From positions 1-59,860 of IMG/VR virus record IMGVR_UViG_3300037760_000140: a stretch of 59,860 bases of DNA, one strand, 5' to 3'. Numbering within the stretch: the stretch's first letter is position 1; every line of letters starts with the position of its first letter. The notes under the pieces were generated by a model, which had not been told where the DNA came from, did not search any database, and was given only the letters and a program-made list of their open reading frames with translations. The DNA comes from a virus (Duplodnaviria > Caudoviricetes). The position numbers were made by a program, and so were the translations under genes. Shown piece after piece: positions 1 to 59,860 of the stretch.

Positions 1-1
1 C

Positions 2-18
2 CCCGGAGGCGGCCACCC
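2..18. repeat. 17-bp terminal overlap (cccggaggcggccaccc), identical to 59844-59860; circular genome junction
   Basis: Exact match seen. Joining the ends rebuilds a hairpin (ggccgcccccggg...cccggaggcggcc) + C/A linker + RBS + GTG, like other intergenic regions here. Confidence 0.8.
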
Positions 19-37
19 CACCCGAACGGAGCACACC

Positions 38-277
38 GTGAGCCTCCCGGACGCCTACCACCGAGACGCCGCAGACCTCACCCCCGACCAGCTCGCCGCC
101 AGCGAACACCCCGCCGTCCGCGACTACGTCGCCGCCCGCCGCCGCGGTGACACCGACACCACCAGCCGCATCGTCGACGAGGTGCGCGCCCGATTCGCCA
201 CCCGCACCACCGACGGCTCCGAGGCCGCACAGATCATGCGCGCCTCCATGACCATCCCGTTCGGCGGTGCCGCATGA
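38..277 (+). CDS. hypothetical protein (79 aa)
   Basis: RBS ggag before GTG; ATGA coupling to next gene. Confidence 0.7.
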   Translation: MSLPDAYHRDAADLTPDQLAASEHPAVRDYVAARRRGDTDTTSRIVDEVRARFATRTTDGSEAAQIMRASMTIPFGGAA

Positions 278-657
278 GCAACGGCCCCGCACGGCACATC
301 GACAGCGCCGTTCAGGCGATCCGCCAGTTCAACCACGCCAGCCGCTCCGCCGGGCCTGAGTGGCAACGCCCCGGCGACACCTACAGCGCGATCGGCGCCC
401 TGTCGCAGCTGGCCGGGATGCTGCCGCAGGCCCTGGAACAGTCCATCCGCCCGGTCACCCGGACCCACGAGGACGGCCGCCTCGCCATCGACGGCGACGG
501 CGACCCGCAGGCCGCGGTGCGGTACCTCCGGGACGCACTGGCCGCAGCCGTCAAAGCCGCCGCCGACGTCGAATTCGCGGTCGGCCAGATGCACATCGAG
601 ACCAGCCCCATGAGCTACGACACCAGCGGCCCGTCCGAGTTCGAGGACGACGCGTGA
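274..657 (+). CDS. hypothetical protein (127 aa)
   Basis: Coupled at both ends; high GC3; protein-like composition. Confidence 0.75.
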   Translation: MSNGPARHIDSAVQAIRQFNHASRSAGPEWQRPGDTYSAIGALSQLAGMLPQALEQSIRPVTRTHEDGRLAIDGDGDPQAAVRYLRDALAAAVKAAADVEFAVGQMHIETSPMSYDTSGPSEFEDDA

Positions 658-827
658 ACTGGCTCCGCCGCGAGGCCACCAGCCGACTCGCCAGGTACGG
701 CTCCCTCGCCTGCCTCGGCGGGGCACTGGTGGCCGGGCACGCCGGGATCGCGATCGGCGCCGGGACGGTCGCGCTCACCTGCTGGACCATCCGGCCCTCG
801 CGCGCACGCCATCGCCGCACCCGCTGA
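654..827 (+). CDS. small membrane protein
   Basis: GTGA overlap; hydrophobic LACLGGALVAGHAGIAIGAGTVAL. Confidence 0.6.
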   Translation: MNWLRREATSRLARYGSLACLGGALVAGHAGIAIGAGTVALTCWTIRPSRARHRRTR

Positions 828-850
828 CACCCGACAGGAGACCCGCCACC

Positions 851-2104
851 GTGGACGCCCTCACCGCCATGGCATCCGCCATCCGCAACGCAGCGGCCGA
901 CAACACCGCCGTGGCGGCCGTCATCGCCCTCGCCATCGCCGCCATCATCTGCACCGCCACCTGGGGCGCCTGGCGAACCGCCAGCCGCGCCGCCCGCAGC
1001 GCCCGACACGCCCTCGACGGCACCCCCGCGTCGGTCGTCGTGGCAGCCGTGGCGGCCGTCGCCTGCACCGCCTACACCGCCGACACCTCCTGGCGGTTCG
1101 CCGCCCAGTACCTCGACATGGGCAGCACCGCCGAACGGGCCGCCATGTTCGCCGCCGCCGAACTCGCCCTGTTCGCCTGCGCACTCCTGGCCCGCCAGCA
1201 CATCCGCCAGACCGCCACCGACGACCAGCCCGGCAGGGCCGGCACCCCCGGACTCCTCGTCTGGGTCATCACCGGCGTCCAGGTGATCCCCGCGTTCGCC
1301 GTCTCCGGCACCGTCGGCGGCATCGTCCGCGCGTTTGTCGGCCCGTTCATGGCCGCGCTGCTGTGGCACCTCGCCATGGGCATCGAGATCCGCCACGCCC
1401 GGCCCGGAGCGCTCCGCTACGGCCTGCTCGCCACCATCGCCCGCGAACTCCGCGAACGCCTGCTGTCCTGGCTCGGCCTGGCCACCAGGGACCGCAGCGC
1501 CGAGCAGATCACCCGCGACCGGTGGACCGTGCGCGCCGTCACCTACGCCGCGCGCCTCGCCGATACCCCGCTCGGGGGAGGGTGGTGGACCACCCGCCGC
1601 CGGAGCAGGCTCGCCAGTCGTCTGTCCGTCGCCGTCGGCCGCGCCCAGGTCGGCGCCGAACCGGAGCAGCGCCGGATGCTGCTGGAGCTGCTGGCGGCCC
1701 GACGCCACGCCGCCACCCTCGCCACCGTCACCCTGCCATCCCCCTGGCAGGCCGACACGGCGCCCGACAGCGCCGCCGCCGAACTTCCCCCGGCCGACAG
1801 CGGCACCGGCGACACCCGCCACGACGCCCCGCCACCGCCCGACACCGCCGACAGCAGCGACGAGCAGCGCCCGCCAGAGCCGCCACAGGCACCCGCCACC
1901 TACGACAGCCCCGTCGATCGCGCGATCAGGCCGCTCTACGACACCGGCTGTCGCCCGACAACCGGACAGATGACGGCCGCCATGTCGGCCGCCGGCCTCA
2001 AGCCCGTCTCGTCCACCGCCCGCCAGAGCCGACAGCGCATCGAGCGCACCGAACCGCACCTCGCCGCGCTGCCGTCCGCCCTCCACGCCCGTACCGGGAG
2101 CTGA
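851..2104 (+). CDS. spdB: SpdB-like plasmid spread membrane protein with C-terminal extension (possible HTH)
   Basis: Segments CTAYTADTSWRFAA, AMFAAAELALFA, LVWVITGVQVIPA, VRAFVGP.MAALLWH, LAARRHA...LPSPW match my recollection of pIJ101 SpdB; several TM helices; RBS aggag. Confidence 0.8.
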   Translation: MDALTAMASAIRNAAADNTAVAAVIALAIAAIICTATWGAWRTASRAARSARHALDGTPASVVVAAVAAVACTAYTADTSWRFAAQYLDMGSTAERAAMFAAAELALFACALLARQHIRQTATDDQPGRAGTPGLLVWVITGVQVIPAFAVSGTVGGIVRAFVGPFMAALLWHLAMGIEIRHARPGALRYGLLATIARELRERLLSWLGLATRDRSAEQITRDRWTVRAVTYAARLADTPLGGGWWTTRRRSRLASRLSVAVGRAQVGAEPEQRRMLLELLAARRHAATLATVTLPSPWQADTAPDSAAAELPPADSGTGDTRHDAPPPPDTADSSDEQRPPEPPQAPATYDSPVDRAIRPLYDTGCRPTTGQMTAAMSAAGLKPVSSTARQSRQRIERTEPHLAALPSALHARTGS

Positions 2105-2110
2105 CCCGCC

Positions 2111-2326
2111 ATGCGAACCCTCATCCGTCTGGCTCGTCGGTGGCGGCGACAGCGTCGCCCTGACGGCCCGGTCACCGTCACCCGACTGCCCGGCCCCGAG
2201 CAGGCCCCGGCCGCCCCGCCGGCCTACCGCGTCCGACCCGGACTGCCGGTCCTGCCGCCCGACATCACCCGCCAGGACGAGCAGCACATCCGCTGCCGCC
2301 TCCGCCACCTCACCGGAGAGGAGTAG
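2111..2326 (+). CDS. hypothetical protein in spd-like operon
   Basis: Fills gap between neighbours; its 3' end carries the RBS of the next gene. Confidence 0.55.
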   Translation: MRTLIRLARRWRRQRRPDGPVTVTRLPGPEQAPAAPPAYRVRPGLPVLPPDITRQDEQHIRCRLRHLTGEE

Positions 2327-2329
2327 ACC

Positions 2330-3040
2330 GTGGCCGACGACTGGTTCGACCGATTCGTAGACCAGGACTGGGCAGGCGAGACCCAGACCCGAGACCGCCG
2401 AGACCGAGACCCCGGCGGGAGGATCCCCGCCCCCGGCGAGACCATCGACCTCCGAGACCTCCGAAGCGAGACCGGGCCGCGCGAGACCGAGACCCGAGAC
2501 CAGGCAGCGGAGCGCACCGAGACCGACCCGGTAGACCTCGGCAAGACCGCCAAGACCGCCAAGACCGACGGCGAGACCACCGAGACCGAGACCGACAGCA
2601 GCCCGGCCGAAGACGAGACCGAGCAAGACCAGCAGAGCGCCTACGACGCCATCGCCGACGCCCTCGTCGCAGCAGCCGGCCGGCTGCCCACCGCCGAAGA
2701 CGCCGCCGAAGCCCGGCGCGACATCGTCCGCAGCAAGCGCGCCCGCGCCACCCTCTACAACACCTCGGCCGCAGCCGCCGGACTCCTGCCCGCGGCGGCC
2801 GGAGCCGACTGGACCGCGCCCGGAACGGTCACCGGCTGGCTCGACAACATCGCCGCCGACGCCTCCATCGGCGCAGCGCTCATCCTCGGCACCGCCCTGG
2901 CCGGGATCGTCTGGGCCGTCTGGGACCGACGAACCCGCGCCCTGCCCCCCTGGGCCGCCTGGGCGTGCCGAATCCCCCTCGCGTCCGTGGTCGCCGGCGT
3001 CCTGCTGTGGGCGCCCGCCTGGCCCGCACTCAACCTCTGA
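2330..3040 (+). CDS. membrane protein with N-terminal ET/RD/KT repeat region
   Basis: RBS gaggag; C-terminal TM segments; repeats encoded by a CGAGACC array. Confidence 0.75.
   Translation: MADDWFDRFVDQDWAGETQTRDRRDRDPGGRIPAPGETIDLRDLRSETGPRETETRDQAAERTETDPVDLGKTAKTAKTDGETTETETDSSPAEDETEQDQQSAYDAIADALVAAAGRLPTAEDAAEARRDIVRSKRARATLYNTSAAAAGLLPAAAGADWTAPGTVTGWLDNIAADASIGAALILGTALAGIVWAVWDRRTRALPPWAAWACRIPLASVVAGVLLWAPAWPALNL
2377..2630 (+). repeat. oriented CGAGACC array (15 copies counted) plus AAGACC/TAGACC/CAGACC variants
   Basis: Counted directly in the sequence. Confidence 0.85.
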
Positions 3041-3056
3041 CCAGCAAGGACACGCC

Positions 3057-3533
3057 ATGTTCGCAGCACCCGCCACCACTCCCGCCGCCTGGTGGGACGA
3101 CGCCGAATACGCCCCCGGCGTCATGGACGGCGAATACATGGGCAGCCTCGGCGCCGGTGGCCTCGCCGTCGTGATGCTCCTCCTCCTCATCCTCGGCACC
3201 CGCGAGAAGGCCAAGCACCGGCTGAAGCCCATGGCCGCCCTGATCTGGGGCTTCGTCGCCATGACCGTCTGGATCGGAGCCGGCGGCATATGGTCCTACC
3301 CCTCCGACGTCCTGCGCGACGCTCTCGCACAGGCCACAGCCCTCGGAGTCGTCGGGAACATCGGCGCCGGCGCCATCGCGCTGGTCACGCTCGGCATCGT
3401 GTGGTTCGTCGATCTCAAGCCCCGCGCCGAAGCCATCATGGGCATGGTCATGGGCGTGACCTGGGCCGCCGCAGGCGGCATCTGGGGCGTGCCCGTCCTG
3501 ATCGTCGCTCAGATCACCGGCGGCCTCGCATGA
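3057..3533 (+). CDS. multi-pass membrane protein
   Basis: RBS aagga; about 4 Gly-rich hydrophobic helices. Confidence 0.8.
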   Translation: MFAAPATTPAAWWDDAEYAPGVMDGEYMGSLGAGGLAVVMLLLLILGTREKAKHRLKPMAALIWGFVAMTVWIGAGGIWSYPSDVLRDALAQATALGVVGNIGAGAIALVTLGIVWFVDLKPRAEAIMGMVMGVTWAAAGGIWGVPVLIVAQITGGLA

Positions 3534-4249
3534 CCGAGCGCCCGACCTGGGTCACCGCGGCCACCGACGCCATCGAGCAGTTCCTCACCGGGGCGCACCG
3601 CACCGCCACTTGGTGCTGGCACGCGGGACACGTCTACCTGCGGACCTGCCCCGTTAAGGGCTGCCGCTGGTACTGGCGGACCATCGGATACGGCACCTGG
3701 AGCACGGCCGCCGCCTTTCCGCTCGCGGTCGGCGGAGTGCTGCTGGTGTCGGCCGGTCCGCTCGCCTGGGGCATCGCCGGGGCCACCTTGGTCGCGGTCT
3801 GCTGGATCGCCGGAGAAGACGAAGACGAGGAGGAGGAACCAGAGGCGGAGGAGGAGCCTGCCCCGGCGGCCCCGATCGACCCCCTGCTTGCGTTCACCGC
3901 GCAGCTCATCGGCAATGCCCGCGGCATCCACCTCACCGCGCTCCTCACCGCTCTCCACCGCGCCGGCGTAGACCCCCGCTTCGACGCCACCGAGCTGCGC
4001 ACCGTGCTGGCCGAACAGGGGGTTGCCTGGAGGCCATCCGTGCGCGCCCCGAAAGGGGCTGTCCCGGGCGCGGCCGAAAGGGTCGCTCAGGGGGTGCACC
4101 GGGAGGATCTGGAGGCCGTGATCGGCCCCTTCCCTGTCCCCTCTTCCGAGCCCCTTCCAGGTCCTGTAGCTACCGCCACTACAAGCGGCGTGACCTGCGA
4201 TGTAGCGGATCTGACTACGGCCGTAGCTACGGGACGTAGCAGCGCCTGA
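3530..4249 (+). CDS. membrane protein with acidic linker and putative C-terminal winged-helix domain
   Basis: ATGA coupling; 2 TM helices, EDEDEEEE linker, then LRTVLAEQGV...QGVHREDL. Confidence 0.7.
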   Translation: MTERPTWVTAATDAIEQFLTGAHRTATWCWHAGHVYLRTCPVKGCRWYWRTIGYGTWSTAAAFPLAVGGVLLVSAGPLAWGIAGATLVAVCWIAGEDEDEEEEPEAEEEPAPAAPIDPLLAFTAQLIGNARGIHLTALLTALHRAGVDPRFDATELRTVLAEQGVAWRPSVRAPKGAVPGAAERVAQGVHREDLEAVIGPFPVPSSEPLPGPVATATTSGVTCDVADLTTAVATGRSSA

Positions 4250-4335
4250 CGGCTGCCGGTGCGCCCCTGCCGGGGGCGTGCCGGGAGCCGGCCAGACCGG
4301 ATAGACCGGACCCACCATCTACCCCTGGAGGACCC

Positions 4336-4569
4336 ATGACCGATACGCCCACCGAGGGCGCGCCGATCGACCGTGACGCAGCCGCGCGAGTCCACTACGT
4401 CGACCGGCGTGTCCGCCGCCTGGCAGAGGCCCGCTGGAGGCTCACCACCGGCGGTTCGCACGCGGACTGGCTCCAACTCGGCAAGGACAACCCCGAGGCC
4501 CTGATCCAGGAAGGGCGGGACTGGCTGCGTGCCGCCGTCGCGGCCGGGCTGCTATCGCCACCCAGCTGA
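4336..4569 (+). CDS. hypothetical protein
   Basis: RBS ggagga. Confidence 0.7.
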   Translation: MTDTPTEGAPIDRDAAARVHYVDRRVRRLAEARWRLTTGGSHADWLQLGKDNPEALIQEGRDWLRAAVAAGLLSPPS

Positions 4570-4652
4570 CCCACCACCAGCCCGGGGCGGCCTCGCCTGC
4601 CAGCAGCCGCCGCCCCGGGCCCCATCCCGACGCATCGAGACAGGACCCGATC

Positions 4653-4781
4653 ATGCTCCGCAAGCTGATGCCCATCAAGCCCCGCACCAAGACCGAACCG
4701 CCCGCCGGGAAGTGGGGCAGCACCTACGACGCCGAGCGCGGCGGATGGGTATCCGACAAGCCCGCCAAGCCGAAGCGCTGA
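4653..4781 (+). CDS. small basic protein (MLRKLMPIKPRTKTEPPAGKWGSTY...)
   Basis: Read by hand; RBS agga; below the ORF-track size cutoff. Confidence 0.5.
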   Translation: MLRKLMPIKPRTKTEPPAGKWGSTYDAERGGWVSDKPAKPKR

Positions 4782-4838
4782 CCGACCGGGGCCCGCACCG
4801 TGCTGGTGCGGGCCCCCCGACCGCGAGAGGATGACGGC

Positions 4839-5255
4839 ATGACCGACGAGATCGCCGCGTTCGTGCGGGCGCGGCTGGACGAGTGGGAGGCGGAGGCGCG
4901 AGCCACCGGCGACACCCACTGGAATGCGATGACGGAGGAAACCCCTGACGGGGAGAACATCTTCTACACCGTCGAAACGACAGGGCCAGGTCGGCGCGCC
5001 GTTGCTGAGGCGCCAGGCACGCGAGAGCGTGATTACGCCCTCGTTGAACACATCGCCGCCCACGACCCCGCGCGGGTCCTGCGGGAGGTGGCGGCGCTGC
5101 GGGTCGTGGTGGATCAGCACACCGGACGGCACGGGAAGTACGTGTGCCACGAATGCCTGCAAGACCTGTCCGCCCCGAACTCCTGCCACACCCTCCGCCA
5201 CCTCGCCGCGATCTGGTCGGACCACCCGGAGTACCGGGCGGAGTGGCGGCCGTAG
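4839..5255 (+). CDS. DUF6221-like protein
   Basis: AFVRARLDE...HIAAHDPARVLREV...DHPEYRAEWRP pattern. Confidence 0.7.
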   Translation: MTDEIAAFVRARLDEWEAEARATGDTHWNAMTEETPDGENIFYTVETTGPGRRAVAEAPGTRERDYALVEHIAAHDPARVLREVAALRVVVDQHTGRHGKYVCHECLQDLSAPNSCHTLRHLAAIWSDHPEYRAEWRP

Positions 5256-5356
5256 CCCGTCAACTGTCGGTGGTGGCTGGGAGAATGGGGAGGACAGACC
5301 CCGGCGGGTGCGCGAACACCCCCGGGGCATGGCCGACCTGACGAGAGCAGACCGAC

Positions 5357-5941
5357 ATGACCCAAGCTACCGTCCGCTGCGGATGCGGACGCACCATGGC
5401 CATCGACGGACGCCGGCCCCGAGGCTCCTACCGCTGCGGATGCGGAGTGCGGGTCATCGTGGAGGCGCCTCAGCCGGGGGGCGAAGATCGAATCTGCTGG
5501 TACCGCGAATGCAGGATGCTTGCCGTCACCAGCGACCCCCTACGCTTCTGCGCCGAGCACCAACGCGAGGCAGCCGAAGCTCTTGCTCACCTCACCGGGA
5601 GGGCAACGCTGGAGCACTGGCTCAATGCGGGCGGGAGCACGCGGCGGCATCAGTTCGGCTCGGCGATCGCCAGGCGAGAGCAACCGGGCTCCGTGGTGTA
5701 CTTCATGCGCCGAGAGAGAATGATCAAAATCGGGTTCACTGGCAACCTTCGCCACCGGGCCGTCTCACTGAACGCCACGGTCCTTGCTCACTTTCCGGGC
5801 GGTCGGGCGGAGGAGGCAGAGCTACATCGCCGCTTCGCTGGCCTTCGGCGATACGGGGAGTGGTTCGAGCCGGGCCGCGAGCTTCTGGATTACATCAACG
5901 AATGCCGTCGGGCCACCGGGAGGCCCTCGCTCGCCCACTGA
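5357..5941 (+). CDS. GIY-YIG / T5orf172-like protein with N-terminal Cys motifs
   Basis: VVYFMR..MIKIGFT...EAELHRRF...GEWF motifs. Confidence 0.75.
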   Translation: MTQATVRCGCGRTMAIDGRRPRGSYRCGCGVRVIVEAPQPGGEDRICWYRECRMLAVTSDPLRFCAEHQREAAEALAHLTGRATLEHWLNAGGSTRRHQFGSAIARREQPGSVVYFMRRERMIKIGFTGNLRHRAVSLNATVLAHFPGGRAEEAELHRRFAGLRRYGEWFEPGRELLDYINECRRATGRPSLAH

Positions 5942-5950
5942 CTCGCTTGC

Positions 5951-5979
5951 TTGACCGCGATCACCTGCGATGTCACAAT
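5951..5979 (+). promoter_or_regulatory. sigma70/HrdB-type promoter TTGACC-N17-CACAAT
   Basis: Near-consensus hexamers with 17-bp spacer. Confidence 0.55.
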
Positions 5980-6006
5980 GCCCTCGTGGCACACATGTGC
6001 CCGAAC

Positions 6007-6033
6007 GAAGCCCCGGCCCCGGTCGGGGCTTTC
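6007..6033 (+). terminator. hairpin aagccccg...cggggctt just downstream of the promoter
   Basis: Inverted repeat followed by a short T run. Confidence 0.5.
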
Positions 6034-6052
6034 GCGCGTCAAGGGGGTGTCT

Positions 6053-6283
6053 GTGCACGTCGCCGACGCCCGCCCCGTGGACCTCATGACCGCCGACGAG
6101 ATCGAGCAGGAGTGGGGCGTCCCCGGCCCCGTGCTGCGGCAGTGGGCCGCCAGGGGGAAGATCGCCCGCTACCCGGGCCGCTGGCGGATGCACGGCACCA
6201 TGTACGCCCGCCAGCACGTGCAGCCCCTCGCAGAGCAGTACAAGGCCGTTCCGCAGCGCGCGCCGAAGACCCGCGCCGCCTGA
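6053..6283 (+). CDS. small MerR-like HTH DNA-binding protein
   Basis: MTADEIEQEWGVPGPVLRQWAARGKI; start uncertain. Confidence 0.6.
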   Translation: MHVADARPVDLMTADEIEQEWGVPGPVLRQWAARGKIARYPGRWRMHGTMYARQHVQPLAEQYKAVPQRAPKTRAA

Positions 6284-6388
6284 AAGCCGGGCGCGCTCCG
6301 TCCTCCGCGTTGAGCGCCCACGGCTCCCTGCCCCCTGGCGGCGGGCGGGGAGCCAGCCAAGCCGCCACACACCGTCTGGAGACCGCGC

Positions 6389-6658
6389 ATGGCCAAGTAC
6401 CGCTACATCGTCACTTACTGCGACGAAGGCCCGGAGGACAGGGTGGTGGGCACCAGCCTCATCACCCGTGACAACGAGGTGCGCATCGCCAACGGCGACG
6501 CCATGGTCCTCTTCGTGCCAGCGATCAACGTCCGCAGCATCCGCAGCGTCCCCATCGAGGAGGCTGACGACGGGGGCGACGAGCCGGAACCGGAGCGCGA
6601 ACCGCTCACCGCCCGGGACCTGCTGGCTCGCCGCGACGCCGCGAAGCTGAAGGCCTGA
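6389..6658 (+). CDS. hypothetical protein
   Basis: RBS ggag; high GC3. Confidence 0.7.
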   Translation: MAKYRYIVTYCDEGPEDRVVGTSLITRDNEVRIANGDAMVLFVPAINVRSIRSVPIEEADDGGDEPEPEREPLTARDLLARRDAAKLKA

Positions 6659-6661
6659 GCC

Positions 6662-6904
6662 ATGACCGAGCCCCTCGGCGCAGTCATCGAGATCATCGAG
6701 CGCGGCGCCAAGACGGATGGCACTGCTGGCCAAAGCGTCATCGTCCCCGATGACGTCCGCATCAACGGCCACTCTCTCCTGATGGACACGGAGAACCCCG
6801 TGATCGTCCACGAGATGAAGGTGGACAAAGGCAGCCTTGTGAGCGTCACCCTGACCTTGCTGGTGCGCCGCGTGTCGATCCGCGCCGAACACGACACGGA
6901 CTGA
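6662..6904 (+). CDS. hypothetical protein
   Basis: Operonic spacing; beta-rich sequence. Confidence 0.7.
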   Translation: MTEPLGAVIEIIERGAKTDGTAGQSVIVPDDVRINGHSLLMDTENPVIVHEMKVDKGSLVSVTLTLLVRRVSIRAEHDTD

Positions 6905-7024
6905 CGACGCCCCCAAGACTCCGTGCCGGGCGGCTCAGACATCGTGCGGGTGCTACCCGCCCGGCGCGGTCACAGGTCCGTCACGCCGCAGACACCAGGC
7001 CAACCCGCCTGCGATGCTGCCCCG

Positions 7025-7366
7025 ATGAGACGCACCCGCAGCACCACCGTGACCGCCATAGCCGCCGCCCTGCTCGCCCTCACCGCCTGCGGAAGCGGAG
7101 ACGAGCCCGAGGAGGAGACGGTGGACTACGACGTCATCACCGAAGAGCTACCCGACGGCGGCATCGGGAGGGTAGACCTCCTCATGCCCGACGCCACCGT
7201 TGAGACCGCCGAGCAGGCGATCCGCGACTACGCCGACAGCATCGACGGGCCCACAGCCGTCACCATCGCCGTCGTCCGCGAGGCCGACGCAGCCGTCATC
7301 GTCTGCCGAGCCGACTGGCCCGACCTCGACGACACCATGAACTGCCCCGACCCCGGCGGCAGCTGA
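7025..7366 (+). CDS. acidic lipoprotein
   Basis: Basic N-terminus, hydrophobic core, lipobox LTAC. Confidence 0.75.
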   Translation: MRRTRSTTVTAIAAALLALTACGSGDEPEEETVDYDVITEELPDGGIGRVDLLMPDATVETAEQAIRDYADSIDGPTAVTIAVVREADAAVIVCRADWPDLDDTMNCPDPGGS

Positions 7367-7453
7367 CTACCCCGATCGCCCGCCGCTGATCCCGGCGGGA
7401 AGGGAGCCCCGACGTCTCCAGGCGCCGGGGCTTCCGCACACCTGGAGGACGAG

Positions 7454-7870
7454 ATGAAGCGAGCAATTGAGGTCGGCGTCATTGGGCACCATGTCGCCAC
7501 CAACGTCCTCCGCCTCAGGAAAGTGCGTGGCCTAACAGTCAAGTCCCTGTCGGCGAGGCTCGCCGAGTGCGGTCGGTCAATTCCGTCCTCCGGGCTCACG
7601 CGGATCGAACTCGGTGAACGACGCGTTGATGTCGATGACCTTGTGGCTCTGGCTGCCGTGCTGGGTGTATCGCCCGCAGCCCTGCTGCTGCCGCTGGACG
7701 ATGAACCGGCCAAGACGGTTCAGATCACCGGGGCGAGGGAGGTGCCCGCCGACACCGCGTGGGCGTGGCTGAACAACGAGCGGCCCCTCCGCCTTCCGGA
7801 CGGGGACCAGCGGACCGCCATGCTGGAGTACCAGCTTTACAGCCTCCCGCCCGGACGGAGAACAGCATGA
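7454..7870 (+). CDS. XRE-family HTH regulator
   Basis: NVLRLRKVRGLTVKSLS...LTRIELGERRVDVDDLVALAAVLGV. Confidence 0.85.
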   Translation: MKRAIEVGVIGHHVATNVLRLRKVRGLTVKSLSARLAECGRSIPSSGLTRIELGERRVDVDDLVALAAVLGVSPAALLLPLDDEPAKTVQITGAREVPADTAWAWLNNERPLRLPDGDQRTAMLEYQLYSLPPGRRTA

Positions 7871-7919
7871 GCCGCCTCCAGTAGTCGTAGCAGCCCAATA
7901 GGTAACCCCGGGGGTGGTC

Positions 7920-8336
7920 ATGCCGAGCAGGCCACCCCGGGTATGCGCAGGATGCCGGGGCACAGTACCCCCCGGCGAGAGGTGCCCCCGGTGCACCCCC
8001 GGGGACAGGCAAGCCACCGACCGGGCGCGCGGCAACAGCCACCAACGCGGCTACGGTCGCAGACACCGGGGCAGGTTCAGGGGCGCAGTGCTCGCCCGCG
8101 ATCCCGTGTGCACCTGCGACCAGGAGTGCCGGCGGGGTGCCCTGGTGTTGCACGGACCTGGCGACTGCGACGTGCTGGCAACGGTGGCCGACCACCACCC
8201 AAAGACCCGCCGGGAGCTAGTGGCGGGGGGCCTGGACCCTGACGACGCGCAGCACGGACGAGGACTGTGCAAGGGATGCCACGACAGGCACACTGCACGG
8301 TCGTCGCCTGGTGGATGGGCGGACCGTCGGGGGTAG
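7920..8336 (+). CDS. HNH endonuclease (packaging-associated)
   Basis: CxxC motifs, ATVADHH, LCKGCHDRHT; lies just upstream of TerS. Confidence 0.85.
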   Translation: MPSRPPRVCAGCRGTVPPGERCPRCTPGDRQATDRARGNSHQRGYGRRHRGRFRGAVLARDPVCTCDQECRRGALVLHGPGDCDVLATVADHHPKTRRELVAGGLDPDDAQHGRGLCKGCHDRHTARSSPGGWADRRG

Positions 8337-8430
8337 GGGCGTCAGCATCACCATATCGGACATACCGGGCGACCGCCCAGGTGGTGAGCGAGATCGCGCC
8401 GCCCGTTTTGCCCTTTTGTGACAGACCGTG
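8337..8430. other. candidate cos/packaging site
   Basis: Intergenic between HNH and TerS, the usual cos position in HNH-terminase phages; exact site not identifiable. Confidence 0.4.
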
Positions 8431-8442
8431 ACGGAGGTGACT

Positions 8443-8901
8443 ATGGGTGTTCGTGGCCCCCTCAAGATCCCTAAGCACCTTCAGGCCGTGCCCGATCCGG
8501 GCGCCGCTGCAGGGACCATGGCGGAGAAGGTCGCCCCGTCCGCCCCGCCCCGTCCGCCAGGCTTCCCCGAAGGCGACCGGGAGATGGTCGAGCTGTGGGA
8601 CGCGATCGTCCCCGAGCTGGACCGCGCCGGACTACTCACCCGGGCTGACGGGGCGACGGTGGAGCTGGCCATCCGCCACTTCCTCGCCGCGCGCAAGGCG
8701 GGCGACGCGCTCCAGGCCGGCGACGTCGTGCTGACCGATGCGGCGCACGGCGGGACGGCGAAGAAGAACCCGGCCGGTGCTGAGATGCGTAGCCAGTCGC
8801 AGCTGTTCCTGGAGTACGCCAAGCAGCTCGGGATGTCGTTCGCGGCGCGAGCGCGGATCCCGGCGAAGGATGAGGCGACGGAGGCGAACCCCTTCGCATG
8901 A
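8443..8901 (+). CDS. terS: terminase small subunit (P27 family)
   Basis: KKNPA...LGMSFAARARI motif; position; RBS ggagg. Confidence 0.85.
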   Translation: MGVRGPLKIPKHLQAVPDPGAAAGTMAEKVAPSAPPRPPGFPEGDREMVELWDAIVPELDRAGLLTRADGATVELAIRHFLAARKAGDALQAGDVVLTDAAHGGTAKKNPAGAEMRSQSQLFLEYAKQLGMSFAARARIPAKDEATEANPFA

Positions 8902-8915
8902 GGGGGTGATCCGTC

Positions 8916-10658
8916 GTGGCGGTGAAGGTGCCCGGGAAGCGGGTGCTCGACAAGCTCAAGCTCAGCCCCGAGGTGGCGCACTACCTGCTGTCGCGAGGGT
9001 ATGAGCTGCCGACCTGTCCGCCGCAGCACAAGACGCCGGAGCCCCGCGAGGTGCCGGGCGCATACTTTGATCCGCGCCGCGTGGACCGGGTAGTTGACGC
9101 GTTCGCGCGGCTGCGGCATACGAAGGGCAAATGGGCAGGACGCCCCATAGCGCTGCGGCCGTGGCAGATCGCGTACCTGATCGGCCCGACCTACGGGTGG
9201 GTGCGGCCGACGGCGGACGGCCGGACGGCGCGGATCATCCAGACGCAGTACCTGGACATCCCGCGCAAGAACGCGAAGACGACGGTCGGCGGCGGGCAGT
9301 GCGTATATCTGACGTGCGCCGACGGCGAGGAGGGCGCGGAGGTCTACGCGCTGGCGACGCGGAAGGACCAGGCGCGTCTCTGTTTCGATCCGGTGCGGCT
9401 GCTGGCGACGAAGGCCCCGGACCTGAAGGGGCACGTCAAGCCCCTCCGGGACAAGATCCAGCACCCTAGGTCCGGCAGCTTCTTCTCGGTGATGTCGTCG
9501 GCCGGCGACGCGATGCACGGCACGAGCCCGCACGCGGCGTTCGTCGACGAGCTGCACCTGCACAAGACCCGGGATCTGATCGAGGCGGTGGAGACCGGGA
9601 CGGGCGCGCGCGAGCAGCCGCTCATCATGTACGCCACGACGGCGGACTCCGGCGCCCCGTTCTCTCCGTATGCGGAGATCCGGGAGTACTGCGAGAAGCT
9701 GGCCCGCGGCGCACTGGTCGATCCGACTTTCTACGGAGTGGTGTTCGCGGCGGACAAGCAGGACGATCCGTTCGCAGCGGAGACGTGGCTGAAGGCCAAC
9801 CCGGGCCTGGCGGCCGGCGATTCGCCGACGATGGAGAGCATGGAGAAGGCCGCGGCGAAGGCCCGGCAGAACCCCATCGAGCTGGCGTCCTTCCTGCGGC
9901 TGCGACTGGGCATCCGCACGAAGCAGGAGAGCAAGTACATCTCCCTCGCCGAGTGGGACCGGAACGCCGGCATGGTGGACCGCGAGGCTTTGCGGCGCCG
10001 GGAGTGCTACGGCGGCCTGGACTTGGCGGCCACGAGCGACCTGTCGGCGTTCTGCCTGGTGTTTCCGGAGGGGAAGCCCGGCGACGGCACGGAGGGCTAT
10101 CAGGCGCTGTGGCGGCTGTGGACTCCGGAGGCGAACCTGACGCGGCTGCGGGACCGCACGGCTGGGGCGGCGGATGTGTGGGTGCGGCAGGGCTGGCTGA
10201 CGGTCACCGACGGGGACGTCATGGACTACGGCCACATCCGTGAGGCGATCAATGCGGACCGCGACGACTTCAATGTCGTGGAGGTTGCCTACGACCCGTG
10301 GAACTCGACGCAGCTCATCACGGATCTCGTCGGGGACGATGCGCCGATGGTGGAAATGCGGCAGGGCTACCGGTCGATGTCGCCGCCATTGAAGGAGCTG
10401 GCCAGGCTGCTGCGGCAGGGAACGCCGGAGGTGCCTCTGCTGCGGCACGGCGGGAACCCGGCGATGCGCTGGATGATCGACAACCTGACGGTGGCCACCG
10501 ACCCGAGCCTGAATGTGAAGCCGGACAAGAAGACGAGCGCCGACAAGATCGACGGCGTGGTAGCGCTGGTCATGGCGCTGGACCGGGCTCGGAACCGGGC
10601 GCCGGTGCGCAAGAGCGCCTACGAAGACGACGACGAGGACGACCAGATGGTCGGCTGA
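8916..10658 (+). CDS. terL: terminase large subunit
   Basis: Walker A IPRKNAKTT, Walker B FVDELH, nuclease GLDLA, KIDGVVA. Confidence 0.95.
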   Translation: MAVKVPGKRVLDKLKLSPEVAHYLLSRGYELPTCPPQHKTPEPREVPGAYFDPRRVDRVVDAFARLRHTKGKWAGRPIALRPWQIAYLIGPTYGWVRPTADGRTARIIQTQYLDIPRKNAKTTVGGGQCVYLTCADGEEGAEVYALATRKDQARLCFDPVRLLATKAPDLKGHVKPLRDKIQHPRSGSFFSVMSSAGDAMHGTSPHAAFVDELHLHKTRDLIEAVETGTGAREQPLIMYATTADSGAPFSPYAEIREYCEKLARGALVDPTFYGVVFAADKQDDPFAAETWLKANPGLAAGDSPTMESMEKAAAKARQNPIELASFLRLRLGIRTKQESKYISLAEWDRNAGMVDREALRRRECYGGLDLAATSDLSAFCLVFPEGKPGDGTEGYQALWRLWTPEANLTRLRDRTAGAADVWVRQGWLTVTDGDVMDYGHIREAINADRDDFNVVEVAYDPWNSTQLITDLVGDDAPMVEMRQGYRSMSPPLKELARLLRQGTPEVPLLRHGGNPAMRWMIDNLTVATDPSLNVKPDKKTSADKIDGVVALVMALDRARNRAPVRKSAYEDDDEDDQMVG

Positions 10659-10670
10659 CGGGGGTGGGCT

Positions 10671-12728
10671 GTGGGTCTCCGTAGCGGCTGGCTGCGTGTC
10701 AAGCAGTGGTTTCCGTTCGCGCGTCCGTCAGCCCGCACGTGGCAGCGTCCGGGCTGGACGTGGCAGGGCATGGATCAGGCCCTGGTGCTGGGCATGGACC
10801 ATGCGGAGCTGTGGCGGACCCAGCCGCATCTGCGGACCGTGGTCGATTTCGTGGCGCGGAACGTCGCGCAGTTGGGGCTGCACACGTTCGACCGCGTGTC
10901 GGATTCCGACCGGCGACGGGTGACAGGCCAGGGAGTGGCTGCTCTGCTGCGGCGCCCGAATCCGGACGTCACCATGTATGAGCTGGTGTATGCCACGATC
11001 GGCGATCTGGCACTGCACGACCGGGCGTTCTGGTGGGTGCGGCGCGACGCGGACGCGGCCTCTGGCTGGATGATCCGGCAGATCCCCGCTTCGTGGGTGA
11101 CGTCGGGCCAGGACGGCACGGTGTTCGCCGCTGGGAAGTGGATCGTGCAGCCGCCCGCGACCGCCGGTTCGGTGGAGCCGGTCGAGATCCCCGCCGCGCA
11201 GATGATCACCTTCCACGGCTGGAACCCGGACGACCCGAGTACCGGGGCGTCCCCGGTGCGGGCGCTGAAGCTGATCCTGTCGGAGCAGATCCACGCCTAC
11301 ACCTACCGCGAGCAGGTATGGCAGCGGGGCGGGCGGGCGCCGATGGTGATCGAGCGACCGGCGGACGCTCCGGACTGGGGCACGAAGGGCCGCGAGCGAT
11401 TCCGGAAGGACTGGCGCTCGCAGCTCACCGGATCGGGCCCGGAGGCCGGCGGGACGCCGATGCTTGAGGACGGCATGAAGCTCGTCAAGGTCGGCTTCTC
11501 CGCGCGGGAGGACGCCTTCGTCGAGGCGGCCACGCTGTCGTTGACGACGGTGGCCAGCGTGTATCAGGTCAATCCGACGATGGTCGGCGTGCTGGACAAC
11601 GCCAACTACAGCAACGTGCGCGAGTTCCGGCGGGCGCTGTACGGCGACTCGCTCGGGCCGTGGCTGACGATGTTCCAGGACCGCATCAACACCTTCCTCC
11701 TGCCGATGCTGGACGAGCCGGAAGAGCGGTACGTCGAGTTCAACATCGGCGAGAAGCTGCGAGGGTCTCCGGAGGAGCAGGCACAGGCGTTCCAGGCGGC
11801 GGTGGGCCGGCCGTGGATGACCGCCGATGAGGCTCGCGGGCATCAGAACATGCCGGCGCTTGGTGGCGACGCGGAGCAGCTGGTGACGCCGCTGAACGTC
11901 CTGGTGGGCGGGCAGGCGTCGCCGCAGGATTCGGCGCCACCCGGCTCGGGCGCCGGGCCGCCGCGGGAGACGAGCGCGGTGGTGCGGGGAAAAGCGCTGA
12001 AGGCGCTGCGCCGGGCCGACCCGGTGCGGGCTGACGCGTATGAGCGGCAGTACGAGCAGCGCCTTGGCCGCTGGTTCGGGGACTTCGCCGATGCGGTACT
12101 CGCCGGGTATGGCGGGGCGAAGCGCGGCAGGCCGCGCGTCAAGGCTGCTGAGGATTTCGTGGACCGGGAGGCGTGGCAGGAGTCGCTGGCGACGCTGCTG
12201 CTGACACTGGGCCTGGCGACGTCGACGGCTGCGGCCGAGGATCTGCTGGAGCAGATCGGCCTGCCGCCGGAGGACTACAACGCGGACGCGACGGTGGCGT
12301 GGCTGACGGCGATGGCGGCCGGTGTCGCGGAGGGCATCGTCGGGGCGACGCTCGCCGAGGCCGACGAGGCGCTGGCCGATACGGACCGCACCGATGAGGA
12401 CGGCGAGCCGATGTCCGCTGAGGCGCGGCTGGCCGCTGCTCTCGCGGTGGCGGCGGCTGTGCGGGTGCCGGAGATCTCCGCCTCGCAGGTGACATCCATG
12501 TCGGGCTTTGGGCAGACGGAGGCGGCCCGGGGTGCGGGCGGTGAGCCGACGAAGACATGGCGGACTACGTCCAGCAGCCCGCGGCCGGCGCATCAGCGGA
12601 TGGACGGCGAGACGGTCGGCCTCGACGAGAAGTTCTCCAACGGCGCGATGTGGCCGGGTGACTCCCGGCTGGATGACGCGCAGCGCGCTGGATGTAAGTG
12701 CGCAGTCGAGGTCGCAATCGAGTTCTGA
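10671..12728 (+). CDS. HK97-type portal protein fused to a C-terminal MuF-like minor head domain
   Basis: Portal motifs LLRRPNP, NYSNV, WMTADEAR; C-terminus KTWRT...RPAH..MDGETV...GCKC. Confidence 0.9.
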   Translation: MGLRSGWLRVKQWFPFARPSARTWQRPGWTWQGMDQALVLGMDHAELWRTQPHLRTVVDFVARNVAQLGLHTFDRVSDSDRRRVTGQGVAALLRRPNPDVTMYELVYATIGDLALHDRAFWWVRRDADAASGWMIRQIPASWVTSGQDGTVFAAGKWIVQPPATAGSVEPVEIPAAQMITFHGWNPDDPSTGASPVRALKLILSEQIHAYTYREQVWQRGGRAPMVIERPADAPDWGTKGRERFRKDWRSQLTGSGPEAGGTPMLEDGMKLVKVGFSAREDAFVEAATLSLTTVASVYQVNPTMVGVLDNANYSNVREFRRALYGDSLGPWLTMFQDRINTFLLPMLDEPEERYVEFNIGEKLRGSPEEQAQAFQAAVGRPWMTADEARGHQNMPALGGDAEQLVTPLNVLVGGQASPQDSAPPGSGAGPPRETSAVVRGKALKALRRADPVRADAYERQYEQRLGRWFGDFADAVLAGYGGAKRGRPRVKAAEDFVDREAWQESLATLLLTLGLATSTAAAEDLLEQIGLPPEDYNADATVAWLTAMAAGVAEGIVGATLAEADEALADTDRTDEDGEPMSAEARLAAALAVAAAVRVPEISASQVTSMSGFGQTEAARGAGGEPTKTWRTTSSSPRPAHQRMDGETVGLDEKFSNGAMWPGDSRLDDAQRAGCKCAVEVAIEF

Positions 12729-12745
12729 GGCCCGAAGGGGGCATT

Positions 12746-13576
12746 GTGCTGATCAAGGATGCGCCCGCGCTGCGGGTCAAGGTGACGGACGTCGACGCGG
12801 ACGGCGGCGGGGAGGGCGAGTTCACCGCGCTGGTGAGCGTCTTCGGCAACGTCGACTCCTACGGCGATGTGGTGCAGCCGGGCGCGTTCGACCGCACCCT
12901 TAAGGAGTGGTCGGCCTCCGGCTACCCGATCCCCGTGTACTGGGGCCACAACCTGTCCGATCCGGACTACAACATCGGGCACGTCGTCGAGGCGGTCGAG
13001 ACCGATCGCGGCCTTCAGGTCCGCGCCCAGCTCGACATGGACAGCCCGAAGGCGCCGCAGGTCTACCGCCTGCTGAAGGGCGGCCGGGTCAAGGAGTTCA
13101 GCTTCGGCTACAGCGTGCGGGACGCCGGGTGGGGCGAGAAGGATGACCGCGAGGTGTACGAGCTGCGGGACATCGACCTCTACGAGGTGTCGGTGGTACC
13201 GGTCGGCGCGAACCCCGCCACGGAACTCCAGACCGTGAAGGCCCATGCGGAGCGCACCGGGCGTGCCGCCCGTGCCCTGGAGGGCGCGAAGGCGGGCAGG
13301 GTGCTGTCCGCGAAGAATGAGACCGCGCTGCGTGAAGCGCGCGATGAGCTTGCCGCCGCGATCGACACGATCGACGGCGTGCTGTCCGCCCTCGACCCGG
13401 GCGAGGAAGAGCCGGGCGAGGACGGCGAGAAGAGCCAGGAGACGGATCCGGCCACGGAGCAGGAGCCGGCCGCCGACGAGGAGCCCGACGGGGCCAAGTC
13501 GGACGTGCCCATGCCTGACTTCGCCGCCGACCCACTGGCGGCCCTGATCGATATCGAGATGAGGAGTGCGCAGTGA
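12746..13576 (+). CDS. HK97-family prohead protease
   Basis: SVFGNVDSYGDVVQPGAF, WGH, FSFGY, EVSVVPVGANPAT. Confidence 0.92.
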   Translation: MLIKDAPALRVKVTDVDADGGGEGEFTALVSVFGNVDSYGDVVQPGAFDRTLKEWSASGYPIPVYWGHNLSDPDYNIGHVVEAVETDRGLQVRAQLDMDSPKAPQVYRLLKGGRVKEFSFGYSVRDAGWGEKDDREVYELRDIDLYEVSVVPVGANPATELQTVKAHAERTGRAARALEGAKAGRVLSAKNETALREARDELAAAIDTIDGVLSALDPGEEEPGEDGEKSQETDPATEQEPAADEEPDGAKSDVPMPDFAADPLAALIDIEMRSAQ

Positions 13577-14790
13577 ATCTGCGTGAGCAGCGTGAGCAGG
13601 CGCTGAAGGCCGCCCGGGAAGTAGCGGTCAAGGCGCGGGACGAGAACCGGTCGCTCAGCGAAGACGAGCAGGTCGAGGTGAAGGCCCGGCTGGCGGAGGC
13701 CGACGACCTCGGCGAGAAGATCAAGCAGTCCGACGAGGCGGACGCGCTGATGAAGCGTGCCTTCACCGTGCCGGACGGGAAGCCGTCCGGCGGCGGCGGG
13801 CAGCGGCAGGGCGTGAAGGCGAAGCTGGAGGCGGACTCCGCCTATCAGTCCGCGATGATCGCCGCGAAGTCCCGCACCCGCTTTTCCCAGCGGAGTGTGG
13901 AGTTCGAGAGCAAGGACTTCGAGACGGGCGGCCCGGCCGGCGGCCTGGTGCAGACCCAGTACGGGCGGGTGGTGCCGGAGCCGCTGATTCGGCCTACGGT
14001 CGCCAGTCTGTTCGCGCAGGGCACCATGTCGGCGACGACCCTCACCTACTACGTGGAGGGTCCGGCGACCGGCGACTTCGAGGCTGTACCCGAGGGCGGC
14101 CTGAAGCCCGCGATCGACTTCAGTTTCGACCCCGAGGTCGAGACCCTGTCGAAGATCGCCGGGCACACGAAGATCGACGACGAGGCGTTTCAGGACGTCC
14201 CCTACCTGGTGTCCGTCATCGAAGGGCGGCTGCTGATCCGGCTGACCCTGGCGGAGGAGCGGCAGCTCCTGTCCGGCGACGGAACCGGCGCCAACCTGCT
14301 CGGCATCCTGAACCGGCCCGGCATCCTCAGCGAGGCGTCCGTCAGCGTGGACGACAACCTGGACGCGATCTTCCGCGCGATGACGGAGGTCGAGGACGGC
14401 AGCTTGCTGCCCGTGGACGCGGTCGTGGTCAACACCCGCGACTACCAGACGATGCGGCTGTCCCGGGACGCCAACGAGCAGTACTACGGCGGTGGTCCGT
14501 TCACCGGCGCCTACGGCAACAGCGGCTTCACCCTGGGGCCTGGCCTGTGGCAGCAGCGCACGGTCGTGACTTCCGCGATCCCGCAGGGCACCGCCCTGGT
14601 GGGGGCGTTCGGAGTCGCCGGGCAGGTCCTCCGCAAGGGTGGCGTCTCCCTGGAGATGACCAACAGCAACGAGGACGACTTCATCCACAACAAGGTCACG
14701 CTGCGGGCGGAGGAGCGGCTGATGCTGGCCGTGTACCAGCCGTCGGCATTCTGCGAGGTGGAGCTGGTCGGTGCCGGCTCCGGCTCCTGA
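13573..14790 (+). CDS. major capsid protein (HK97 fold)
   Basis: N-terminal coiled-coil delta domain, EGGLKP, LLSGDG, DFIHNKVTLRAEER. Confidence 0.93.
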   Translation: MNLREQREQALKAAREVAVKARDENRSLSEDEQVEVKARLAEADDLGEKIKQSDEADALMKRAFTVPDGKPSGGGGQRQGVKAKLEADSAYQSAMIAAKSRTRFSQRSVEFESKDFETGGPAGGLVQTQYGRVVPEPLIRPTVASLFAQGTMSATTLTYYVEGPATGDFEAVPEGGLKPAIDFSFDPEVETLSKIAGHTKIDDEAFQDVPYLVSVIEGRLLIRLTLAEERQLLSGDGTGANLLGILNRPGILSEASVSVDDNLDAIFRAMTEVEDGSLLPVDAVVVNTRDYQTMRLSRDANEQYYGGGPFTGAYGNSGFTLGPGLWQQRTVVTSAIPQGTALVGAFGVAGQVLRKGGVSLEMTNSNEDDFIHNKVTLRAEERLMLAVYQPSAFCEVELVGAGSGS

Positions 14791-14803
14791 CCCATCACCC
14801 ATC

Positions 14804-14830
14804 GGGGGCCGGGCACCGAGCCCGGCCCCC
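14804..14830 (+). terminator. hairpin after capsid gene
   Basis: gggggccggg...cccggccccc. Confidence 0.6.
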
Positions 14831-14856
14831 GGACCGCGAGAGAGGGAGGGACGGCA

Positions 14857-15033
14857 ATGGCCCGTCCGAACAGGCTGCGCAAGTACGAGGTAGAGGTCCG
14901 GCCCGGTACGTGGGTGACGATGAAGCTCACTCCGGAGCAGGTCGAGGAGCACGGCGATCCGAAGCGGATCCGTGAGCCGAAGGCCCGTCCGGTCGCGAAC
15001 AAGGGGCGGCAGCCCGCCAACAAGTCGGCCTGA
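14857..15033 (+). CDS. small basic virion-associated protein (58 aa)
   Basis: Read by hand; RBS ggagg; MARPNRLRKYEV...PANKSA. Confidence 0.65.
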   Translation: MARPNRLRKYEVEVRPGTWVTMKLTPEQVEEHGDPKRIREPKARPVANKGRQPANKSA

Positions 15034-15034
15034 C

Positions 15035-15262
15035 GTGGCCGTCGATCTGTCGGTGTTCGTGGGCGTCGGCAAAGGCGAGCTAATGGAGCTGGGCACGGTC
15101 TCTGTCGATTCCGTGACGGAGGCTCAACGCGAAGTGCCCCGGATCCTGCGCGAGATCGCTGACGAGATGGAGGCGGTGACCGGTGCCGACGATGGAAGAG
15201 CTGCGGGACCGTCTGAAGCGTCGCCCGGGGATGGGTCACCTGACGGACGAGCAGGCGGATGA
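15035..15262 (+). CDS. hypothetical protein
   Basis: Fills gap; overlaps next gene. Confidence 0.4.
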   Translation: MAVDLSVFVGVGKGELMELGTVSVDSVTEAQREVPRILREIADEMEAVTGADDGRAAGPSEASPGDGSPDGRAGG

Positions 15263-15764
15263 CCTGCTGGCGGAGGCCGCTGATGCTGCCCGTGATTACT
15301 GCGGCTGGCACATCTGGCCGGAGGTGACGGAGCAGGTCACGGTGGACACCCTCGGCGGGCCGGTGTGTCCGCTGCCGACGCTGATGTTGCACGAGGTGAC
15401 TGCGGTGGAGACCCGGCCGCGGTTCGATCTGGATCCGGGCGCGTGGGAGGCGGTGACCTCGGGTTGGGACTGGTCGGAGGCCGGCTGGTTGCTGCGCTGC
15501 GGCTCCTGGCCGGACGGTCCCCGCGCGGTGCGGCCGACCATCCGTCATGGCTACACCGACCCGCCCGGGGCGATCGGCAGCGTGCTGCTCGCCGGGGCAT
15601 CCCGTAGCGAAACTGTGCCGACCGGGGTTTCGGCGGAGCAGTCGGGCGGCGAGTCCATCAGCTATGCCACGGCGGCGGCGAGCGAGTACGCGTCCACTCC
15701 GGGCCTGCTGTCCGCAGCGGAGCACGCGGTGCTGGACAAGTACAGGCTGGCCAACCGGCCGTAG
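15183..15764 (+). CDS. head-tail adaptor
   Basis: ARDYCGWHIWP, HGY, VLDKYRL; synteny. Confidence 0.8.
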   Translation: MPTMEELRDRLKRRPGMGHLTDEQADDLLAEAADAARDYCGWHIWPEVTEQVTVDTLGGPVCPLPTLMLHEVTAVETRPRFDLDPGAWEAVTSGWDWSEAGWLLRCGSWPDGPRAVRPTIRHGYTDPPGAIGSVLLAGASRSETVPTGVSAEQSGGESISYATAAASEYASTPGLLSAAEHAVLDKYRLANRP

Positions 15765-15775
15765 GGGGTGACCCG

Positions 15776-16132
15776 ATGGCGGGTGTATTTGTCTGGCACC
15801 GCGACGTGCTGGTGCGGGTGCGGGCTCCTGTGGTGGATGACCCCTACGGCAACCCGGTCCGGGACTGGGATGCGGCGACCAGTACGGACCTGTCGGGCTG
15901 GCGGGTGCAGCCGGTGCAGGGCTCCCGCCAGAACACGGCGGACACGCTGCCGCGCGATGGTCTGGAGCGCAGGCAGAGGGCGTTCGGCCCGCCGGACGCC
16001 GACGTGCTGCGGACGGACCGCATCGAGTGGCAGGGCGAGACGTGGATCGTGGACGGCGACGTGGACCGGTGGCGCTCGCCGACCGGCCGGCTCGCCCACA
16101 CGGAGCTGATCTTGCAGCGGATGGAGGGCTGA
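15776..16132 (+). CDS. head-tail stopper/closure protein
   Basis: DPYGNPVRDW, DRIEWQGETWIVDG; synteny. Confidence 0.8.
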   Translation: MAGVFVWHRDVLVRVRAPVVDDPYGNPVRDWDAATSTDLSGWRVQPVQGSRQNTADTLPRDGLERRQRAFGPPDADVLRTDRIEWQGETWIVDGDVDRWRSPTGRLAHTELILQRMEG

Positions 16133-16135
16133 GTC

Positions 16136-16420
16136 ATGGCGGGTAGTGCGCGGATTCGGATCGAGACCTCGTACAGCGGTATCGGCAAGATCGCGCGGGG
16201 GTCGGAGGTGTCCGGGGACATGCTGCGGCGGGCCCGGAAAGTCGCTGCCGCTGCACGGTCGGCGGCGCCGGAGATGCAGGAGGGTGAGATCACCGTGGAG
16301 GCCGAGCTGCGGCCTGGACGTGAGCGGGCCCGCGCGGTGGCCGTGGCCCGACACCCGGGCGTGGCCCATGCCGAGGCGAAGCACCGGTTCCTCGGCCGGG
16401 CTGTCGACGCGGCCGGCTGA
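16136..16420 (+). CDS. neck/tail completion protein
   Basis: Synteny; EAKHRFLGRAVDA. Confidence 0.7.
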   Translation: MAGSARIRIETSYSGIGKIARGSEVSGDMLRRARKVAAAARSAAPEMQEGEITVEAELRPGRERARAVAVARHPGVAHAEAKHRFLGRAVDAAG

Positions 16421-16812
16421 TGGCCGGCCCGGTCGTTCAGTTCCCGGACTCGATGCTGCTGGCCACGGAGTACCTGCGGCCGCTGATCGCCCCGGTGCAT
16501 GTGGGCACGGAGGTGCCCAGTCCGCGTCCGGTCGAGATGGTGCTGCTGCGCCGCCTCGGGGGTCCGCGGCGGAACGCCATCGTGGACGCGCCGCGCGTTG
16601 ATGTGCAGGTGTGGGCGGCGTCCGATCACCGGGCCGGGGAGATCGCCGAGGACGCCCGCTATCACCTGGCGCGGATCTGCGAGTTCGTGCCGGAGGTCCG
16701 GACCTCGGATGAGGAGACCGGGCCCGCGTTCATTCCCGATGCGCCCAGCGATGTGCCGCGGGTGTTGATGACCATCGTTCTGTCGGTCCGCGGCGCGGTC
16801 CCGGCAAGCTGA
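16420..16812 (+). CDS. tail terminator
   Basis: RRLGG...PRVDVQVWA; synteny. Confidence 0.75.
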   Translation: MAGPVVQFPDSMLLATEYLRPLIAPVHVGTEVPSPRPVEMVLLRRLGGPRRNAIVDAPRVDVQVWAASDHRAGEIAEDARYHLARICEFVPEVRTSDEETGPAFIPDAPSDVPRVLMTIVLSVRGAVPAS

Positions 16813-16827
16813 CAAGGAGGACGCGCC

Positions 16828-17442
16828 GTGAAGAATACTGATAACGCACGCGCCTGGTACGGGTTCGACTCGGGGATTTGGGTGACGCTGCCGGGCGAGC
16901 CGGTGCCTGCGTTCCCGCTGCCCGATGTGCACGACGAGAACGGCGAGTTTGTGCCGCCCGGCGCCGAGTTCTACGAGATCGGCTGGCTGTCGGAGGACGG
17001 GCCGACGCAGGGCCGCAACCGGACCGTGGAGCAGTTCCGCGGCTGGCAGGGCAACAGCATCGTGCGGACCGCGACGACCGAGGACGACCACAATGTCCAG
17101 ATCCAGGCACTTGAGGACAACTGGGTGGTGCAGCAGCTGCGCTACCCGAACGCCCCCATCAGCACCGTCGGCGACATCACGACCACGGTGGTGACTCCGC
17201 AGGCCGGGGAGGATATCCGCTCCGGCTGCCTGGACCTCCTGGACGGCGAGATCTGGAAGCGCATCTTCATTCCGAGGCTGGTGGTCACCGATATCGGTGA
17301 CGTCGCCCACCAGGCGGGTGAGCTGACGATGTACGAGATGACGTTGCTGGCCCGGGTGCACGTCATGGAGGTGGATGGCGTAGAGCGCGTGGTCCACGTG
17401 ATCGAGGTCACCAACAATCCCGCGATGATCATCGGGAGCTGA
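16828..17442 (+). CDS. major tail protein
   Basis: GWLSEDG, GWQGN motifs of actinophage MTPs; RBS aaggagg. Confidence 0.85.
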   Translation: MKNTDNARAWYGFDSGIWVTLPGEPVPAFPLPDVHDENGEFVPPGAEFYEIGWLSEDGPTQGRNRTVEQFRGWQGNSIVRTATTEDDHNVQIQALEDNWVVQQLRYPNAPISTVGDITTTVVTPQAGEDIRSGCLDLLDGEIWKRIFIPRLVVTDIGDVAHQAGELTMYEMTLLARVHVMEVDGVERVVHVIEVTNNPAMIIGS

Positions 17443-17542
17443 CCGCTCCCCACTCTGACGAGGGGCGTGCCCGCCTTGCGCGGTCCGGGTGCGCCCCTCT
17501 CTCAACACCCGGACCGCGCGCAGACCGTAGGAGAGACCGCGC

Positions 17543-17848
17543 ATGAGCAACAGGACGTACAAGGTCAGCGAGCTGCGGCGGCGCGAGGCCGACCGCCGCG
17601 GCGGGGATATCATCACCCTGGTAACCGACGACGGTAAGCCGCACACGTTCCCGGCGCCCGGGTTCTGGTCCGACGAGGTCAAGGCGAAGATGGGCAAAGG
17701 CGATGTCGCTTTCGTTCGCGCCCTGATGGGGGAAAAGGGCTACGAGGCGTTCCACGCGGCCGGCGGGCAGAGCGATGACGTCAGTCTCGTTGTCGCCGAA
17801 TATCGTCGGACCCAGGGTGCTGACCTGGGGGAATCTTCGGCCTCGTAG
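17543..17848 (+). CDS. tail assembly chaperone (G)
   Basis: Between MTP and TMP; slippery GGGGGAA at 17827-17833. Confidence 0.85.
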   Translation: MSNRTYKVSELRRREADRRGGDIITLVTDDGKPHTFPAPGFWSDEVKAKMGKGDVAFVRALMGEKGYEAFHAAGGQSDDVSLVVAEYRRTQGADLGESSAS

Positions 17849-18240
17849 ACCTCCTTGAGGAGTACTACGGGGAGATCGAGTACGACCTCCTGCGGATCGG
17901 CGTGGACCTGGGGGACCTGGGCACGGATCGCCTGACGTGGGGGCGACTGCTCAGGCTGATCCAGGCCCAGCCGCGCACGTCCGCGTCGGCTTTCGCATGG
18001 GCGCAGGCGCGCGAGAAGGGCGCCTACCCGATCGATGTCGAGCTGGGCGCGGGTGCGTTCGATGCCCTGTCGGTGGCGAACTGGCAGCGCAGCAAGAAGT
18101 CGTCGAGCGCCAGTTCCGCGCCGAAGCCGATTCCTCGCCCGTCCAAGATCGAAGCCCTGCGCGGCGATGCGCGTGACGCGCTGATCGAGCGCGGCCGCGC
18201 GATGCTGCGGCGGCAGAGACCGAGGCCACCCGGCCACTGA
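17543..18240 (+). CDS. tail assembly chaperone G-T via -1 frameshift
   Basis: The -1 frame from GGGGGAA is open (GIFGLVDLLEEYYGEIEYDLLRIGVDL...) into ORF 17902-18240. Confidence 0.8.
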
Positions 18241-18264
18241 CACCAGGGACGGGGGTGGGCGGTC

Positions 18265-20463
18265 GTGGCTACAGGTCCCCAGGTCGGCACAGCATGGGTC
18301 GCGATCGTCCCCTCTTTCCAGGGCTTCGCGTCGAGCATGCAGTCGGAGCTGTCGCAGGCTGCGTCCCGCGCGGCACGCCAGGCAGCCGACGAGGCGGCGC
18401 GGGAGTTCGGACGCGAGTTCGAGCGGGAGTCGGAGCGGAATCCGCCGGAGCCGTCGTGGGACATGTCCGGGGCTGGAGCCGCGGCCGGTGCTGCGGCTGC
18501 GGGTGCGCTTGGCCTGGGCTTCGCCGAGGCCATGGACGTCAGCACGGCCAACGCGACGCTGGCCGGCCAGCTGGACCTGACGACCGCGGAGGCGGAGCGC
18601 GCCGGCGAGATCGCTGGGTCGGTGTACTCCTCCGCTTGGGGTGGCAGCATTGAGGAGGTCAACGCTGCCCTGGGTGCGGTGACGTCGTCGGTGGTCGACA
18701 TGGCGGACGTCACTGACACCGAGCTGGCGTCCATGACTGCCTCCGCGATCGCACTGTCCGATGTTTTCGAGATGGACGTCGGTGAATCCACCGCCGCGGT
18801 GGGCAACTTGATCCGTAACGGTCTGGTTCCGGACGCTGAGGCGGGGTTCGACGCGATTGTCGCGGCCGCGCAGTCGGTGCCGGCGGCGATGCGCGCCGAC
18901 ATCCCGGCCGTGGTCACGGAGTACGGCAACCACCTGGCGCGGATCGGCCTGGATGCGGAGACCGCCTTCGGGTTGATGTCGCAGTATGTCAACGCCGGCG
19001 GGCGCGACCTGGACCAGGCGGCGGACGTGCTGCACGAGTTCGGCCGTATCGCGTTCGAGGAGGGCGAGCGATCCGCGGAGGCGTTCGAGGAGATCGGCCT
19101 CGACGCGGACAAGATGCTCGGCGCGATCTACAAGGGCGGCCCCGACGCCACCGAGGCCCTGGGCATGACCCTGGACGCGCTGCGGGACATGAAGGACCCG
19201 GCGGAGCAGTCCGCGATGGCCGTCGAGCTGTTCGGCGACATGGCTGGTGAGAGCACGGATGCATTGTGGGCGATGGACCCGGCGACCGCTGCGGCGGCAT
19301 CCGGCATGGACACCGCGGCCGGTTCGGCCGAGGAGCTGAAGGCACGCTTCGATGACGACCCGGCCGCGGTCTTCACCAGCAGCATGCGGACGCTGCAGAC
19401 GGAGTTGTCCACCGCGCTCGCGCCCGCGCTTGCCGCGGTGTCCGGGTGGGCGGCGGAAAACGGATCCACCATGCGCACGGCGGCGCTCGGTGTGGGTGCG
19501 CTGGTGGCTGCGGTGTTGCTGGTCAATGGTGCGATGGCGGTGTATCGGGCGGGCGCAATCGCGGTCACCGCAGCTACAACGATGTGGACCGGTGCGCAAT
19601 GGTTGCTGAACACGGCTTTCTTCACCTCGCCCATCACATGGATTACTCTCGGGATTCTGGCGCTGGTCGCCGGAATTGTGTTGATCGCGACTAAGACGAC
19701 GTGGTTTCAGACCGGTTTTTCAGCGTCGATGACGGCTATAGGTGTGGCCTGGGATTGGATTTGGGACAAGCTGCAAATGGGCTTTCGGGCCTTGGAGTTC
19801 CTCTTCTTCAATTTCACGGGACCAGGCTTGATCATCAAGCATTTCGGGACGATCAAGTCGGCAGTCGGGTCGGGGATCGGCTGGGTCAAGACGACCGTGG
19901 GCAGCGGAATCGGCTGGGTGATCGGCAAGTTCGGTGAGCTGGAAGCGCTGCCTGGGAAAATCGTCGGATGGATGACGGGAATTGGCGCGAAGATCGTCAC
20001 GCCTTTCCGTGACGGATTCCGTGACGGAATGAATTGGATCATCGACAAGTGGAATGGGCTCAGCTTCACCATCGGCGGCGGTTCATATGATCCGCTGGGG
20101 AAGTTCGGCCCGACGGTGAGTGTCCCATCATTCACTTTCAATACACCGCCCGTCCCGCGATTGGCATCCGGCGGTATCGCCCAGGCCACGCCTGGCGGCA
20201 TGCTGGCGCTGATCGCCGAGGGCGGTGAGGACGAGGTCGTCGCGCCGCTGTCCGCGCTTGAGCGGATGCTGCGGGACATCGCCCCGACGGTGCAGGCCCG
20301 CGTCGTCACCGGCCCGGCGGCAGCTCCGACGCCGCAGGTGGTGATCAAGCCGGACGGCACGAAGGCCAGCAAGATGTTGGTGGAGGTGCTCCAGCACGCG
20401 ATCCGCACCGATCTGCGTGGCGACGTGACCAGGCTCGGCAACAAGAAGCCGGGGACGGCATGA
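18265..20463 (+). CDS. tape measure protein (732 aa)
   Basis: VGTAWVAIVPSF start, Ala-rich helical sequence, periodic W/F, RLASGGI. Confidence 0.92.
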   Translation: MATGPQVGTAWVAIVPSFQGFASSMQSELSQAASRAARQAADEAAREFGREFERESERNPPEPSWDMSGAGAAAGAAAAGALGLGFAEAMDVSTANATLAGQLDLTTAEAERAGEIAGSVYSSAWGGSIEEVNAALGAVTSSVVDMADVTDTELASMTASAIALSDVFEMDVGESTAAVGNLIRNGLVPDAEAGFDAIVAAAQSVPAAMRADIPAVVTEYGNHLARIGLDAETAFGLMSQYVNAGGRDLDQAADVLHEFGRIAFEEGERSAEAFEEIGLDADKMLGAIYKGGPDATEALGMTLDALRDMKDPAEQSAMAVELFGDMAGESTDALWAMDPATAAAASGMDTAAGSAEELKARFDDDPAAVFTSSMRTLQTELSTALAPALAAVSGWAAENGSTMRTAALGVGALVAAVLLVNGAMAVYRAGAIAVTAATTMWTGAQWLLNTAFFTSPITWITLGILALVAGIVLIATKTTWFQTGFSASMTAIGVAWDWIWDKLQMGFRALEFLFFNFTGPGLIIKHFGTIKSAVGSGIGWVKTTVGSGIGWVIGKFGELEALPGKIVGWMTGIGAKIVTPFRDGFRDGMNWIIDKWNGLSFTIGGGSYDPLGKFGPTVSVPSFTFNTPPVPRLASGGIAQATPGGMLALIAEGGEDEVVAPLSALERMLRDIAPTVQARVVTGPAAAPTPQVVIKPDGTKASKMLVEVLQHAIRTDLRGDVTRLGNKKPGTA

Positions 20464-20951
20464 CGGCGCGGCGTGCGACGGTCCGGGTCCGCCCGGACCG
20501 CACCATCAAGCGGCACCGCACGGCGGCGGCAGCGGCAGCGGAGGCAGCCTGGTACGAGCGGGTGCCGTGGGCCGCCCCCCGGCTGCTGGACGTGACTGGC
20601 CGGATCCTGGTCGTCGAGACGTGCACGCCGCAGGTCCGCTGCGGGCCCCGGTGGCGGCCGGTCGCCGAACTGCACGCGCTGCTGGCGCGACTGCATGCCG
20701 AGGGCATTCATCACCGGGACGTCCACGTCCGCAACATCGTGCGCGGCCCGGACGGCGGCCCGTTGCTCATCGACTGGGAGACCGCGATCCACCAGCCGTC
20801 CGCCATGTCCTATGACCTGTACGGCCCGGACGCTTCCGGTGTGCCGGTGCCGGAGATCCACGCGCAGCACATCCCGCAGTGGTGGGGCTCCCCGCAGCGG
20901 TACTCGATCCGATCCCAGTGGAGGCGCGATGTACCAGCCCAGACGGCATAA
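20460..20951 (+). CDS. small protein-kinase-like phosphotransferase
   Basis: LARLHAEGIHHRDVHVRNIV catalytic loop and LIDWE; ATGA-coupled to TMP. Confidence 0.8.
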   Translation: MTARRATVRVRPDRTIKRHRTAAAAAAEAAWYERVPWAAPRLLDVTGRILVVETCTPQVRCGPRWRPVAELHALLARLHAEGIHHRDVHVRNIVRGPDGGPLLIDWETAIHQPSAMSYDLYGPDASGVPVPEIHAQHIPQWWGSPQRYSIRSQWRRDVPAQTA

Positions 20952-21477
20952 CGGCCAAGACGTGGGCACACCGATCCGCCCGGCCGCTCCGCGGTACGAG
21001 GCGATCCGCGCCGAACTCGGCGACCGCCGCGGCCTGCGCGTCCTGGACATCGGCGCGCACGAGGCTTATTTCAGCCTGCGGCTGGCGGAGGACCTGGACG
21101 CGCAAGTGACCGCAGTGGACTCCTGGCGCGGCCTGCGTCCCGCGCTGGCCGCTGCTGCGGACCCGCGAGTGACCGGCGTCTACGAGGACCTGACGCCCCA
21201 GTCGCTGGCCGCGCTCGGCGACTGGGACGTGATCCTGTGCCTGTCGGTGCTGCACCACGTGCCGTGGTGGGAGGCCATGCTGGAGATGATCCAGGCCCAG
21301 TCCCGGCTGCTGATCTGCGAGGTGGCGGTCGCCCGCGAGGTGCTGCCGAAGGCGGTCGTGCATTGCCCGGAGATCCCCGCCGCGGTGAAGGCCCTGGGCG
21401 GCCGGGTCATCTGCCGCACGCACGGCTACAAGAGCCGTCGCCAGCGGCCTATGTACGCGATCGGCGGCCTCGATTGA
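20929..21477 (+). CDS. class I SAM methyltransferase, WbdD-like
   Basis: VLDIGAHEAYFSLRLA, LSVLHH, ICEVAV, RPMY. Confidence 0.85.
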   Translation: MYQPRRHNGQDVGTPIRPAAPRYEAIRAELGDRRGLRVLDIGAHEAYFSLRLAEDLDAQVTAVDSWRGLRPALAAAADPRVTGVYEDLTPQSLAALGDWDVILCLSVLHHVPWWEAMLEMIQAQSRLLICEVAVAREVLPKAVVHCPEIPAAVKALGGRVICRTHGYKSRRQRPMYAIGGLD

Positions 21478-22148
21478 CCCAGGCCGCGCTCCGGATCGGG
21501 GTGGTGACCTCCGCGTGGGGCACCTACGGCCGGTGGCTGCCCGAGTGGGTCGCCTCCGTCGCCGCGCAGACCATGCGGCCCGAGCTGGTGACGATCGTGG
21601 ACGCCGGCGTGGACGATATCGGCCCGGCGCGGGAGGCATTGGAAGGCTCCGGGCTGGAGTGGCAGGTCGTCCGCGGCTCCTGCCGAGGGATGGGTGCGGC
21701 CCGGAATCGGGCGGTGGAGGCGACACCGTGCGAGTGGGTGATGCACCTGGACGCCGACGACGTGCTGCTACCGCACTGCCTGGCTGACGTGGCCGCCTTG
21801 ACGCCGCGCGCTGACGTGGTGTCGGTCGGCATGCTGCGTGGCGACCGCGAGGTGCTGTTCCCCCGCGCGTCCTGGCGCCGGGCGCTGGCCGGGCATCATG
21901 TGGCGTTCTCCTGCGCGCCGTTCCGCCGGGGGCTGTGGCAGCGGCGGCCTTACCTGACCGCCAATGACTGGGTGGACAGCGCGCTATGGGTCGGGTTCGC
22001 CCACCTCCGACCACGCTGGGCTGCCACCCGCCGCGCCGGAGCCGTGTACCGGCAGCACGACGACTCGTTCAGCCGCAGCCTCACCCGGGCGGACCGGGCC
22101 GCCGCACTGGTCCAGTTGCAAAACCTGCGCAGGAGGTGGACGCCATGA
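21474..22148 (+). CDS. GT2/GT-A glycosyltransferase
   Basis: SVAAQT, IVDAG, GAARNRAV, HLDADD; TTG start inferred from TTGA overlap. Confidence 0.85.
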   Translation: MTQAALRIGVVTSAWGTYGRWLPEWVASVAAQTMRPELVTIVDAGVDDIGPAREALEGSGLEWQVVRGSCRGMGAARNRAVEATPCEWVMHLDADDVLLPHCLADVAALTPRADVVSVGMLRGDREVLFPRASWRRALAGHHVAFSCAPFRRGLWQRRPYLTANDWVDSALWVGFAHLRPRWAATRRAGAVYRQHDDSFSRSLTRADRAAALVQLQNLRRRWTP

Positions 22149-22822
22149 CCGTCAGCGTGATCATCCCGTGGCGCCGCGGCTGTCCCCACCGCGAGGCCGC
22201 GCTCTCCTGGACCCTGGATCAATGGCGGGCGGCCGGACGCGAGCCGGTCCTCGGCCACGCCCCCGACGGCCCGTGGTGCAAAGCCGAAGCGGTCGCCGAA
22301 GCGCTCCCGCGCGCGACCGGCGAGGTGCTGGTCATCGCGGACGCCGATGTCTGGTGCGACGGCATCGAAGCAGCCGTGACCGCCGTACAGGGCGGGGCGC
22401 CGTGGGCGATCCCGCACGGCAAGGTGCACCGCCTGGCCGAACGGGCGACCTCTGATCTTCTGGCCGGCGGGCCACTTCGCGCTGACCTCGCGCAGCCCGC
22501 GTACCGGGGGTTCGAGGGCGGCGGCATCACCGTGCTGGGCCGGGCCCTGTATGACCAGGCTCCCCTGGATGCCCGCTTCATTTCTTGGGGCCAGGAAGAC
22601 GAAGCATGGGCGCTCGCGCTGCGGGCGCTGGCTGGTGCACCGTGGCGCGGTGACGCGCCGCTCTACCACCTGTGGCATCCGCCGCAGAAGCGCCTCAGCC
22701 GCCGGTGGGGCAGCCGCGACAGCCAGGCCCTGTACCGCCAGTACCGGCGTGCGGCAGGGCGGCCCGACCGAATGCGCGCCCTCCTCGCCGATGTCCAGCT
22801 GGAGCGGAGGGGCAGTGTCTGA
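22145..22822 (+). CDS. GT-A glycosyltransferase with GT7-like C-terminal motif
   Basis: VSVIIPW, IADAD, FISWGQEDEAW, YHLWH. Confidence 0.85.
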   Translation: MTVSVIIPWRRGCPHREAALSWTLDQWRAAGREPVLGHAPDGPWCKAEAVAEALPRATGEVLVIADADVWCDGIEAAVTAVQGGAPWAIPHGKVHRLAERATSDLLAGGPLRADLAQPAYRGFEGGGITVLGRALYDQAPLDARFISWGQEDEAWALALRALAGAPWRGDAPLYHLWHPPQKRLSRRWGSRDSQALYRQYRRAAGRPDRMRALLADVQLERRGSV

Positions 22823-25800
22823 GCACGCAGCATGGCCCGCTTCCGGCACGCTCCCGGTCCGTGTGGAGCTTGCGTTCGGCGCGGAGCCGGACGGCGACCA
22901 GGCCGCCTGGCAGTGGACGGACGTGTCCGCCGACGTGCCCGCGCAGGAGATCACGATCACGCGGGGCCGGGCGGACGAGTCCTCGGAGGCGCAGCCGACC
23001 TCCGCGTCTCTGCGCCTGGACAATCTCCACGGCCACTACACCCCGGACAACCCCATGTCGCCGTACTGGCCGCATGTGGGTCTGGGGACGCCGTGCCGGA
23101 TCGGCGTGCAGGTCCCGGACGTGCGGCACGTGCTGACGGCCGGGACCCCCACCGGCGGGGCGACGACTCCGCATACGTCTGCGCTGGACATCGCCGACGA
23201 GATCGACATCCGCGTGGAGGCGGGTCTGGCGTGGGACTCGCCCTATCCGCAGGTCCTGGCCTCCAAATGGGAGGGCTCCGAGCGGTCGTGGGCGCTGGCG
23301 GTGTGGGAGAACGCGCTGTTTTTCGTGGCGTCAACGGACGGCACGACGGCTGGGTCTGGCTGGAACGGCTGGCGGATCGGGGTGCGGCGCCGCGGCGCGG
23401 CCCGTGCCACTCTCCACGCGGACAGCGTGGCGGGGACGACGACGTGGCGCCTGTATCAGGCGCCGTCCATGGCTGGTCCGTGGGTGCTGCTGACGGAGTA
23501 CGTCAGCGCCGGCTACTCGCCGCTGCACGCCGGTACCGCGCCGGTGCGGATCGGTGGCGGTGTCGACGCCGGGCAGCTCGCTGATCTCCAGCAGATCGTG
23601 ACCGCCCTGCCTCCCGTCGCGGGCACCGCCCCGGCCGGGGAGCTGTACCGGGCGGAGATCCGTGACGGAATCGACGGCACGGTCGTCGCCGACCCGGATC
23701 TGACCCTGATGGCCGTCGGCGACACCGAGCACACCGACGGTGCGGGCCTGATCTGGACACTCGGCGCGGACGCGGAGGTCACTGACTGGCATGTGCGCAT
23801 GGCGGGCATGGTGGACGGCTGGCAGCCCGTCTGGCCGCACGGGGATCTATCCGATCCCACGCGGCCGGATGAAGTGCCGGGCGAGGCGCATGTGGACATC
23901 ACGGTGGCGGGCATCCTGCGGCGTCTGGGGCAGGGGCGGCCGCCGGTGCAGTCCACCCTGCGCCGCCGCATCCCCACGGCGGACCCCCCGCCAAAAGGCT
24001 ATTGGTCCATGGAGGACGGCGCGGACGCGACGGAAGCCGCGTCCGCGCTTCCCGGCGGCGCACCCCTGGCCCTGACCGGCGTGCAGTGGGCCGCCGATAC
24101 CACCCTGGGCGGCTCCGCTGCGCTGCCGACAATGGGGCAGGTCACGGACCTGTCCGGCGCCATCGTCGGCGCCACCGTGGGCGGCTGGCACGCCGAGATG
24201 GTCTACCGGCTGGACACGATGCCGGCGACGGAGCGGACGGTGCTGCGGCTATCGCTGGCCGGGGCGTCCGGCGGGGTGGTCGCGGTACGCGGCCGGGTCT
24301 CCACCGCAGGGATCAGGGTCCAGGCGTTGGACGACGACAACGCTGTCGTCGCCCAGTTTTTGTCCACGAACGCGGCCGGGATCGCGGCTTTTACTGGCGG
24401 CTGGAACCGGATGCAGCTGTTCAGCTACCAGTCGGGCGGTGACTGCTTCCTGCGGATGGCCTGGCGGGACGTCGGGGCGGACAGCTACTTTTTCGCCGGC
24501 ACGACGTGGTCCGGCTCGACTGTCGGCCGGGTCACGGCGGTGCGGGGCATCTGGGGCTCTGACTGGCAGGGCGCGGGCCTGGGCCACCTCGGCGTGTGGG
24601 ATGTCGGCGGAACGGGGCTGACGACGCCAGGCGTCAGTATCTACAACGGCGCGGACGATGGCTGGGTGGGCCAGCTCGCCGCCCAGCGCATCGCGGACGT
24701 CGCCGCCCTGGAGGGCATCCCGCTGGTGATGCGCGGGGACCTGGTCGGCACGGAGCGGGTGGGTCCGGAGCGGCCGCGTCCAGCGCTGGATCTGATCGCG
24801 GAGGCCGCCGCGGTGGACGGCGGAGTGCTGGGTGAGCAGCGGGTCGCACCGGGCCTGGAGTACCTGACCCGCGCGTCCTTCTACAACCTGTCGCCCGCGC
24901 TCGAACTCACGGCGCGGGATAACGAGATCGCCGAGCCGTTCGCACCGACCTTGGATGACCAGCGGATTCGCAACGACGTCACGATCACGCGCGAAGGCGG
25001 GGCGTCGGCGCGGGTGCGTGACGAGGAGTCTGTGACCGCGCGGGGCGAGTACGCGACATCGGAGACGATCAACGCCTACGTGGACGGGCAGCTGGAGCCG
25101 CGCGCGGCATGGGAGTTGCACCTGGGGACGTGGCCGGGGATGCGGTACCCGTCCCTCACGATGGATCTGGGGATAGCGCCGCACCTGATCCCCGCCTGGC
25201 TGACCACGGACACCGGCGACCGGGTCCGGGTGGACGGCCTCCCGCCGCAGCACCCGCCCGGCGCGGTGGATCTCCTCATGGAGGGCTACGCGGAGACGCT
25301 GTCGCCCGTCAACTGGGGCGTCACGGCGAACTGCTCTCCGGCTGGCCCGTGGACGACCGCCACCGTCACCCCGGAGACCCCGGCCGCAGGTGACCCGCCG
25401 TCCCACGCGGACGCAGCCGACACGGTGCTTGCACAGGGCGCCGCCGCGGCCGACACGACGCTGTGGGTGGATCCGCAGACGGACCCGGACTGGGTGGTGA
25501 CCGGCAGCACCGAGGCCATCGCGGAGGACTGGCCGGTCGACATCGTCGTGGGCGGGGAACAGGTGACGCTGACCGCGACCGGTGCCCGGCAGGACGCGCC
25601 GGCGCCGGGAGCCGGGGTGTCCGACACCAGCCACACCACTGACGCCCACGTGGCGCCGTCCGTGGACGCGCCGTCCGCAGCCGGGCTGCTGGTCTGCGCC
25701 TGGGCGTCGTACTCGGAGCCGGTGGCGTACACCGCGCCCGGGTCCATGACCGAGGTGGCCCAGGGCTCCGGGACCTGGTCCACCGGTCTGCTGTGCACGC

Positions 25801-26327
25801 AGGTCCTGGCCGCATCCGGGGCGACCGGGACCCGGACGGCGACGCTCGCCGCCATCGACTCCTACGGCGCGATCTCCCTCGTGGTCCCCGGGGCGGCGGT
25901 GGTGGAGGAGGCGCTGGACGGCTACGCGGCCGCCGGCGACGTCATCCTCACCACCGCGGCGGGGACCGAGGTCGGCTGGTGGCTGCTGGCCGTCCAGGCG
26001 TGGGACGAGGACCCCGGCGCCGCGATGGTGCCGCCGTCCGGGACCGGCTGGCACCTGGTCACCGAGTCGGTAGCCGTCGGCCTCAACGTTGCCCGGGTGC
26101 GGGCGTGGGCGCGGCGGGTGGAGACCGCCGGCGCCCACGAGGTGACCCTGGCCGACGGGGCGGTCACCGACAACCGCGGCTGGCTGCTCGTGCTGTCCGG
26201 CACGGACGGGGCCCTGGTCGGCACGGGGCAGCCGCTGACCGTCACCCGCTCCGTCAACGGAGTCATCAAACCGCATACGGCCGGGGCCGCGGTGCGCCTG
26301 GCCGATCCGGCGCCCGTACCGCTCTAA
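22815..26327 (+). CDS. large minor tail/baseplate protein (about 1170 aa)
   Basis: VELAFGA...WTDVS...ITITRGRADE N-terminus, LamG-like inserts, RSVNGVIKPH C-terminus; RBS ggagg. Confidence 0.85.
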   Translation: MSEHAAWPASGTLPVRVELAFGAEPDGDQAAWQWTDVSADVPAQEITITRGRADESSEAQPTSASLRLDNLHGHYTPDNPMSPYWPHVGLGTPCRIGVQVPDVRHVLTAGTPTGGATTPHTSALDIADEIDIRVEAGLAWDSPYPQVLASKWEGSERSWALAVWENALFFVASTDGTTAGSGWNGWRIGVRRRGAARATLHADSVAGTTTWRLYQAPSMAGPWVLLTEYVSAGYSPLHAGTAPVRIGGGVDAGQLADLQQIVTALPPVAGTAPAGELYRAEIRDGIDGTVVADPDLTLMAVGDTEHTDGAGLIWTLGADAEVTDWHVRMAGMVDGWQPVWPHGDLSDPTRPDEVPGEAHVDITVAGILRRLGQGRPPVQSTLRRRIPTADPPPKGYWSMEDGADATEAASALPGGAPLALTGVQWAADTTLGGSAALPTMGQVTDLSGAIVGATVGGWHAEMVYRLDTMPATERTVLRLSLAGASGGVVAVRGRVSTAGIRVQALDDDNAVVAQFLSTNAAGIAAFTGGWNRMQLFSYQSGGDCFLRMAWRDVGADSYFFAGTTWSGSTVGRVTAVRGIWGSDWQGAGLGHLGVWDVGGTGLTTPGVSIYNGADDGWVGQLAAQRIADVAALEGIPLVMRGDLVGTERVGPERPRPALDLIAEAAAVDGGVLGEQRVAPGLEYLTRASFYNLSPALELTARDNEIAEPFAPTLDDQRIRNDVTITREGGASARVRDEESVTARGEYATSETINAYVDGQLEPRAAWELHLGTWPGMRYPSLTMDLGIAPHLIPAWLTTDTGDRVRVDGLPPQHPPGAVDLLMEGYAETLSPVNWGVTANCSPAGPWTTATVTPETPAAGDPPSHADAADTVLAQGAAAADTTLWVDPQTDPDWVVTGSTEAIAEDWPVDIVVGGEQVTLTATGARQDAPAPGAGVSDTSHTTDAHVAPSVDAPSAAGLLVCAWASYSEPVAYTAPGSMTEVAQGSGTWSTGLLCTQVLAASGATGTRTATLAAIDSYGAISLVVPGAAVVEEALDGYAAAGDVILTTAAGTEVGWWLLAVQAWDEDPGAAMVPPSGTGWHLVTESVAVGLNVARVRAWARRVETAGAHEVTLADGAVTDNRGWLLVLSGTDGALVGTGQPLTVTRSVNGVIKPHTAGAAVRLADPAPVPL

Positions 26328-26339
26328 GGGAGGGACACT

Positions 26340-26870
26340 ATGCCGGGTTTTTGGCGGCCGGGTATGGCGATGACGGCGCCTCGGCTCAATCGCTGGGCGA
26401 TGCACATCGTGGAGCAGCCTGACAATCAGCTCGTCACCAACTCGACGGTGGTGGAGGACTCGGGTCTCGCCGTGCCTGTGGAGGAGGGCGCCGTCTACGA
26501 GTTCAGCGTGCTGGCCAGTATTCGGGCGCCGGTCTCGCCGGGGTCCACGGCGGGCGGGTTCCGGGCGGCGTGGAGTGTGCCGTCGGGTGTGTCCATGATG
26601 CGCTGGACCACCGGGCCGGGCCGGGAAAACACCGTGACCTCTTCCTCCAGCATGACGCATTGCGCGCTGGTCGTGCCCGGCTCCGCCACCACGGAGGTGA
26701 CCGTCGGCGGCGCCGGATCGTCCGTCTCCGTGGGGTACACGGAGACGGGGCTGATCGAGGGCGGCGACGCCGGGACGTGCGTGTTCCGCTTCGCGCAGTA
26801 CCAGGCGGGCGGTGGCGTGAGCGCCGAGCTGCGCGCGTTCAGCCGGCTCCTGTATCGCCGGATCGACTGA
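26340..26870 (+). CDS. minor tail protein
   Basis: WRPGMAMTAPRLN start, FRFAQ; RBS ggagg. Confidence 0.75.
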   Translation: MPGFWRPGMAMTAPRLNRWAMHIVEQPDNQLVTNSTVVEDSGLAVPVEEGAVYEFSVLASIRAPVSPGSTAGGFRAAWSVPSGVSMMRWTTGPGRENTVTSSSSMTHCALVVPGSATTEVTVGGAGSSVSVGYTETGLIEGGDAGTCVFRFAQYQAGGGVSAELRAFSRLLYRRID

Positions 26871-26925
26871 CCCCACCCCGCCCCGCGCCTCCTGGCCGGG
26901 GCGTTCGCATGTTCGAGGAGGGCCG

Positions 26926-27753
26926 ATGGATCTGATTACGCGCTCCGCCTGGGGCGCCCGCTCGTACCGCACGCCGTCCGGCGCGATCCCCTACGCGGGG
27001 CGGCCGCGCGGGGTGAAGGTGCACTACCTGGGCACGGCCTACAGTGACCGGCCGCACGCGCAGTGCGCCGGGTACGTGCGGCAGCTCCAGGCGTCCCATA
27101 TGGACGGCAACGGCTGGTCCGACATCGGCTACAGCTTCGTGGTGTGCAGCCACGGCCCCGTCTACGAGGGTCGCGGGCTGCGCCGGCGCAACTCGGCGAA
27201 CGGCGGCACCAGCCTGAATGAGGAGCACTACGCCGTGTGCGCGCTGCTGGGCTCCTCCGGGCTGACCCAGCCGCCGGACGCGCAGCTGCACGGTATCCGC
27301 GACGCCATCGAGTACTGCCGGACGAAGGGCCCGGCCGGGAGCGAGATCAAGGGCCACCGGGATGGCTACGCCACCGCGTGCCCCGGCGGCCCGCTGTACA
27401 CCTGGGTGCGCGGCGGCGCACCGCGACCTGAGGAGAGCGACGTGGCACTGACGAAGTCCGAGATCAAGGAGATCGCCGAGCTGTCCGCCGCCCGGGTGTG
27501 GCAGAAGGACGGCGTGATCGAGCGCCCGAACGACGGCGTGACCGGGAATCCGTACTGGGCCGGCAAGACCTATCTGCGGTACATCCTCAACACCGTCCGC
27601 GCCGTAGATGCGCGGATCAGGGCGCAGGACGTCGTCCTCGCGCAGCTCGCCGCCGCCCTCGCCGACCGGGACCAGGTCGACCCGGACGCACTGATCGCCC
27701 GCATCCGGGCGGAGCTGGCGTCCATCACCATCACCCTGAGCACGGAGGACTGA
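26926..27753 (+). CDS. endolysin, N-acetylmuramoyl-L-alanine amidase (PGRP-like)
   Basis: WSDIGYSF, YEGRG, GHRDGYATACPG. Confidence 0.92.
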   Translation: MDLITRSAWGARSYRTPSGAIPYAGRPRGVKVHYLGTAYSDRPHAQCAGYVRQLQASHMDGNGWSDIGYSFVVCSHGPVYEGRGLRRRNSANGGTSLNEEHYAVCALLGSSGLTQPPDAQLHGIRDAIEYCRTKGPAGSEIKGHRDGYATACPGGPLYTWVRGGAPRPEESDVALTKSEIKEIAELSAARVWQKDGVIERPNDGVTGNPYWAGKTYLRYILNTVRAVDARIRAQDVVLAQLAAALADRDQVDPDALIARIRAELASITITLSTED

Positions 27754-27756
27754 CCC

Positions 27757-28029
27757 ATGACCGAACATTTCCCCAACCCCCGCGAGCTCGGCGAGGCTGG
27801 CCGCGCTGGTGCCCGGTATGCCCGGGACCTGGTCGAGCGGGTTCTCGCGACGTTCGTGGTCGCGTTCAGCGGCGTCGCGGTCGCGGCTGGCCCGGCTGAC
27901 ATGTTCTCGGCGTCGTTCTGGGAGTCCGCGGCGGTCGCGGGCCTGGCGGCGGGCGGGTCCGTGGTGAAGGGTCTGATAGCCCGGGTGATCGGCAACCGCG
28001 ACAGCGCCAGCGCGGCGCCGGGCGTCTGA
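27757..28029 (+). CDS. holin (r1t-like)
   Basis: DLVERVLATFV, two TM segments; follows endolysin. Confidence 0.8.
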   Translation: MTEHFPNPRELGEAGRAGARYARDLVERVLATFVVAFSGVAVAAGPADMFSASFWESAAVAGLAAGGSVVKGLIARVIGNRDSASAAPGV

Positions 28030-28060
28030 TCCTGTCCCATGTATGCGGCCTGGAGGGCGT

Positions 28061-28327
28061 ATGGATGCCGCCATGGTCATGGCTATCGCCGCTCTGATCG
28101 GCGGGCCTGTGACCGGAGCGGCAGCCGTGTACGGCTCCCGGGCTGCGGGACGGGCCCAGCGGGAGGGCATTGTGCTCACGAGCTATGACAGCCTCACGGA
28201 CCAGTTGCAGGAGGAGCGTCGTGAGCTGCGTGCCGACCTGGCGACGGTCCGCGCGGAGTTGGCGGCGGAGCGGGCGGAGTGCGCGCGGTTGCGGCTGTTG
28301 GTGCAGCAGCTCGGGGGGTCGCCGTGA
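28061..28327 (+). CDS. membrane-anchored coiled-coil protein (lysis cassette)
   Basis: N-terminal TM segment, then heptads. Confidence 0.7.
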
Positions 28328-28989
28328 CGAGGGCGGAGAGGTGGACGGCCAAGTGCCGCCATGGCCTGTGGCTGGTGGCGGCGCTGCTGTTCCTCGGCGG
28401 CGGGGTCGCGGTGGCGCTGCTGCGGATCGACGACGAGTCGGAGCGCGCCACGTCGCTGGCCGCGGAGGCTGATCTGCGTGGTGAGGCGGTCAGCCTGCTG
28501 GCCGACGACGTGCGGCTGTTGCGCTCCCAGCTGGAGTCGGTCGGGGAGACCCCGGCGGCTCCTGATCCGGACGTGGCGGTGCCGGATCTCCCTGCGCGGG
28601 AGTGGGTGCCGGTGCCTGGCCCGCGCGGGGAACCGGGTCGTGACGGGCGCCCGGGGCGCGATGGTGAGGATGGCCGCGATGGTGAGGAGTCGATGGTGCC
28701 GGGACCGCCCGGTGAGCCGGGTGCGGATGGAGCTGATTCCACGGTGCCCGGTCCTGCCGGTCCTCCCGGCGGTGAGGGCGACCGCGGTCCGTCTGGTCCC
28801 GTTGGTGAGCCTGGTGTCCGTGGCCCCGCCGGTCCGCCGCCGTCGTCGTGGTCGTGGACGCACCGCGGTGTCACCTACACCTGCACGCCTGCGGAGGAGG
28901 GCAGCACCGAGTACCGGTGCGAGCCCGATGACCCGCCGTCGGACGGGCTGCTGTCTCTGGCGCTGGACCCGGCGCGCCGGGAGTGGTGA
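28324..28989 (+). CDS. membrane-anchored collagen-like protein
   Basis: TM segment, coiled coil, Gly-X-Y repeats, C-terminal Cys pair. Confidence 0.8.
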
Positions 28990-29027
28990 CCCGTCTGCTG
29001 CGAGTAATACCGTATTACTTCACGCGC

Positions 29028-29073
29028 AAGCGCCCCCGTCTGCCAGCCTTCGGGCCGGTGGGCGGGGGCGCTT
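29028..29073. terminator. bidirectional terminator between convergent operons
   Basis: aagcgccccc...gggggcgctt. Confidence 0.65.
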
Positions 29074-29087
29074 CGGTGTGTGCGGGG

Positions 29088-29963
29088 TCAGCGGCGCCAC
29101 ACGTTGACACGCTCCCGGGCGAGCACCGGCGCCCCGTCCGGCCCCTTCACGTGCGCGGGAATCCACTGCTTGCGCCGCTGCTCCCGGCCGGGCCCGTGGG
29201 GCTGCTGCCGCCAGTGCCCGGAGACGACCCACCGATGCCGGTAGCGGCGTCCGCCCTCGTCGCCGTCGTCGGGGTCGCGGTCCTGCGAAGCGTACTGGCG
29301 GCGCAGGTCCACGACGCTGATCTCCGGGTCAGGCAGCCCGGCGCGCGCAGCAGCTCGACGGGCCGGCCCCTTGTCCCGATCGATCGTGCGGTCCACCAGC
29401 GTGGGCTGCTCCATCAGCAGCCAGGACGCAGCGAGCGCGCGCAGCACCGTCTCGGTGCCGTCGCCGACCGGCGTGAACGGCTCCGGGTCTCCGGTGATGT
29501 CGCATGTCACGGAGATGAGCGGCACCACCGGCGGCATCTCTTCGACCACGAGTCGGTACGGGGAGTCGGGCCGGCGGCGCCGGTGCTCCTCGACGAACAC
29601 ACGGCGGCTGACGTGCATCCACACCTCCACCCCGCCCTGGTAGGGCCCCCAGGTGACGGCGTCGACCGGCACGCGGATCTCGGCGTCGATCCGGCCGACA
29701 CCGTCGGCGAACGCCATGAGCCCGCACGCGCTGGGCCGGTCGGCGGTCGCCCACCTCGCCTCGGTGAGGTCGCCGCCGGCGTGGACGGCGAGGGCGGCCA
29801 TCTCGGGTGTGGCGTAGTAGAGGCCGGCGTGTCGGTAGTGCTCGGCGAGCGCGTCGAGGCCGGGTTGGTTGTGGTCGCCTGCGCCCCGGCGGAGGGCGGA
29901 CTGGGGGTTGTCGAGGTAGCGCACCATCTGGGCGCGCCACCTTGGCAGGTCACGCGGTCTCAC
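29088..29963 (-). CDS. conserved phage hypothetical protein (291 aa)
   Basis: WVVSGHWRQQPHGPG...WIPAHVKGP C-terminus. Confidence 0.8.
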   Translation of the reverse strand: MRPRDLPRWRAQMVRYLDNPQSALRRGAGDHNQPGLDALAEHYRHAGLYYATPEMAALAVHAGGDLTEARWATADRPSACGLMAFADGVGRIDAEIRVPVDAVTWGPYQGGVEVWMHVSRRVFVEEHRRRRPDSPYRLVVEEMPPVVPLISVTCDITGDPEPFTPVGDGTETVLRALAASWLLMEQPTLVDRTIDRDKGPARRAAARAGLPDPEISVVDLRRQYASQDRDPDDGDEGGRRYRHRWVVSGHWRQQPHGPGREQRRKQWIPAHVKGPDGAPVLARERVNVWRR

Positions 29964-30892
29964 GGCTCCTCCTTATTGACAGGAAGCACGAAGACGCCGC
30001 TCGGCCGCACCTCGATCAGCCCTTCGTCCGCGAGTTGCTTCACTGCTGCGCTGATGGTTGCGCGGGCGCCGCCGCCCAGCAGTTCCCTGATGGCCCTCTG
30101 CGTCGGCAGGCGCTCCTCGCCCCTGGCCCGGTAATCGTCGACCAGGGCGCGCAGGGGTGTTTCGACCCAGGTGGAGCCCGCCTTGGCGCGAGTACGTAGT
30201 GGCCATCTCCCTGTCTCTCGGTACCGGCGCATTCGCTCCGCCAATGTCGTCCTCGCCAGGCCGAGCACTTCCGCGACACTCGCCATGTGCACTCCGCGCC
30301 GGGAAAGCTCGTCTACTAGACTCCCCAGCTCAGACCCGGTCAGCTCCTTTAGCTCTCGCGCCTCGGCATCGGTAAGTGGCCGACGGAGGGGAGGGGTTGA
30401 CAGGGGGGTGTGAACGATGCTCCGCCGATCCTGCCTGCGGCCGACCATCGCCAGTACCGCATCCTCGGCAATGGCGAAGTGCTCATCGGTCACTCTCTCG
30501 CGGTCCCTTTCCTCTCGGGTGACACGGGCGATCTTCACGGCGAGGTCGATGGCGCCACCGGTGCGGGCAAGTGCCGCAAGGTAGTCGGCCAGGCGCGCCG
30601 CGCGCTGAACGTGCAGGTCGTACCCGTCGAGGGCGGCGCGCAATTCGCCGTCCCACGCGGCGCACGTGGTGAGGCTGTGCGAGGTCACCCCGGCGACCTC
30701 AGCCGCAGCCTCTGGCCGCGCGCCGGCCCGCAGCGCGGCCAGGGCCGCATCCACCTGCTCACCGCTCAGGCCACGGTAGCGGCGGGTATCCTCGTTGTGC
30801 GCGACGCGGCAGCGTGGGCAGCGCCCGCCCGCACGCCACCCGGACGCCGTCCCGCAGGAGGCGCCACCCTCCTTGCAGCGCTTCGCGGTCAC
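29960..30892 (-). CDS. multi-HTH protein with N-terminal Cys motif and C-terminal GntR-like HTH
   Basis: CGTASGW..GGRCPRC; RLPTQRAIRELLG.ARATISAAVKQLADEGLIE; GTGA coupling. Confidence 0.7.
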   Translation of the reverse strand: MTAKRCKEGGASCGTASGWRAGGRCPRCRVAHNEDTRRYRGLSGEQVDAALAALRAGARPEAAAEVAGVTSHSLTTCAAWDGELRAALDGYDLHVQRAARLADYLAALARTGGAIDLAVKIARVTREERDRERVTDEHFAIAEDAVLAMVGRRQDRRSIVHTPLSTPPLRRPLTDAEARELKELTGSELGSLVDELSRRGVHMASVAEVLGLARTTLAERMRRYRETGRWPLRTRAKAGSTWVETPLRALVDDYRARGEERLPTQRAIRELLGGGARATISAAVKQLADEGLIEVRPSGVFVLPVNKEEP

Positions 30893-31554
30893 GACGCCTC
30901 CGGGGTGTTGCCGTAGACGATGCGGGCGCCGGTCACCTCGGCTGCGGCGCGGGCTGCGATGCGGCGCTGCCACTGGGCGGTGCGCTCCCCGCCGGCCGCG
31001 CGGTGCTCCTCGTCGTCGCGGTGCGCGATGATGACCGGCCGGTCCTGGTCGATCACCTCGACCAGCTCCTTCACGGCGGCGTCCGCCTCGGCGCGCAGGT
31101 CGTCGATGGTCTCGGCGGCCCAGGCGGGGATGCGGTCGCGGCCCTGCTCCCAGGAGCGGATGGTGCGGGGGTTGACCTCGGCGACGGCAGCGAACACCTC
31201 CAGGGTCAGCCCCAGGTGTTCGCGGCCGGCCCGTAGTTCGGCCGGCGTCAGCGGCTCGATGCGCTCGACCGGCACGGTGCACCCGGTGTCGACCGCCTCC
31301 CAGTCGCCGATGAGGCGCCAGCCGGCCGCGTCCAGGGCCTGTTCGGCCTGCTCGATGGCGGCCTCGTCGGTGTCGTCGTCGTGCCGGGCGTCGAGGACGA
31401 CCCGCAGGTGGGGGTCACCGAAGGAGGAGCGGGCGCGCAGGTCGTCGGGGTCGTCGCCCAGCAGCTCGTCTTCCAGGATGACGACGTCGCAGTGGTTGTC
31501 GTCCAGGACGCTGGGGTCGGTGCTCAGCCAGGCGGTGAAGTAGCGTGCGGTCAT
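30889..31554 (-). CDS. acidic domain fused to Aca2/YdiL-like HTH
   Basis: LTPAELRAGREHLGLT...VNPRTIRSWEQGRDRIP; RBS aaggag. Confidence 0.75.
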   Translation of the reverse strand: MTARYFTAWLSTDPSVLDDNHCDVVILEDELLGDDPDDLRARSSFGDPHLRVVLDARHDDDTDEAAIEQAEQALDAAGWRLIGDWEAVDTGCTVPVERIEPLTPAELRAGREHLGLTLEVFAAVAEVNPRTIRSWEQGRDRIPAWAAETIDDLRAEADAAVKELVEVIDQDRPVIIAHRDDEEHRAAGGERTAQWQRRIAARAAAEVTGARIVYGNTPEAS

Positions 31555-31589
31555 GATGGAGACTCCTTATGTGCAGGTGGGAGGGGTTG

Positions 31590-32111
31590 TCAGAGGGCGG
31601 CGCGAGCGGCGGCCTTGAGGCCGGTGAACACCAGGCCGAGGAGGTCGAGGGTGGTGCGCTCGCCGTCCTTGTAGCGGATGTCCAGGGCGCGGGCGCCGTG
31701 GTGGGCGGCGTAGAGCTTGCCGTCGGCGACGTCGAACCAGACCTTGTCGATGGAGCCGATGACGGCGCCGGCGCGGCCGTTGGCGACCTGCCGGCCGTCG
31801 ATGGCGAACCAGGCGACGTTGCCGGTCTTGTAGTGACCGATCTCGATGCCGGCGAAGTCGGCCCAGTTGTTGATGTACACGCGGTCGTGGCCGGCTTTGG
31901 CCCAGCGGCGCCCGCCGATGGCCTGGAACATCTCGGCGGTGAGCGGCTTGGGGGTGGCGGGCTTGTCGAGGCTGATGCGGTACTCCAGGCTGGCCAGGTC
32001 GATGACCCACTGGCCGGCCTGCTTGGTGGCTCCGATGACGCCCTTGCGGCACCAGGTGCGGATGGTGGCGACGGTGCGGCGGGCCTTGGTGGCGGCGAGG
32101 GTGGTGTTCAT
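31590..32111 (-). CDS. protein with N-terminal MerR/Xis-like HTH
   Basis: RTVATIRTWCRKGVIGATK; WAKAGHDRVYIN domain. Confidence 0.75.
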   Translation of the reverse strand: MNTTLAATKARRTVATIRTWCRKGVIGATKQAGQWVIDLASLEYRISLDKPATPKPLTAEMFQAIGGRRWAKAGHDRVYINNWADFAGIEIGHYKTGNVAWFAIDGRQVANGRAGAVIGSIDKVWFDVADGKLYAAHHGARALDIRYKDGERTTLDLLGLVFTGLKAAARAAL

Positions 32112-32172
32112 CTGGTGCTCCCGAGTCACTTACGGGGTGGCCTGGGGCTGTTCCCCTGACCTTGTAACCACA

Positions 32173-32201
32173 AGGATACACCCTAATTTAGGGTGCGTCA
32201 A
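32173..32201 (-). promoter_or_regulatory. promoter TTGACG-N17-TATCCT with palindromic operator CACCCTAA-N-TTAGGGTG as the spacer
   Basis: Read directly. Confidence 0.8.
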
Positions 32202-32622
32202 CCCCCCACCGGAACCCCCTGCACCCCCACCACCCACGCTCCGGTCATCGCGAATGACGGAAAGCTGATAGGCTCCTGCCTGTCTTGGCTATGCAATGAC
32301 GAGACTCATGCCGGACCCGTCCTTCTTGCTCCAACAAGGAGGAGCACACGGGTCCGGCACTTTTCGTTCATCTCCCCTGCCATCCACTTCCTGCTGCCGA
32401 CCCGCGCGACCAGGCGCCGGATCGCCAGGTTGGCGGCATCCGGGCATGGCGGGGCGGGCGCGGGTGGAGTGGGCATGCGACCAGAGTACGGCCACGGTCT
32501 GACAACCCGGCAGCACAACGGCCCCACCTCCGTAGAGGTGGGGCCGTCTGGTGTTCCCCGGCCGTACTCCGGGGGTACCGTCGCTGGTGTCGAGTCAGCA
32601 CCGGACCAACGGGAGCATAGCA

Positions 32623-33789
32623 ATGCCCAGTGACACCACGGGAGACCGTCTGCGCGAAGCACGGAAGCGCGCCGACCTGACCCAGCGTGAACTCGCTACC
32701 GCCGCAGGCGTCTCCGTCGCCACCATCCGGAAACTGGAACAGGGCGCCCACCGGGACGCCAGGCTGGAGACAGCGCGAGCCCTCGCCGCCGTCCTCCGCA
32801 TCCCCACCACGGCTCTCGTCGGCGGCGACGCTGACCGCGAGCTCGCCGACGTGGAGACGACCGACCAATGGGCCGCGGTCCGCCGCGCACTGGACGCCCC
32901 GGCCGTGGACTCTGCCGGAGAGCCGCCGACCACGGGCGGCGTGTCCGCCGCGCTGCGGGCAGCCCGGCACTTGCAGGACGGCAGCGAGTACGAGCAGCTG
33001 GCCGGCCTGCTGCCGGCCCTGCTGCGGGACGCCGACGCGCTGCCCGCCGACGCGAAGGGCCGCCGGGTGCGAGTCCAGGTGCAGCAACTCGCCGCGTGGA
33101 TGCTGACGCAGACCCGACAGTGGGACGCGGCCGGGCTGGCTCTGGATCGGGCCGAGGCGGAAGCGCAGGACCGGCTGACGGTCGCGGCGGTGACGAGCGG
33201 CCGCTGCTGGCTGCTGCTCAGGCAGGGACGACTGGAGGAGACGCGGACACTGGCGGCCCGGTGGGCGGATGAGTTGGAGCCGCGGTGGTCGCGGGCGACA
33301 CCGGACGAACTGGCGGCGTGGGGCTGGATGCTGATCCGCCTGGCCGCCGCCGCGGTGCGGGACAACCGGCAGGCAGAGGCGGAGGACGCGCTGCGGCTGG
33401 CCCGGTCGGCGGCGGTCGCCCTCGGCCGGGAGCATGCCGCGGCCGCCGACTACCCGCGGGTCTTCGGGCCGGGGAAGATCACCCGGCAGCGACTGGAGCA
33501 CCACGCGGTGGTCCGGCAGCCGGATCGGGTGCTGAAGTTGGCGGCCGGCATGCCGCTGGTGGCCACGACGCGGACGCGGCGGAGTCTGCTCGACGTGGCG
33601 GACGCGCATGTCAGGACGCGGGGGTACGCCGAAGCGGAGGGCATCCTGTTGCGCCTGCACGAGGCGACGCCAGAGTGGTTGGCGCAGCAGCGGTACGCGC
33701 GGGACATCGTGGGCGCGATGACGCGACGGCGCAGGCGGTTGTCGCCTGGGCTGCGGGCCCTCGTTGGCGCGGTGAAGCTCCCGCTGTGA
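32623..33789 (+). CDS. XRE HTH regulator with long helical (TPR-like) C-terminal domain
   Basis: GDRLREARKRADLTQRELATAAGVSVATIRKLEQG. Confidence 0.85.
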   Translation: MPSDTTGDRLREARKRADLTQRELATAAGVSVATIRKLEQGAHRDARLETARALAAVLRIPTTALVGGDADRELADVETTDQWAAVRRALDAPAVDSAGEPPTTGGVSAALRAARHLQDGSEYEQLAGLLPALLRDADALPADAKGRRVRVQVQQLAAWMLTQTRQWDAAGLALDRAEAEAQDRLTVAAVTSGRCWLLLRQGRLEETRTLAARWADELEPRWSRATPDELAAWGWMLIRLAAAAVRDNRQAEAEDALRLARSAAVALGREHAAAADYPRVFGPGKITRQRLEHHAVVRQPDRVLKLAAGMPLVATTRTRRSLLDVADAHVRTRGYAEAEGILLRLHEATPEWLAQQRYARDIVGAMTRRRRRLSPGLRALVGAVKLPL

Positions 33790-33918
33790 GTGCACGGGCG
33801 TTGTAGCACTTCGGGCTGACGCTGCCTCAGAGTGCTACCGCCCAGGCGTTGAGCCCGACCCGGGGCCCCCATAGCGTCAGTTGCGGACGTTCCGTACACG
33901 TCTCGTAACTGGAGCTAC

Positions 33919-34117
33919 GATGCAACGCACCCCCCAGCAACGCGCCCACCGCGCCGCCCTCGCGGACGCGGCGGACGGCCGCGGCCACGACCAGGACCCG
34001 CCGGACCTGCTGCTCAACACCCCGCTGCGGCCCTGCATCCCGTGCCCGCAGTGCCGGACCGAGGTCGAGCAGGGCATGGCCCACATCTGCACCGGCCGCC
34101 CGGAGGCTGCCCGGTGA
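33919..34117 (+). CDS. small Cys-containing protein
   Basis: RBS ggag; CPQC...HIC. Confidence 0.5.
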
Positions 34118-34344
34118 CCCGCCTGGACCCCGAGGCGACGATCGTCGCCGTGACCGCCCGCACGATCCGGGTCCGGGACGTCATCCTGATCGGCGGCCAG
34201 CCCCGCCGCGTGGTGACGATGCGGGCGGTGCACGGCGGGACGCAGCTGCGCCTGGACACCGGGGAGCTGCTGGTCCTGGCGCTGCGGCAGGAGTACACCG
34301 TGACGCGCGTCGAGCGCCCCCAAGCCTGGCAGGGCCGCCGGTGA
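34114..34344 (+). CDS. hypothetical protein
   Basis: GTGA coupling at both ends. Confidence 0.55.
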   Translation: MTRLDPEATIVAVTARTIRVRDVILIGGQPRRVVTMRAVHGGTQLRLDTGELLVLALRQEYTVTRVERPQAWQGRR

Positions 34345-34595
34345 CCGCCCCGCACGCCGTCGCCGAGGTGTCGCTGATGTGCCAGGCGGCGGCCGACGGC
34401 GGCCCGTGGGAGCACCTGCACCAGGAGTGTCCCGGCCCGGCGACGATCACCGTCCCGGACCGCGGCCCGGTGCAGATCGCCTGCGACTGCGAGTGCCACG
34501 AGGAGGAGCCGCATCCGGTGATCCGCGGCACGGCCGGGGCCCTGGCTCTACCAGCTGCATCGCTGCTGCTCGCGCTCCTGGCCGCCGCCCGGTGA
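34341..34595 (+). CDS. hypothetical Cys/His protein
   Basis: CDCECH; GTGA coupling. Confidence 0.5.
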   Translation: MTAPHAVAEVSLMCQAAADGGPWEHLHQECPGPATITVPDRGPVQIACDCECHEEEPHPVIRGTAGALALPAASLLLALLAAAR

Positions 34596-34848
34596 CCAGC
34601 CGCAGCACCGCTGTACGGCCTGGCCCGACGCGCCGGCACCTGACCCGCCCCCTGCCCGGGGAGGCACGTGCCCCCGGGCAGGGGGCACCCACCACACGCC
34701 AGGAGGACACCGATGGGCACCAATGATCGCTACTGCGGGACATGCGGCGGGGAGACCACCGACCTCGGTACCGGCCAGCGGATGTGCACCCGGCCGGGCT
34801 GCCCCGGGGCGGTCGCCGGCGGGTGCGGCGAGATCGCGGGGTGGGCGG

Positions 34849-35094
34849 TCAGTCCGCCAGGCGCTCCGGCAGGAGGCTGGCCGGCGGGACGTCGAGGGCG
34901 TCCGCGAGGTCGAGCAGGTGGTCGAGGATCGGGCTCATCGTGCCAGTCTCAATGCGGCTGATCGTCTTGCCGTCGAGTCCGGCCAGTGCGGCGAGTCGAT
35001 CCTGCGTGAGGTTGCGGTGCAACCGTGCGGAGCGGAGCAGGTGCCCGACCTGGAGGCGCCGGCGGAGTACGTGGTCGGGCAGGGGCTGGTGCAC
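34849..35094 (-). CDS. XRE HTH regulator
   Basis: LRSARLHRNLTQDRLAALAGLDGKTISRIETG. Confidence 0.8.
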   Translation of the reverse strand: MHQPLPDHVLRRRLQVGHLLRSARLHRNLTQDRLAALAGLDGKTISRIETGTMSPILDHLLDLADALDVPPASLLPERLAD

Positions 35095-35322
35095 CCGTCC
35101 ACGCTGGAATGATCATGGGTGGATGTCTTTACCGTTGACGGTAAGGTTTTTGATCATGAAGCCCGGGTACGTGCCCTAGACACCCAGTGGCGTGCCCCCA
35201 TAGACGGGGCGTCGGCGACCAGCCCCCCAGGCTCCGCCGGCGCCCCTCCGTCATTCCATGACCCGAAACCCTCGGCCGAGCATCGGCCGAGCAGATGATC
35301 CCTGACCGTCCATCAGCCACAC

Positions 35323-35366
35323 AGAAGCGCCCTACCCGCATCTTCCGGTGCAGGTAGGGCGCTTCT
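35323..35366 (-). terminator. 14-bp stem terminator downstream of tRNA 3' half
   Basis: agaagcgccctacc...ggtagggcgcttct. Confidence 0.75.
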
Positions 35367-35381
35367 CGTCTTGGGGCGCTG

Positions 35382-35427
35382 GGTGGGGCGGGTGGGACTC
35401 GAACCCACGGCCGACGGATTATGAGTC
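35382..35427 (-). tRNA. 3' half of tRNA(CAT), Met/Ile2 type = attP core; not a complete tRNA
   Basis: Minus strand reads GACTCATAATC...GTGGGTTCGAGTCCCAC CCGCCCCACC; no D arm or 5' acceptor strand. Confidence 0.85.
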
Positions 35428-35598
35428 TGCGGCACCGCAGTATTGCCCGGTATTGACCGGTACCGCCCAGTGTTATTCAGTACCGGATTCTCCGGGAAAC
35501 GCCAGGTCAGTGCCGTCCCATCATCCTGTCCGGTACTGAATTTTCCGCCACGATGGCGTTCCGTCCAGACCTTCCGGCCGAGCATTGGCCGAGCAGAA

Positions 35599-35628
35599 AG
35601 CCCCTCCCAGTGCTGGCGGGAGGGGCTC
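35599..35628 (-). terminator. integrase terminator hairpin
   Basis: agcccctccc...gggaggggct; T run on the minus strand. Confidence 0.6.
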
Positions 35629-35644
35629 AACGTCTGCGCCCAGT

Positions 35645-37189
35645 CTACGCCTTCGCCGCCGACGAGTCACCCCTCCGCGCCCGGGGGACCGCAGCGGCGG
35701 CCCGCTCGGCTACCTCCAGGTCCACCTCCTTCAGCAGCGAGGTGTAGGTGTCGGACGCCAGCTTGATCGTGGACTGCCGCAGCACCTCCTTGATGGTGTG
35801 CAGGTCGCCACCGCCGCGGTGGATCAGCGTGGCGGCGCAGTGCCGCAGATCCCGGAGGTTGATCGGCGGCAGGCCCGCCTCAGAGATGAGCTGGCGGAAC
35901 GCGTCGCTGACCGTCTCGGGGTGCAGCCACCCGCCGGTCGGCGTGGTGAACACCTTCCCCGTCTCCGTCCACGCCTCGCCGGCCGCCTCCTTCTCCGCCG
36001 CCTGCCGTTCGCGGTGCTCGCGCAGCACCTGGACGTTGAGAGAGTCCAGGCCGATCGTGCCGGCGCTGCCGTCGGTCTTCGGCGTGTCCTCCACCGGCGT
36101 CCAGCCATCCACCACGATCTCCCGCGCCACCGTGAGGGACTGCGCATCGAGGTCCACGTTCACCCAGTCCTGCCCGACGGCCTCACCGCGGCGCAGGCCG
36201 CGGAACGCCACCAGGTGGAACAGGGCGTAGAGGCGGTGCTCCTCGGCGGCGTCCAGGAACGCGCCGATCTGGGGCGGCGTCCACACCATCACCGCCGACG
36301 GCCTCTCGCCTGTCTGCCGCCATCGCACCACGTGCTCGGTCGTCCACAGCATCGCCTTCGGGCGCTTACCCGAGGCCAGCTCAACGTGCGCGGCCGGGTT
36401 GAACGTGATCATCTGTCGGGCGATCGCGGCGTTCAGCGCGGTCCGGAGCGTCGCCCGGATGCGCTGCTTCGTCGCCGGGCCAGTGGGGCGCCGGTAGGGC
36501 GGCATCGCTTTCAGCTTCGCCCGCTCGGCGGCCAGCCGTTCCCGCTCGTGCGCGGGCGGCCGGGACCGGTGCCCCCACGTCGCGCGGGCCTGCTGCTCGC
36601 GCCGCGCCGCGTTCTCCGCCTCGATCACCTCGTTGGCGTCGTCGATCGCATCGAACATCGCCTGCACCTGGCCGACCCCGAGCCGGTCGAGCCGGTGATG
36701 CCCGAGCGCCGGCTTCAGGTGGACGCGGATGTGGGAGAGGTAGCCGGTCGTCGTCTTCTTCTTCGTCTTCTTCGACGCTGCCCAGGTGTCCAGCCAGTCC
36801 CCGACCAGCGTGGTCCCGTCTAGCGGGACGCCCACGCCGAGGCGGCGCATCACATCGGCCGACTCCGGGATCGGCTCACGGGCGGCCATGAGTCCGACGA
36901 GGAGATCGCCGACCCGGCATCGCTCGCTGTCGTCGGTGGGCAGCTCCAGTATCGCCCGGATGTGGCCGAGGTCGGTCTCCGCCGCGGTCTTGTCGGCGTA
37001 CCCGGTGCGTCTGAAGCGGCGGCGCTTGCCCGCGGCGTCGTCCGGCAGCTCCTGGTGGATCTCGTAGCGGCCGTGCTTCCGCCGCTTCAGGTCGGGGCAC
37101 TGGGCACCCAGGCGTTTGCCGTCCTCGCCGCGGCACTCGCAGCGCCGGGTGATGCCGCCCCCACGGCGCGCCCCGGCCATCAGCCACAC
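35645..37189 (-). CDS. int: tyrosine integrase
   Basis: GLRRGEA, LRDLRH, DTYT; start may be slightly downstream (MAGARR). Confidence 0.93.
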   Translation of the reverse strand: MWLMAGARRGGGITRRCECRGEDGKRLGAQCPDLKRRKHGRYEIHQELPDDAAGKRRRFRRTGYADKTAAETDLGHIRAILELPTDDSERCRVGDLLVGLMAAREPIPESADVMRRLGVGVPLDGTTLVGDWLDTWAASKKTKKKTTTGYLSHIRVHLKPALGHHRLDRLGVGQVQAMFDAIDDANEVIEAENAARREQQARATWGHRSRPPAHERERLAAERAKLKAMPPYRRPTGPATKQRIRATLRTALNAAIARQMITFNPAAHVELASGKRPKAMLWTTEHVVRWRQTGERPSAVMVWTPPQIGAFLDAAEEHRLYALFHLVAFRGLRRGEAVGQDWVNVDLDAQSLTVAREIVVDGWTPVEDTPKTDGSAGTIGLDSLNVQVLREHRERQAAEKEAAGEAWTETGKVFTTPTGGWLHPETVSDAFRQLISEAGLPPINLRDLRHCAATLIHRGGGDLHTIKEVLRQSTIKLASDTYTSLLKEVDLEVAERAAAAVPRARRGDSSAAKA

Positions 37190-37407
37190 CTCCGCCAGAT
37201 GCCATGGCGGGTCATGTGCTCTAGATGGTGGTTGAGGGCCAGTACGAGCTCGGGCGTCATGTGGCGGGGATGCACTGCCAGAACGGTCTCCGTGGGGGTA
37301 TCGATCGGCACCACAATCTCTCCGGCCGGGAGGTCGTCCCGCAGTTCGTAACGTGCGCCGATCGGCTCGTGCGGCTCTTCCGGGTGGTCGTCTCGCTGGT
37401 CACGCAT
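37180..37407 (-). CDS. small protein upstream of integrase
   Basis: Overlaps int start; protein-like composition. Confidence 0.6.
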   Translation of the reverse strand: MRDQRDDHPEEPHEPIGARYELRDDLPAGEIVVPIDTPTETVLAVHPRHMTPELVLALNHHLEHMTRHGIWRRCG

Positions 37408-37431
37408 GATGCCCCCAGGCAGCTATACCGG

Positions 37432-37447
37432 TGGAACACATGTTCGA
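37432..37447. promoter_or_regulatory. actinobacterial LexA (SOS) box tggaacacatgttcga
   Basis: One mismatch to TCGAAC-N4-GTTCGA. Confidence 0.7.
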
Positions 37448-37578
37448 TTCATGAGCGCAGACATGCCGCGCCCACGTGATCGAGTACGCCCCCCAGGCGA
37501 AGGAACATGGTCGCATCTTGACCGAAAATTCACCACGCTCCGACCATAAGTACTACTGCGGGTGAATCTGACCCGCCG

Positions 37579-37965
37579 TCAGTTCTCACCGGGCTCGGCG
37601 GTCAATGTATCGATCAGCCGCAGTAGTTGGGCACGCGCCTCCGGGGTGAGGCGATCCGCGCGCTCCACCAAGGCTCTAGCCTCACCTGAGGACGACCATA
37701 CGGTGTCGATGCCGAGGAACTGGGCGCCGGCGGCTTCCTGAAGGCGGTGAAGGGGGAGGTCCAGGGCGACCGACAGGGCATGTAGCTGCCCTAGGTGCGG
37801 TGGGCGCACCCGCTCACCCTTCTCCAAGCGGTGCAGCCATGAGCCGCTGACGCCCTCGCCGCTCAGGTCCGGAGGCATGCGCTCCTCGACGGCCGCATAG
37901 GAAAGACGCAGCTCTCTGCGGCGATCTCGCACGAGGTCCACGAAGTCCGTGCGCGTCTCATCCAT
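37579..37965 (-). CDS. immunity repressor (XRE)
   Basis: LVRDRRRELRLSYAAV...WLHRLEKG; divergent from cro; start 37965 or 37974. Confidence 0.8.
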   Translation of the reverse strand: MDETRTDFVDLVRDRRRELRLSYAAVEERMPPDLSGEGVSGSWLHRLEKGERVRPPHLGQLHALSVALDLPLHRLQEAAGAQFLGIDTVWSSSGEARALVERADRLTPEARAQLLRLIDTLTAEPGEN

Positions 37966-38074
37966 GACTCTCATCCTGCCACTCCGGGGTCTGCTGATGG
38001 CTGTGGGGTGTCCATCGGGCAGGGAGCGATAGGGGCGCGCCCCCCTGCACACGCGCGTCCGCCGTTGCACGCGC

Positions 38075-38174
38075 TGGACGCAGTGTCCAACAAAAGAGGC
38101 GGCAGCGCTAGGGCGCATCGGGTGCGTAGTTAGTAGCACCTAACTACGTCCCGCAAGCTGGACGATGCGTCCAG
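38075..38174. promoter_or_regulatory. operators TGGAC-N5-GTCCA (38075-38089, 38159-38173; half-site at 38205)
   Basis: Palindromes in the repressor/cro intergenic region. Confidence 0.65.
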
Positions 38175-38230
38175 AGTGTGCAATGCTCGGAGCATCCCAA
38201 AACTTGGACGATCCGCAGCAAGAGGTGGAT

Positions 38231-38524
38231 GTGACTACACCCCCTATGTACCGCCATCGGCTGGTGAACGCCGATCTACTGCGGCAGCTCATGCAGCGCA
38301 CCGGTACCGGCTCACGGATCAGCATCCGCGACCTGGCCGACGCCGCCGGGGTGCCCCACGGCACCATCGGCAACCTCCTGACCGGGGAGCAGTACACGGT
38401 CCCCGCCGACAAGGCCGCGGCCATTGCCCGAGTCATCGGCGTGGACGTGCTGATCCTGTTCGAACCGCTGGGCCGGAGCACGGGCGGCGAGTTCACCCCA
38501 ACACTCCGGTCGGTGTCGGCATGA
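38231..38524 (+). CDS. Cro-like XRE protein
   Basis: ISIRDLADAAGVPHGTIGNLLTG; RBS gaggtgg. Confidence 0.8.
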   Translation: MTTPPMYRHRLVNADLLRQLMQRTGTGSRISIRDLADAAGVPHGTIGNLLTGEQYTVPADKAAAIARVIGVDVLILFEPLGRSTGGEFTPTLRSVSA

Positions 38525-38769
38525 GCGCCCCGCAGCTCACCCCCGAGGAGATCCTCGCGCTTCCCGCCGTAGTGAAGGTCTGGCCGACGGTCGGTGGCCA
38601 GATATACGGCCTCGGTAAGTCGGTGACCTACGAACTCGCCGCTCGCAACGAGCTGCCGGTCCCGGTGTTCCGCGTCGGCGTCACCTACCGGGCGCGCTTG
38701 GTCGACATCGTGCGGCAGCTCGGCCTGGACGCCGAGGGCAACGACAGCACCACTCCCGCCGCCGCCTGA
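38521..38769 (+). CDS. xis: excisionase-like HTH protein
   Basis: GLGKSVTYELAARNELPVPVFRVG. Confidence 0.75.
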   Translation: MSAPQLTPEEILALPAVVKVWPTVGGQIYGLGKSVTYELAARNELPVPVFRVGVTYRARLVDIVRQLGLDAEGNDSTTPAAA

Positions 38770-38867
38770 GAGCGGACGGCAAACGGCCCCACCGCCGGTG
38801 GCAAGACCGGCAGCAGGGCCTACCGCAGCACCACCCCTGCACACCTCTACAGACAGGAGGGGCCGCG

Positions 38868-39275
38868 ATGGCTCCCAGTATGACCAACCCCTCGACGATC
38901 CTCGCCCTTGACGCGGCGCTCGGCACGCTGCTGGAGCGGATCGCCGAGGCTGACATGGCGCCGCTGCTGGACGCCGCCGTCACGACGTGGCACATCGGTC
39001 GCCGCCCGAGCGCGAGCGTGGGACTGAACGCCGTTAACGTCGGCGACTTCGACCCCGCAAGCCTGCCGCGCCTCGCCGATCTGATCGACGGCACCGTCAC
39101 CTGCGGCAGCACCATCACGCACGACCACGACGGCAGCCGCACGACGAACCGCATCATCGAGGGCGAGTGGTCCGGGGTTGCAGTGGAGATCTCCGTGTGG
39201 ATTCCGGCACCCCCTGAGCGCGAACAGCTGCTGGCCCGTCTGGCGGAGCTGGACGCCAAGGACGGTGCGGCATGA
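38868..39275 (+). CDS. hypothetical protein
   Basis: RBS aggagg. Confidence 0.7.
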   Translation: MAPSMTNPSTILALDAALGTLLERIAEADMAPLLDAAVTTWHIGRRPSASVGLNAVNVGDFDPASLPRLADLIDGTVTCGSTITHDHDGSRTTNRIIEGEWSGVAVEISVWIPAPPEREQLLARLAELDAKDGAA

Positions 39276-39712
39276 GCGCCCCGACGGAGGGCACGCAGCG
39301 CCCCGTCGAGGAGCCGGTGTCCTCCGCCGCCGTGCGGCTGATCGATGCCCGGTGCGGCCTGCCGCCCGAGGTCGGCGCCGAGATCGTCGACGTGCTGCGC
39401 TCGGCCGGCCTGCTGGTCGAGCCGACATGGGCGGACGACATCCGCACCCAGTGCACTGCCGAGCACGTCGCCGAGCTGGATGCGCTCCGGGAGCAGGTCC
39501 GCGACCTGACCGACCAGCGCGACGGCGCCCGCCGGACGGTGGAGGACCAGCAGCGCGAGTACGCCGCCGCCCGCCTGCCGCGCCGGGATGCCTGCCGGGA
39601 GCGGTGCGCGGAGGCGGGACTCGCCCGCTGCTGCCTCACCTCCGGACATACGGGCGCGCACGAGACCGACTGGTCCGGCGGCCAGCACGTCAGCTGGGGC
39701 GGTGCCGCATGA
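39272..39712 (+). CDS. coiled-coil/Cys-His protein
   Basis: ATGA coupling; C..GHTGAH. Confidence 0.65.
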   Translation: MSAPTEGTQRPVEEPVSSAAVRLIDARCGLPPEVGAEIVDVLRSAGLLVEPTWADDIRTQCTAEHVAELDALREQVRDLTDQRDGARRTVEDQQREYAAARLPRRDACRERCAEAGLARCCLTSGHTGAHETDWSGGQHVSWGGAA

Positions 39713-39915
39713 CCGCCGTCCTGTCCGACTGGGCTGCCGGCGGGGGCATCGCCACCGCGCTGTTCGCCGCGACCGCCGTGCCCGCGCTGCTGGTGGACCA
39801 CCACGGCAAGGCCGCTGCCCGCAGCGTGCGTGCGGGTGTCCGGTACGTCGTCATCGGCGGCGTCTGCTGGCTGGCCCTGACTGTCGGCCCGGTGGGCGGT
39901 GGCCTCGATGGCTGA
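39709..39915 (+). CDS. small membrane protein
   Basis: ATGA coupling; 2 TM segments. Confidence 0.55.
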   Translation: MTAVLSDWAAGGGIATALFAATAVPALLVDHHGKAAARSVRAGVRYVVIGGVCWLALTVGPVGGGLDG

Positions 39916-40774
39916 GACCGTGCTGACCGATCCGGTGATGGCGCCGGGCGTGTACGACGACGTCCCGGCTGAGGCGTACCACGCCGACCCCGCCCTGTCC
40001 TCGACCGGTGCCCGGCAGCTGCTGCCGCCGTCGTGTCCGGCCCGGTTCCGGTGGGACCAGCTCTACGGCCAGCCGCCGAAGGCAGTGTTCGACTTCGGGC
40101 AGGCCGCCCATCTCGCCGCTCTCGGCGCCGGCCCCGACCTGGTGATCGTGGAGGCGCCGGACTGGCGCACCAAGCGGGCGCAGCAGCTGCGCGATGGCGC
40201 GCGCGCCGAAGGTGCGGTGCCGCTGCTGGAGCACCAGTACGAGCAGGTGCAGGCCATGGCCGCCGCACTCCGGGCGCATCCCGTTGCTGGGCCGGTGTTC
40301 GCGCCGGGCTCGGGGCGGGGGGAGGTGTCGCTGTGGTGGGCCGACCGTCCGACTGGGGTGATGCGCCGGGCGCGCCTGGACTGGCTGCGCGAGCCGGTGG
40401 CAGAGCGGCGGCTGATCGTCCCGGACTACAAGACATGCCGCTCGGCGTCCCCTGAGGCGTTCAGGAAGGCGACCGCCGAGTACGGCTACCACCAGCAGGC
40501 CGACTGGTACACGGCCGCCGTGCAGGCGCTGGGCCTGGCCCCGGGCGGGGCGGCGTTCGTCTTCATCTGCCAGGAGAAGGACCCGCCGTACCTGGTGGCG
40601 ACCTACGAGCTGGACGCGGTGGCGCTGCGCATCGGCGCGGCGAAGAACCGGGCAGCGCTGGAGACCTTCGCCGAGTGCACCGCCACCGGCCGCTGGCCCG
40701 GCTACGGCGACGAGCCGCAGCTGATCTCCCTGCCCCCCTGGGCCGAAATCCGTGACACCGAGGAGTACCTGTGA
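39908..40774 (+). CDS. RecE/exonuclease VIII-like PD-(D/E)XK nuclease (DUF3799)
   Basis: YHADPALSST, RARLDW, DYKT, YGYHQQADWY, EKDPPY. Confidence 0.88.
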   Translation: MAETVLTDPVMAPGVYDDVPAEAYHADPALSSTGARQLLPPSCPARFRWDQLYGQPPKAVFDFGQAAHLAALGAGPDLVIVEAPDWRTKRAQQLRDGARAEGAVPLLEHQYEQVQAMAAALRAHPVAGPVFAPGSGRGEVSLWWADRPTGVMRRARLDWLREPVAERRLIVPDYKTCRSASPEAFRKATAEYGYHQQADWYTAAVQALGLAPGGAAFVFICQEKDPPYLVATYELDAVALRIGAAKNRAALETFAECTATGRWPGYGDEPQLISLPPWAEIRDTEEYL

Positions 40775-41574
40775 ACGACAACGGACTTGTTGTGCCCGGT
40801 CAGGCCACGATGGTCGAGCAGTCACGGGCGGAGATGGAGGTCAAGGCCGCCGTCACCATCGCGCAGCAGAACCCGCGCGACCCGGAGGCCGCGCGGCGGC
40901 GGATGCAGTTCGCGTGCCGCCAGCCCGCACTGGCCCTCAAGGCGTTCTACAGCTTCCCCAGGGGGCGGGAGATCGTCTCCGGTGCCAGTATCCAGCTGGC
41001 GACGGAGCTCGCGCTGAACTACGGGAACATCCAGTACAGCGTGGTCGAGTTGTCGCGGGACTCCGGGGCCGGGCAGTCGGAGATCCTGGTGTACGCGTGG
41101 GACCTGGAGGCCAACTCCCGCTCCGCGCAGATCTTCATTGCCCCTCACCTGCGGTACACGTCGCGGAACGCGCAGAAGCTCACCGACCTCCGTGACGTGT
41201 ACGAGAACAACTCGAACCAGGGCGCCCGCCGCCTGCGTGAAGCGATCTTCAAGGTGCTGCCCGCGTGGTACGTCGGCGAGGCCACCGAGCTGTGTCGGGA
41301 GACGATCGGCAAGCACATCGCGGAGCTCGTGGCGACCTACGAGAAGGTCGGCGTGTCCTTGGAGCAGCTGGAGGCCAAGGTCGAGTGTCGCCGGTCGGAG
41401 TGGACCGGTAAGCACGCCACGGAGCTTGCTTCTCTCTACACCTCGGTCAGCTGCGGCGAGATCACCCGGGACGACGCGTTTCCGCCGATTGGCGGTGCGG
41501 CAGCCACCGGTCGAGTGACGGCGGAGGAACTGACCGGCGGCGCCCCGGCCAACGCCCCCGGCGGCCCGCAGTGA
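40771..41574 (+). CDS. putative single-strand annealing/recombination protein
   Basis: Coupled to RecE-like gene; AQQNPRD, YSFPRG, ARRLREAI. Confidence 0.6.
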   Translation: MNDNGLVVPGQATMVEQSRAEMEVKAAVTIAQQNPRDPEAARRRMQFACRQPALALKAFYSFPRGREIVSGASIQLATELALNYGNIQYSVVELSRDSGAGQSEILVYAWDLEANSRSAQIFIAPHLRYTSRNAQKLTDLRDVYENNSNQGARRLREAIFKVLPAWYVGEATELCRETIGKHIAELVATYEKVGVSLEQLEAKVECRRSEWTGKHATELASLYTSVSCGEITRDDAFPPIGGAAATGRVTAEELTGGAPANAPGGPQ

Positions 41575-41920
41575 GCGCGGCGTTCGGGTGGCTGCTGCTG
41601 GCCGGTGTGCTCGGCGCGGGCGTGCTGGCGGTGTGTTCGGCGCACATCCCGGTCCTGCGCGTCTGGACCGGTGCCGCACCGCTGGATGGCGGTGAGCGCG
41701 ATGACCGCTGATGCGCTGACGCTGCTGATCGCCGGTATCGCGCTGGCCTGGTTCGTGGTGTGCGTCGTGGTGGAGGTGCGGATCTGGCTCCGGTCTCGCC
41801 GCCCGCGCACCTCCGGCCGGCACCGTGCGCCGCTGGACCCGCCGAGGCCACCCTGCACGCCGCCCGGGAGGCGGCGCGGGAGGCCCTGGACCCGGTCCAG
41901 CCGGGCGGGGGTGAGGACCG

Positions 41921-42175
41921 GTGAGGCCGTCCACGGACCTCCTGGCGCTGGCCCCGGCCGGGGTACTGCGCGCCCATCAGCAGGATGCCCGCCGCTGCAT
42001 GACCGCCCACGCCGCCGCCGGACTACCGGCCGACGAGCCGTGCGCCACCTGGGCGGACCGGGTGCAGGACGAACTCGACCGCCGGGCGCACGGCATGCCA
42101 CTGGCCGTGCCGGTGGCCGCCACGCTGCTGGAGCAGTACGGGCGCACCGGACCGCGCGGGGGTGAGGAGCGGTGA
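41921..42175 (+). CDS. hypothetical protein
   Basis: RBS gagga; coupled to next gene. Confidence 0.5.
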   Translation: MRPSTDLLALAPAGVLRAHQQDARRCMTAHAAAGLPADEPCATWADRVQDELDRRAHGMPLAVPVAATLLEQYGRTGPRGGEER

Positions 42176-42600
42176 GCGTTCCCAGAGCTGTTGTCGGCGG
42201 CCGGGCGTCCACCCCGGGCGAACTCGCCGCCGTCGCCCAGCTGGTCACCCACCGGGCGACCGGCACGGATGACGAGGCCATGCTCCGCGCAATGCTTGGA
42301 CTGGCACCGGCGGCCAAGCGCCGACGGGGACGCCCGCTCGCCGAGCACGGCACACCCGGTCGGTACCGGTCCGGCTGTCGCTGCGGTGACTGCCGGGCGG
42401 CGCACACCGCGAAGTGCCGGGCGGATCGCCACCGGCGCGCTGCGGATCCGTCGACTGCGGACCGGGCCGGGCACGGCAAGGCGAACACGTACCGGAACCA
42501 CGGCTGCCGCTGCGAACCGTGCACGGCAGCCCACAGCGCGCAGATCGTCCCGTACCTGAGGCAGCTCCGCGCTCGACGTCGGACGGAGGCCGTCCGGTGA
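42172..42600 (+). CDS. protein with two HG...GCRC..C zinc-binding repeats
   Basis: HGTPGRYRSGCRCGDC and HGKANTYRNHGCRCEPC. Confidence 0.7.
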   Translation: MSVPRAVVGGRASTPGELAAVAQLVTHRATGTDDEAMLRAMLGLAPAAKRRRGRPLAEHGTPGRYRSGCRCGDCRAAHTAKCRADRHRRAADPSTADRAGHGKANTYRNHGCRCEPCTAAHSAQIVPYLRQLRARRRTEAVR

Positions 42601-42750
42601 CCGCCGTCATCTGCATCGCGCTGTTCTGCGGGGCGCCCGCTGCGGCCCTGTGCCGTATCCGCCGCCCACGCTTCCCCTGACCGCCTGGCGGCGCCGCCGG
42701 CCTCCACACCCGGCCCCGCCAGGCAGCCACCAACCTGACTGGAGTACCTG

Positions 42751-43695
42751 ATGTCCCACTTCACCGTCCTCGTTGCACTCAAGCCGGACACTCGCGGGCA
42801 TGTCGGCGAGCACCTGGCCGCCGCACTCGCCCCGTTCGACGAGAACAGCGAGGTCACCCCCTACCGCAACTACATCGAGAACTGGCAGAACGCCTACGAG
42901 CGGGCCCTCAAGTTCTACTCCGAACACCCGGAGCACAAGCCCGCCGGCCTGGACGAACTGGACGTGGCCGCCGTTCTGTCGGCCTACGAGGACGTCGAGG
43001 TCACCGAGGAGACCGCCGACGACTCGACGGCCGTCACGTTCTACTCGATGTCCACCTACAACCCCCGGTCCAAGTGGGACTGGTGGGTGATCGGCGGACG
43101 CTGGACCGGCTACTTCCCCGTCGCGGCGGGCTGCGACGGCGACCCGCGGCTGATCGTCGGCCGCCCGGGCGCCTTCGGCCACCGGGCCGCACCCGGCCGG
43201 GTGGACGGCGGCCCGCGCGAACTCCTCGACTTCGACGCCCTGCGCCAGATCAAGGCCGCCGAGGCGGGCGGGCAGTACGACCACTGGCAGCAGCTGACCG
43301 ATGGCCTGCCCGAGGCCCGGCCGTGGTCTGCGTTCCTGGAGCGCCACAAGGCCGACCCGGAGGACTACCCGATCGACCGCGCCCGCGAGGAGTACGGCGC
43401 GCAGGAGATCACGCAGAAGGCCCGCACCTCGCGCGAGTTCGCGTGGCTGGACTGCCCCATCGACGCCTTCGCCGTGGGCCGCGACGAGTACATGCGGCAG
43501 GCCGCCGAGCGGGCCGTGCCCGGATACGCCTACCTCGACCTGGACGGCGTGTGGCACGCGCCCGGCTCGATGGGCTGGTTCGGCATGAGCAGCGACGACG
43601 AGGGCGATCGCGCCGCCTACTACCGGCGCATCAACGAGGAATTGGATGCCCTCGACCCGGCCACGGTCCTGGTCGCCGTGGACTGCCACATCTGA
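42751..43695 (+). CDS. conserved phage hypothetical protein (314 aa)
   Basis: MSHFTVLV, YNPRSKWDWWVIGGRW, VDCHI; strong GC3. Confidence 0.85.
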   Translation: MSHFTVLVALKPDTRGHVGEHLAAALAPFDENSEVTPYRNYIENWQNAYERALKFYSEHPEHKPAGLDELDVAAVLSAYEDVEVTEETADDSTAVTFYSMSTYNPRSKWDWWVIGGRWTGYFPVAAGCDGDPRLIVGRPGAFGHRAAPGRVDGGPRELLDFDALRQIKAAEAGGQYDHWQQLTDGLPEARPWSAFLERHKADPEDYPIDRAREEYGAQEITQKARTSREFAWLDCPIDAFAVGRDEYMRQAAERAVPGYAYLDLDGVWHAPGSMGWFGMSSDDEGDRAAYYRRINEELDALDPATVLVAVDCHI

Positions 43696-43711
43696 CCTGG
43701 AGCGCCGCCTG

Positions 43712-43894
43712 ATGCCTGACCGCTACGCGTCCCGCCCGCACCACTGGGCCGCCGTCGCCGCCGTGCTGGCGACCGCCGCCCTGATCGCCGCCGGATGCAC
43801 CGACACCGCCGCCACCCCCGACCCCAGCCCCGCACCGCCCGCCACCGCACCCGAGGGCGACGGCGGCGGCAAGACCGGAGGAACCGACCGATGA
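43712..43894 (+). CDS. small lipoprotein
   Basis: Hydrophobic core + AAGC lipobox. Confidence 0.5.
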   Translation: MPDRYASRPHHWAAVAAVLATAALIAAGCTDTAATPDPSPAPPATAPEGDGGGKTGGTDR

Positions 43895-44388
43895 GCCTCG
43901 GAGACCTGATCAAGACCCTCGAAGCCGAAGACCCCGCGCTGCTGCTGCCGGTCGGCTTCGTCAACCCGCACTCCTACCGCGGGGACTACATGGACCTCGC
44001 GTTCGAGCCCGCCGCCAATATCCCCGTCGGAGACTGCCTGGCCTCCGCCCGGTCCGCGCTCGGCACCACCTACGAGGGCTGGAAGGGCGGCCAGTTCACG
44101 ATGAACGAGCACTCGTGGTGCTGGCTGTCCGAGGAGGGCACCGCATCGTGCGAGTCCCTCGGCCCGACGCTGCTGCGACTCATGATCGCCCACGGCAAGG
44201 CCGCCCGATTCGTCGCCGCGCGCGCCGAGTTCGTCACCGCCATCGACAACTGCCGCCCCGACAACTACGCCGACTACCACCGCTGGCAGGGCCACGCCGA
44301 AAGCCGCCGCGTGCTCGCCAAGGAACTCGGCCTGCCCGTCGCGTGGCCGATCGGACACAAGGGCGCCGAAGCAGGTGGCGACCGATGA
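43891..44388 (+). CDS. hypothetical protein
   Basis: HSYRGDYMDLAFEP, YEGWKGGQF. Confidence 0.75.
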   Translation: MSLGDLIKTLEAEDPALLLPVGFVNPHSYRGDYMDLAFEPAANIPVGDCLASARSALGTTYEGWKGGQFTMNEHSWCWLSEEGTASCESLGPTLLRLMIAHGKAARFVAARAEFVTAIDNCRPDNYADYHRWQGHAESRRVLAKELGLPVAWPIGHKGAEAGGDR

Positions 44389-44448
44389 GTTACCCGAACC
44401 ACTACACCCCCGCCGAGCACCTGGCCGCCGCCACTCCGGAGGCCGACC

Positions 44449-44889
44449 GTGGATGACCTGCCCGACGGCTACTACGCCGTCCTCAACCCCGACGACCCGG
44501 CCACCATGACCTACTGGCGGGTCCGCACCGGCCGGATCACCGCCTGGCCTGCCAAGGCCCACCACGGCCCCCCGCGCCTGCTGAAGCGGGACGCCCCGGC
44601 CGACCGTGACGCCCGCATCGCCTGGATGCGCGTCTGGAGCAGCCGCTACCAGTCGTGGATGCAGCGGCTGCACGCCGCACTGATCGCCGACCTGCCCGCC
44701 GCCCGCCGCACGTTCGCCGATCTCACCGTCCGCTGCTGCGAGTGCGGCCGGGCTCTCACTGACGACCGGTCCAAGGTGCTCGGCGTCGGGCCGGAGTGCC
44801 GCCGCCACATGGACGACGGCGTGCTCGCCCAGCTGGTGACGCCGCAGATCGCTACGGCCCACGCGACATGGGAGGCCGGCCGTGGATGA
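44449..44889 (+). CDS. DUF6011-domain protein
   Basis: CCECGRALTDDRSKVLGVGPEC. Confidence 0.75.
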   Translation: MDDLPDGYYAVLNPDDPATMTYWRVRTGRITAWPAKAHHGPPRLLKRDAPADRDARIAWMRVWSSRYQSWMQRLHAALIADLPAARRTFADLTVRCCECGRALTDDRSKVLGVGPECRRHMDDGVLAQLVTPQIATAHATWEAGRG

Positions 44890-45103
44890 CGCCATCGCCC
44901 TGATCACCGCCGCCGTCTACGTGTTCGGCGCCGCCGCGCTGGTGCTGGCCTTCGCCGCGCTGCTGTTCGCCGTGCACCTGCTGCGCGCCGCGCTGCACCG
45001 ACTCCGCCACGACGTGCGCCCCGCCGAGACCGCCGCTGCCGAACCGCGCCACGACCCCCACGACGACACCCTCACCCTGCCCAAGATCGGAACCGCAGCA
45101 TGA
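44882..45103 (+). CDS. small membrane protein
   Basis: Long N-terminal hydrophobic segment. Confidence 0.6.
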   Translation: MDDAIALITAAVYVFGAAALVLAFAALLFAVHLLRAALHRLRHDVRPAETAAAEPRHDPHDDTLTLPKIGTAA

Positions 45104-45963
45104 CCGACCGACTGAGCGACGAGCGGATCGAGCAGATCCGCGCCCGCATCCGCCGAGACACCATCTGCCCCAGCGGCTACGCGCCCGTCAAGGGCGGCGC
45201 GCACCACTGGGTCACCTACGACCACGCCCACATCCAGTGCGCCCAGTGCGGTCACATCACCATCGGGGGGCGCGTCAGCTACCTGGTCGAGGTCCACGAC
45301 CTCTACGGCGAGGCCGTGCGCCTCCGCGAACTGGACGACATGGCGCAGGACTGGGAACAGCGCCTCGCAGACCTCCGCCACGAGCACCAGCGGCAGGCCG
45401 CCGCGTGGGACAAGCAGCGCGAACAGCTGACCGCCGACCGGGACCGGATTCGGCGGGAGCTGGACGCCCGCACCTCGACACCGTGCGGCCCGGGGGTGCC
45501 GTGCGAGGACGGCGGCGAACCCTGCGACCGTCACGAGCGCGAGCAGGCTCACGCCGACGGCGAGCACGAGCTGTGCGGACCGGAGTGCGAGCCCCTGCGC
45601 CTCGCCTGGTCGCCGCAGGACATCGAACTGGGCGACGACGGCGGTGCCGTCCTCATGCTCACCCACACCGGCGGACAGCCCGCCGTCCTGGAGCTGGAGC
45701 CCGAAGCCGCCGCCGCGCTGCGGGACGACCTGACGGAGTCTTTCGACGGCCCGTGCTGGCACCTGCATTGCGCGGTCTGCCAGGCCGACGACCGGCACGG
45801 CAGCGGGATCTGCTTCCCCGACAGCGCCGCCGCGACCGCCTACGGACGCCGACACGGGTGGCGCCTGGACGACGACCGGCAGGTATGCCCGAGCTGCGCG
45901 GACGACGACGGCGACGAGCACCAGCTGGGTATCACCGACCGCGACGAGACGGCGGTGGCGTGA
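45100..45963 (+). CDS. mosaic Cys-rich hypothetical protein
   Basis: ATGA coupling; several CxxC motifs. Confidence 0.7.
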   Translation: MTDRLSDERIEQIRARIRRDTICPSGYAPVKGGAHHWVTYDHAHIQCAQCGHITIGGRVSYLVEVHDLYGEAVRLRELDDMAQDWEQRLADLRHEHQRQAAAWDKQREQLTADRDRIRRELDARTSTPCGPGVPCEDGGEPCDRHEREQAHADGEHELCGPECEPLRLAWSPQDIELGDDGGAVLMLTHTGGQPAVLELEPEAAAALRDDLTESFDGPCWHLHCAVCQADDRHGSGICFPDSAAATAYGRRHGWRLDDDRQVCPSCADDDGDEHQLGITDRDETAVA

Positions 45964-46160
45964 TGCCCACCTGGCTGCTGCTGCTCGCCGCCTGGGTCGG
46001 CGGCTCCATCGGCGCCGGCGCCCTGTGGATCGGCGCCTGCGTGATCAATGACCGCATCTACGGCATCCACCGCTGAACGCCGCCCCGCCCCCGGCATTCG
46101 ACCTGCCGGGGGCGGGCGGCACCACCGTACCGCCGCACACCGCACCACCAGGAGGACCCC

Positions 46161-46673
46161 GTGCGCGACACCGGCACCGAGACCGTCGCAGCCGAGTACG
46201 ACCGGCTGTGCACCGAGGGCCATCGCCTCGCGGCCCAGGCCACCCGCACACCCGAAGACCGCGCCCGCGCGGTACAGATCAGCGCACGTCTGCGGGCCAT
46301 CCGAGCCACGCCCCCGCCCGGCTACACCCTCCCGTCCATGGCCACCGCCCTCATCGCCCACGCCACCGCGCACGGCTGGCAGACCCTCGCCCAGTGGACC
46401 CCCGCCGCCGGCCTGGACGAAGGCGGCAGGCAGGAACCGTTCGTCACCGTGCAGGTCGGCCGACGCCTGACCGCTGACGAACTGGCCGCCCGCGCGGAGA
46501 AGTTCTTCCAGGGCCCGCACTGGCTCTACAGCGCCACCTGGTGGTCCCGCGGCCTCCCGCACGGCCGCCTCCGCCTCCACCGCGTCAGCGCCGAAACACC
46601 GGATGCCCCCGCCTGCCACGAGGTGTCGCTCCGCACAGCCAGGGAGGCGATCACCGCACACCCCGCCCCATGA
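46161..46673 (+). CDS. hypothetical protein
   Basis: RBS aggagg. Confidence 0.7.
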   Translation: MRDTGTETVAAEYDRLCTEGHRLAAQATRTPEDRARAVQISARLRAIRATPPPGYTLPSMATALIAHATAHGWQTLAQWTPAAGLDEGGRQEPFVTVQVGRRLTADELAARAEKFFQGPHWLYSATWWSRGLPHGRLRLHRVSAETPDAPACHEVSLRTAREAITAHPAP

Positions 46674-46730
46674 CCGCCCGGCCCGAGTGGCGCAACCGCC
46701 ATCCCGCACCAGCACCACCAGGAGGACCCC

Positions 46731-47081
46731 GTGACCGCAGAGCACACCCCGGAAGAGATCTACCGCCTCCGACGAGCCATGCAGTACAGCTTCGCCTCCA
46801 GCGGGGGTGAGTGCACCTACTACGAATCGATCGACAGCCTCCGCGAAGACCTCCTCAACGCCTGGCTCGACATCGAGGCCGACCAGAACTGCCCGAGCAA
46901 GCGCGTGCAGCGCAGGCTCGCCCGGCTGTGGCGGAAGGCCCGCCGCCAGCCCGACTACCCGAAGGTGACGAGGGTGGTCGCCGTGGAGCGGCACACCGAC
47001 GCCGGATGGGTCCCCGTGCCGTGGGAGATCGTCGCCCCGGCCGTGCTGCTCGGCGCCGAGGCGACCGGCGGTGCGGCATGA
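46731..47081 (+). CDS. hypothetical protein
   Basis: RBS aggagg. Confidence 0.7.
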   Translation: MTAEHTPEEIYRLRRAMQYSFASSGGECTYYESIDSLREDLLNAWLDIEADQNCPSKRVQRRLARLWRKARRQPDYPKVTRVVAVERHTDAGWVPVPWEIVAPAVLLGAEATGGAA

Positions 47082-47377
47082 GCAACGTCGTCATCTGCCG
47101 CCCGGACCTGTTCCCGCTCCGTCGCATCCTGCACTGCCCGACCTGCAAGCGCCGCCGCCGCATGGCCATCCTCGACTCCGCCTGGTACGGACCCACCGTC
47201 ACCTGCTGCGCCTGCGGCGACTCCTGGTCCGACTGGGAACGCCACCCCCGGCCCTTCCGGCGAGGCTGGCGGAAGGAGGCCGCCACGGGCGCCCGCAAGA
47301 CCTGGGACGCCGCCGGCCAGTACACCCGCGCCGACTGGTCCGCATGGCTGGCCGACCAGGTCGGCGGTGCGGCATGA
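47078..47377 (+). CDS. zinc-ribbon protein
   Basis: CPTC...CCAC; ATGA coupling. Confidence 0.65.
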   Translation: MSNVVICRPDLFPLRRILHCPTCKRRRRMAILDSAWYGPTVTCCACGDSWSDWERHPRPFRRGWRKEAATGARKTWDAAGQYTRADWSAWLADQVGGAA

Positions 47378-47739
47378 CCGCCGTGCAGCCCGCCCTCGAC
47401 GGCACCGTGCCCCCACCGCCCCGGCCCCGCTCCGCCGACTACGAGGAGTGGATCACCGCCGTCCGCCCCGCATTCGAGAAGGCCGCCGCCAGCGGCCAGA
47501 CGTTCACCACCTACGCCATAGCCGACCGCCAGCGCCTCCCCGAGCCCCCCGACTCCGCGCACCACTGGGGCCGGCTAATGACCCTGCTGCGCGAGCAGGG
47601 CGTCGTCCGCCGCGCCGGATGGGCCAACAGCGGCCGGCCGACCGCCAACGCCTCCGGGGTCCGCACCTGGCGCGGCACCCGCGCCCACATCGCCGCCTGG
47701 AGCGCCCAGCAGGCCGCCGCCGGGGAGGTGGCAGCGTGA
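47374..47739 (+). CDS. hypothetical protein (possible wHTH)
   Basis: Coupled at both ends. Confidence 0.65.
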   Translation: MTAVQPALDGTVPPPPRPRSADYEEWITAVRPAFEKAAASGQTFTTYAIADRQRLPEPPDSAHHWGRLMTLLREQGVVRRAGWANSGRPTANASGVRTWRGTRAHIAAWSAQQAAAGEVAA

Positions 47740-48176
47740 TCGAGTACCGCATCACGCTCCCCGTCGGCCTGCCGCTGATCAACTCCAACCACCGCCGGCA
47801 CTACCAGCACAAGGCCGGGGCCACGTCGGCGATCCGCCCCGCCGCGGCCCTCGCAGTCCGCGACTGCACGCCGCTGAAGACCGCCATGGCCGGGCGCCGC
47901 GGGCAGCCCGCGATGGACCACGCGCGCATCTTCGGCATCGTGCACCCCGCGACCCGCCGCAAGGTCGACCCGGCGAACCTCTACCCCAGCTTCAAGGCCG
48001 CCGTGGACGGCCTGATCGACGCCGGCGTGCTGGCCGACGACGACGCCCGGCACGTCATCGGCCCCGACATGCGCCTCGGCCCCGTCGTCCGCGGCTCCCA
48101 GCTCGCGCTCATCGTCCGACCGCTCACCGCCGCGCAGCACGCCGCACTGGCCGCCGAATGGGCGGTACCCGCATGA
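47736..48176 (+). CDS. RusA-like Holliday junction resolvase
   Basis: DPANL..SFKAAVDGLIDAGVLADDD. Confidence 0.8.
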   Translation: MIEYRITLPVGLPLINSNHRRHYQHKAGATSAIRPAAALAVRDCTPLKTAMAGRRGQPAMDHARIFGIVHPATRRKVDPANLYPSFKAAVDGLIDAGVLADDDARHVIGPDMRLGPVVRGSQLALIVRPLTAAQHAALAAEWAVPA

Positions 48177-48481
48177 GCACCGACTACGCACCCGACACCC
48201 TGCGCCGCCCCCACGAATGGGAACGCCACGCCCTGTGCCGCCGCGGCGACGTCGACCCCGACGCATGGATGGAAGACCGCACCGACACCGCGGTCGGCCG
48301 CCTCGCCGCGTCCTGGTGCGACCACTGCCCCGTCCAGCGGCGCTGCCTCGCCGAGGCGATGAAGGAGGAAGCCGGGCTGAGCCGCAAGTCCCGCTACGGC
48401 ATCCGCGGTGGACTCAGCGCGGTGGAGCGCTGGCGCCTGGACCCGGCCCGCAAGGGCGCAGCACGGGGGGTGGCGGCGTGA
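48173..48481 (+). CDS. WhiB-family transcription factor
   Basis: W...ALC, CDHCPVQRRC, YGIRGGL. Confidence 0.85.
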   Translation: MSTDYAPDTLRRPHEWERHALCRRGDVDPDAWMEDRTDTAVGRLAASWCDHCPVQRRCLAEAMKEEAGLSRKSRYGIRGGLSAVERWRLDPARKGAARGVAA

Positions 48482-48486
48482 CGGGG

Positions 48487-48951
48487 TCAGCGGTCGGCCG
48501 GGACAGCTTCCTCATCGAGTGCGGCGAGCGCCCGCTCGTAGAACTCGAACGGCACGAGAACGGCCACCCGCTTCCGCTTCTTCGTGCGGTCCACGACGAA
48601 GACGGCCTCTTGCAGGTGGCGCGCCCGCGCAACGTGCTCCGCCAGGTTGGCGCGCAGCTGGCCGATCGTGCGCTCTTCGGGCGTCAGCTCGCGGGGGCCG
48701 GGCGCCCACGGCGAGCTGTTGACGTTGTACAGCGGGCGCTCGCTCTTGATGGCCTCAAGTTCTGCGGCGCGGGCTGGCGGACGGGTTTCGAACCACTCCA
48801 CCGTCTCCTTCGCGACATGCGGCCACCACGGCTGGGCTCGCCCGTGCTCGATCCGGCGAGCCTCAAGGTTCGCGGTGATGCCGACGTACAGCAGCGCCCC
48901 GCCCTCGTCGTAGAAGCGGTACAGGGCGGTGCGGTGGTCATCGAGCCACAC
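48487..48951 (-). CDS. GIY-YIG domain fused to Phd/YefM-like antitoxin domain
   Basis: LYRFYD...LLYVGIT...PLYN; TIGQLRANLAEHV...VAVLVP. Confidence 0.75.
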   Translation of the reverse strand: MWLDDHRTALYRFYDEGGALLYVGITANLEARRIEHGRAQPWWPHVAKETVEWFETRPPARAAELEAIKSERPLYNVNSSPWAPGPRELTPEERTIGQLRANLAEHVARARHLQEAVFVVDRTKKRKRVAVLVPFEFYERALAALDEEAVPADR

Positions 48952-48966
48952 GGGCGGTCTCCTCGG

Positions 48967-49236
48967 TCAGGCCGGGGAGTCGCCCCCCGGCTGGGTCTTG
49001 CGCTTGCTGATCACGGTGGCTTCGCGGAGCGGCGGCACGCCCTTCTCGCGGGCGATGCGGCGGACGTGCTCGGCGGTGTAGCCGGTCTCCTTGATGACGT
49101 CGCGCGGTCGGACGCCGGCCCGCAGCGCCTCGGCGATGAAGTCCGCCAGTTCTTCGCGGGCGCGCTCGGCGCTGATCTGGGCGCGCTGGTGGCGGCGCAC
49201 GGCCTGTCGCAGGCGGGTCACGGCTTCCTCCGTCAT
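48967..49236 (-). CDS. small HTH protein
   Basis: EALRAGVRPRDVIKETGYTAEHVRRIAR. Confidence 0.7.
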   Translation of the reverse strand: MTEEAVTRLRQAVRRHQRAQISAERAREELADFIAEALRAGVRPRDVIKETGYTAEHVRRIAREKGVPPLREATVISKRKTQPGGDSPA

Positions 49237-49410
49237 ATCGGCATGTTCCCACACCTTCGCGTGGCCACCCCGTTGTGTGCAAGAGCATGGGTACATGAAA
49301 CCACACATCGATGTGGCCTCATGTATGTTGTTTCCAGGGGCTTGAAGATCCCACCCTGAGCAGGGGTTCAACTGCCATGCCCTGATCACGCACGACCAGA
49401 AAGAAGCGCG

Positions 49411-50397
49411 ATGCCCTGGTTCAGGATCGACGACAAGGCGCACTCCCACCCGAAGCTCATGAAGGCTGGGAACGCTGCGCTCGGTCTGTGGCTCCGGTGT
49501 GGCTCCTACGCGGCCCAGCACCTCACCGAGGGCGTCGTGCCCGGCGTCGTTGCTCAGCTCTACGGCACGGCGCCCCAGGCGAAGAAACTGGTCGCCGCCG
49601 GCCTCTGGCACGAGCAGGGGCACGCCTGCCCGCGCTGCCCCCAACCCGCCGCCGGCGACTACGTCATGCACGACTACCTGGAGGACGGGCGGAACACGTC
49701 CCGAGCCCGCTACGAGGCCGGCAAGAAGGCCGCCAGGGACCGGCAGGCGAAGCACCGGGAGGAGGCCGCCGGGGAGGCGAAGGGCGGGAAAAGCGCTCCG
49801 AAAACGGATCGATTCGAAGACGATTCGCCGCGCAAAAAAAGTGAAAGTGATCCGGAAAATCTGGAGAGTTCAGAAGAAACCGCAGGTCACAGTGACTCGT
49901 CACGGCGTGACGCAACCGTCACGGGTATCCAAGCCAAGCCAGCTACCAGCAGTACCTCTTACAGAGGTACTGCTGGTAGCCAAGACCAGCTAGCTAAGGA
50001 CGGGCCCGCCCACATCGGCGACCGCCCCCGCATCCCCGAGAACTCCCGCCCTCTCGTGGACGCCCTCACCGCCGCTGGGCTGATCGTCGGATGGGACCTC
50101 GTACCAAGCGAGTGGTTCCTCATCGAGGCCCTCATCCAGCGCTGCGGCATCCCAGCCCTCGTGACCTCCGCCCGGGGCAGCTGGCAAGGAGCCCGCTCCC
50201 AGCCGCGCTCTGGCCGCTACTTCCTGCCCGCCTGGCGCGAAGTACCCGACGCCGTACCCCTGGCCAGGCAAGCGCCGAGCACGGACGGCGGCGGCACGGC
50301 CGACGTCGTACCGCTCGCCAGCCGCCAGCAGCAGCAGACCGACGACCTGTTCGGCCGCGCCATGCAGCGCGCCCAGAATCGGATGGAGACCCCGTGA
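49411..50397 (+). CDS. replication initiator protein
   Basis: MPWFRIDD..HSHPK...GLW...HDY N-terminus typical of actinophage initiators; low-complexity linker. Confidence 0.8.
   Translation: MPWFRIDDKAHSHPKLMKAGNAALGLWLRCGSYAAQHLTEGVVPGVVAQLYGTAPQAKKLVAAGLWHEQGHACPRCPQPAAGDYVMHDYLEDGRNTSRARYEAGKKAARDRQAKHREEAAGEAKGGKSAPKTDRFEDDSPRKKSESDPENLESSEETAGHSDSSRRDATVTGIQAKPATSSTSYRGTAGSQDQLAKDGPAHIGDRPRIPENSRPLVDALTAAGLIVGWDLVPSEWFLIEALIQRCGIPALVTSARGSWQGARSQPRSGRYFLPAWREVPDAVPLARQAPSTDGGGTADVVPLASRQQQQTDDLFGRAMQRAQNRMETP
49790..49995. other. candidate replication origin within the rep gene
   Basis: A-rich tract, GTCAC/GTGAC palindromes, perfect 18-bp inverted repeat 49942-49959/49963-49980. Confidence 0.6.
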
Positions 50398-50942
50398 CCC
50401 CCGCCGAAACCGTTGCCCTCGCCCGGTACGTCCGGGCGCTGTGCCCCCAGCAGAAGTTCGACGAATACACCCCCGATGCCTGGCACGACGTCCTCGGCGC
50501 CTACCAGCTCGACGACGCCCGCGCAGCAGCCGCCGCTGTCGCCGGCCGACAGCCCTTCGTCGCCCCCGCCGAGATCATCACCGAGATCCGCCGCCGCCGC
50601 GGCGACACCGCCAGCGACATCGTCGGCCCCGGCCAACCCGCCGAGATCCCCGACGCCGACCCCGACGACATCCCGGCCTACCTCGCCGCGGTCCGCGACC
50701 AGCGCACCCGCGCCGCCACCGGCCAGCTGAAGCCCCGTCCCATGCGGGCCCTGCTGACCTCCGTCGGCCGCGGCGTCCCGGGCACCGACCGCCCGGTGCG
50801 CGGCCCCCTCGACGTCGCCTGCCCCAAGTGCGAGTCCGCCCCGCGCCGTGCCTGTCGCACCCCGAACGGCCGCCGCATGGCCGTGATCCACCCCGCCCGC
50901 ATCGACGCCCTCAAGACGCGCCGAGCCGAGGAGTCCGCATGA
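50394..50942 (+). CDS. helicase loader/inhibitor-like protein with C-terminal zinc finger
   Basis: Coupled to rep; AWHDVL, FVAPAEI, CPKC...C...H. Confidence 0.6.
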   Translation: MTPAETVALARYVRALCPQQKFDEYTPDAWHDVLGAYQLDDARAAAAAVAGRQPFVAPAEIITEIRRRRGDTASDIVGPGQPAEIPDADPDDIPAYLAAVRDQRTRAATGQLKPRPMRALLTSVGRGVPGTDRPVRGPLDVACPKCESAPRRACRTPNGRRMAVIHPARIDALKTRRAEESA

Positions 50943-51139
50943 GCCGCATGTCGTACCACCTCCGCGCCGTAGCCGGTCGCCCCGCCGACCCGATCCGCAC
51001 CGTCCCCTGCCCCTGGTGCCGCGCCGACGCCGGCATGCCGTGCACCACGAAGGGCCGCGGGCGGCGCACCACCGGCAGCCACCCCGCCCGGCGCACCGCC
51101 TGGGACGCGCAGCAGCAGGAGGCCGAGAGCAATGGGTAA
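50939..51139 (+). CDS. zinc-finger protein
   Basis: CPWC...C...HPAR. Confidence 0.6.
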   Translation: MSRMSYHLRAVAGRPADPIRTVPCPWCRADAGMPCTTKGRGRRTTGSHPARRTAWDAQQQEAESNG

Positions 51140-51503
51140 CCGCCGAGCACGAACTGTCAAAGACGTTGCCTGGTCCCGACGGGCCGCCGCGAACGCAAGG
51201 GCGGCGAGGATCGCCCGGGGCCTCAGCCAGCGGGCGCTTAGTGAGCGCGTCAAGGCCAACGGCCACCGCCTTGACCAAAGCACTCTCGCGCGACTGGAAC
51301 TGGGCTACAACCAAAAAGGCGGAACGGTCACATTCACTGTCGATCACCTCATGCACCTGGCGGAAGCACTCGGCGTCGAGCCGATGCAGCTGCTCGCGGA
51401 TCTGTGCGCGGTGTGCGCCGGGTCGCCTCCCCGCGGCTTTGCCTGTGAGAAGTGCGGCGCCTCAACGTCGACCCTTGCATCGAGGCCAGGCGAGGCCGCA
51501 TGA
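51132..51503 (+). CDS. XRE HTH with C-terminal zinc ribbon
   Basis: ARIARGLSQRALS...LARLELG; CAVC...CEKC. Confidence 0.75.
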   Translation: MGNRRARTVKDVAWSRRAAANARAARIARGLSQRALSERVKANGHRLDQSTLARLELGYNQKGGTVTFTVDHLMHLAEALGVEPMQLLADLCAVCAGSPPRGFACEKCGASTSTLASRPGEAA

Positions 51504-51682
51504 CCGCCCCGCCGGCCCCGCCGATCCCGGACGCGGCGCTGGCCGTGATGGAGGCCGCCGCCGAGGACTACCGGCTCCAGCTCGGCGAGCACGCCACCCC
51601 ACACGGCGTCGCCCGCCGCGTCGCCGAGTACCTCGTGTCCTCCGGCTACGCCATCGTCCCCGCCGAGGAGGCCGCGCCGTGA
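51500..51682 (+). CDS. hypothetical protein
   Basis: Coupled at both ends. Confidence 0.55.
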   Translation: MTAPPAPPIPDAALAVMEAAAEDYRLQLGEHATPHGVARRVAEYLVSSGYAIVPAEEAAP

Positions 51683-51861
51683 TCGACCTGGACCGCATCG
51701 CCCTGGAGGCGATCCCCGACGGCACGTTCGGCGGGTCGATACCCCCGACCCCGCGCCGCACCGACCCGGAGACCGCCCGCGAACACCTCGCCGCGCTGGC
51801 GGACGCCATCAGCCGGGGTCGCCGCACCGCCTACCCCGCCCCCCGGAAGGACGCCGCCTGA
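51679..51861 (+). CDS. hypothetical protein
   Basis: Coupled at both ends. Confidence 0.55.
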   Translation: MIDLDRIALEAIPDGTFGGSIPPTPRRTDPETAREHLAALADAISRGRRTAYPAPRKDAA

Positions 51862-52256
51862 TGACCCGTGGATACGGCCGCACACAGGGCTACCGCCCCC
51901 AGGACAGCGAACTGCGCCCCGGCAAGACCGTCGTCCCGTTCGGCGACAAGACGACGATCTGCCCCGCCTGCCGCAAGCACAAGCACGGCTCCTGCTGGGC
52001 ACACCTGGTCGCCCTCGGCCTCCCCGGCAAGCCCGGCTGCCCCTGCGGCTGCCACGAGCCCTTGGACGAGCCGGAGCTGACGGACGAGGCCATCGACGAC
52101 ATGGCCGTCCACGGCACCCTCGCCGAGCACGTCAAGGTCCGGAAGGCGTGGGCCCTCGGCTCCGGCCCGATCCACTTCGGCGAGCCGTGCCGCCGCTGCG
52201 CTGCCGCCGAGGGTGCGCGCACCGGGCAGCAGGGCGAACTGCCGGGGCTGACCTGA
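51861..52256 (+). CDS. Cys-rich hypothetical protein
   Basis: TGATG coupling. Confidence 0.6.
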   Translation: MTRGYGRTQGYRPQDSELRPGKTVVPFGDKTTICPACRKHKHGSCWAHLVALGLPGKPGCPCGCHEPLDEPELTDEAIDDMAVHGTLAEHVKVRKAWALGSGPIHFGEPCRRCAAAEGARTGQQGELPGLT

Positions 52257-52333
52257 CCCCCGCATGGCCGCCCCCGGGGATAGCGGGGGCGGCCACCCCA
52301 CCACCACACCACACACGACCGGAGGAGACCCCG

Positions 52334-52573
52334 ATGGCCCGCTGCGACCAGACCGACCTCGACACCACCATGTGCGCCCACTGCCTCGGCCAGCCCGACC
52401 CCGAAGCCGAGGCCCGGAAGCTACGCGCCGCACTGCTGGACTCCGGCTGGATGGCCGCCGTCTACCCCGGCACCTGCGAGCACTGCGGCGAGCGCTTCGA
52501 GGCGGGCGCGGCGATTCGCATGGACCTCCGGCTCGGCTGGCGCGCCGAGTGCTGCGCGGAGGTGACCCGCTGA
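52334..52573 (+). CDS. Cys-rich hypothetical protein
   Basis: RBS ggaggag. Confidence 0.65.
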   Translation: MARCDQTDLDTTMCAHCLGQPDPEAEARKLRAALLDSGWMAAVYPGTCEHCGERFEAGAAIRMDLRLGWRAECCAEVTR

Positions 52574-52613
52574 TGACCAGTCCAACGCCCGACCAGACCG
52601 ACCAGGACGCGCC

Positions 52614-52904
52614 GTGAAGTGCGCCGGCTGCCGCCGCCAGCTGCGCACCGAGGAGTCCCGCCGCCGCGGCCTGGGCCCGACGTGCTGGGCACGGCTCGCC
52701 CCGGAGCAGCGCGCCGCCATCGAGCAGCCGGCGGGTCGGCCGGTCCGGGTCGCGGCGAGCCCGGCGCAGATCCCCACGGTGCGCGGCCAGATCCCGCTCC
52801 CGATCCCCGAGCCGCTGCCGCTGGACGACCCGGTACGCACCGACCTGCCGCGCGACGTGCGGCGCCGGCCCATCGAAACCGTGCCCGTTGGGAGCGAGCT
52901 ATGA
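52614..52904 (+). CDS. DUF6011-domain protein
   Basis: CAGCRRQLRTEESRRRGLGPTC. Confidence 0.65.
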   Translation: MKCAGCRRQLRTEESRRRGLGPTCWARLAPEQRAAIEQPAGRPVRVAASPAQIPTVRGQIPLPIPEPLPLDDPVRTDLPRDVRRRPIETVPVGSEL

Positions 52905-53227
52905 CCACCACCGACCGCCGACCGACCGCCTCCGCCATCAACGACGACCAACTCGACCGGCTGTACGCCGAGCTGGACCGGCTCCACGAGCGGGTCACCG
53001 GCGGCACCACCACCTGGCCCCAGGCCGAGCCGCTGCAAGCCGCGTCGCGGGCACTGCGCGATGGCACCGCCCGCCCGGTTCCGCCCGCCGAACTCGCCGA
53101 CCACCTTGACGCGGTCGCCCGCGCCCTGGCGTGGCTCGCCCCCTACCGGGAGCACGAAGGCGGCTACGAGATGTGGACCACCGCAAGCACCGTCGCCGTC
53201 GCCATCACCACCAAGGAGACCCGATGA
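52901..53227 (+). CDS. hypothetical protein
   Basis: INDDQLDRLYAEL; coupled. Confidence 0.65.
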   Translation: MTTTDRRPTASAINDDQLDRLYAELDRLHERVTGGTTTWPQAEPLQAASRALRDGTARPVPPAELADHLDAVARALAWLAPYREHEGGYEMWTTASTVAVAITTKETR

Positions 53228-53679
53228 CTGATCCGACGAACGCCGACCTGCGCCGCGAGCTGGCCAAGACCCGCGACACCCTCGCCGCGTGCGAGACCCA
53301 CCTCGCCCGGCACGCCGAGGCCAACGCCGCGCTGCACTGCGCCACCAACGTCATGTACTCCCCGCTGCACGCCCGCGTCGTGGCCGCCGTGCGCGGCATC
53401 GACCACGCGCTGGAGCGCACCGGCGTCCCGACGCTGGGCACCGAGTCACCGGACGGGCAGTGGGCCGCGCTGCTCGCCGACCTGGACCGGTGCCAGCACG
53501 GCCGCCACGACGGCGACGAGTGCAGCAGCGGCGGCGACTGCACCGGTACCAGCGCCGGGAACCCGCACCTGATCCCCGGGCAGGTCATCGGCTACAACCG
53601 GTACGGCGATCGGATCGTGATGCCGGATCGCGACCACAAGCACGACCTGGCGAACTGGCGTACCGGCGGTGCCCGATGA
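53224..53679 (+). CDS. hypothetical protein
   Basis: RBS aaggag; coupled. Confidence 0.65.
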   Translation: MTDPTNADLRRELAKTRDTLAACETHLARHAEANAALHCATNVMYSPLHARVVAAVRGIDHALERTGVPTLGTESPDGQWAALLADLDRCQHGRHDGDECSSGGDCTGTSAGNPHLIPGQVIGYNRYGDRIVMPDRDHKHDLANWRTGGAR

Positions 53680-53936
53680 CCGACACCGCCGACACCCTGC
53701 GCGCCGCCGCGTTCCAGCTCCGCAATCCGTTCCACCCGCCCGGCCTGCGTGAGCCGATCGACCACGACCTCGCGATGCCGCTCGCCACCCTGCTCGACGC
53801 CGTCGCAGACGACCACGACCTGTGCCTCCACTGCCTGTTCCCCGGACGCCCGTGCCGATCGCTGGTCAGGGCCCTCGTCGTCGCCCGCCAGATCAACGGC
53901 ACCACGCCCGACGACGACACCACCGAGGAGACCTGA
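53676..53936 (+). CDS. hypothetical protein
   Basis: Coupled. Confidence 0.6.
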   Translation: MTDTADTLRAAAFQLRNPFHPPGLREPIDHDLAMPLATLLDAVADDHDLCLHCLFPGRPCRSLVRALVVARQINGTTPDDDTTEET

Positions 53937-54751
53937 TGACCGACACCGCCGCGCTGGTGCGCGCCGCCGCCGACCGTGTGCAGGACCCGCAGCGGCGCTT
54001 CATCGCCGCCCCCGCGCTGGTCGAACCGATCGCCCGGCTGCTGCGGTCCGCCGCTGCGGACGCCATGCAGGGCGAGCCGCACCCGTATGACGTCGCCCTG
54101 GCCCGCGCGATCCTCGGGGACGCCGTCACGCCAGAGACCGCCGAGACGGGGCCTGACGGGGGCCAGGAGCGCCCGGGGGGCCGCGAGGCGACTCCGGGAC
54201 GGGTAGAGACGCACGCGGGCGCTCAGAACCGCGCGTGCGGGAGAGGGCACCGACGCTGGCCCCTGCACTGCACCGAACCCGCCGGACACACCGGAGATCA
54301 TGCCTCTCCCTGGGGCAACGGCGGCGCCGCATGGGGCGAGGGAGACGCCCAGCCGCCGCCCGTCGCCTCGCTGCGGGACCGGATCGCCGAGGCGCTCGCC
54401 AACTGGTCGCTGCGGGACGGCAACGGGCGCGGCCTCACCCGCCTCAACGCCACCGTCCGCGCCAACGCCGAGAGCCGAGCCGACGCCGTGCTCGCCGTCG
54501 TCGGCCCCGAACTGGACCGGCTGGAGCACCGCGCCCACAGGGCCGAGGCCACCTCGGACGCCGATACGAAGCAGCTCGCCGAGGTCGATGTCCGCGCCGA
54601 CAAGGCCGAGGCCACTCTTCGGCTCATGCTGGAACGCCTCGACCGACTCGAAGCCCACTGGCACGACCAGCCTCACACCGAGACTGCAGCCCAGGTGCGC
54701 GCCGCCCTCGCGGACATCCGCAGCTACCTCGACGGTGGTGAGCAGCCGTGA
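53936..54751 (+). CDS. mosaic hypothetical protein
   Basis: RBS gaggag; coupled. Confidence 0.65.
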   Translation: MTDTAALVRAAADRVQDPQRRFIAAPALVEPIARLLRSAAADAMQGEPHPYDVALARAILGDAVTPETAETGPDGGQERPGGREATPGRVETHAGAQNRACGRGHRRWPLHCTEPAGHTGDHASPWGNGGAAWGEGDAQPPPVASLRDRIAEALANWSLRDGNGRGLTRLNATVRANAESRADAVLAVVGPELDRLEHRAHRAEATSDADTKQLAEVDVRADKAEATLRLMLERLDRLEAHWHDQPHTETAAQVRAALADIRSYLDGGEQP

Positions 54752-55215
54752 GCGAGCCCATGGTCGTGACTCGCGTGCACGACGACACCGGGAGCAGCAT
54801 CGAACCTCCGCTCGACGAGGCGTGGGACGACCTCACCCAACTGCGGTGGCATGCCGCCGTCGTCGCACACGACACCGGACTGCGCGTCACCGTCAACCCT
54901 GGCGGCGAGCAGCGCAAGGTCGGCGAGGAATGGGTGGCGGTGCCCGGCACCTACGGCATCAGCGTCGGCCGCACCAGCGCCGCAGCCTTCAACTACGCCG
55001 CCGCCTGGACCTACCTCAACGGCGTCAGCACCGGCGCCCGAGAGGCCGTCCGCGACCACCCGCACCGCTACCTGTCCACCGGCTGCCTCCACGGCCAGCA
55101 CGCCTACTGCCAGGGCAAGACCGGGCGCGCCGGGGCTAAGCGGCCTGCGGAGTGCAAGTTCTGCGCCGCCCGCTGCGTCTGCGACTGCCACCAGGGCGGC
55201 GGTGAGCAGCCGTGA
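54748..55215 (+). CDS. hypothetical protein
   Basis: C-terminal Cys/His domain HRYLSTGCLHG. Confidence 0.7.
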   Translation: MSEPMVVTRVHDDTGSSIEPPLDEAWDDLTQLRWHAAVVAHDTGLRVTVNPGGEQRKVGEEWVAVPGTYGISVGRTSAAAFNYAAAWTYLNGVSTGAREAVRDHPHRYLSTGCLHGQHAYCQGKTGRAGAKRPAECKFCAARCVCDCHQGGGEQP

Positions 55216-55643
55216 GCGAGACCTACCGCCTACTCATCACCGGATCCCGCGACTGGGACGACGTCACCACCATCGGCGCCGCACTGGAACAAGCCCTCAT
55301 CGACGCCGGACCCCGCTCCGTGATCGTCGTCCACGGCGCCTGCCCCGACGGTGCCGACTGGCACGCCGACGACTACGCCCGCTGGATGCGCGGCAAGGGC
55401 TGCGCGATCGACGTCGAAGCCCACGAGGCGGCCTGGCGCCCGCACGGCGCCTTCGACCGGGGGGCCGGGTTCCGACGCAACGCCGACATGGTTCGGCTCG
55501 GCGCGGACGCCTGCTACGCGTTCATCAACCCCTGCGCCCGGGTCCGCTGCTCACGGCCAGGGCCGCACGGATCTCACGGCGCGACGCACTGCGCCGACCT
55601 CGCTGAGCGCGCCGGGATTTCCGTCAGGCGGTGGCAGCCGTGA
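55212..55643 (+). CDS. SLOG-family (YspA/DUF2493-like) protein
   Basis: LLITGSRDW, VHGACPDGAD, AGFRRNADMV. Confidence 0.8.
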   Translation: MSETYRLLITGSRDWDDVTTIGAALEQALIDAGPRSVIVVHGACPDGADWHADDYARWMRGKGCAIDVEAHEAAWRPHGAFDRGAGFRRNADMVRLGADACYAFINPCARVRCSRPGPHGSHGATHCADLAERAGISVRRWQP

Positions 55644-55722
55644 CCTGGCACCTGCTCGCCTACGTCGCGCTCGTCGTCACCGTGACGGCCGCACTCAACC
55701 CGCCGCGATACCGGAGGAACCG

Positions 55723-56394
55723 ATGACCGTGCCTCGCCGTTTTCACCTCGACCGCCGAACCGACATCACCGGAGCGTCCGGCACCGGCCGCGTAGCCGAC
55801 GGCGTTCTGTGGCCCGACGGCACCGTCAGCATTCGCTGGCGTGGCGAGCGGCCGTCCGCCGTCCACTGGGACTCGCTGGCAGACGCCGAGCACGTCCACG
55901 GCCACGGCGGACACACCCGCATCGTCTGGGACGACCCCGAGCCCATCAGCTGGGCCAACGCCGACCGCACATGCCGCCACTGCCCCGACGGGCACACCCC
56001 GCCCTCCGGCGGCTCCCAGCCGTGGGGCGCCTATGTCGGACCCGAGCGGGACGGCGACGGGCAGCCCACCACCATCCACGTCGGGCGCAGCGCCGGCGCC
56101 TGTCTTGAACGGGGTTCGTTGGCCCCAGGGGAACGGACCGAGTGGCCCCACCCCCTCGAACGGTCAGACGACCGTTCACCCGGTCCCCAGACGGCCTCTT
56201 CTCGCTGGCTGCGCTTGTGCGCGGACCACCTACCGGCCCGCCGGCCGAACACCTGGCGGAGCCAACACAACTCGGCGGGGTGGGGCCAGAACTTCCCGGC
56301 GGAGACAACCGGCGAGGGCTGGCTGTGCTGCCTGCCCGCCGGCGACGGCCACGACGTCCACGTGCCCTACGTCAGCCGAGAGGACCAGCCGTGA
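55723..56394 (+). CDS. mosaic hypothetical protein
   Basis: RBS ggagg; DITGASGTGRVADGV domain plus duplicated segment. Confidence 0.7.
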   Translation: MTVPRRFHLDRRTDITGASGTGRVADGVLWPDGTVSIRWRGERPSAVHWDSLADAEHVHGHGGHTRIVWDDPEPISWANADRTCRHCPDGHTPPSGGSQPWGAYVGPERDGDGQPTTIHVGRSAGACLERGSLAPGERTEWPHPLERSDDRSPGPQTASSRWLRLCADHLPARRPNTWRSQHNSAGWGQNFPAETTGEGWLCCLPAGDGHDVHVPYVSREDQP

Positions 56395-57016
56395 CCGAGC
56401 CCTGCCCGTTCTGCGAGATCGCCGCCATGCGCGCTCCCGCGAGATTCGTCTACACCTGGCCGGACGCACTCGCGTTCATCCCGCTCAACCCCGTCGTGGA
56501 CGGCCACCTGCTCGTCATCCCACGCAGGCACGTCACGGACTTCGCCGCCGACCCCGAGGTATCTGCGGCGACCATGCGCCGAGCCGCCGAGGCCGCGAGC
56601 GGCATCCGTCCGGACGGACCGATGAACCTGATCACGTCGTGGGGCGCCGAGGCCACGCAGAGCGTGTTCCACCTGCACCTGCACCTCGTGCCCCGCGCCG
56701 AGGGCGACGGCCTCGCACTGCCCTGGTACAGCGGCAAGCGGCGGAAGAGCGGCGTCACGGTCAACGTCACGCCCGCGCCCCCGTCGCCACCCCGCGTCGT
56801 GCCCGTGTACCGCCCCGGCCGCCCCTACTGACCGCCCCCGATCCCGAGATCGAAAGGCACGCTGATGACCGAATTCACCCGGGGGTTCCGCCTCCACCAC
56901 CCCGACGGCCACACCCCGCCCTCCGGCGGCTCCCAGCCGTGGGGCGCCTATGTCGGACCCGAGCGGGACGGCGACGGGCAGCCCACCACCATCCACGTCG
57001 GGCGCAGCGCCGGCGC
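55983..57016 (+). repeat. 117-bp direct repeat (55983-56099 and 56900-57016), one mismatch
   Basis: Aligned by eye; g55992/c56909 is synonymous. Confidence 0.9.
56391..56831 (+). CDS. HIT-family nucleotide hydrolase
   Basis: CPFC, GHLLVIP, QSVFHLHLHLVP. Confidence 0.9.
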   Translation: MTEPCPFCEIAAMRAPARFVYTWPDALAFIPLNPVVDGHLLVIPRRHVTDFAADPEVSAATMRRAAEAASGIRPDGPMNLITSWGAEATQSVFHLHLHLVPRAEGDGLALPWYSGKRRKSGVTVNVTPAPPSPPRVVPVYRPGRPY

Positions 57017-57071
57017 GCACGTCGCCGAGTCCGACGCCGAGTGGGTCCGCGACCGCCTGAACCAGCCCTGA
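56865..57071 (+). CDS. hypothetical protein carrying the duplicated segment
   Basis: RBS gaaagg. Confidence 0.6.
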   Translation: MTEFTRGFRLHHPDGHTPPSGGSQPWGAYVGPERDGDGQPTTIHVGRSAGAHVAESDAEWVRDRLNQP

Positions 57072-57088
57072 CACCGAAAGGCACGCTG

Positions 57089-57649
57089 ATGCACAAGATC
57101 CCGACCCTGTTCCGCCGTGACCCCGACGACATGCGACGAGTCCTCACCGAGGTTCACCCCGACTGCGAGTGGGTGACCGCCGGGGAAGGCGTCGCCACCC
57201 GGAAGTGGGACGGCACCTGCACCATGCTCGACCAGGACGGCCAGTGGTGGGCGCGCCGCGAGGTCAAGCCCGGCAAGACCCCGCCGCCGAACTACCGCCC
57301 CGTCGAGACCGACGAGGAGACCGGCAAGACCGTCGGCTGGGAGCCCATCGGACAGTCGGCGTTCGCCAAGTACCACGCCGAAGCCATCGGGCAGTCGATG
57401 CTCCCCGGCCCCGGCACCTACGAACTCGTGGGACCGAAGATCAACGGCAACCCCGATGGGTTCGGGGGGCACATCGTCATCCCGCACGGCTGGGCGCCGC
57501 TGTCCGACCGGCTCGAAGCCGAGTTCGCGCCGCGCGGCTACGACGATCTCCGCGAGTGGCTGACCGACCGCGACTGGGAGGGCCTGGTCTGGCACCACCC
57601 CGACGGCCGGATGGCGAAGCTCAAGCGCCGCGACTTCCCCCGCACCTGA
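57089..57649 (+). CDS. RNA ligase-like nucleotidyltransferase (DUF5565/Rlig1-like)
   Basis: Motif I TRKWDGT, YELVGPKINGNP, EGLVW, MAKLK. Confidence 0.75.
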   Translation: MHKIPTLFRRDPDDMRRVLTEVHPDCEWVTAGEGVATRKWDGTCTMLDQDGQWWARREVKPGKTPPPNYRPVETDEETGKTVGWEPIGQSAFAKYHAEAIGQSMLPGPGTYELVGPKINGNPDGFGGHIVIPHGWAPLSDRLEAEFAPRGYDDLREWLTDRDWEGLVWHHPDGRMAKLKRRDFPRT

Positions 57650-57726
57650 CCCGCCCCCACGCCTCACCCTCCGGGGGCTGCCGACCGGCCCGGCAGCCCC
57701 CACCGCACCAGCACCAGGAGCCACCC

Positions 57727-58359
57727 GTGGACCCGATCACCCCGCCCGCCGTCTGCGTCGCCTGCCACCGCCCCCTCCCCGCCACCGACCCGGATCGGTT
57801 CGCGTGCGAGCGGTGCCAGCAGCGCGCCAGCCAGGAACTCAACTGGCTGCCGGGCCTGTACCGGCTGCTCAACTCCGCACCGTCCGCCGGGTCGCCGCTC
57901 GTCGGCGCCCGCCACGCCGCCGCCGGGAGCCGGCCGCCGATCAACCTGCACGTTGTGGACCTCACCGGCCGGCGCGGCGTCCTCGTCACCCTGTCCGGCT
58001 GGGCGCACGACTGGGCCGACCAGCGCGGCGAGGACGGCCCCGACTGGCCGGCGGATGAGTGCGGGCAGATCACCGGGGCGTGCAAGTACCTGCGCTTCCA
58101 CCTCGACTGGGCCGCACGGCAGCACCCGGCGATCGACGAGGCGCTGCACGAGATCGCCGACACCTACCGGCAGGTCCACGCCGCGGCCACCGGGGAGCGG
58201 GGCGAGCGGCGTGTCGGGGTCACCTGTGGCTGCGGGGCCGTACTCCGGGTCACCGTCTCCACCGGCGGCGCGACCTGCGCTGGGTGCGGGGTGCAGCGCG
58301 GGCGGGCCGAAGTGCTGGCGCTGCCGCTCGCCGCGCGAGCCGGAGGTGTCGCCGCGTAG
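57727..58359 (+). CDS. zinc-binding putative transcription regulator
   Basis: CVAC, CERC, CGC...CAGC; last gene of the early operon. Confidence 0.65.
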   Translation: MDPITPPAVCVACHRPLPATDPDRFACERCQQRASQELNWLPGLYRLLNSAPSAGSPLVGARHAAAGSRPPINLHVVDLTGRRGVLVTLSGWAHDWADQRGEDGPDWPADECGQITGACKYLRFHLDWAARQHPAIDEALHEIADTYRQVHAAATGERGERRVGVTCGCGAVLRVTVSTGGATCAGCGVQRGRAEVLALPLAARAGGVAA

Positions 58360-58364
58360 ACGCA

Positions 58365-58401
58365 CCGATGCCCCCACCGCTGCGGACGGCGGGGGCATCG
58401 G
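58365..58401. terminator. bidirectional terminator
   Basis: ccgatgccccc...gggggcatcgg. Confidence 0.7.
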
Positions 58402-58407
58402 GGGTGG

Positions 58408-58680
58408 CTACTGCCCGGCGGGGGGCGGTGGTGGCTGCTCCAGGTCGGTCCGTCGGCCCTGGCGCATCTTGGCCTTTCGCTCCGCCCAGTATTGGTCGAA
58501 CCAGGTCACGTCGTACTCGGGGCGCGTGCTGCCCGCCCGGTAGACGGGAGAGGGCCAGCCCTCGGCGGGGTTGGATGCCAGCCGGTGGATGAGAGTGCGA
58601 CTGCGGCCGACGCGTTCCGCGAGTTTCGGGATGGTCATGGTCTCCCTCTCCGGCTCCTGCCTCTCGGGGGGTTCGGGCAT
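58408..58680 (-). CDS. AlpA-like HTH regulator
   Basis: MTIPKLAERVGRSRTLIHRLA...WPSP; RBS ggagg. Confidence 0.75.
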   Translation of the reverse strand: MPEPPERQEPERETMTIPKLAERVGRSRTLIHRLASNPAEGWPSPVYRAGSTRPEYDVTWFDQYWAERKAKMRQGRRTDLEQPPPPPAGQ

Positions 58681-58702
58681 AGGGATATCCTCCCGCGAGG
58701 TG

Positions 58703-58731
58703 TGGACAATGTCCATACTTCTCGCTACGGT
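58703..58731 (+). promoter_or_regulatory. promoter TGGACA-N17-TACGGT overlapped by palindrome TGGACA-A-TGTCCA
   Basis: Read directly; divergent from the HTH gene. Confidence 0.55.
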
Positions 58732-58816
58732 CGTACTTGCAACGAAGAACGGCCCCGGGCGAGCTGCGAACTCGGCCGGGGCCAGCCATCCCACCTGCCT
58801 ACCAGGAGGAATGACC

Positions 58817-58951
58817 ATGCCGAATGCTATCGGCACCCACCCCGGACGCACAGTCGTCACGCGCACACCGCCCACCGTGCCGCCGCTGGAACCGACCGGG
58901 GCCGGCAACCGCATCGTCCGCCACCTGGACGCCATCGGCGGTGCGCGATGA
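58817..58951 (+). CDS. small hypothetical protein; first of several coupled micro-ORFs (58948-59049, 59046-59165)
   Basis: RBS aggagg; ATGA/GTGA overlaps. Confidence 0.5.
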   Translation: MPNAIGTHPGRTVVTRTPPTVPPLEPTGAGNRIVRHLDAIGGAR

Positions 58952-59294
58952 GCCACAGCGCACACGCCGACACCGACGGCACGCCGTGGGAGGACGAGGC
59001 CCGCGACATCCTCCACCCCCCGGCCCCCTACCCCGGCCGCGTTCGGTGAGCGCCGACGCCGAGCGCGAGCGGCGCCTCCGGGCACTCCGCGACACCGAGG
59101 CCCGACGCCGGGCCGACGCCGAACGCCTCAACAAACAGGCCGACAACCCCAGGAGCCCGCGGTGACCGACAAGCCCTGCACCGGCACCGACACGTGCACC
59201 TGCGACTGGTGCCGCCACGAACGCGCCCCCGGCCACTAACCCACCAGCCGCCCCGGCAACCCCGGGGCGGCCCATCACCCCTGAGGAGAACCCC

Positions 59295-59612
59295 ATGCAG
59301 ACCACCCACGCCACCCCCTGGCCCGAGGGCATCATCGCCCGCTACCTGACCGCGGGCGGGGCGACCGTGGACGTGACCGGGGTCCTCACCCTGCCCCCGG
59401 ACCCGATCCTCATCGCGACGCGCGCCACCTGCACCGGCTGCCCGGAGACCAAGGAGGTCGGCCACTACCGCACCTACTACTCCTCGGGCGGCTGGATTGA
59501 CAAGGCCGTCGAGGAGCACGAGCCCGACGTGGCCGAGGACGCCGCGAGGACGTGGGCGCAGGAGCACGCCGAGCGGTGCCGTGCGATGGCCCGGCCGGAG
59601 GTGGACCGATGA
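59295..59612 (+). CDS. hypothetical protein
   Basis: RBS gaggag; CTGC...HAERC. Confidence 0.7.
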   Translation: MQTTHATPWPEGIIARYLTAGGATVDVTGVLTLPPDPILIATRATCTGCPETKEVGHYRTYYSSGGWIDKAVEEHEPDVAEDAARTWAQEHAERCRAMARPEVDR

Positions 59613-59809
59613 GCCGCCGCCAGCACGCCGCCGAGGCGTTCGCCGACAGCGAGCAGCACCGCGCCGACGGCCTCGCCTCCCGGATCGACACCATCACCTC
59701 CGACCCGGGCAACCCGTCGAACGCCTCCCTGCCGCACCACCGGGCCGCGTACCAGCAGGCATCCGGCAACGCCGCCGCCAACACCGCGCAGCCCGGCGAC
59801 CGGCCGTAA
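59609..59809 (+). CDS. hypothetical protein
   Basis: ATGA coupling; RBS ggagg. Confidence 0.55.
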   Translation: MSRRQHAAEAFADSEQHRADGLASRIDTITSDPGNPSNASLPHHRAAYQQASGNAAANTAQPGDRP

Positions 59810-59860
59810 CCACCCCCGAACCGGCCGCCCCCGGGACCCCCTGCCCGGAGGCGGCCACCC

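Follow-up and report, generated by a model that had tools for sequence, protein, structure and literature searches.

The DNA analysed in this work (the window) is 59,860 nucleotides long and corresponds to an IMG/VR record classed as linear, with a CheckV completeness of 80%. Comparison with PHROGs revealed genes for an integrase, a repressor, the small and the large terminase, portal, protease, major head and tail proteins and a tape measure protein, in agreement with the siphophage setting described in an earlier note made from the sequence alone. The phage is temperate and its hosts are Streptomyces-like bacteria. Upstream of the terminase genes, between positions 274 and 4249, seven + strand genes (all gene coordinates below refer to this strand unless stated otherwise) are tightly packed with 4-nt overlaps or gaps of 3-24 nt, and have a third-position GC of 0.85-0.93. 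A Kyte-Doolittle scan predicted membrane helices in the products of five of the seven, and the operon of membrane proteins noticed earlier was thus borne out. The block belongs to an extended run of + strand genes leading on into the terminase genes, and the integrase and repressor genes are located at 29-37 kb. No GntR gene adjoins it; the sole GntR-type HTH of the window is encoded at 29996-30163, on the other strand.

The first complete gene of the block (274-657) codes for a soluble protein of 127 aa, for which no family was found above the cut-off in Pfam, PHROG or NCBIfam. The protein is homologous to the C-terminal half of a 231-aa protein encoded in a long operon of plasmid pNKL (7954-8649; 52% identity over 122 aa and E 5e-33 by blastp, E 9e-31 by tblastn). 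The next gene (654-827), whose GTG start overlaps the preceding stop by 4 nt, encodes a 57-aa protein with one or two membrane helices predicted by the Kyte-Doolittle scan; it matched no family in Pfam, PHROG or NCBIfam, and homologues were detected neither in 29 viral loci (E≤1e-5) nor in 109 loci (E≤1e-4). Between the genes designated below g851 and g2330 lies a putative open reading frame (2111-2326, GC3 0.85) for an Arg/Pro-rich product of 71 aa, which occupies the position of a 55-aa gene in plasmid pSNA1 and showed no significant similarity in Pfam, PHROG, NCBIfam, the viral loci or the plasmids.

In the large membrane protein of the block, g851 (851-2104, 417 aa), the Kyte-Doolittle scan placed about five membrane helices within residues 14-180. 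A conserved helical part on the cytoplasmic side then reaches to about residue 300; beyond it come a linker that is disordered and rich in Pro and Asp and, at the C-terminus, a small domain of three helices (about 350-410). In the AlphaFold2 model the pLDDT was 68 overall and 89-96 at residues 351-410. The g851 family is very large: at least 1796 relatives were found, mostly in Streptomyces chromosomes, and its loci include 29 viral and at least 574 genome loci. Plasmid relatives are 37-44% identical over residues 15-304, and HTH_17 was recognized in the C-terminal region of six of the 30 relatives scanned. The family also occurs on plasmids without a terminase.

The last three genes of the block form a trio. 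The N-terminal half of the g2330 product (2330-3040, 236 aa) is acidic, and two membrane helices at the C-terminus carry the conserved motif DRRTR...P..AW..R.PLA, whereas the g3057 product (3057-3533, 158 aa) is a glycine-rich four-helix membrane protein with 21 invariant columns in its family alignment. In the third product, g3530 (3530-4249, 239 aa), an acidic linker connects long N-terminal helices, among them a hydrophobic hairpin (residues 57-96), with a winged-helix-like domain (118-198). Its AlphaFold2 model had a pLDDT of 73 overall and 83-94 at residues 111-170, where the topology is H-b-H-H-b-b; nearly all top Foldseek matches in the PDB were winged-helix domains, with a best E value of only 0.059.

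Counterparts of the trio were found in small Streptomyces plasmids, of which pSNA1 (NC_002149), pNKL (NZ_CP007575), pSTS1 (NZ_CP020701), CP109521 and NZ_CP108620 were examined. For g2330, blastp detected proteins of pNKL (234 aa, E 6e-16), pSNA1 (242 aa, E 1.6e-11) and CP109521 (326 aa, E 6e-9), and tblastn detected pSTS1 (E 2e-13) and NZ_CP108620 (E 4e-8); the plasmid proteins have a Cys-rich stretch (CEHP...CP.CD), which the phage protein lacks. In the case of g3057 the blastp matches were to CP109521 (157 aa, E 9e-24), pNKL (151 aa, E 1e-21) and pSNA1 (150 aa, E 2e-5), and nine plasmid records were matched by tblastn. When the g3530 family (up to 20 sequences) was compared by hhalign with the family of the next plasmid gene (targets: pNKL 266 aa, CP109521 365 aa, pSTS1 288 aa and NZ_CP108620 300 aa), a probability of 96.8% was obtained (E 2.9e-10, 113 columns). 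The g2330-like gene directly precedes the four-helix gene in all five plasmids, as in the phage, and the g3530 counterpart comes right after the latter, making the trio collinear with three consecutive genes in pNKL, pSTS1, CP109521 and NZ_CP108620; in pSNA1 only the first two are present. As to the proposed survey of synteny in phages and plasmids, the order of the trio is shared with plasmids; among 50,697 records of isolated phages g3057 had zero matches and the g851 core was found in none.

The closest system is therefore the membrane operon of these plasmids, which is flanked by a GntR/KorA-type gene and has no name of its own. In pSNA1, CP109521, NZ_CP108620 and pSTS1 it is divergent from a gene for a GntR/KorA-type or UTRA-domain regulator, that of pSNA1 being 46% identical to KorA of pIJ101; the phage block, in contrast, has no such flanking gene. 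The plasmids with the trio are of the rolling-circle type, and their operon is followed by a Rep gene where the phage block is followed by the terminase genes. What the two have in common is the trio in the same order, to which pNKL adds the homologue of the 274-657 product, and a membrane protein that is polytopic and has a helical domain at its C-terminus, an HTH in the plasmids. These polytopic proteins belong to different families. The first product of the pSNA1 operon (CAB62260), named 'SPDB2 protein' by the depositors, has a weak, sub-threshold DUF2637 match plus an HTH, and it is this first slot that g851 holds in the phage; in pSTS1 and NZ_CP108620 a DUF2637 protein (E 6e-21 and 2.5e-33, respectively) is encoded in the same operon, several genes downstream of the g2330/g3057-like pair. 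Judged by sequence, the block is very probably homologous to the Streptomyces plasmid operon.

The earlier note had proposed a plasmid-type spread module on the ground that the 851-2104 product matched SpdB of plasmid pIJ101 across its whole core. The sharing of genes with Streptomyces plasmids stood; the specific homology to SpdB did not. Compared with pIJ101 SpdB (NC_001387, 291 aa), g851 gave a BLASTP E value of 25, and the profile comparison suggested as a check yielded hhalign probabilities of 0.4% (30 vs 20 sequences) and 0.18% (114 vs 20), or 0.35% for the C-terminal domains alone. Eight module proteins compared with nine pIJ101 proteins produced no match better than E=0.16, and tblastn of the pIJ101 proteins against the window none better than E=0.064. 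SpdB is composed of PF27080 (SpdB_N) and PF27079 (HTH_SpdB_C); among the matches listed, both domains were present in 120/120 relatives of SpdB and in 0/120 relatives of g851. The SpdB family is narrow: the pIJ101 type was found in 12 plasmid records only and in zero phage records, and in pIJ101 the gene comes immediately after tra and spdA, unlike g851. The general build is similar, N-terminal membrane helices plus a small C-terminal helical domain (an HTH in SpdB) in a protein carried by a Streptomyces mobile element, and a protein-language-model search placed an SpdB cluster near g851 (0.86, 177 shared features, rank 20), which we regard as a lead only. That g851 is a literal orthologue of pIJ101 SpdB is thus extremely improbable; so far as sequence similarity can be detected, this reading is already refuted. 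The 274-4249 block is a membrane-protein operon common to the phage and small Streptomyces plasmids, and contains no copy of pIJ101 spdB.

Nor did g851 show any detectable relation to SpdB2/DUF2637. DUF2637 had no match in the window at E≤1 and was present in 0/30 relatives of g851; hhalign probabilities of the g851 profile against SpdB and SpdB2 ranged between 0.14 and 0.4%, and its C-terminal domain gave 3% against that of SpdB2. The same language-model search returned a DUF2637 cluster (0.91) and an HTH_SpdB_C + DUF2637 cluster (0.88), again leads only, and the C-terminal HTH of 16/109 g851 relatives was recognized by the SpdB2-family HMM (E 9e-6 to 4e-3).

SpdB2 has been described for pSVH1 of Streptomyces venezuelae, to which the block is likened here by the published description (Thoma et al. 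2015, PMC4447253). There it is reported as a membrane protein with four helices that forms oligomers and pores and binds double-stranded DNA and peptidoglycan, and the spdB3-spd79-spdB2 operon, which adjoins the GntR gene traR, as required for pocks and intramycelial spread; in pIJ101 and pSVH1 kil and spd genes are described as being under a KorA-like GntR repressor (PMC4447253). As in the block, small membrane proteins are encoded together with polytopic ones, with a GntR neighbour in the plasmids, and the DNA-binding membrane protein SpdB2 (409 aa) is close in size to the probably DNA-binding g851 (417 aa); in the published description of SpdB2 (PMC4447253), however, a coiled coil at the N-terminus (residues 1-99) precedes the four membrane helices, whereas g851 starts with the helices. 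With reference to the phiC31 and VWB genome papers, the same paper mentions putative SpdB2 homologues of some actinophages, and it already suggested in 2015 that they spread phage DNA (PMC4447253). We found that an HMM of the pSNA1 SPDB2 family matched gp25 of phiC31 (E 8e-41), most likely the homologue meant in that statement, which names no gene; the same HMM had no match in the window at E≤1. Although phiC31, a temperate Streptomyces siphophage with no annotated TraB, resembles our phage in carrying a relative of a plasmid spread protein, it has no homologue of g851, g2330, g3057 or g3530.

Taken together, we favour a plasmid-shared membrane operon with spread-like DNA handling, a reading that we hold tentatively, at somewhat less than an even chance; the spread-like function by itself would be a still more cautious proposal, suggested by analogy. 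The label 'spread' derives from the depositors' name for one pSNA1 gene and from positional analogy with pSVH1, with which the block would share the role of passing DNA through the mycelium. The products may assemble into a complex in the cytoplasmic membrane with two membrane-tethered, probably DNA-binding domains, which would act like the Spd apparatus, holding the DNA of the element at the membrane or hyphal cross-walls, or passing it on there, in the lytic or in a plasmid-like phase. Given the shared block, a common membrane machinery may serve DNA handling in both the phages and the plasmids of the filamentous Streptomyces-like bacteria. Pores like those of pSVH1 SpdB2 could also serve to permeabilize the envelope, letting lysozyme reach the wall as an accessory to virion release or local wall remodelling. 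This appears very improbable: lysis genes are usually placed after the tail genes, more than 20 kb away from the block, an HTH and a winged-helix domain would be out of place in a holin, and carriage by plasmids speaks against a role in lysis.

Spread-like handling would have to proceed with no FtsK-type motor of the phage's own, perhaps using a translocase of the host or of a co-resident element. PF01580 (FtsK/TraB) had no match in the six frames of the window (3/3 positive controls were detected), and an HMM trained on 33 FtsK-like proteins of phages had none either, confirming that TraB is absent, as had been claimed. Among the called genes a strict Walker A pattern was confined to one (49411-50397), for which Pfam gave no match at E≤0.001. 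PF01580 was likewise below cut-off in all five plasmids with the module (0/3 and 0/2), the set of two showing one sub-threshold match of 11 bits 20 kb away; in neither pSNA1 nor pNKL did frames of at least 60 aa contain a strict Walker A motif. Lack of the motor is therefore characteristic of the module rather than peculiar to the phage. The pSVH1 system, in contrast, is described as working with the FtsK-like TraB. In characterised plasmids spread needs TraB, yet neither the phage nor the five plasmids have a PF01580 match above cut-off; the module may therefore not move DNA. Membrane proteins of phages that have no enzymatic domain are often exclusion factors, and the missing motor would also fit a module that does not move phage DNA but blocks the entry or spread of superinfecting phages, conjugative plasmids or AICEs, or slows host growth in the manner of kil; blocking of a co-resident TraB was already among the options in the earlier note, and the plasmid counterparts are under a KorA-like GntR repressor, as reported for kil and spd of pIJ101 and pSVH1. 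Such interference is unlikely, if worth considering. The block lies in the + strand run towards the terminase genes, away from the integrase and repressor, therefore expression in the prophage is not indicated, and two membrane-tethered domains of DNA-binding appearance are atypical of exclusion proteins.

The surroundings of g851 relatives also point to DNA handling and away from exclusion. Among 109 related loci, 31 encode an FtsK/SpoIIIE-like ATPase of about 700 aa about 2 kb downstream of the g851 gene, 38 have a MobA/VirD2-type relaxase after it, and 16 have only a large terminase; in 24, many with truncated flanks, nothing recognisable lies downstream. The whole module is rare among these relatives, the g2330/g3057 pair following the g851 gene in 7/109 loci. 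An FtsK-like gene or a relaxase was present in 69/102 loci without the pair and in 0/7 with it (Fisher one-sided p=0.0006, the loci being phylogenetically non-independent). In 24/109 loci, and in the window, the family is located a few kb upstream of terminase genes, and this, with the DNA-binding appearance of the C-terminal domains, would suit a membrane anchor for replication or packaging that holds replicating or concatemeric phage DNA and hands it to the terminase, without movement between compartments. We consider such an anchor rather improbable: the family is also found in the 38 relaxase loci and in plasmids that have no terminase, and plasmids of the rolling-circle type, which package nothing, share g2330, g3057 and g3530.

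A comparable arrangement was noticed in Streptomyces phage OnionKnight (OQ938575), in which four consecutive 'membrane protein' genes (gp57-gp60) are located at the genome end beside the packaging genes. Profiles of g3057, g2330 and g3530 did not match gp59 or gp60 at E≤10, and the membrane domain of gp57 is unrelated to that of g851, but the linker and C-terminal domain of g851 are 39% identical to gp57 over 139 aa (pairwise E 2e-14, database E 6e-3).

Upstream of the terminase genes, the phage carries a membrane-protein operon that is homologous to and collinear with an operon found on plasmids. The phage part consists of seven + strand genes (274-657, 654-827, 851-2104, 2111-2326, 2330-3040, 3057-3533 and 3530-4249), which overlap by 4 nt or are separated by gaps of 3-24 nt; no terminator-like site was found in positions 1-9000. 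Genes and products are designated here by the start coordinate (e.g. g851 for 851-2104). In hydropathy scans membrane helices were predicted for five of the products: one or two in g654, about five in g851 (residues 14-180), two C-terminal ones in g2330, four in g3057 and a hairpin in g3530 (residues 57-96). The tight packing on one strand and these five predictions confirm the earlier note, which had described an operon of membrane proteins. When the eight proteins encoded in 274-4569 were compared with Pfam, PHROGs and NCBIfam, none gave a match above cut-off. Weak matches of g3057 to Cation_efflux (E 7e-4) and phrog_38677 (E 2e-3), and of g274 to Helicase_C_3, were ascribed to chance or composition.

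The record harbouring this block is an IMG/VR virus of 59,860 bp (linear class, CheckV completeness 80%, G+C 68-75%), in which the genes between position 1 and approximately 28.3 kb lie nearly throughout on the + strand. PHROGs identified the small (8428-8901) and large (8916-10658) terminase, the portal (10671-12728), the head protease (12698-13576), the major head protein (13573-14790), the major tail protein (16828-17442) and the tape measure protein (18265-20463), and further along the genome a repressor-type regulator (32551-33789) and a - strand integrase (35645-37189). Because of this gene set the phage is a siphophage, as had been claimed from the sequence alone, and it is temperate.

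Plasmid counterparts of the block were found by tblastn with g3057, which matched nine plasmid records and no phage record; five of the plasmids were studied (pSNA1, NC_002149; pNKL, NZ_CP007575; CP109521; pSTS1, NZ_CP020701; and NZ_CP108620). The g3057 matches were a 157-aa protein of CP109521 (E 9e-24), a 151-aa protein of pNKL (E 1e-21) and a 150-aa protein of pSNA1 (E 2e-5), and g2330 matched proteins of 234 aa in pNKL (E 6e-16), 242 aa in pSNA1 (E 1.6e-11) and 326 aa in CP109521 (E 6e-9). In all five plasmids, including pSTS1 and NZ_CP108620, the g2330-like gene immediately precedes the g3057-like gene, and its product has in common with g2330 a pair of membrane helices at the C-terminus and the motif DRRTR...P..AW..R.PLA. 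The gene that follows on the plasmids was matched by the g3530 family in hhalign (96.8%, E 2.9e-10, 113 columns) in an alignment that runs from the second membrane helix through the acidic linker and the whole C-terminal domain. This third gene (266 aa in pNKL, 365 aa in CP109521, 288 aa in pSTS1 and 300 aa in NZ_CP108620) keeps its place in four of four plasmids; pSNA1 is without it. In addition, g274 has a counterpart elsewhere in this pNKL operon (52% identity, 122 aa). Taken together, these matches show that three consecutive phage genes (g2330-g3057-g3530, hereafter the triad) and one more have plasmid homologues, and that the order of the genes is shared. When viral contigs were scanned for patterns of g3057 or g2330 alone, no relatives emerged; HMMs applied to the loci already in the comparison did reveal them.

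The plasmid operon is divergent from a gene for a GntR or UTRA-domain regulator, which in pSNA1 is 46% identical to KorA of pIJ101. Within the window, whose record begins at position 1, no GntR/KorA regulator adjoins the phage block. The sole GntR-type HTH above cut-off in the window (29996-30163, - strand, 30 bits) is 26 kb away and bears a weak likeness to the pSNA1 regulator (E 0.062). It forms the C-terminal end of a long - strand open frame (29963-31414) in the lysogeny region; in GntR regulators the HTH is normally N-terminal. A tblastn match between 59295-59612 and the GntR region of CP109521 (E 4e-4 against a very small database) was distrusted, the protein not having the look of an HTH.

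The g3530 protein was modelled with AlphaFold2 from 21 sequences. The pLDDT was 73 overall and 83-94 for residues 111-170, which are arranged as helix, strand, helix, helix, strand, strand. Foldseek against the PDB gave E=0.059 at best, and the top matches were nearly all winged-helix domains (histone H1 globular domain, ORC/Cdc6, MarR, PadR, BlaI); the FtsK gamma domain ranked 34th. With moderate confidence, the model suggests that g3530 is a membrane-tethered winged helix.

The conserved core of g851 (417 aa) extends approximately over residues 60-300, where 89 columns of a 30-sequence alignment are invariant; a linker rich in Pro and Asp and a C-terminal domain come after it, both of them variable. 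The AlphaFold2 model, built from an alignment of the g851 family itself, had a mean pLDDT of 68, and the three C-terminal helices (354-400) were in blocks of 89-96. With this moderately confident model Foldseek found nothing in the PDB at E<=0.001 among 62 matches at E<=10. HTH_17 was recognisable at the C-terminus of 6 of the 30 g851 relatives scanned. According to the models, then, two proteins of the block have membrane anchors bearing a small domain that is modelled with confidence and resembles DNA-binding domains. Such an architecture would also suit a tether for replication or packaging, which we consider a lesser rival to a role of the block in holding or passing DNA.

The earlier note had taken 851-2104 for a match to SpdB of pIJ101, and this did not hold. 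BLASTP of g851 against SpdB of NC_001387 gave E=25, and hhalign between the two families gave 0.4% (30 vs 20 sequences), 0.18% (114 vs 20) and, with the C-terminal domains alone, 0.35%. Between the eight module proteins and nine pIJ101 proteins the best E was 0.16, and tblastn of pIJ101 proteins against the window gave 0.064 at best. Both families are large: among the candidates scored, g851 has at least 1796 relatives and SpdB 1580. In precomputed assignments PF27080 (SpdB_N) and PF27079 (HTH_SpdB_C) were both present in 120 of the 120 SpdB relatives listed, and neither was found in the 120 listed relatives of g851, 14 of which carry PF12728 (HTH_17). On the BLASTP and hhalign results and the absence of PF27080/PF27079, g851 is rejected as a detectable homologue of pIJ101 SpdB. 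Nor does the window contain the tra-spdA-spdB setting of pIJ101, with its adjoining FtsK-like Tra/TraB gene.

The plasmid operon also encodes a polytopic membrane protein of its own, which ends in an HTH. In pSTS1 (E 6e-21) and NZ_CP108620 (E 2.5e-33) a DUF2637 gene lies several genes downstream of the g2330/g3057 pair, and the first gene of the pSNA1 operon, CAB62260, named 'SPDB2 protein' by its depositors, has a weak match to DUF2637 plus an HTH. A HMMER search with CAB62260 produced 332 cluster representatives, and an HMM of 50 of these found gp25 of phiC31 at E 8e-41. The same HMM had no match at E<=1 in the six frames of the window; phmmer with g851 against 151 representatives of the SpdB2 family had none at E<=1 either, and hhalign of the g851 family with the SpdB2-family alignment (50 of the 332 representatives) gave 0.14-0.28%. 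DUF2637 (PF10935) matched neither g851 nor the six frames of the window at E<=1, and was found in 0 of 30 g851 relatives. Membership of g851 in DUF2637 or SpdB2 is thus rejected at the level of detectable similarity. Two leads of another kind were obtained: two g851 relatives carry the UniRef name 'DUF2637 domain-containing', and a language-model search placed unnamed actinobacterial clusters nearest to g851, followed by clusters with 10% DUF2637 members (0.91), 56% HTH_SpdB_C (0.88) and 70% HTH_SpdB_C (0.86).

In build (polytopic N-terminal membrane domain, Pro-rich linker, small C-terminal helical domain) g851 looks like the SpdB2 family, in which the C-terminal domain is an HTH. In pSNA1 the order is SPDB2 (309 aa), 55 aa, 242 aa, 150 aa; in the window g851 (417 aa) is followed by genes for 71, 236 and 158 aa and by g3530. 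In our reading g851 takes the place of SpdB2 and would be an analogue of it, or else so remote a relative that the comparisons miss it. The SpdB2-family HMM weakly recognised the C-terminal HTH of 16 of the 109 g851 relatives (E 9e-6 to 4e-3), so that some members of the g851 family bear an SpdB2-type HTH on a different membrane domain; for the C-terminal domain of the window g851 itself hhalign against the SpdB2 C-terminal domain gave 3%. The converse is seen in gp57 of Streptomyces phage OnionKnight, where a g851-type linker and C-terminal domain (39% identity, 139 aa) are attached to another membrane domain. With gp57 begins a row of four adjacent genes annotated 'membrane protein' (gp57-gp60) at the right end of that genome (37093-38967 of the record).

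Relatives of g851 were present in 29 IMG/VR loci and in at least 574 places in species-representative genomes, 80 of which entered the comparison. The plasmids with relatives (37-44% identity over residues 15-304) include the TraB-type pRVR2, a plasmid of the T4SS/relaxase type and an 18-kb linear plasmid, where the gene adjoins an FtsK/DUF87 ATPase. In the 109 loci (29 viral, 80 genomic) genes were called and clustered, and the commonest neighbour clusters were named with Pfam. Since the gene caller, a crude one based on a GC3 filter, overlooked the g851 gene in 31 of the 109 loci, the final tallies were taken from six-frame searches with HMMs built from the clusters (>50 bits). A MobA/VirD2-type relaxase follows g851 in 38 loci, and in 31 an FtsK/SpoIIIE-family ATPase of about 700 aa is encoded about 2 kb downstream, with a large terminase within the 10-kb flank in 8. 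Sixteen loci have a large terminase only, and 24, many with truncated flanks, have neither. The window falls in the class with a terminase only. One additional locus had a weak FtsK match (36 bits). The FtsK-like and the relaxase contexts never occurred together. Relatives of g851 are thus regularly coupled to DNA-moving enzymes.

The usual order in the relaxase context is WhiB, g851 homologue, a 71-aa gene, relaxase (about 574 aa), two unnamed genes and an opposite-strand SPDY/DUF317 gene. This conserved chromosomal arrangement, noted for 38 of the 109 loci (e.g. L019, L086, L055 and L080 of the comparison), has the appearance of a mobilisable or integrative element that is widespread in Streptomyces. 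In the FtsK context the usual order is Prim-Pol/DUF927, SNF2 helicase, some further genes, g851, one to three small genes, the FtsK-like gene, a 66-aa gene, HNH, terminase, portal and protease. The FtsK-like ATPase is membrane-anchored and occurs in many Streptomyces prophages about 2.2-2.6 kb downstream of the g851 homologue (L007, L017, L024, L025, L039, L084 and L099). The FtsK-like HMM had no match at E<=10 in pIJ101, pRVR2 or NZ_CP108772, and tblastn of pIJ101 Tra against the 29 viral loci had none at 1e-5; on these grounds a close kinship of the prophage FtsK-like proteins with plasmid TraB was rejected.

The statement that the phage has no FtsK/TraB motor was confirmed: neither PF01580 nor the prophage FtsK-like HMM found anything in the window, which contains in full the stretch between g851 and the terminase that holds the FtsK-like gene in relatives. 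PF01580 was equally absent from pSNA1, pNKL and CP109521, and gave nothing above cut-off in pSTS1 and NZ_CP108620 (one sub-threshold match of 11 bits, 20 kb from the operon); as a control, it was found in all three of pIJ101, pRVR2 and NZ_CP108772. In frames of at least 60 aa a strict Walker A motif was absent from pSNA1 and pNKL, and in CP109521 it was present only in a Rep-like protein of 687 aa. The absence of TraB is a property of the module wherever examined and not a loss specific to the phage, because the module-bearing plasmids are likewise without PF01580 above cut-off. Four of them (pSNA1, pNKL, CP109521 and pSTS1) combine a KorA-like GntR or UTRA-domain gene with spd-like membrane genes.

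Among the 109 loci the g2330/g3057 pair follows g851 in seven (L028, L073, L104, L031, L032, L041 and L005). None of these seven has an FtsK-like gene or a relaxase, as compared with 69 of the other 102 (Fisher one-sided p=0.0006, a value that overstates independence since the loci are related); for the FtsK-like gene alone, over all 109 loci and with the same overstatement, p was 0.089. Because neither the phage nor the module-bearing plasmids encode a motor, an exclusion or 'kil'-type role of the block is a serious rival to a role in moving or anchoring DNA.

The role in moving or anchoring DNA draws on pSVH1. According to Thoma et al. (2015; PMC4447253), SpdB2 of this plasmid is an oligomeric, pore-forming membrane protein that binds DNA and peptidoglycan, and the GntR-flanked spdB3-spd79-spdB2 operon is required for pocks and intramycelial spread. 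By function, the Spd apparatus is characterised there by pock formation, intramycelial spread and interaction with TraB, which are genetic and two-hybrid properties. By analogy with pSVH1, the phage proteins may form a membrane complex, and this complex would hold or pass phage DNA at membranes or cross-walls. Pore formation by SpdB2 would be compatible also with a pore or lysis accessory, another lesser rival to such a DNA-handling complex.

A wider form of the DNA-handling proposal, which as a whole we regard as rather unlikely, is that mobile elements of Streptomyces share a motor-independent membrane apparatus for double-stranded DNA, composed of the triad and an interchangeable polytopic membrane-HTH protein. 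The latter would be a member of the g851 family, of DUF2637/SpdB2 or of SpdB, and the users would be temperate phages and small plasmids without an FtsK-type or other strict P-loop protein. The g851 family would serve as an adaptor joining the membrane to the element's own DNA machine, in related loci an FtsK-like ATPase (31), a relaxase (38) or a terminase (16). Phage DNA would then cross hyphal cross-walls, and infection or lysogeny would spread within the mycelium without an extracellular step.

The movement of DNA between mycelial compartments of Streptomyces is partly understood, so far for TraB plasmids only, and the use of the same route by phages is a suggestion dating from 2015: carriage of SpdB2-like genes by actinophages and the idea that these genes spread phage DNA are both in Thoma et al. 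(PMC4447253). In the freely accessible literature searched, we did not find the collinearity of the triad between phages and plasmids without a detectable FtsK-type gene, the g851 family with its three alternative neighbourhoods, or the swaps of C-terminal domains between unrelated membrane domains. The handles now available are three collinear genes common to phages and plasmids without a detectable FtsK-type gene, a very large unannotated membrane family (g851) whose neighbourhood alternates between FtsK-like ATPase, relaxase and terminase, and natural variants with and without a motor. If the module moves or anchors DNA, the way in which plaques, the spread of lysogens and horizontal transfer are modelled for filamentous actinomycetes would change; if it is an exclusion system, it would be a new one, directed at DNA entry or spread in hyphae.

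Two of the plasmid records deserve comment. CP109521.1 (26,859 bp) has the look of a head-to-tail dimer of an approximately 13.4-kb plasmid, since its annotated features recur identically 13,429 bp further on. NZ_CP061945.1 (5,284 bp), labelled Pseudomonas sp. SK2, encodes SpdB and Tra of pIJ101 at 99.7-99.8% identity and is probably a pIJ101-derived vector or a contaminant and not a Pseudomonas plasmid.

Three further genes of the phage were recorded. Among the called genes, 49411-50397 (328 aa) alone contains a strict Walker A motif; it gave no Pfam match at E<=0.001 and has relatives in two loci of the comparison (L013 and L033). A 147-aa protein with a lipoprotein-like signal (a hydrophobic stretch and then a Cys) is encoded by 6923-7366, shortly before the terminase region. 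The gene in the same place in locus L022 shares 58% identity with it, and the head genes of L022 are 70-88% identical to those of the window. The 1258-aa product of 22551-26327, in the tail region, matches phrog_5313 (E 1e-194), and an internal stretch of it matches a phosphodiesterase PHROG (E 8e-32).

Follow-up and report, generated by a model that had tools for sequence, protein, structure and literature searches.

Why is a seven-base word, CGAGACC, written many times over into a single membrane-protein gene of a phage, always on the same strand and in two reading frames? The locus that raises this question lies in IMGVR_UViG_3300037760_000140, a temperate actinophage record from soil that CheckV rates as 80% complete; the window analyzed here is the entire record of 59,860 nucleotides (59.9 kb). 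A preliminary description, made from the letters of the sequence, had reported an oriented array of this word, had taken its two-frame reading as a sign of selection on DNA rather than on protein, and had suggested a clt-like or centromere-like array bound by a protein of the surrounding gene module. The features of that module are collected in Table 1.

Table 1. Features of the module around the word array, with positions in the window.
Feature	Position	Strand	Description
Gene A	851..2104	+	417 aa, membrane protein; DUF2637-like multi-helix membrane domain
Small ORF	2111..2326	+	71 aa, between genes A and B; possible, not established as a gene
Word array	2323..2630	+	15 CGAGACC and 8 NNAGACC variants, giving 23 AGACC cores
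Gene B (P0001)	2330..3040	+	236 aa, membrane protein; GTG start; hosts 22 of the 23 words
Gene C	3057..3533	+	158 aa, membrane protein; plasmid homologues directly after the gene B homologue
Gene D	3530..4249	+	239 aa; winged-helix-like C-terminal domain in the model

The word array and its genes

Counting over this region bears out the oriented array of the preliminary description: the exact copies and the variants are all on the plus strand, with 23 AGACC cores there and no reverse complement of the core at 2323-2630. Across the window as a whole the word is unremarkable, with 29 exact matches on both strands against 19.8 +/- 4.5 in shuffled sequences (4 of 100 shuffles reach 29). It is locally concentrated, since 15 of these 29 matches fall at 2377-2620, all on the plus strand, and the array is the top local cluster of 5-, 6- and 7-mers in the record. 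A comparison with the rest of the record, which had been proposed as a check, gives 23 AGACC cores in 308 bp where 0.64 would be expected at the rate of the remaining record, a figure for a span and a word that were picked post hoc. In the probable source sequencing run, one identical contig covers the array, and this single contig has no variants within it.

The variant words are themselves recurrent 7-mers, namely GTAGACC at three sites (2323, 2357 and 2531), CAAGACC at four (2542, 2551, 2560 and 2624) and CCAGACC at one (2383), and all five of the one-mismatch variants change position 2 of the word. Start-to-start spacing is irregular, ranging from 6 to 34 bp for the 23 cores and from 6 to 54 bp for the 15 exact copies. 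Within the open reading frame of gene B, CGAGACC is read ten times as c-GAG-ACC (E-T) and five times as CGA-GAC-c (R-D), the latter by way of the rare CGA codon, just as had been noted before, and the CAAGACC variant is likewise read in two frames. A plain coding tandem repeat would have one period, a multiple of three, and one frame; here the exact copies lie 6-54 bp apart in a 10 + 5 split of frames, and the tandem stretches in the array are short ones only. The 22 cores within the ORF divide into 14 read as xAG-ACC, 8 as xxA-GAC-C and none as AGA-CCx, so that coding constraints also shape the array. The 23rd copy, at 2323, lies outside the ORF, downstream of the ribosome-binding site of gene B and ahead of its start codon. 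The 250-bp core of the array contains only 2.4% T.

The array sits in DNA that encodes the linker of the gene B protein. After an N-terminal DDWFDRxVDQDW motif, this protein runs through the acidic, disordered linker with its ET, RD and KT dipeptides (about residues 16-103) and one conserved helix into a pair of membrane helices at its C-terminus. Four close homologues (P0002-P0005) are 64-68% identical to it, the linker being the variable, indel-rich portion, and in P0005 ET and RD are almost absent. In the wider family the linkers are acidic or proline-rich and of low complexity, one of them consisting in part of plain DTGQDTTP tandem repeats.

Beyond its membrane domain, the gene A protein is predicted to have a proline-rich disordered linker and a C-terminal three-helix tail (model residues 348-399, pLDDT about 92). 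It has 1796 homologues, some labelled DUF2637 by their source, and the syntenic gene at a related viral locus (L015) matches PF10935 (DUF2637) at an E-value of 1.8e-36; gene A of the window has no Pfam match at E up to 0.01. The gene D protein is modelled with a pair of long helices at the N-terminus, then an acidic linker and, toward the C-terminus, a winged-helix-like domain (residues 118-198, pLDDT 88-93). Neither of these proteins has a confident fold or family match. Pfam, PHROGs and NCBIfam had no match for the window's genes A, B and D, lenient Pfam searches with gene A tails gave nothing, a PDB sequence search with gene A found no match, and Foldseek returned nothing meaningful for the gene A model and weak winged-helix rows only, with E of at least 0.16, for that of gene D. 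PADLOC gave a weak 40-residue match in the membrane part of gene D and nothing else, and two structural leads from the Atlas, DUF3631 and FtsK-family C-termini, were rejected at TM scores of only about 0.3. The TAG stop of the small ORF overlaps the first GTAGACC word, and a family search with this ORF matched none. Between 600 and 4900, no sigma-70-like promoter or intrinsic terminator was found.

Synonymous sites bent toward the word

Pressure at the DNA level bends synonymous sites in the array toward the word. In the array part of gene B, 7 of the 11 arginine codons are CGA, compared with 6.6% of the 1447 arginine codons in other gene calls, and all 16 threonine codons are ACC, compared with 57.9% elsewhere. 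When the protein is held fixed and codons are drawn from the usage of the phage, 2.5 copies of CGAGACC are expected against the 15 observed, a count that none of 5000 simulations reaches. Permuting the region's own codons among synonymous positions raises the expectation to 10.8 copies, and 4 of 5000 runs reach 15. A separate signal lies at the base before in-frame GAC-C: within the array part this base is A at 8 of 11 sites, against 3 of 102 sites in 22 other genes (Fisher, 4.9e-8). The codons that supply this A are the rare CGA (five times), GTA (twice) and CAA (once), each of which completes AGACC. In a five-row alignment, V10 and V68, the residues that the two GTA codons specify, fall in peptide stretches where homologues show full or partial conservation (V/I and V/A). 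The selection on DNA that had been proposed is supported by the synonymous-site tests and by the test of A before GAC-C.

Homologues also conserve several E-T positions in their protein sequences, and ET may therefore have a role in the protein as well. A tRNA-Arg able to read CGA was looked for and none was found. As a docking site, the array would plainly illustrate how protein-coding sequence can carry a second code, and because the linker tolerates the peptide that the word imposes (E-T or R-D), rare codons and odd dipeptide repeats in such linkers can serve as flags for hidden cis elements.

Other words at related viral loci, and plasmid relatives

Loci on viral contigs that carry relatives of gene D were used for comparison, six of them confirmed from 26 pattern matches. 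Gene order is shared in all six, with a gene B relative just upstream, and each has a local word array in the linker-coding DNA of gene A, gene B or both, which is what the preliminary description had anticipated of homologues: the motif changes and the array persists in the same module. There are five word families in all. The word is CGAAC at L011 (16 plus, 1 minus; frames 8/7/1), CGAGCA at L012 (11 plus, 0 minus; frames 7/3/1), CGGCAC at L010 and L014 (with 2-3 inverted copies), GGCTCA at L013 (7 plus, 4 minus) and GGATGC(G) at L015, where 16 plus and 13 minus copies of the 6-mer GGATGC extend across both genes A and B. Inverted copies are read in three frames, with the rare codons GAT, CAT, GCT and CCT. 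Both synonymous nulls are exceeded at all six loci (0 of 3000 simulations, except 7 of 3000 for the permutation at L010), with P values that are nominal, the words and spans having been picked after inspection, and local word enrichment in the whole records is 7- to 63-fold.

At four of the six loci (L010, L011, L012 and L015), an array lies inside gene A itself, the gene of the putative reader. Word-sharing pairs of loci also share the gene A tail, with 65 of 70 residues identical between L010 and L014 and 44 of 62 between L011 and L012, while the 19 other locus pairs give tail alignments of 20/47 or less; the similarity of gene D does not track the word. This association of tail and word is confounded by linkage, since the arrays of the relatives adjoin or lie inside gene A and are inherited together with it. 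Close relatives of the window itself proved elusive: a search of genome, viral and metagenome contigs for loci with close gene B homologues confirmed none, degenerate pattern scans for such homologues gave zero or chance matches (L001-L003 being unrelated), and neither tblastn of P0001 and genes A and D nor blastn of 800-4300 matched anything among phages.

Genes B and C also have homologues on small conjugative plasmids of Streptomyces, in an operon that adjoins a GntR/UTRA regulator gene, diverging from this GntR-type TraR/KorA gene, and the spd genes of pSVH1 occupy the same operon position. A profile of gene B (A1) aligns with the product of pSNA1 3186-3914 at an hhalign probability of 98.2 (E 6.3e-14), and phmmer against a small database gives E-values of 2.2e-16, 2e-14 and 1.6e-11 for plasmid homologues of gene B. 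Homologues of gene C directly follow the gene B homologue on pSNA1, pNKL and NZ_CP108187.1 (phmmer, small database; E 4.9e-26, 1.4e-24 and 4.6e-15, respectively). Toward the gene B relatives at the viral loci, the same profile has a direct hhalign probability of 52.9% (E 1.4e-4), the connection otherwise running through intermediate family members. A tblastn search of plasmids with P0001 found no match, and gene B is absent alongside the gene A relatives of pRVR2 and two other plasmids. The plasmid gene B homologues inspected are without a comparable array, that of pSNA1 having four in-frame GAGCCG-based copies and that of plasmid L005 none. Copies of GCGAAG in the DUF2637 gene of L005 were considered and set aside as mostly one-frame A-K coiled-coil codons.

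A docking array and its alternatives

We propose, at a probability of roughly 0.55, that the array is a set of cis-acting docking sites on double-stranded DNA for a DNA-binding domain of the module, tethering phage DNA to a membrane complex. Docking words would be written into the coding DNA of a disordered, sequence-tolerant linker in a membrane-protein gene belonging to a plasmid-like (Spd-operon-like) membrane module of the phage. A sequence-specific domain of the module would recognize repeated copies of the word across some 300 bp, and this reading would tie phage DNA to the membrane complex for positioning, segregation or movement within the host mycelium. The most likely candidate reader is the three-helix tail of the gene A protein, with the winged-helix-like domain of gene D as the alternative. 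The observed part of this proposal comprises the array, its synonymous sites bent to the word, and the arrays of other words at the six loci; that a protein binds the array, which protein reads it and what purpose tethering may serve are what we infer. If the array is a docking site, phages of filamentous bacteria would handle DNA at the membrane in the manner of plasmids, and site and reader would form a pair that lends itself to direct testing.

A serious rival, though one that we judge unlikely, is that the array is merely low-complexity coding sequence without cis function, a repeat grown by micro-duplication of a GAGACC (E-T) unit. Compensated single-base slips in C runs would have moved copies into the R-D frame, automatically making CGA codons, and the copies would be so uniform in DNA through recent shared ancestry rather than selection. 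A frameshifted (GAG-ACC)n is indeed exactly (CGA-GAC)n, the array contains perfect 9-bp tandems (CAAGACCGC x2.9, CCGAGACCG x2 and GACCTCCGA x2) as well as 6-bp ones, and the empty AGA-CCx frame (0 of 22) is as expected if the coding product is filtered; the variable, indel-rich character of the linker among homologues and the low complexity of wider-family linkers, including the one with DTGQDTTP repeats, fit this history as well. It would nevertheless need at least three separate compensated frameshift pairs, and it leaves unexplained why V10 and V68, in conserved stretches outside the tandems, are encoded by the rare GTA, and why CAA stands before GAC-C. The within-region codon permutation, with only 4 of 5000 runs reaching the observed count, also speaks against it, as do the inverted copies at related loci (13 at L015, 4 at L013, and 2-3 at L010 and L014), which slippage cannot produce.

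If the array does act in cis, its reader could belong to conjugation rather than to the module. The array would then be a true clt for a TraB/FtsK-type translocase of double-stranded DNA, whose gene would lie either in the 20% that the record lacks or elsewhere, with the host, a resident plasmid or an integrative element providing the enzyme in trans. Published clt loci are likewise arrays of 5-9 bp direct repeats: TGACACC four times in pWTY27, mostly non-coding and beside tra, a 9-bp unit nine times in pJV1, and 8-bp repeats read by the winged helix of TraB in pSVH1 (PMC3583192, PMC4447253). As described there for pSVH1, pJV1, pWTY27 and pIJ101, with their TraB/TraA proteins, a clt resembles the phage array in being a short direct-repeat array private to its element and associated with spd genes, and its reader is a membrane-bound protein with a winged-helix-type domain, as would be the case here, although the likely reader of the phage array is a different protein. 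Plasmid spd-operon homologues of genes B and C and the single orientation of 23 of 23 copies, which suits a directional motor, are in keeping with a clt. The published copy numbers of 3-9, however, contrast with 15-23 in the phage, and the mostly non-coding clt of pWTY27 with an array almost wholly in coding sequence; the mixed-orientation arrays of L015 and L013 are ill-suited to a directional motor, and the word of the relatives follows the module's own variable tail. PF01580 (FtsK_SpoIIIE) has no match in the 80% complete record and none in five related virus records, two of them rated 100% complete (the search covered the related records other than the 7.4-kb one of L014). A clt is defined by its cognate TraB/FtsK translocase and none was found, so the clt label of the preliminary description is unsupported and a translocase site seems quite improbable; its broader suggestion, that a module protein would bind the array, gains support from the synonymous-site tests, the six viral loci and the spd-operon relatives.

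A published parallel to the proposed docking sites is sps of the Streptomyces plasmid pIJ101, whose SpdA2 protein binds sites inside its own coding sequence (PMC4170104). There, sps is a 12-bp palindrome present in two or three copies in or beside spdA and conserved across many plasmids; in coding DNA it appears as a recurring peptide motif, SRDD/E, and was removed by synonymous recoding (Thoma et al. 2014, PMC4170104). Both sites lie within the coding sequence of a spread or stability gene (22 of the 23 phage words being inside the ORF 2330-3040), and both are on mobile elements of mycelial actinomycetes. The phage word differs in being 5-7 bp long, in direct orientation, present 15-23 times and private to its lineage. 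SpdA-type readers, at 117-163 residues with a conserved N-terminal DNA-binding region (PMC4170104), have no counterpart of that size and layout among the module proteins, and the sps palindrome has no exact match in the window and two two-mismatch matches (15234 and 37255) against 9.49 expected. Streptomyces plasmids thus use a similar in-gene docking device; in the portions of the literature at hand we found no report of one in phages, nor of word arrays in phage spd-like genes.

A bolder extension, which we hold as a doubtful conjecture, is that temperate phages of mycelial actinomycetes carry a Spd-like membrane machine lacking TraB and, as an address label, a lineage-private word in 10-30 copies within linker-coding DNA, whose reader is the variable tail of a DUF2637-type membrane protein. 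Label and reader would tether naked phage DNA and move or segregate it, without capsids, from one hyphal compartment to another, and pairs of word and reader would diversify like the incompatibility or partition specificities of plasmids. Lineage-specific words could mark specificity groups among uncultured actinophages.

Two further readings appear very improbable. The array might act at the level of RNA, the 5' third of the mRNA, poor in U and rich in the word, binding a protein or small RNA or tuning translation. Every copy is in sense orientation, one follows the ribosome-binding site in the 5' leader and precedes the start codon, and the scarcity of T is in line with such a role, but many copies in the related arrays are in antisense orientation and an Rfam search of the array matched no family. 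Harder still to credit is a replication origin of the lambda type. In lambda, the iterons of ori lie inside gene O, in the part that encodes a flexible linker. The array resembles it in that short cis sites are embedded in linker-coding DNA, and at L010, L011, L012 and L015 they are in the gene of the putative reader. All 100-bp windows between 1900 and 3300, however, have a G+C content of 67-79%, which leaves no AT-rich unwinding element adjacent to the array; the flanking genes encode membrane proteins rather than an initiator, and the word, at 5-7 bp with irregular spacing, is much shorter than an iteron of 17-22 bp.

Many copies of a 7-bp word are also found in plasmid centromeres and in the heptads of pSM19035. 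There the omega repressor, a soluble ribbon-helix-helix protein, binds cooperatively to arrays of contiguous, non-coding heptads in direct or inverted orientation, forming a partition or regulatory complex. The phage array differs in being irregularly spaced and coding, and its candidate readers are membrane-anchored.

The CGAGACC array and its coding context

The window takes in the entire record, an IMG/VR virus entry classed as 'linear' with a CheckV completeness of 80%; it is a temperate actinophage in which HNH nuclease, CI-like repressor and WhiB genes accompany the features collected below. Gene B, which hosts the array, comes second in an unbroken run of four genes for membrane proteins, A to D, three of which (A, B and D) have no match in Pfam, PHROGs or NCBIfam. 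Between genes A and B, an unlisted 71-aa open reading frame (2111-2326, + strand), also without a match in a family search, takes up the space; in plasmid operons, a 52-55-aa gene occupies the same spot before the gene B homologue. The early region holds a 127-nt direct repeat (55973-56099 and 56890-57016, 97% identity, 917 bp apart).

Principal features of the phage record
Feature	Position	Strand	Length
Gene A	851-2104
Gene B	2330-3040	+	236 aa
Gene C	3057-3533
Gene D	3530-4249
Small and large terminase, portal, protease, capsid and tape-measure genes	8.4-20.5 kb
Tyrosine integrase	35645-37189	-

Word search and reading of the sequence locate 15 exact copies of CGAGACC at 2377-2620, all on the + strand, and a script counts 23 AGACC cores at 2323-2630 on that strand and none on the opposite one. 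The eight remaining cores belong to three recurring variants (GTAGACC three times, CAAGACC four times, CCAGACC once), and all five 7-mer relatives with one mismatch deviate at word position 2. The 7-mers cover 136 of the 250 bases of the array core, whose composition is 26% A, 40% C, 32% G and 2.4% T. Across the window CGAGACC occurs 29 times (beyond the array, 10 + and 4 - copies) against 19.8 +/- 4.5 in shuffled sequence, and 4 of 100 shuffles reach 29; this total is unremarkable, and the clustering is the signal. The 23 AGACC cores in 308 bp compare with 0.64 predicted from the rest of the record, a nominal figure for a span picked after the fact, and the array is the record's biggest local cluster of 5-, 6- and 7-mers. 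The array is real and far beyond chance. A second, weaker local word, CGACAGC, occurs seven times on the + strand at 1765-2593, from the linker-coding part at the end of gene A through the spacer into the array, with five copies read as D-S in one frame.

Gene B, the open reading frame that holds the array (product P0001), has a third-position G+C of 0.89, as in a real gene. Ten CGAGACC copies are read as c-GAG-ACC (E-T) and five as CGA-GAC-c (R-D); the 22 AGACC cores within the frame divide into 14 xAG-ACC, 8 xxA-GAC-C and no AGA-CCx, and the 23rd stands ahead of the GTG start, downstream of the ribosome-binding site GGAGAGGAG. In the array part CGA supplies 7 of 11 Arg codons (6.6% of 1447 elsewhere), ACC all 16 Thr codons (57.9% elsewhere) and GAC all 17 Asp codons. 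No tRNA-Arg gene is encoded in the record; its only tRNA call is an unusually long (94 nt) ARAGORN prediction of tRNA-Ala (GGC) at 47433-47526 on the - strand, with no Rfam match at gathering scores.

With the protein held fixed and codons drawn from phage usage, simulations yielded a mean of 2.5 CGAGACC and none of 5000 reached 15; with the array region's own codons permuted among synonymous positions, the mean was 10.8 and 4 of 5000 reached 15. Since even the permutation null rarely attains this number, the rare codons are placed where the word gets completed. The base before in-frame GAC-C is A in 8 of 11 instances in the array part, as against 3 of 102 in 22 other genes (Fisher 4.9e-8), and is supplied by five CGA, two GTA and one CAA codons. 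The two GTA codons encode V10 (F-V-D-Q-D-W) and V68 (P-V-D-L-G-K), in stretches kept among homologues, the positions reading V/I and V/A in a five-row alignment. The preliminary description had claimed 15 copies and about eight variants on a single strand, read in two frames as E-T and, through the rare CGA codon, R-D, and these details are confirmed; its suggestion of selection on DNA rather than protein is supported by both synonymous nulls and the A-before-GAC-C test, and the k-mer comparison with the rest of the genome that it proposed gave the enrichment described here.

Homologues, related viral loci and plasmids

Gene B has four close homologues, all metagenomic (64-68% identity), in which the linker is the variable, indel-rich portion of the protein. 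Three are rich in E-T (12, 15 and 13) and R-D (4, 5 and 3) and contain hardly any R-P; in P0005, the fourth, E-T occurs twice and R-D once. Of 13 R-D in the homologue linkers, 11 are followed by P, R, Q, H or L, against a background of 0.26, and because the usual codons of these residues start with C, the excess is as a word read in the second frame would predict, an indirect sign taken from the protein sequences. A profile search found 41 representatives with the same C-terminal membrane domain; the linkers of the 17 inspected are acidic or Pro-rich, mostly without dipeptide arrays, and one carries plain DTGQDTTP tandem repeats.

Alignment of gene D relatives led to six viral loci (6 confirmed among 26 pattern matches). 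In all six a gene B relative lies directly upstream of the gene D relative (best phmmer E 1.6e-16 to 2.6e-9 against family members; direct profile comparison with that of L012 is weak, probability 52.9, E 1.4e-4), and the order A-B-C-D is followed by an 82-aa gene. Gene A of L015 is a Pfam DUF2637 protein, and a MUG113 plus winged-helix protein takes the place of gene A in L013. The conserved 82-aa protein, encoded some 20-100 bp downstream of gene D (e.g. at L011 6455-6703), carries a CxxC...H...H pattern in its N-terminal part and a membrane helix in its C-terminal part; a homologue is encoded in the operon of plasmid NZ_CP108187.1 at 8259-8507 (phmmer E 2e-10 to 6e-7 for three phage copies), and no counterpart was found in the window after 4249.

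In each of the six loci, copies of a short word crowd into the DNA that codes for the linker of gene A, gene B or both.

Word arrays in the six related viral loci
Locus	Word	Copies (+, -)	Layout
L010	CGGCAC		gene A (2 inverted copies) and again gene B
L011	CGAAC	16, 1	360 bp, frames 8/7/1
L012	CGAGCA	11, 0	frames 7/3/1
L013	GGCTCA	7, 4	combined reading: near-palindrome GGCT(C/G)AGCC
L014	CGGCAC		as in L010
L015	GGATGC(G)	16, 13 (6-mer GGATGC)	1.5 kb across genes A and B; full 7-mer in 25 of 29

All six arrays exceed both synonymous nulls, none of 3000 simulations reaching the observed number except under permutation for L010 (7 of 3000). Rare codons recur: GCT in 6 of 8 A-Q pairs of L013, and GAT in 17 of 25 D-A pairs of L015 (16 being GAT-GCG) against 3 of 37 Asp codons elsewhere. 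In whole records the module array ranks first, alone or tied, among local 7-mer clusters in five of six (G000, G002, G003, G004 and G005) and about fourth in G001, with local enrichment of 7- to 63-fold for words and spans picked once the data had been seen. Over the array stretch L011 and L012 share 79% identity; four orthologous sites read CGAAC in the former and CGAGC in the latter, and further copies of each form are common to both, so that they share one degenerate word, CGA(A/G)C, in differing proportions. Five word families thus occur across the seven loci.

Other word arrays, without an open frame, occur in the related records (loci L031, L032 and L017): CTCGTCC at G001 62518-62900 (6 + and 11 -), GCCTGCC 16 times on one strand at G004 10617-11433 (period about 44-63 bp), and four palindromic GTAGCTAC-type sites at G002 21533-21625. 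These are probably regulatory or origin elements.

The wider gene B family is encoded on 12 small Streptomyces plasmids. On pSNA1, pNKL and NZ_CP108187.1 its members stand in an operon diverging from a GntR/UTRA regulator gene, the place held on pSVH1 by the TraR-controlled spdB3-spd79-spdB2-orf108-traB transcript (PMC4447253). The gene B family profile A1 matches the pSNA1 protein over the C-terminal 95 columns (hhalign probability 98.2, E 6.3e-14); phmmer in a small database relates gene B to the three plasmid proteins (E 2.2e-16 to 1.6e-11) and gene C to the next gene on each plasmid (E 4.9e-26 to 4.6e-15). The gene A family is very large in Streptomyces (1796 matches among 8000 scored), with some members source-named DUF2637 or helix-turn-helix and with variable C-terminal parts. 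The gene B homologues of pSNA1 and NZ_CP108187.1 have no comparable array, that of pSNA1 holding four GAGCCG-based copies, in frame. On NZ_CP108187.1 (9141-9297 and 10240-10513), five to six copies of CCTTCGCC immediately precede the annotated start of a DUF2637 gene, probably inside an unannotated N-terminal extension of it, in two reading frames and with rare CCT codons; of ten copies of the reverse-complement hexamer GCGAAG within the same gene, nine are read in one frame as A-K codons. These repeats may correspond, on the plasmid, to the phage arrays.

A proposed docking array and its candidate reader

We favour, with a probability of roughly 55%, a cis-acting docking array with a lineage-specific word, lying in DNA that codes for a linker in a plasmid-like membrane module. 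The main rival, to which we give distinctly less credence, is a purely mutational array, grown by slippage and compensated frameshifts in a tolerant linker. Perfect 9-bp tandems found by Tandem Repeats Finder (CAAGACCGC x2.9, CCGAGACCG x2 and GACCTCCGA x2) show that slippage is active and certainly accounts for part of the array's growth, but neither slippage nor frameshifts can make the inverted word copies in the coding sequence of the related loci, and the rare GTA codons of V10 and V68 complete the word in stretches outside any tandem repeat. A lambda-type origin is unlikely, every 100-bp window between 1900 and 3300 having a G+C of at least 67%, as is a role at the RNA level, since the arrays of the relatives include inverted copies and Rfam gives no match.

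Among known systems, the nearest published case is SpdA2/sps of pIJ101, whose 12-bp palindrome lies in two to three copies inside the spdA coding sequence, is bound by SpdA2, was removed by synonymous recoding and has a mild effect on segregational stability (PMC4170104); that palindrome is absent from the window. The clt loci are arrays of 5-9-bp direct repeats read by TraB/TraA (PMC3583192 and PMC4447253). The array resembles clt in form, but the cognate translocase that defines clt was not found for it: a search of the record and of five related records (two rated complete) found no FtsK/SpoIIIE domain, so that a TraB of the element's own is unlikely. The finding is neither an sps-in-gene site nor a clt array, but a variant of both kinds; a literature comparison, mostly of titles and abstract openings, turned up no account of a phage gene carrying such an array. 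The preliminary description had proposed a clt-like site binding a module protein, with homologues changing the motif and keeping the array; the six viral loci behave in this way, and the proposal is partly supported: a docking array under DNA-level constraint, with a putative reader, is the likelier reading, and the clt label is unsupported.

A module protein, preferably through the gene A tail, would read the docking array, and reading may serve to tether phage DNA to the membrane for its positioning, segregation or spread. The modelled C-terminal domain of gene D has a helix-strand-helix-helix-wing-helix order (pLDDT 88-93), and its Foldseek rows are all weak (E >= 0.16), including many winged helices, for instance of linker histones, forkhead and MarR-type proteins, and FtsK gamma at E about 1.2. 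The C-terminal tail of gene A is modelled as three helices (pLDDT about 92), without a match in fold and family searches. Among the seven loci, two pairs share a word, and both also share this tail, identical at 65 of 70 and 44 of 62; none of the 19 remaining pairs exceeds 20 of 47. The link is confounded in that the arrays, lying in or beside gene A, are passed on together with it. Gene D can be highly similar between loci whose words differ (e.g. 69 of 89 between L011 and L014). The pattern speaks for the gene A tail, favoured on these sequence comparisons as the better candidate reader.
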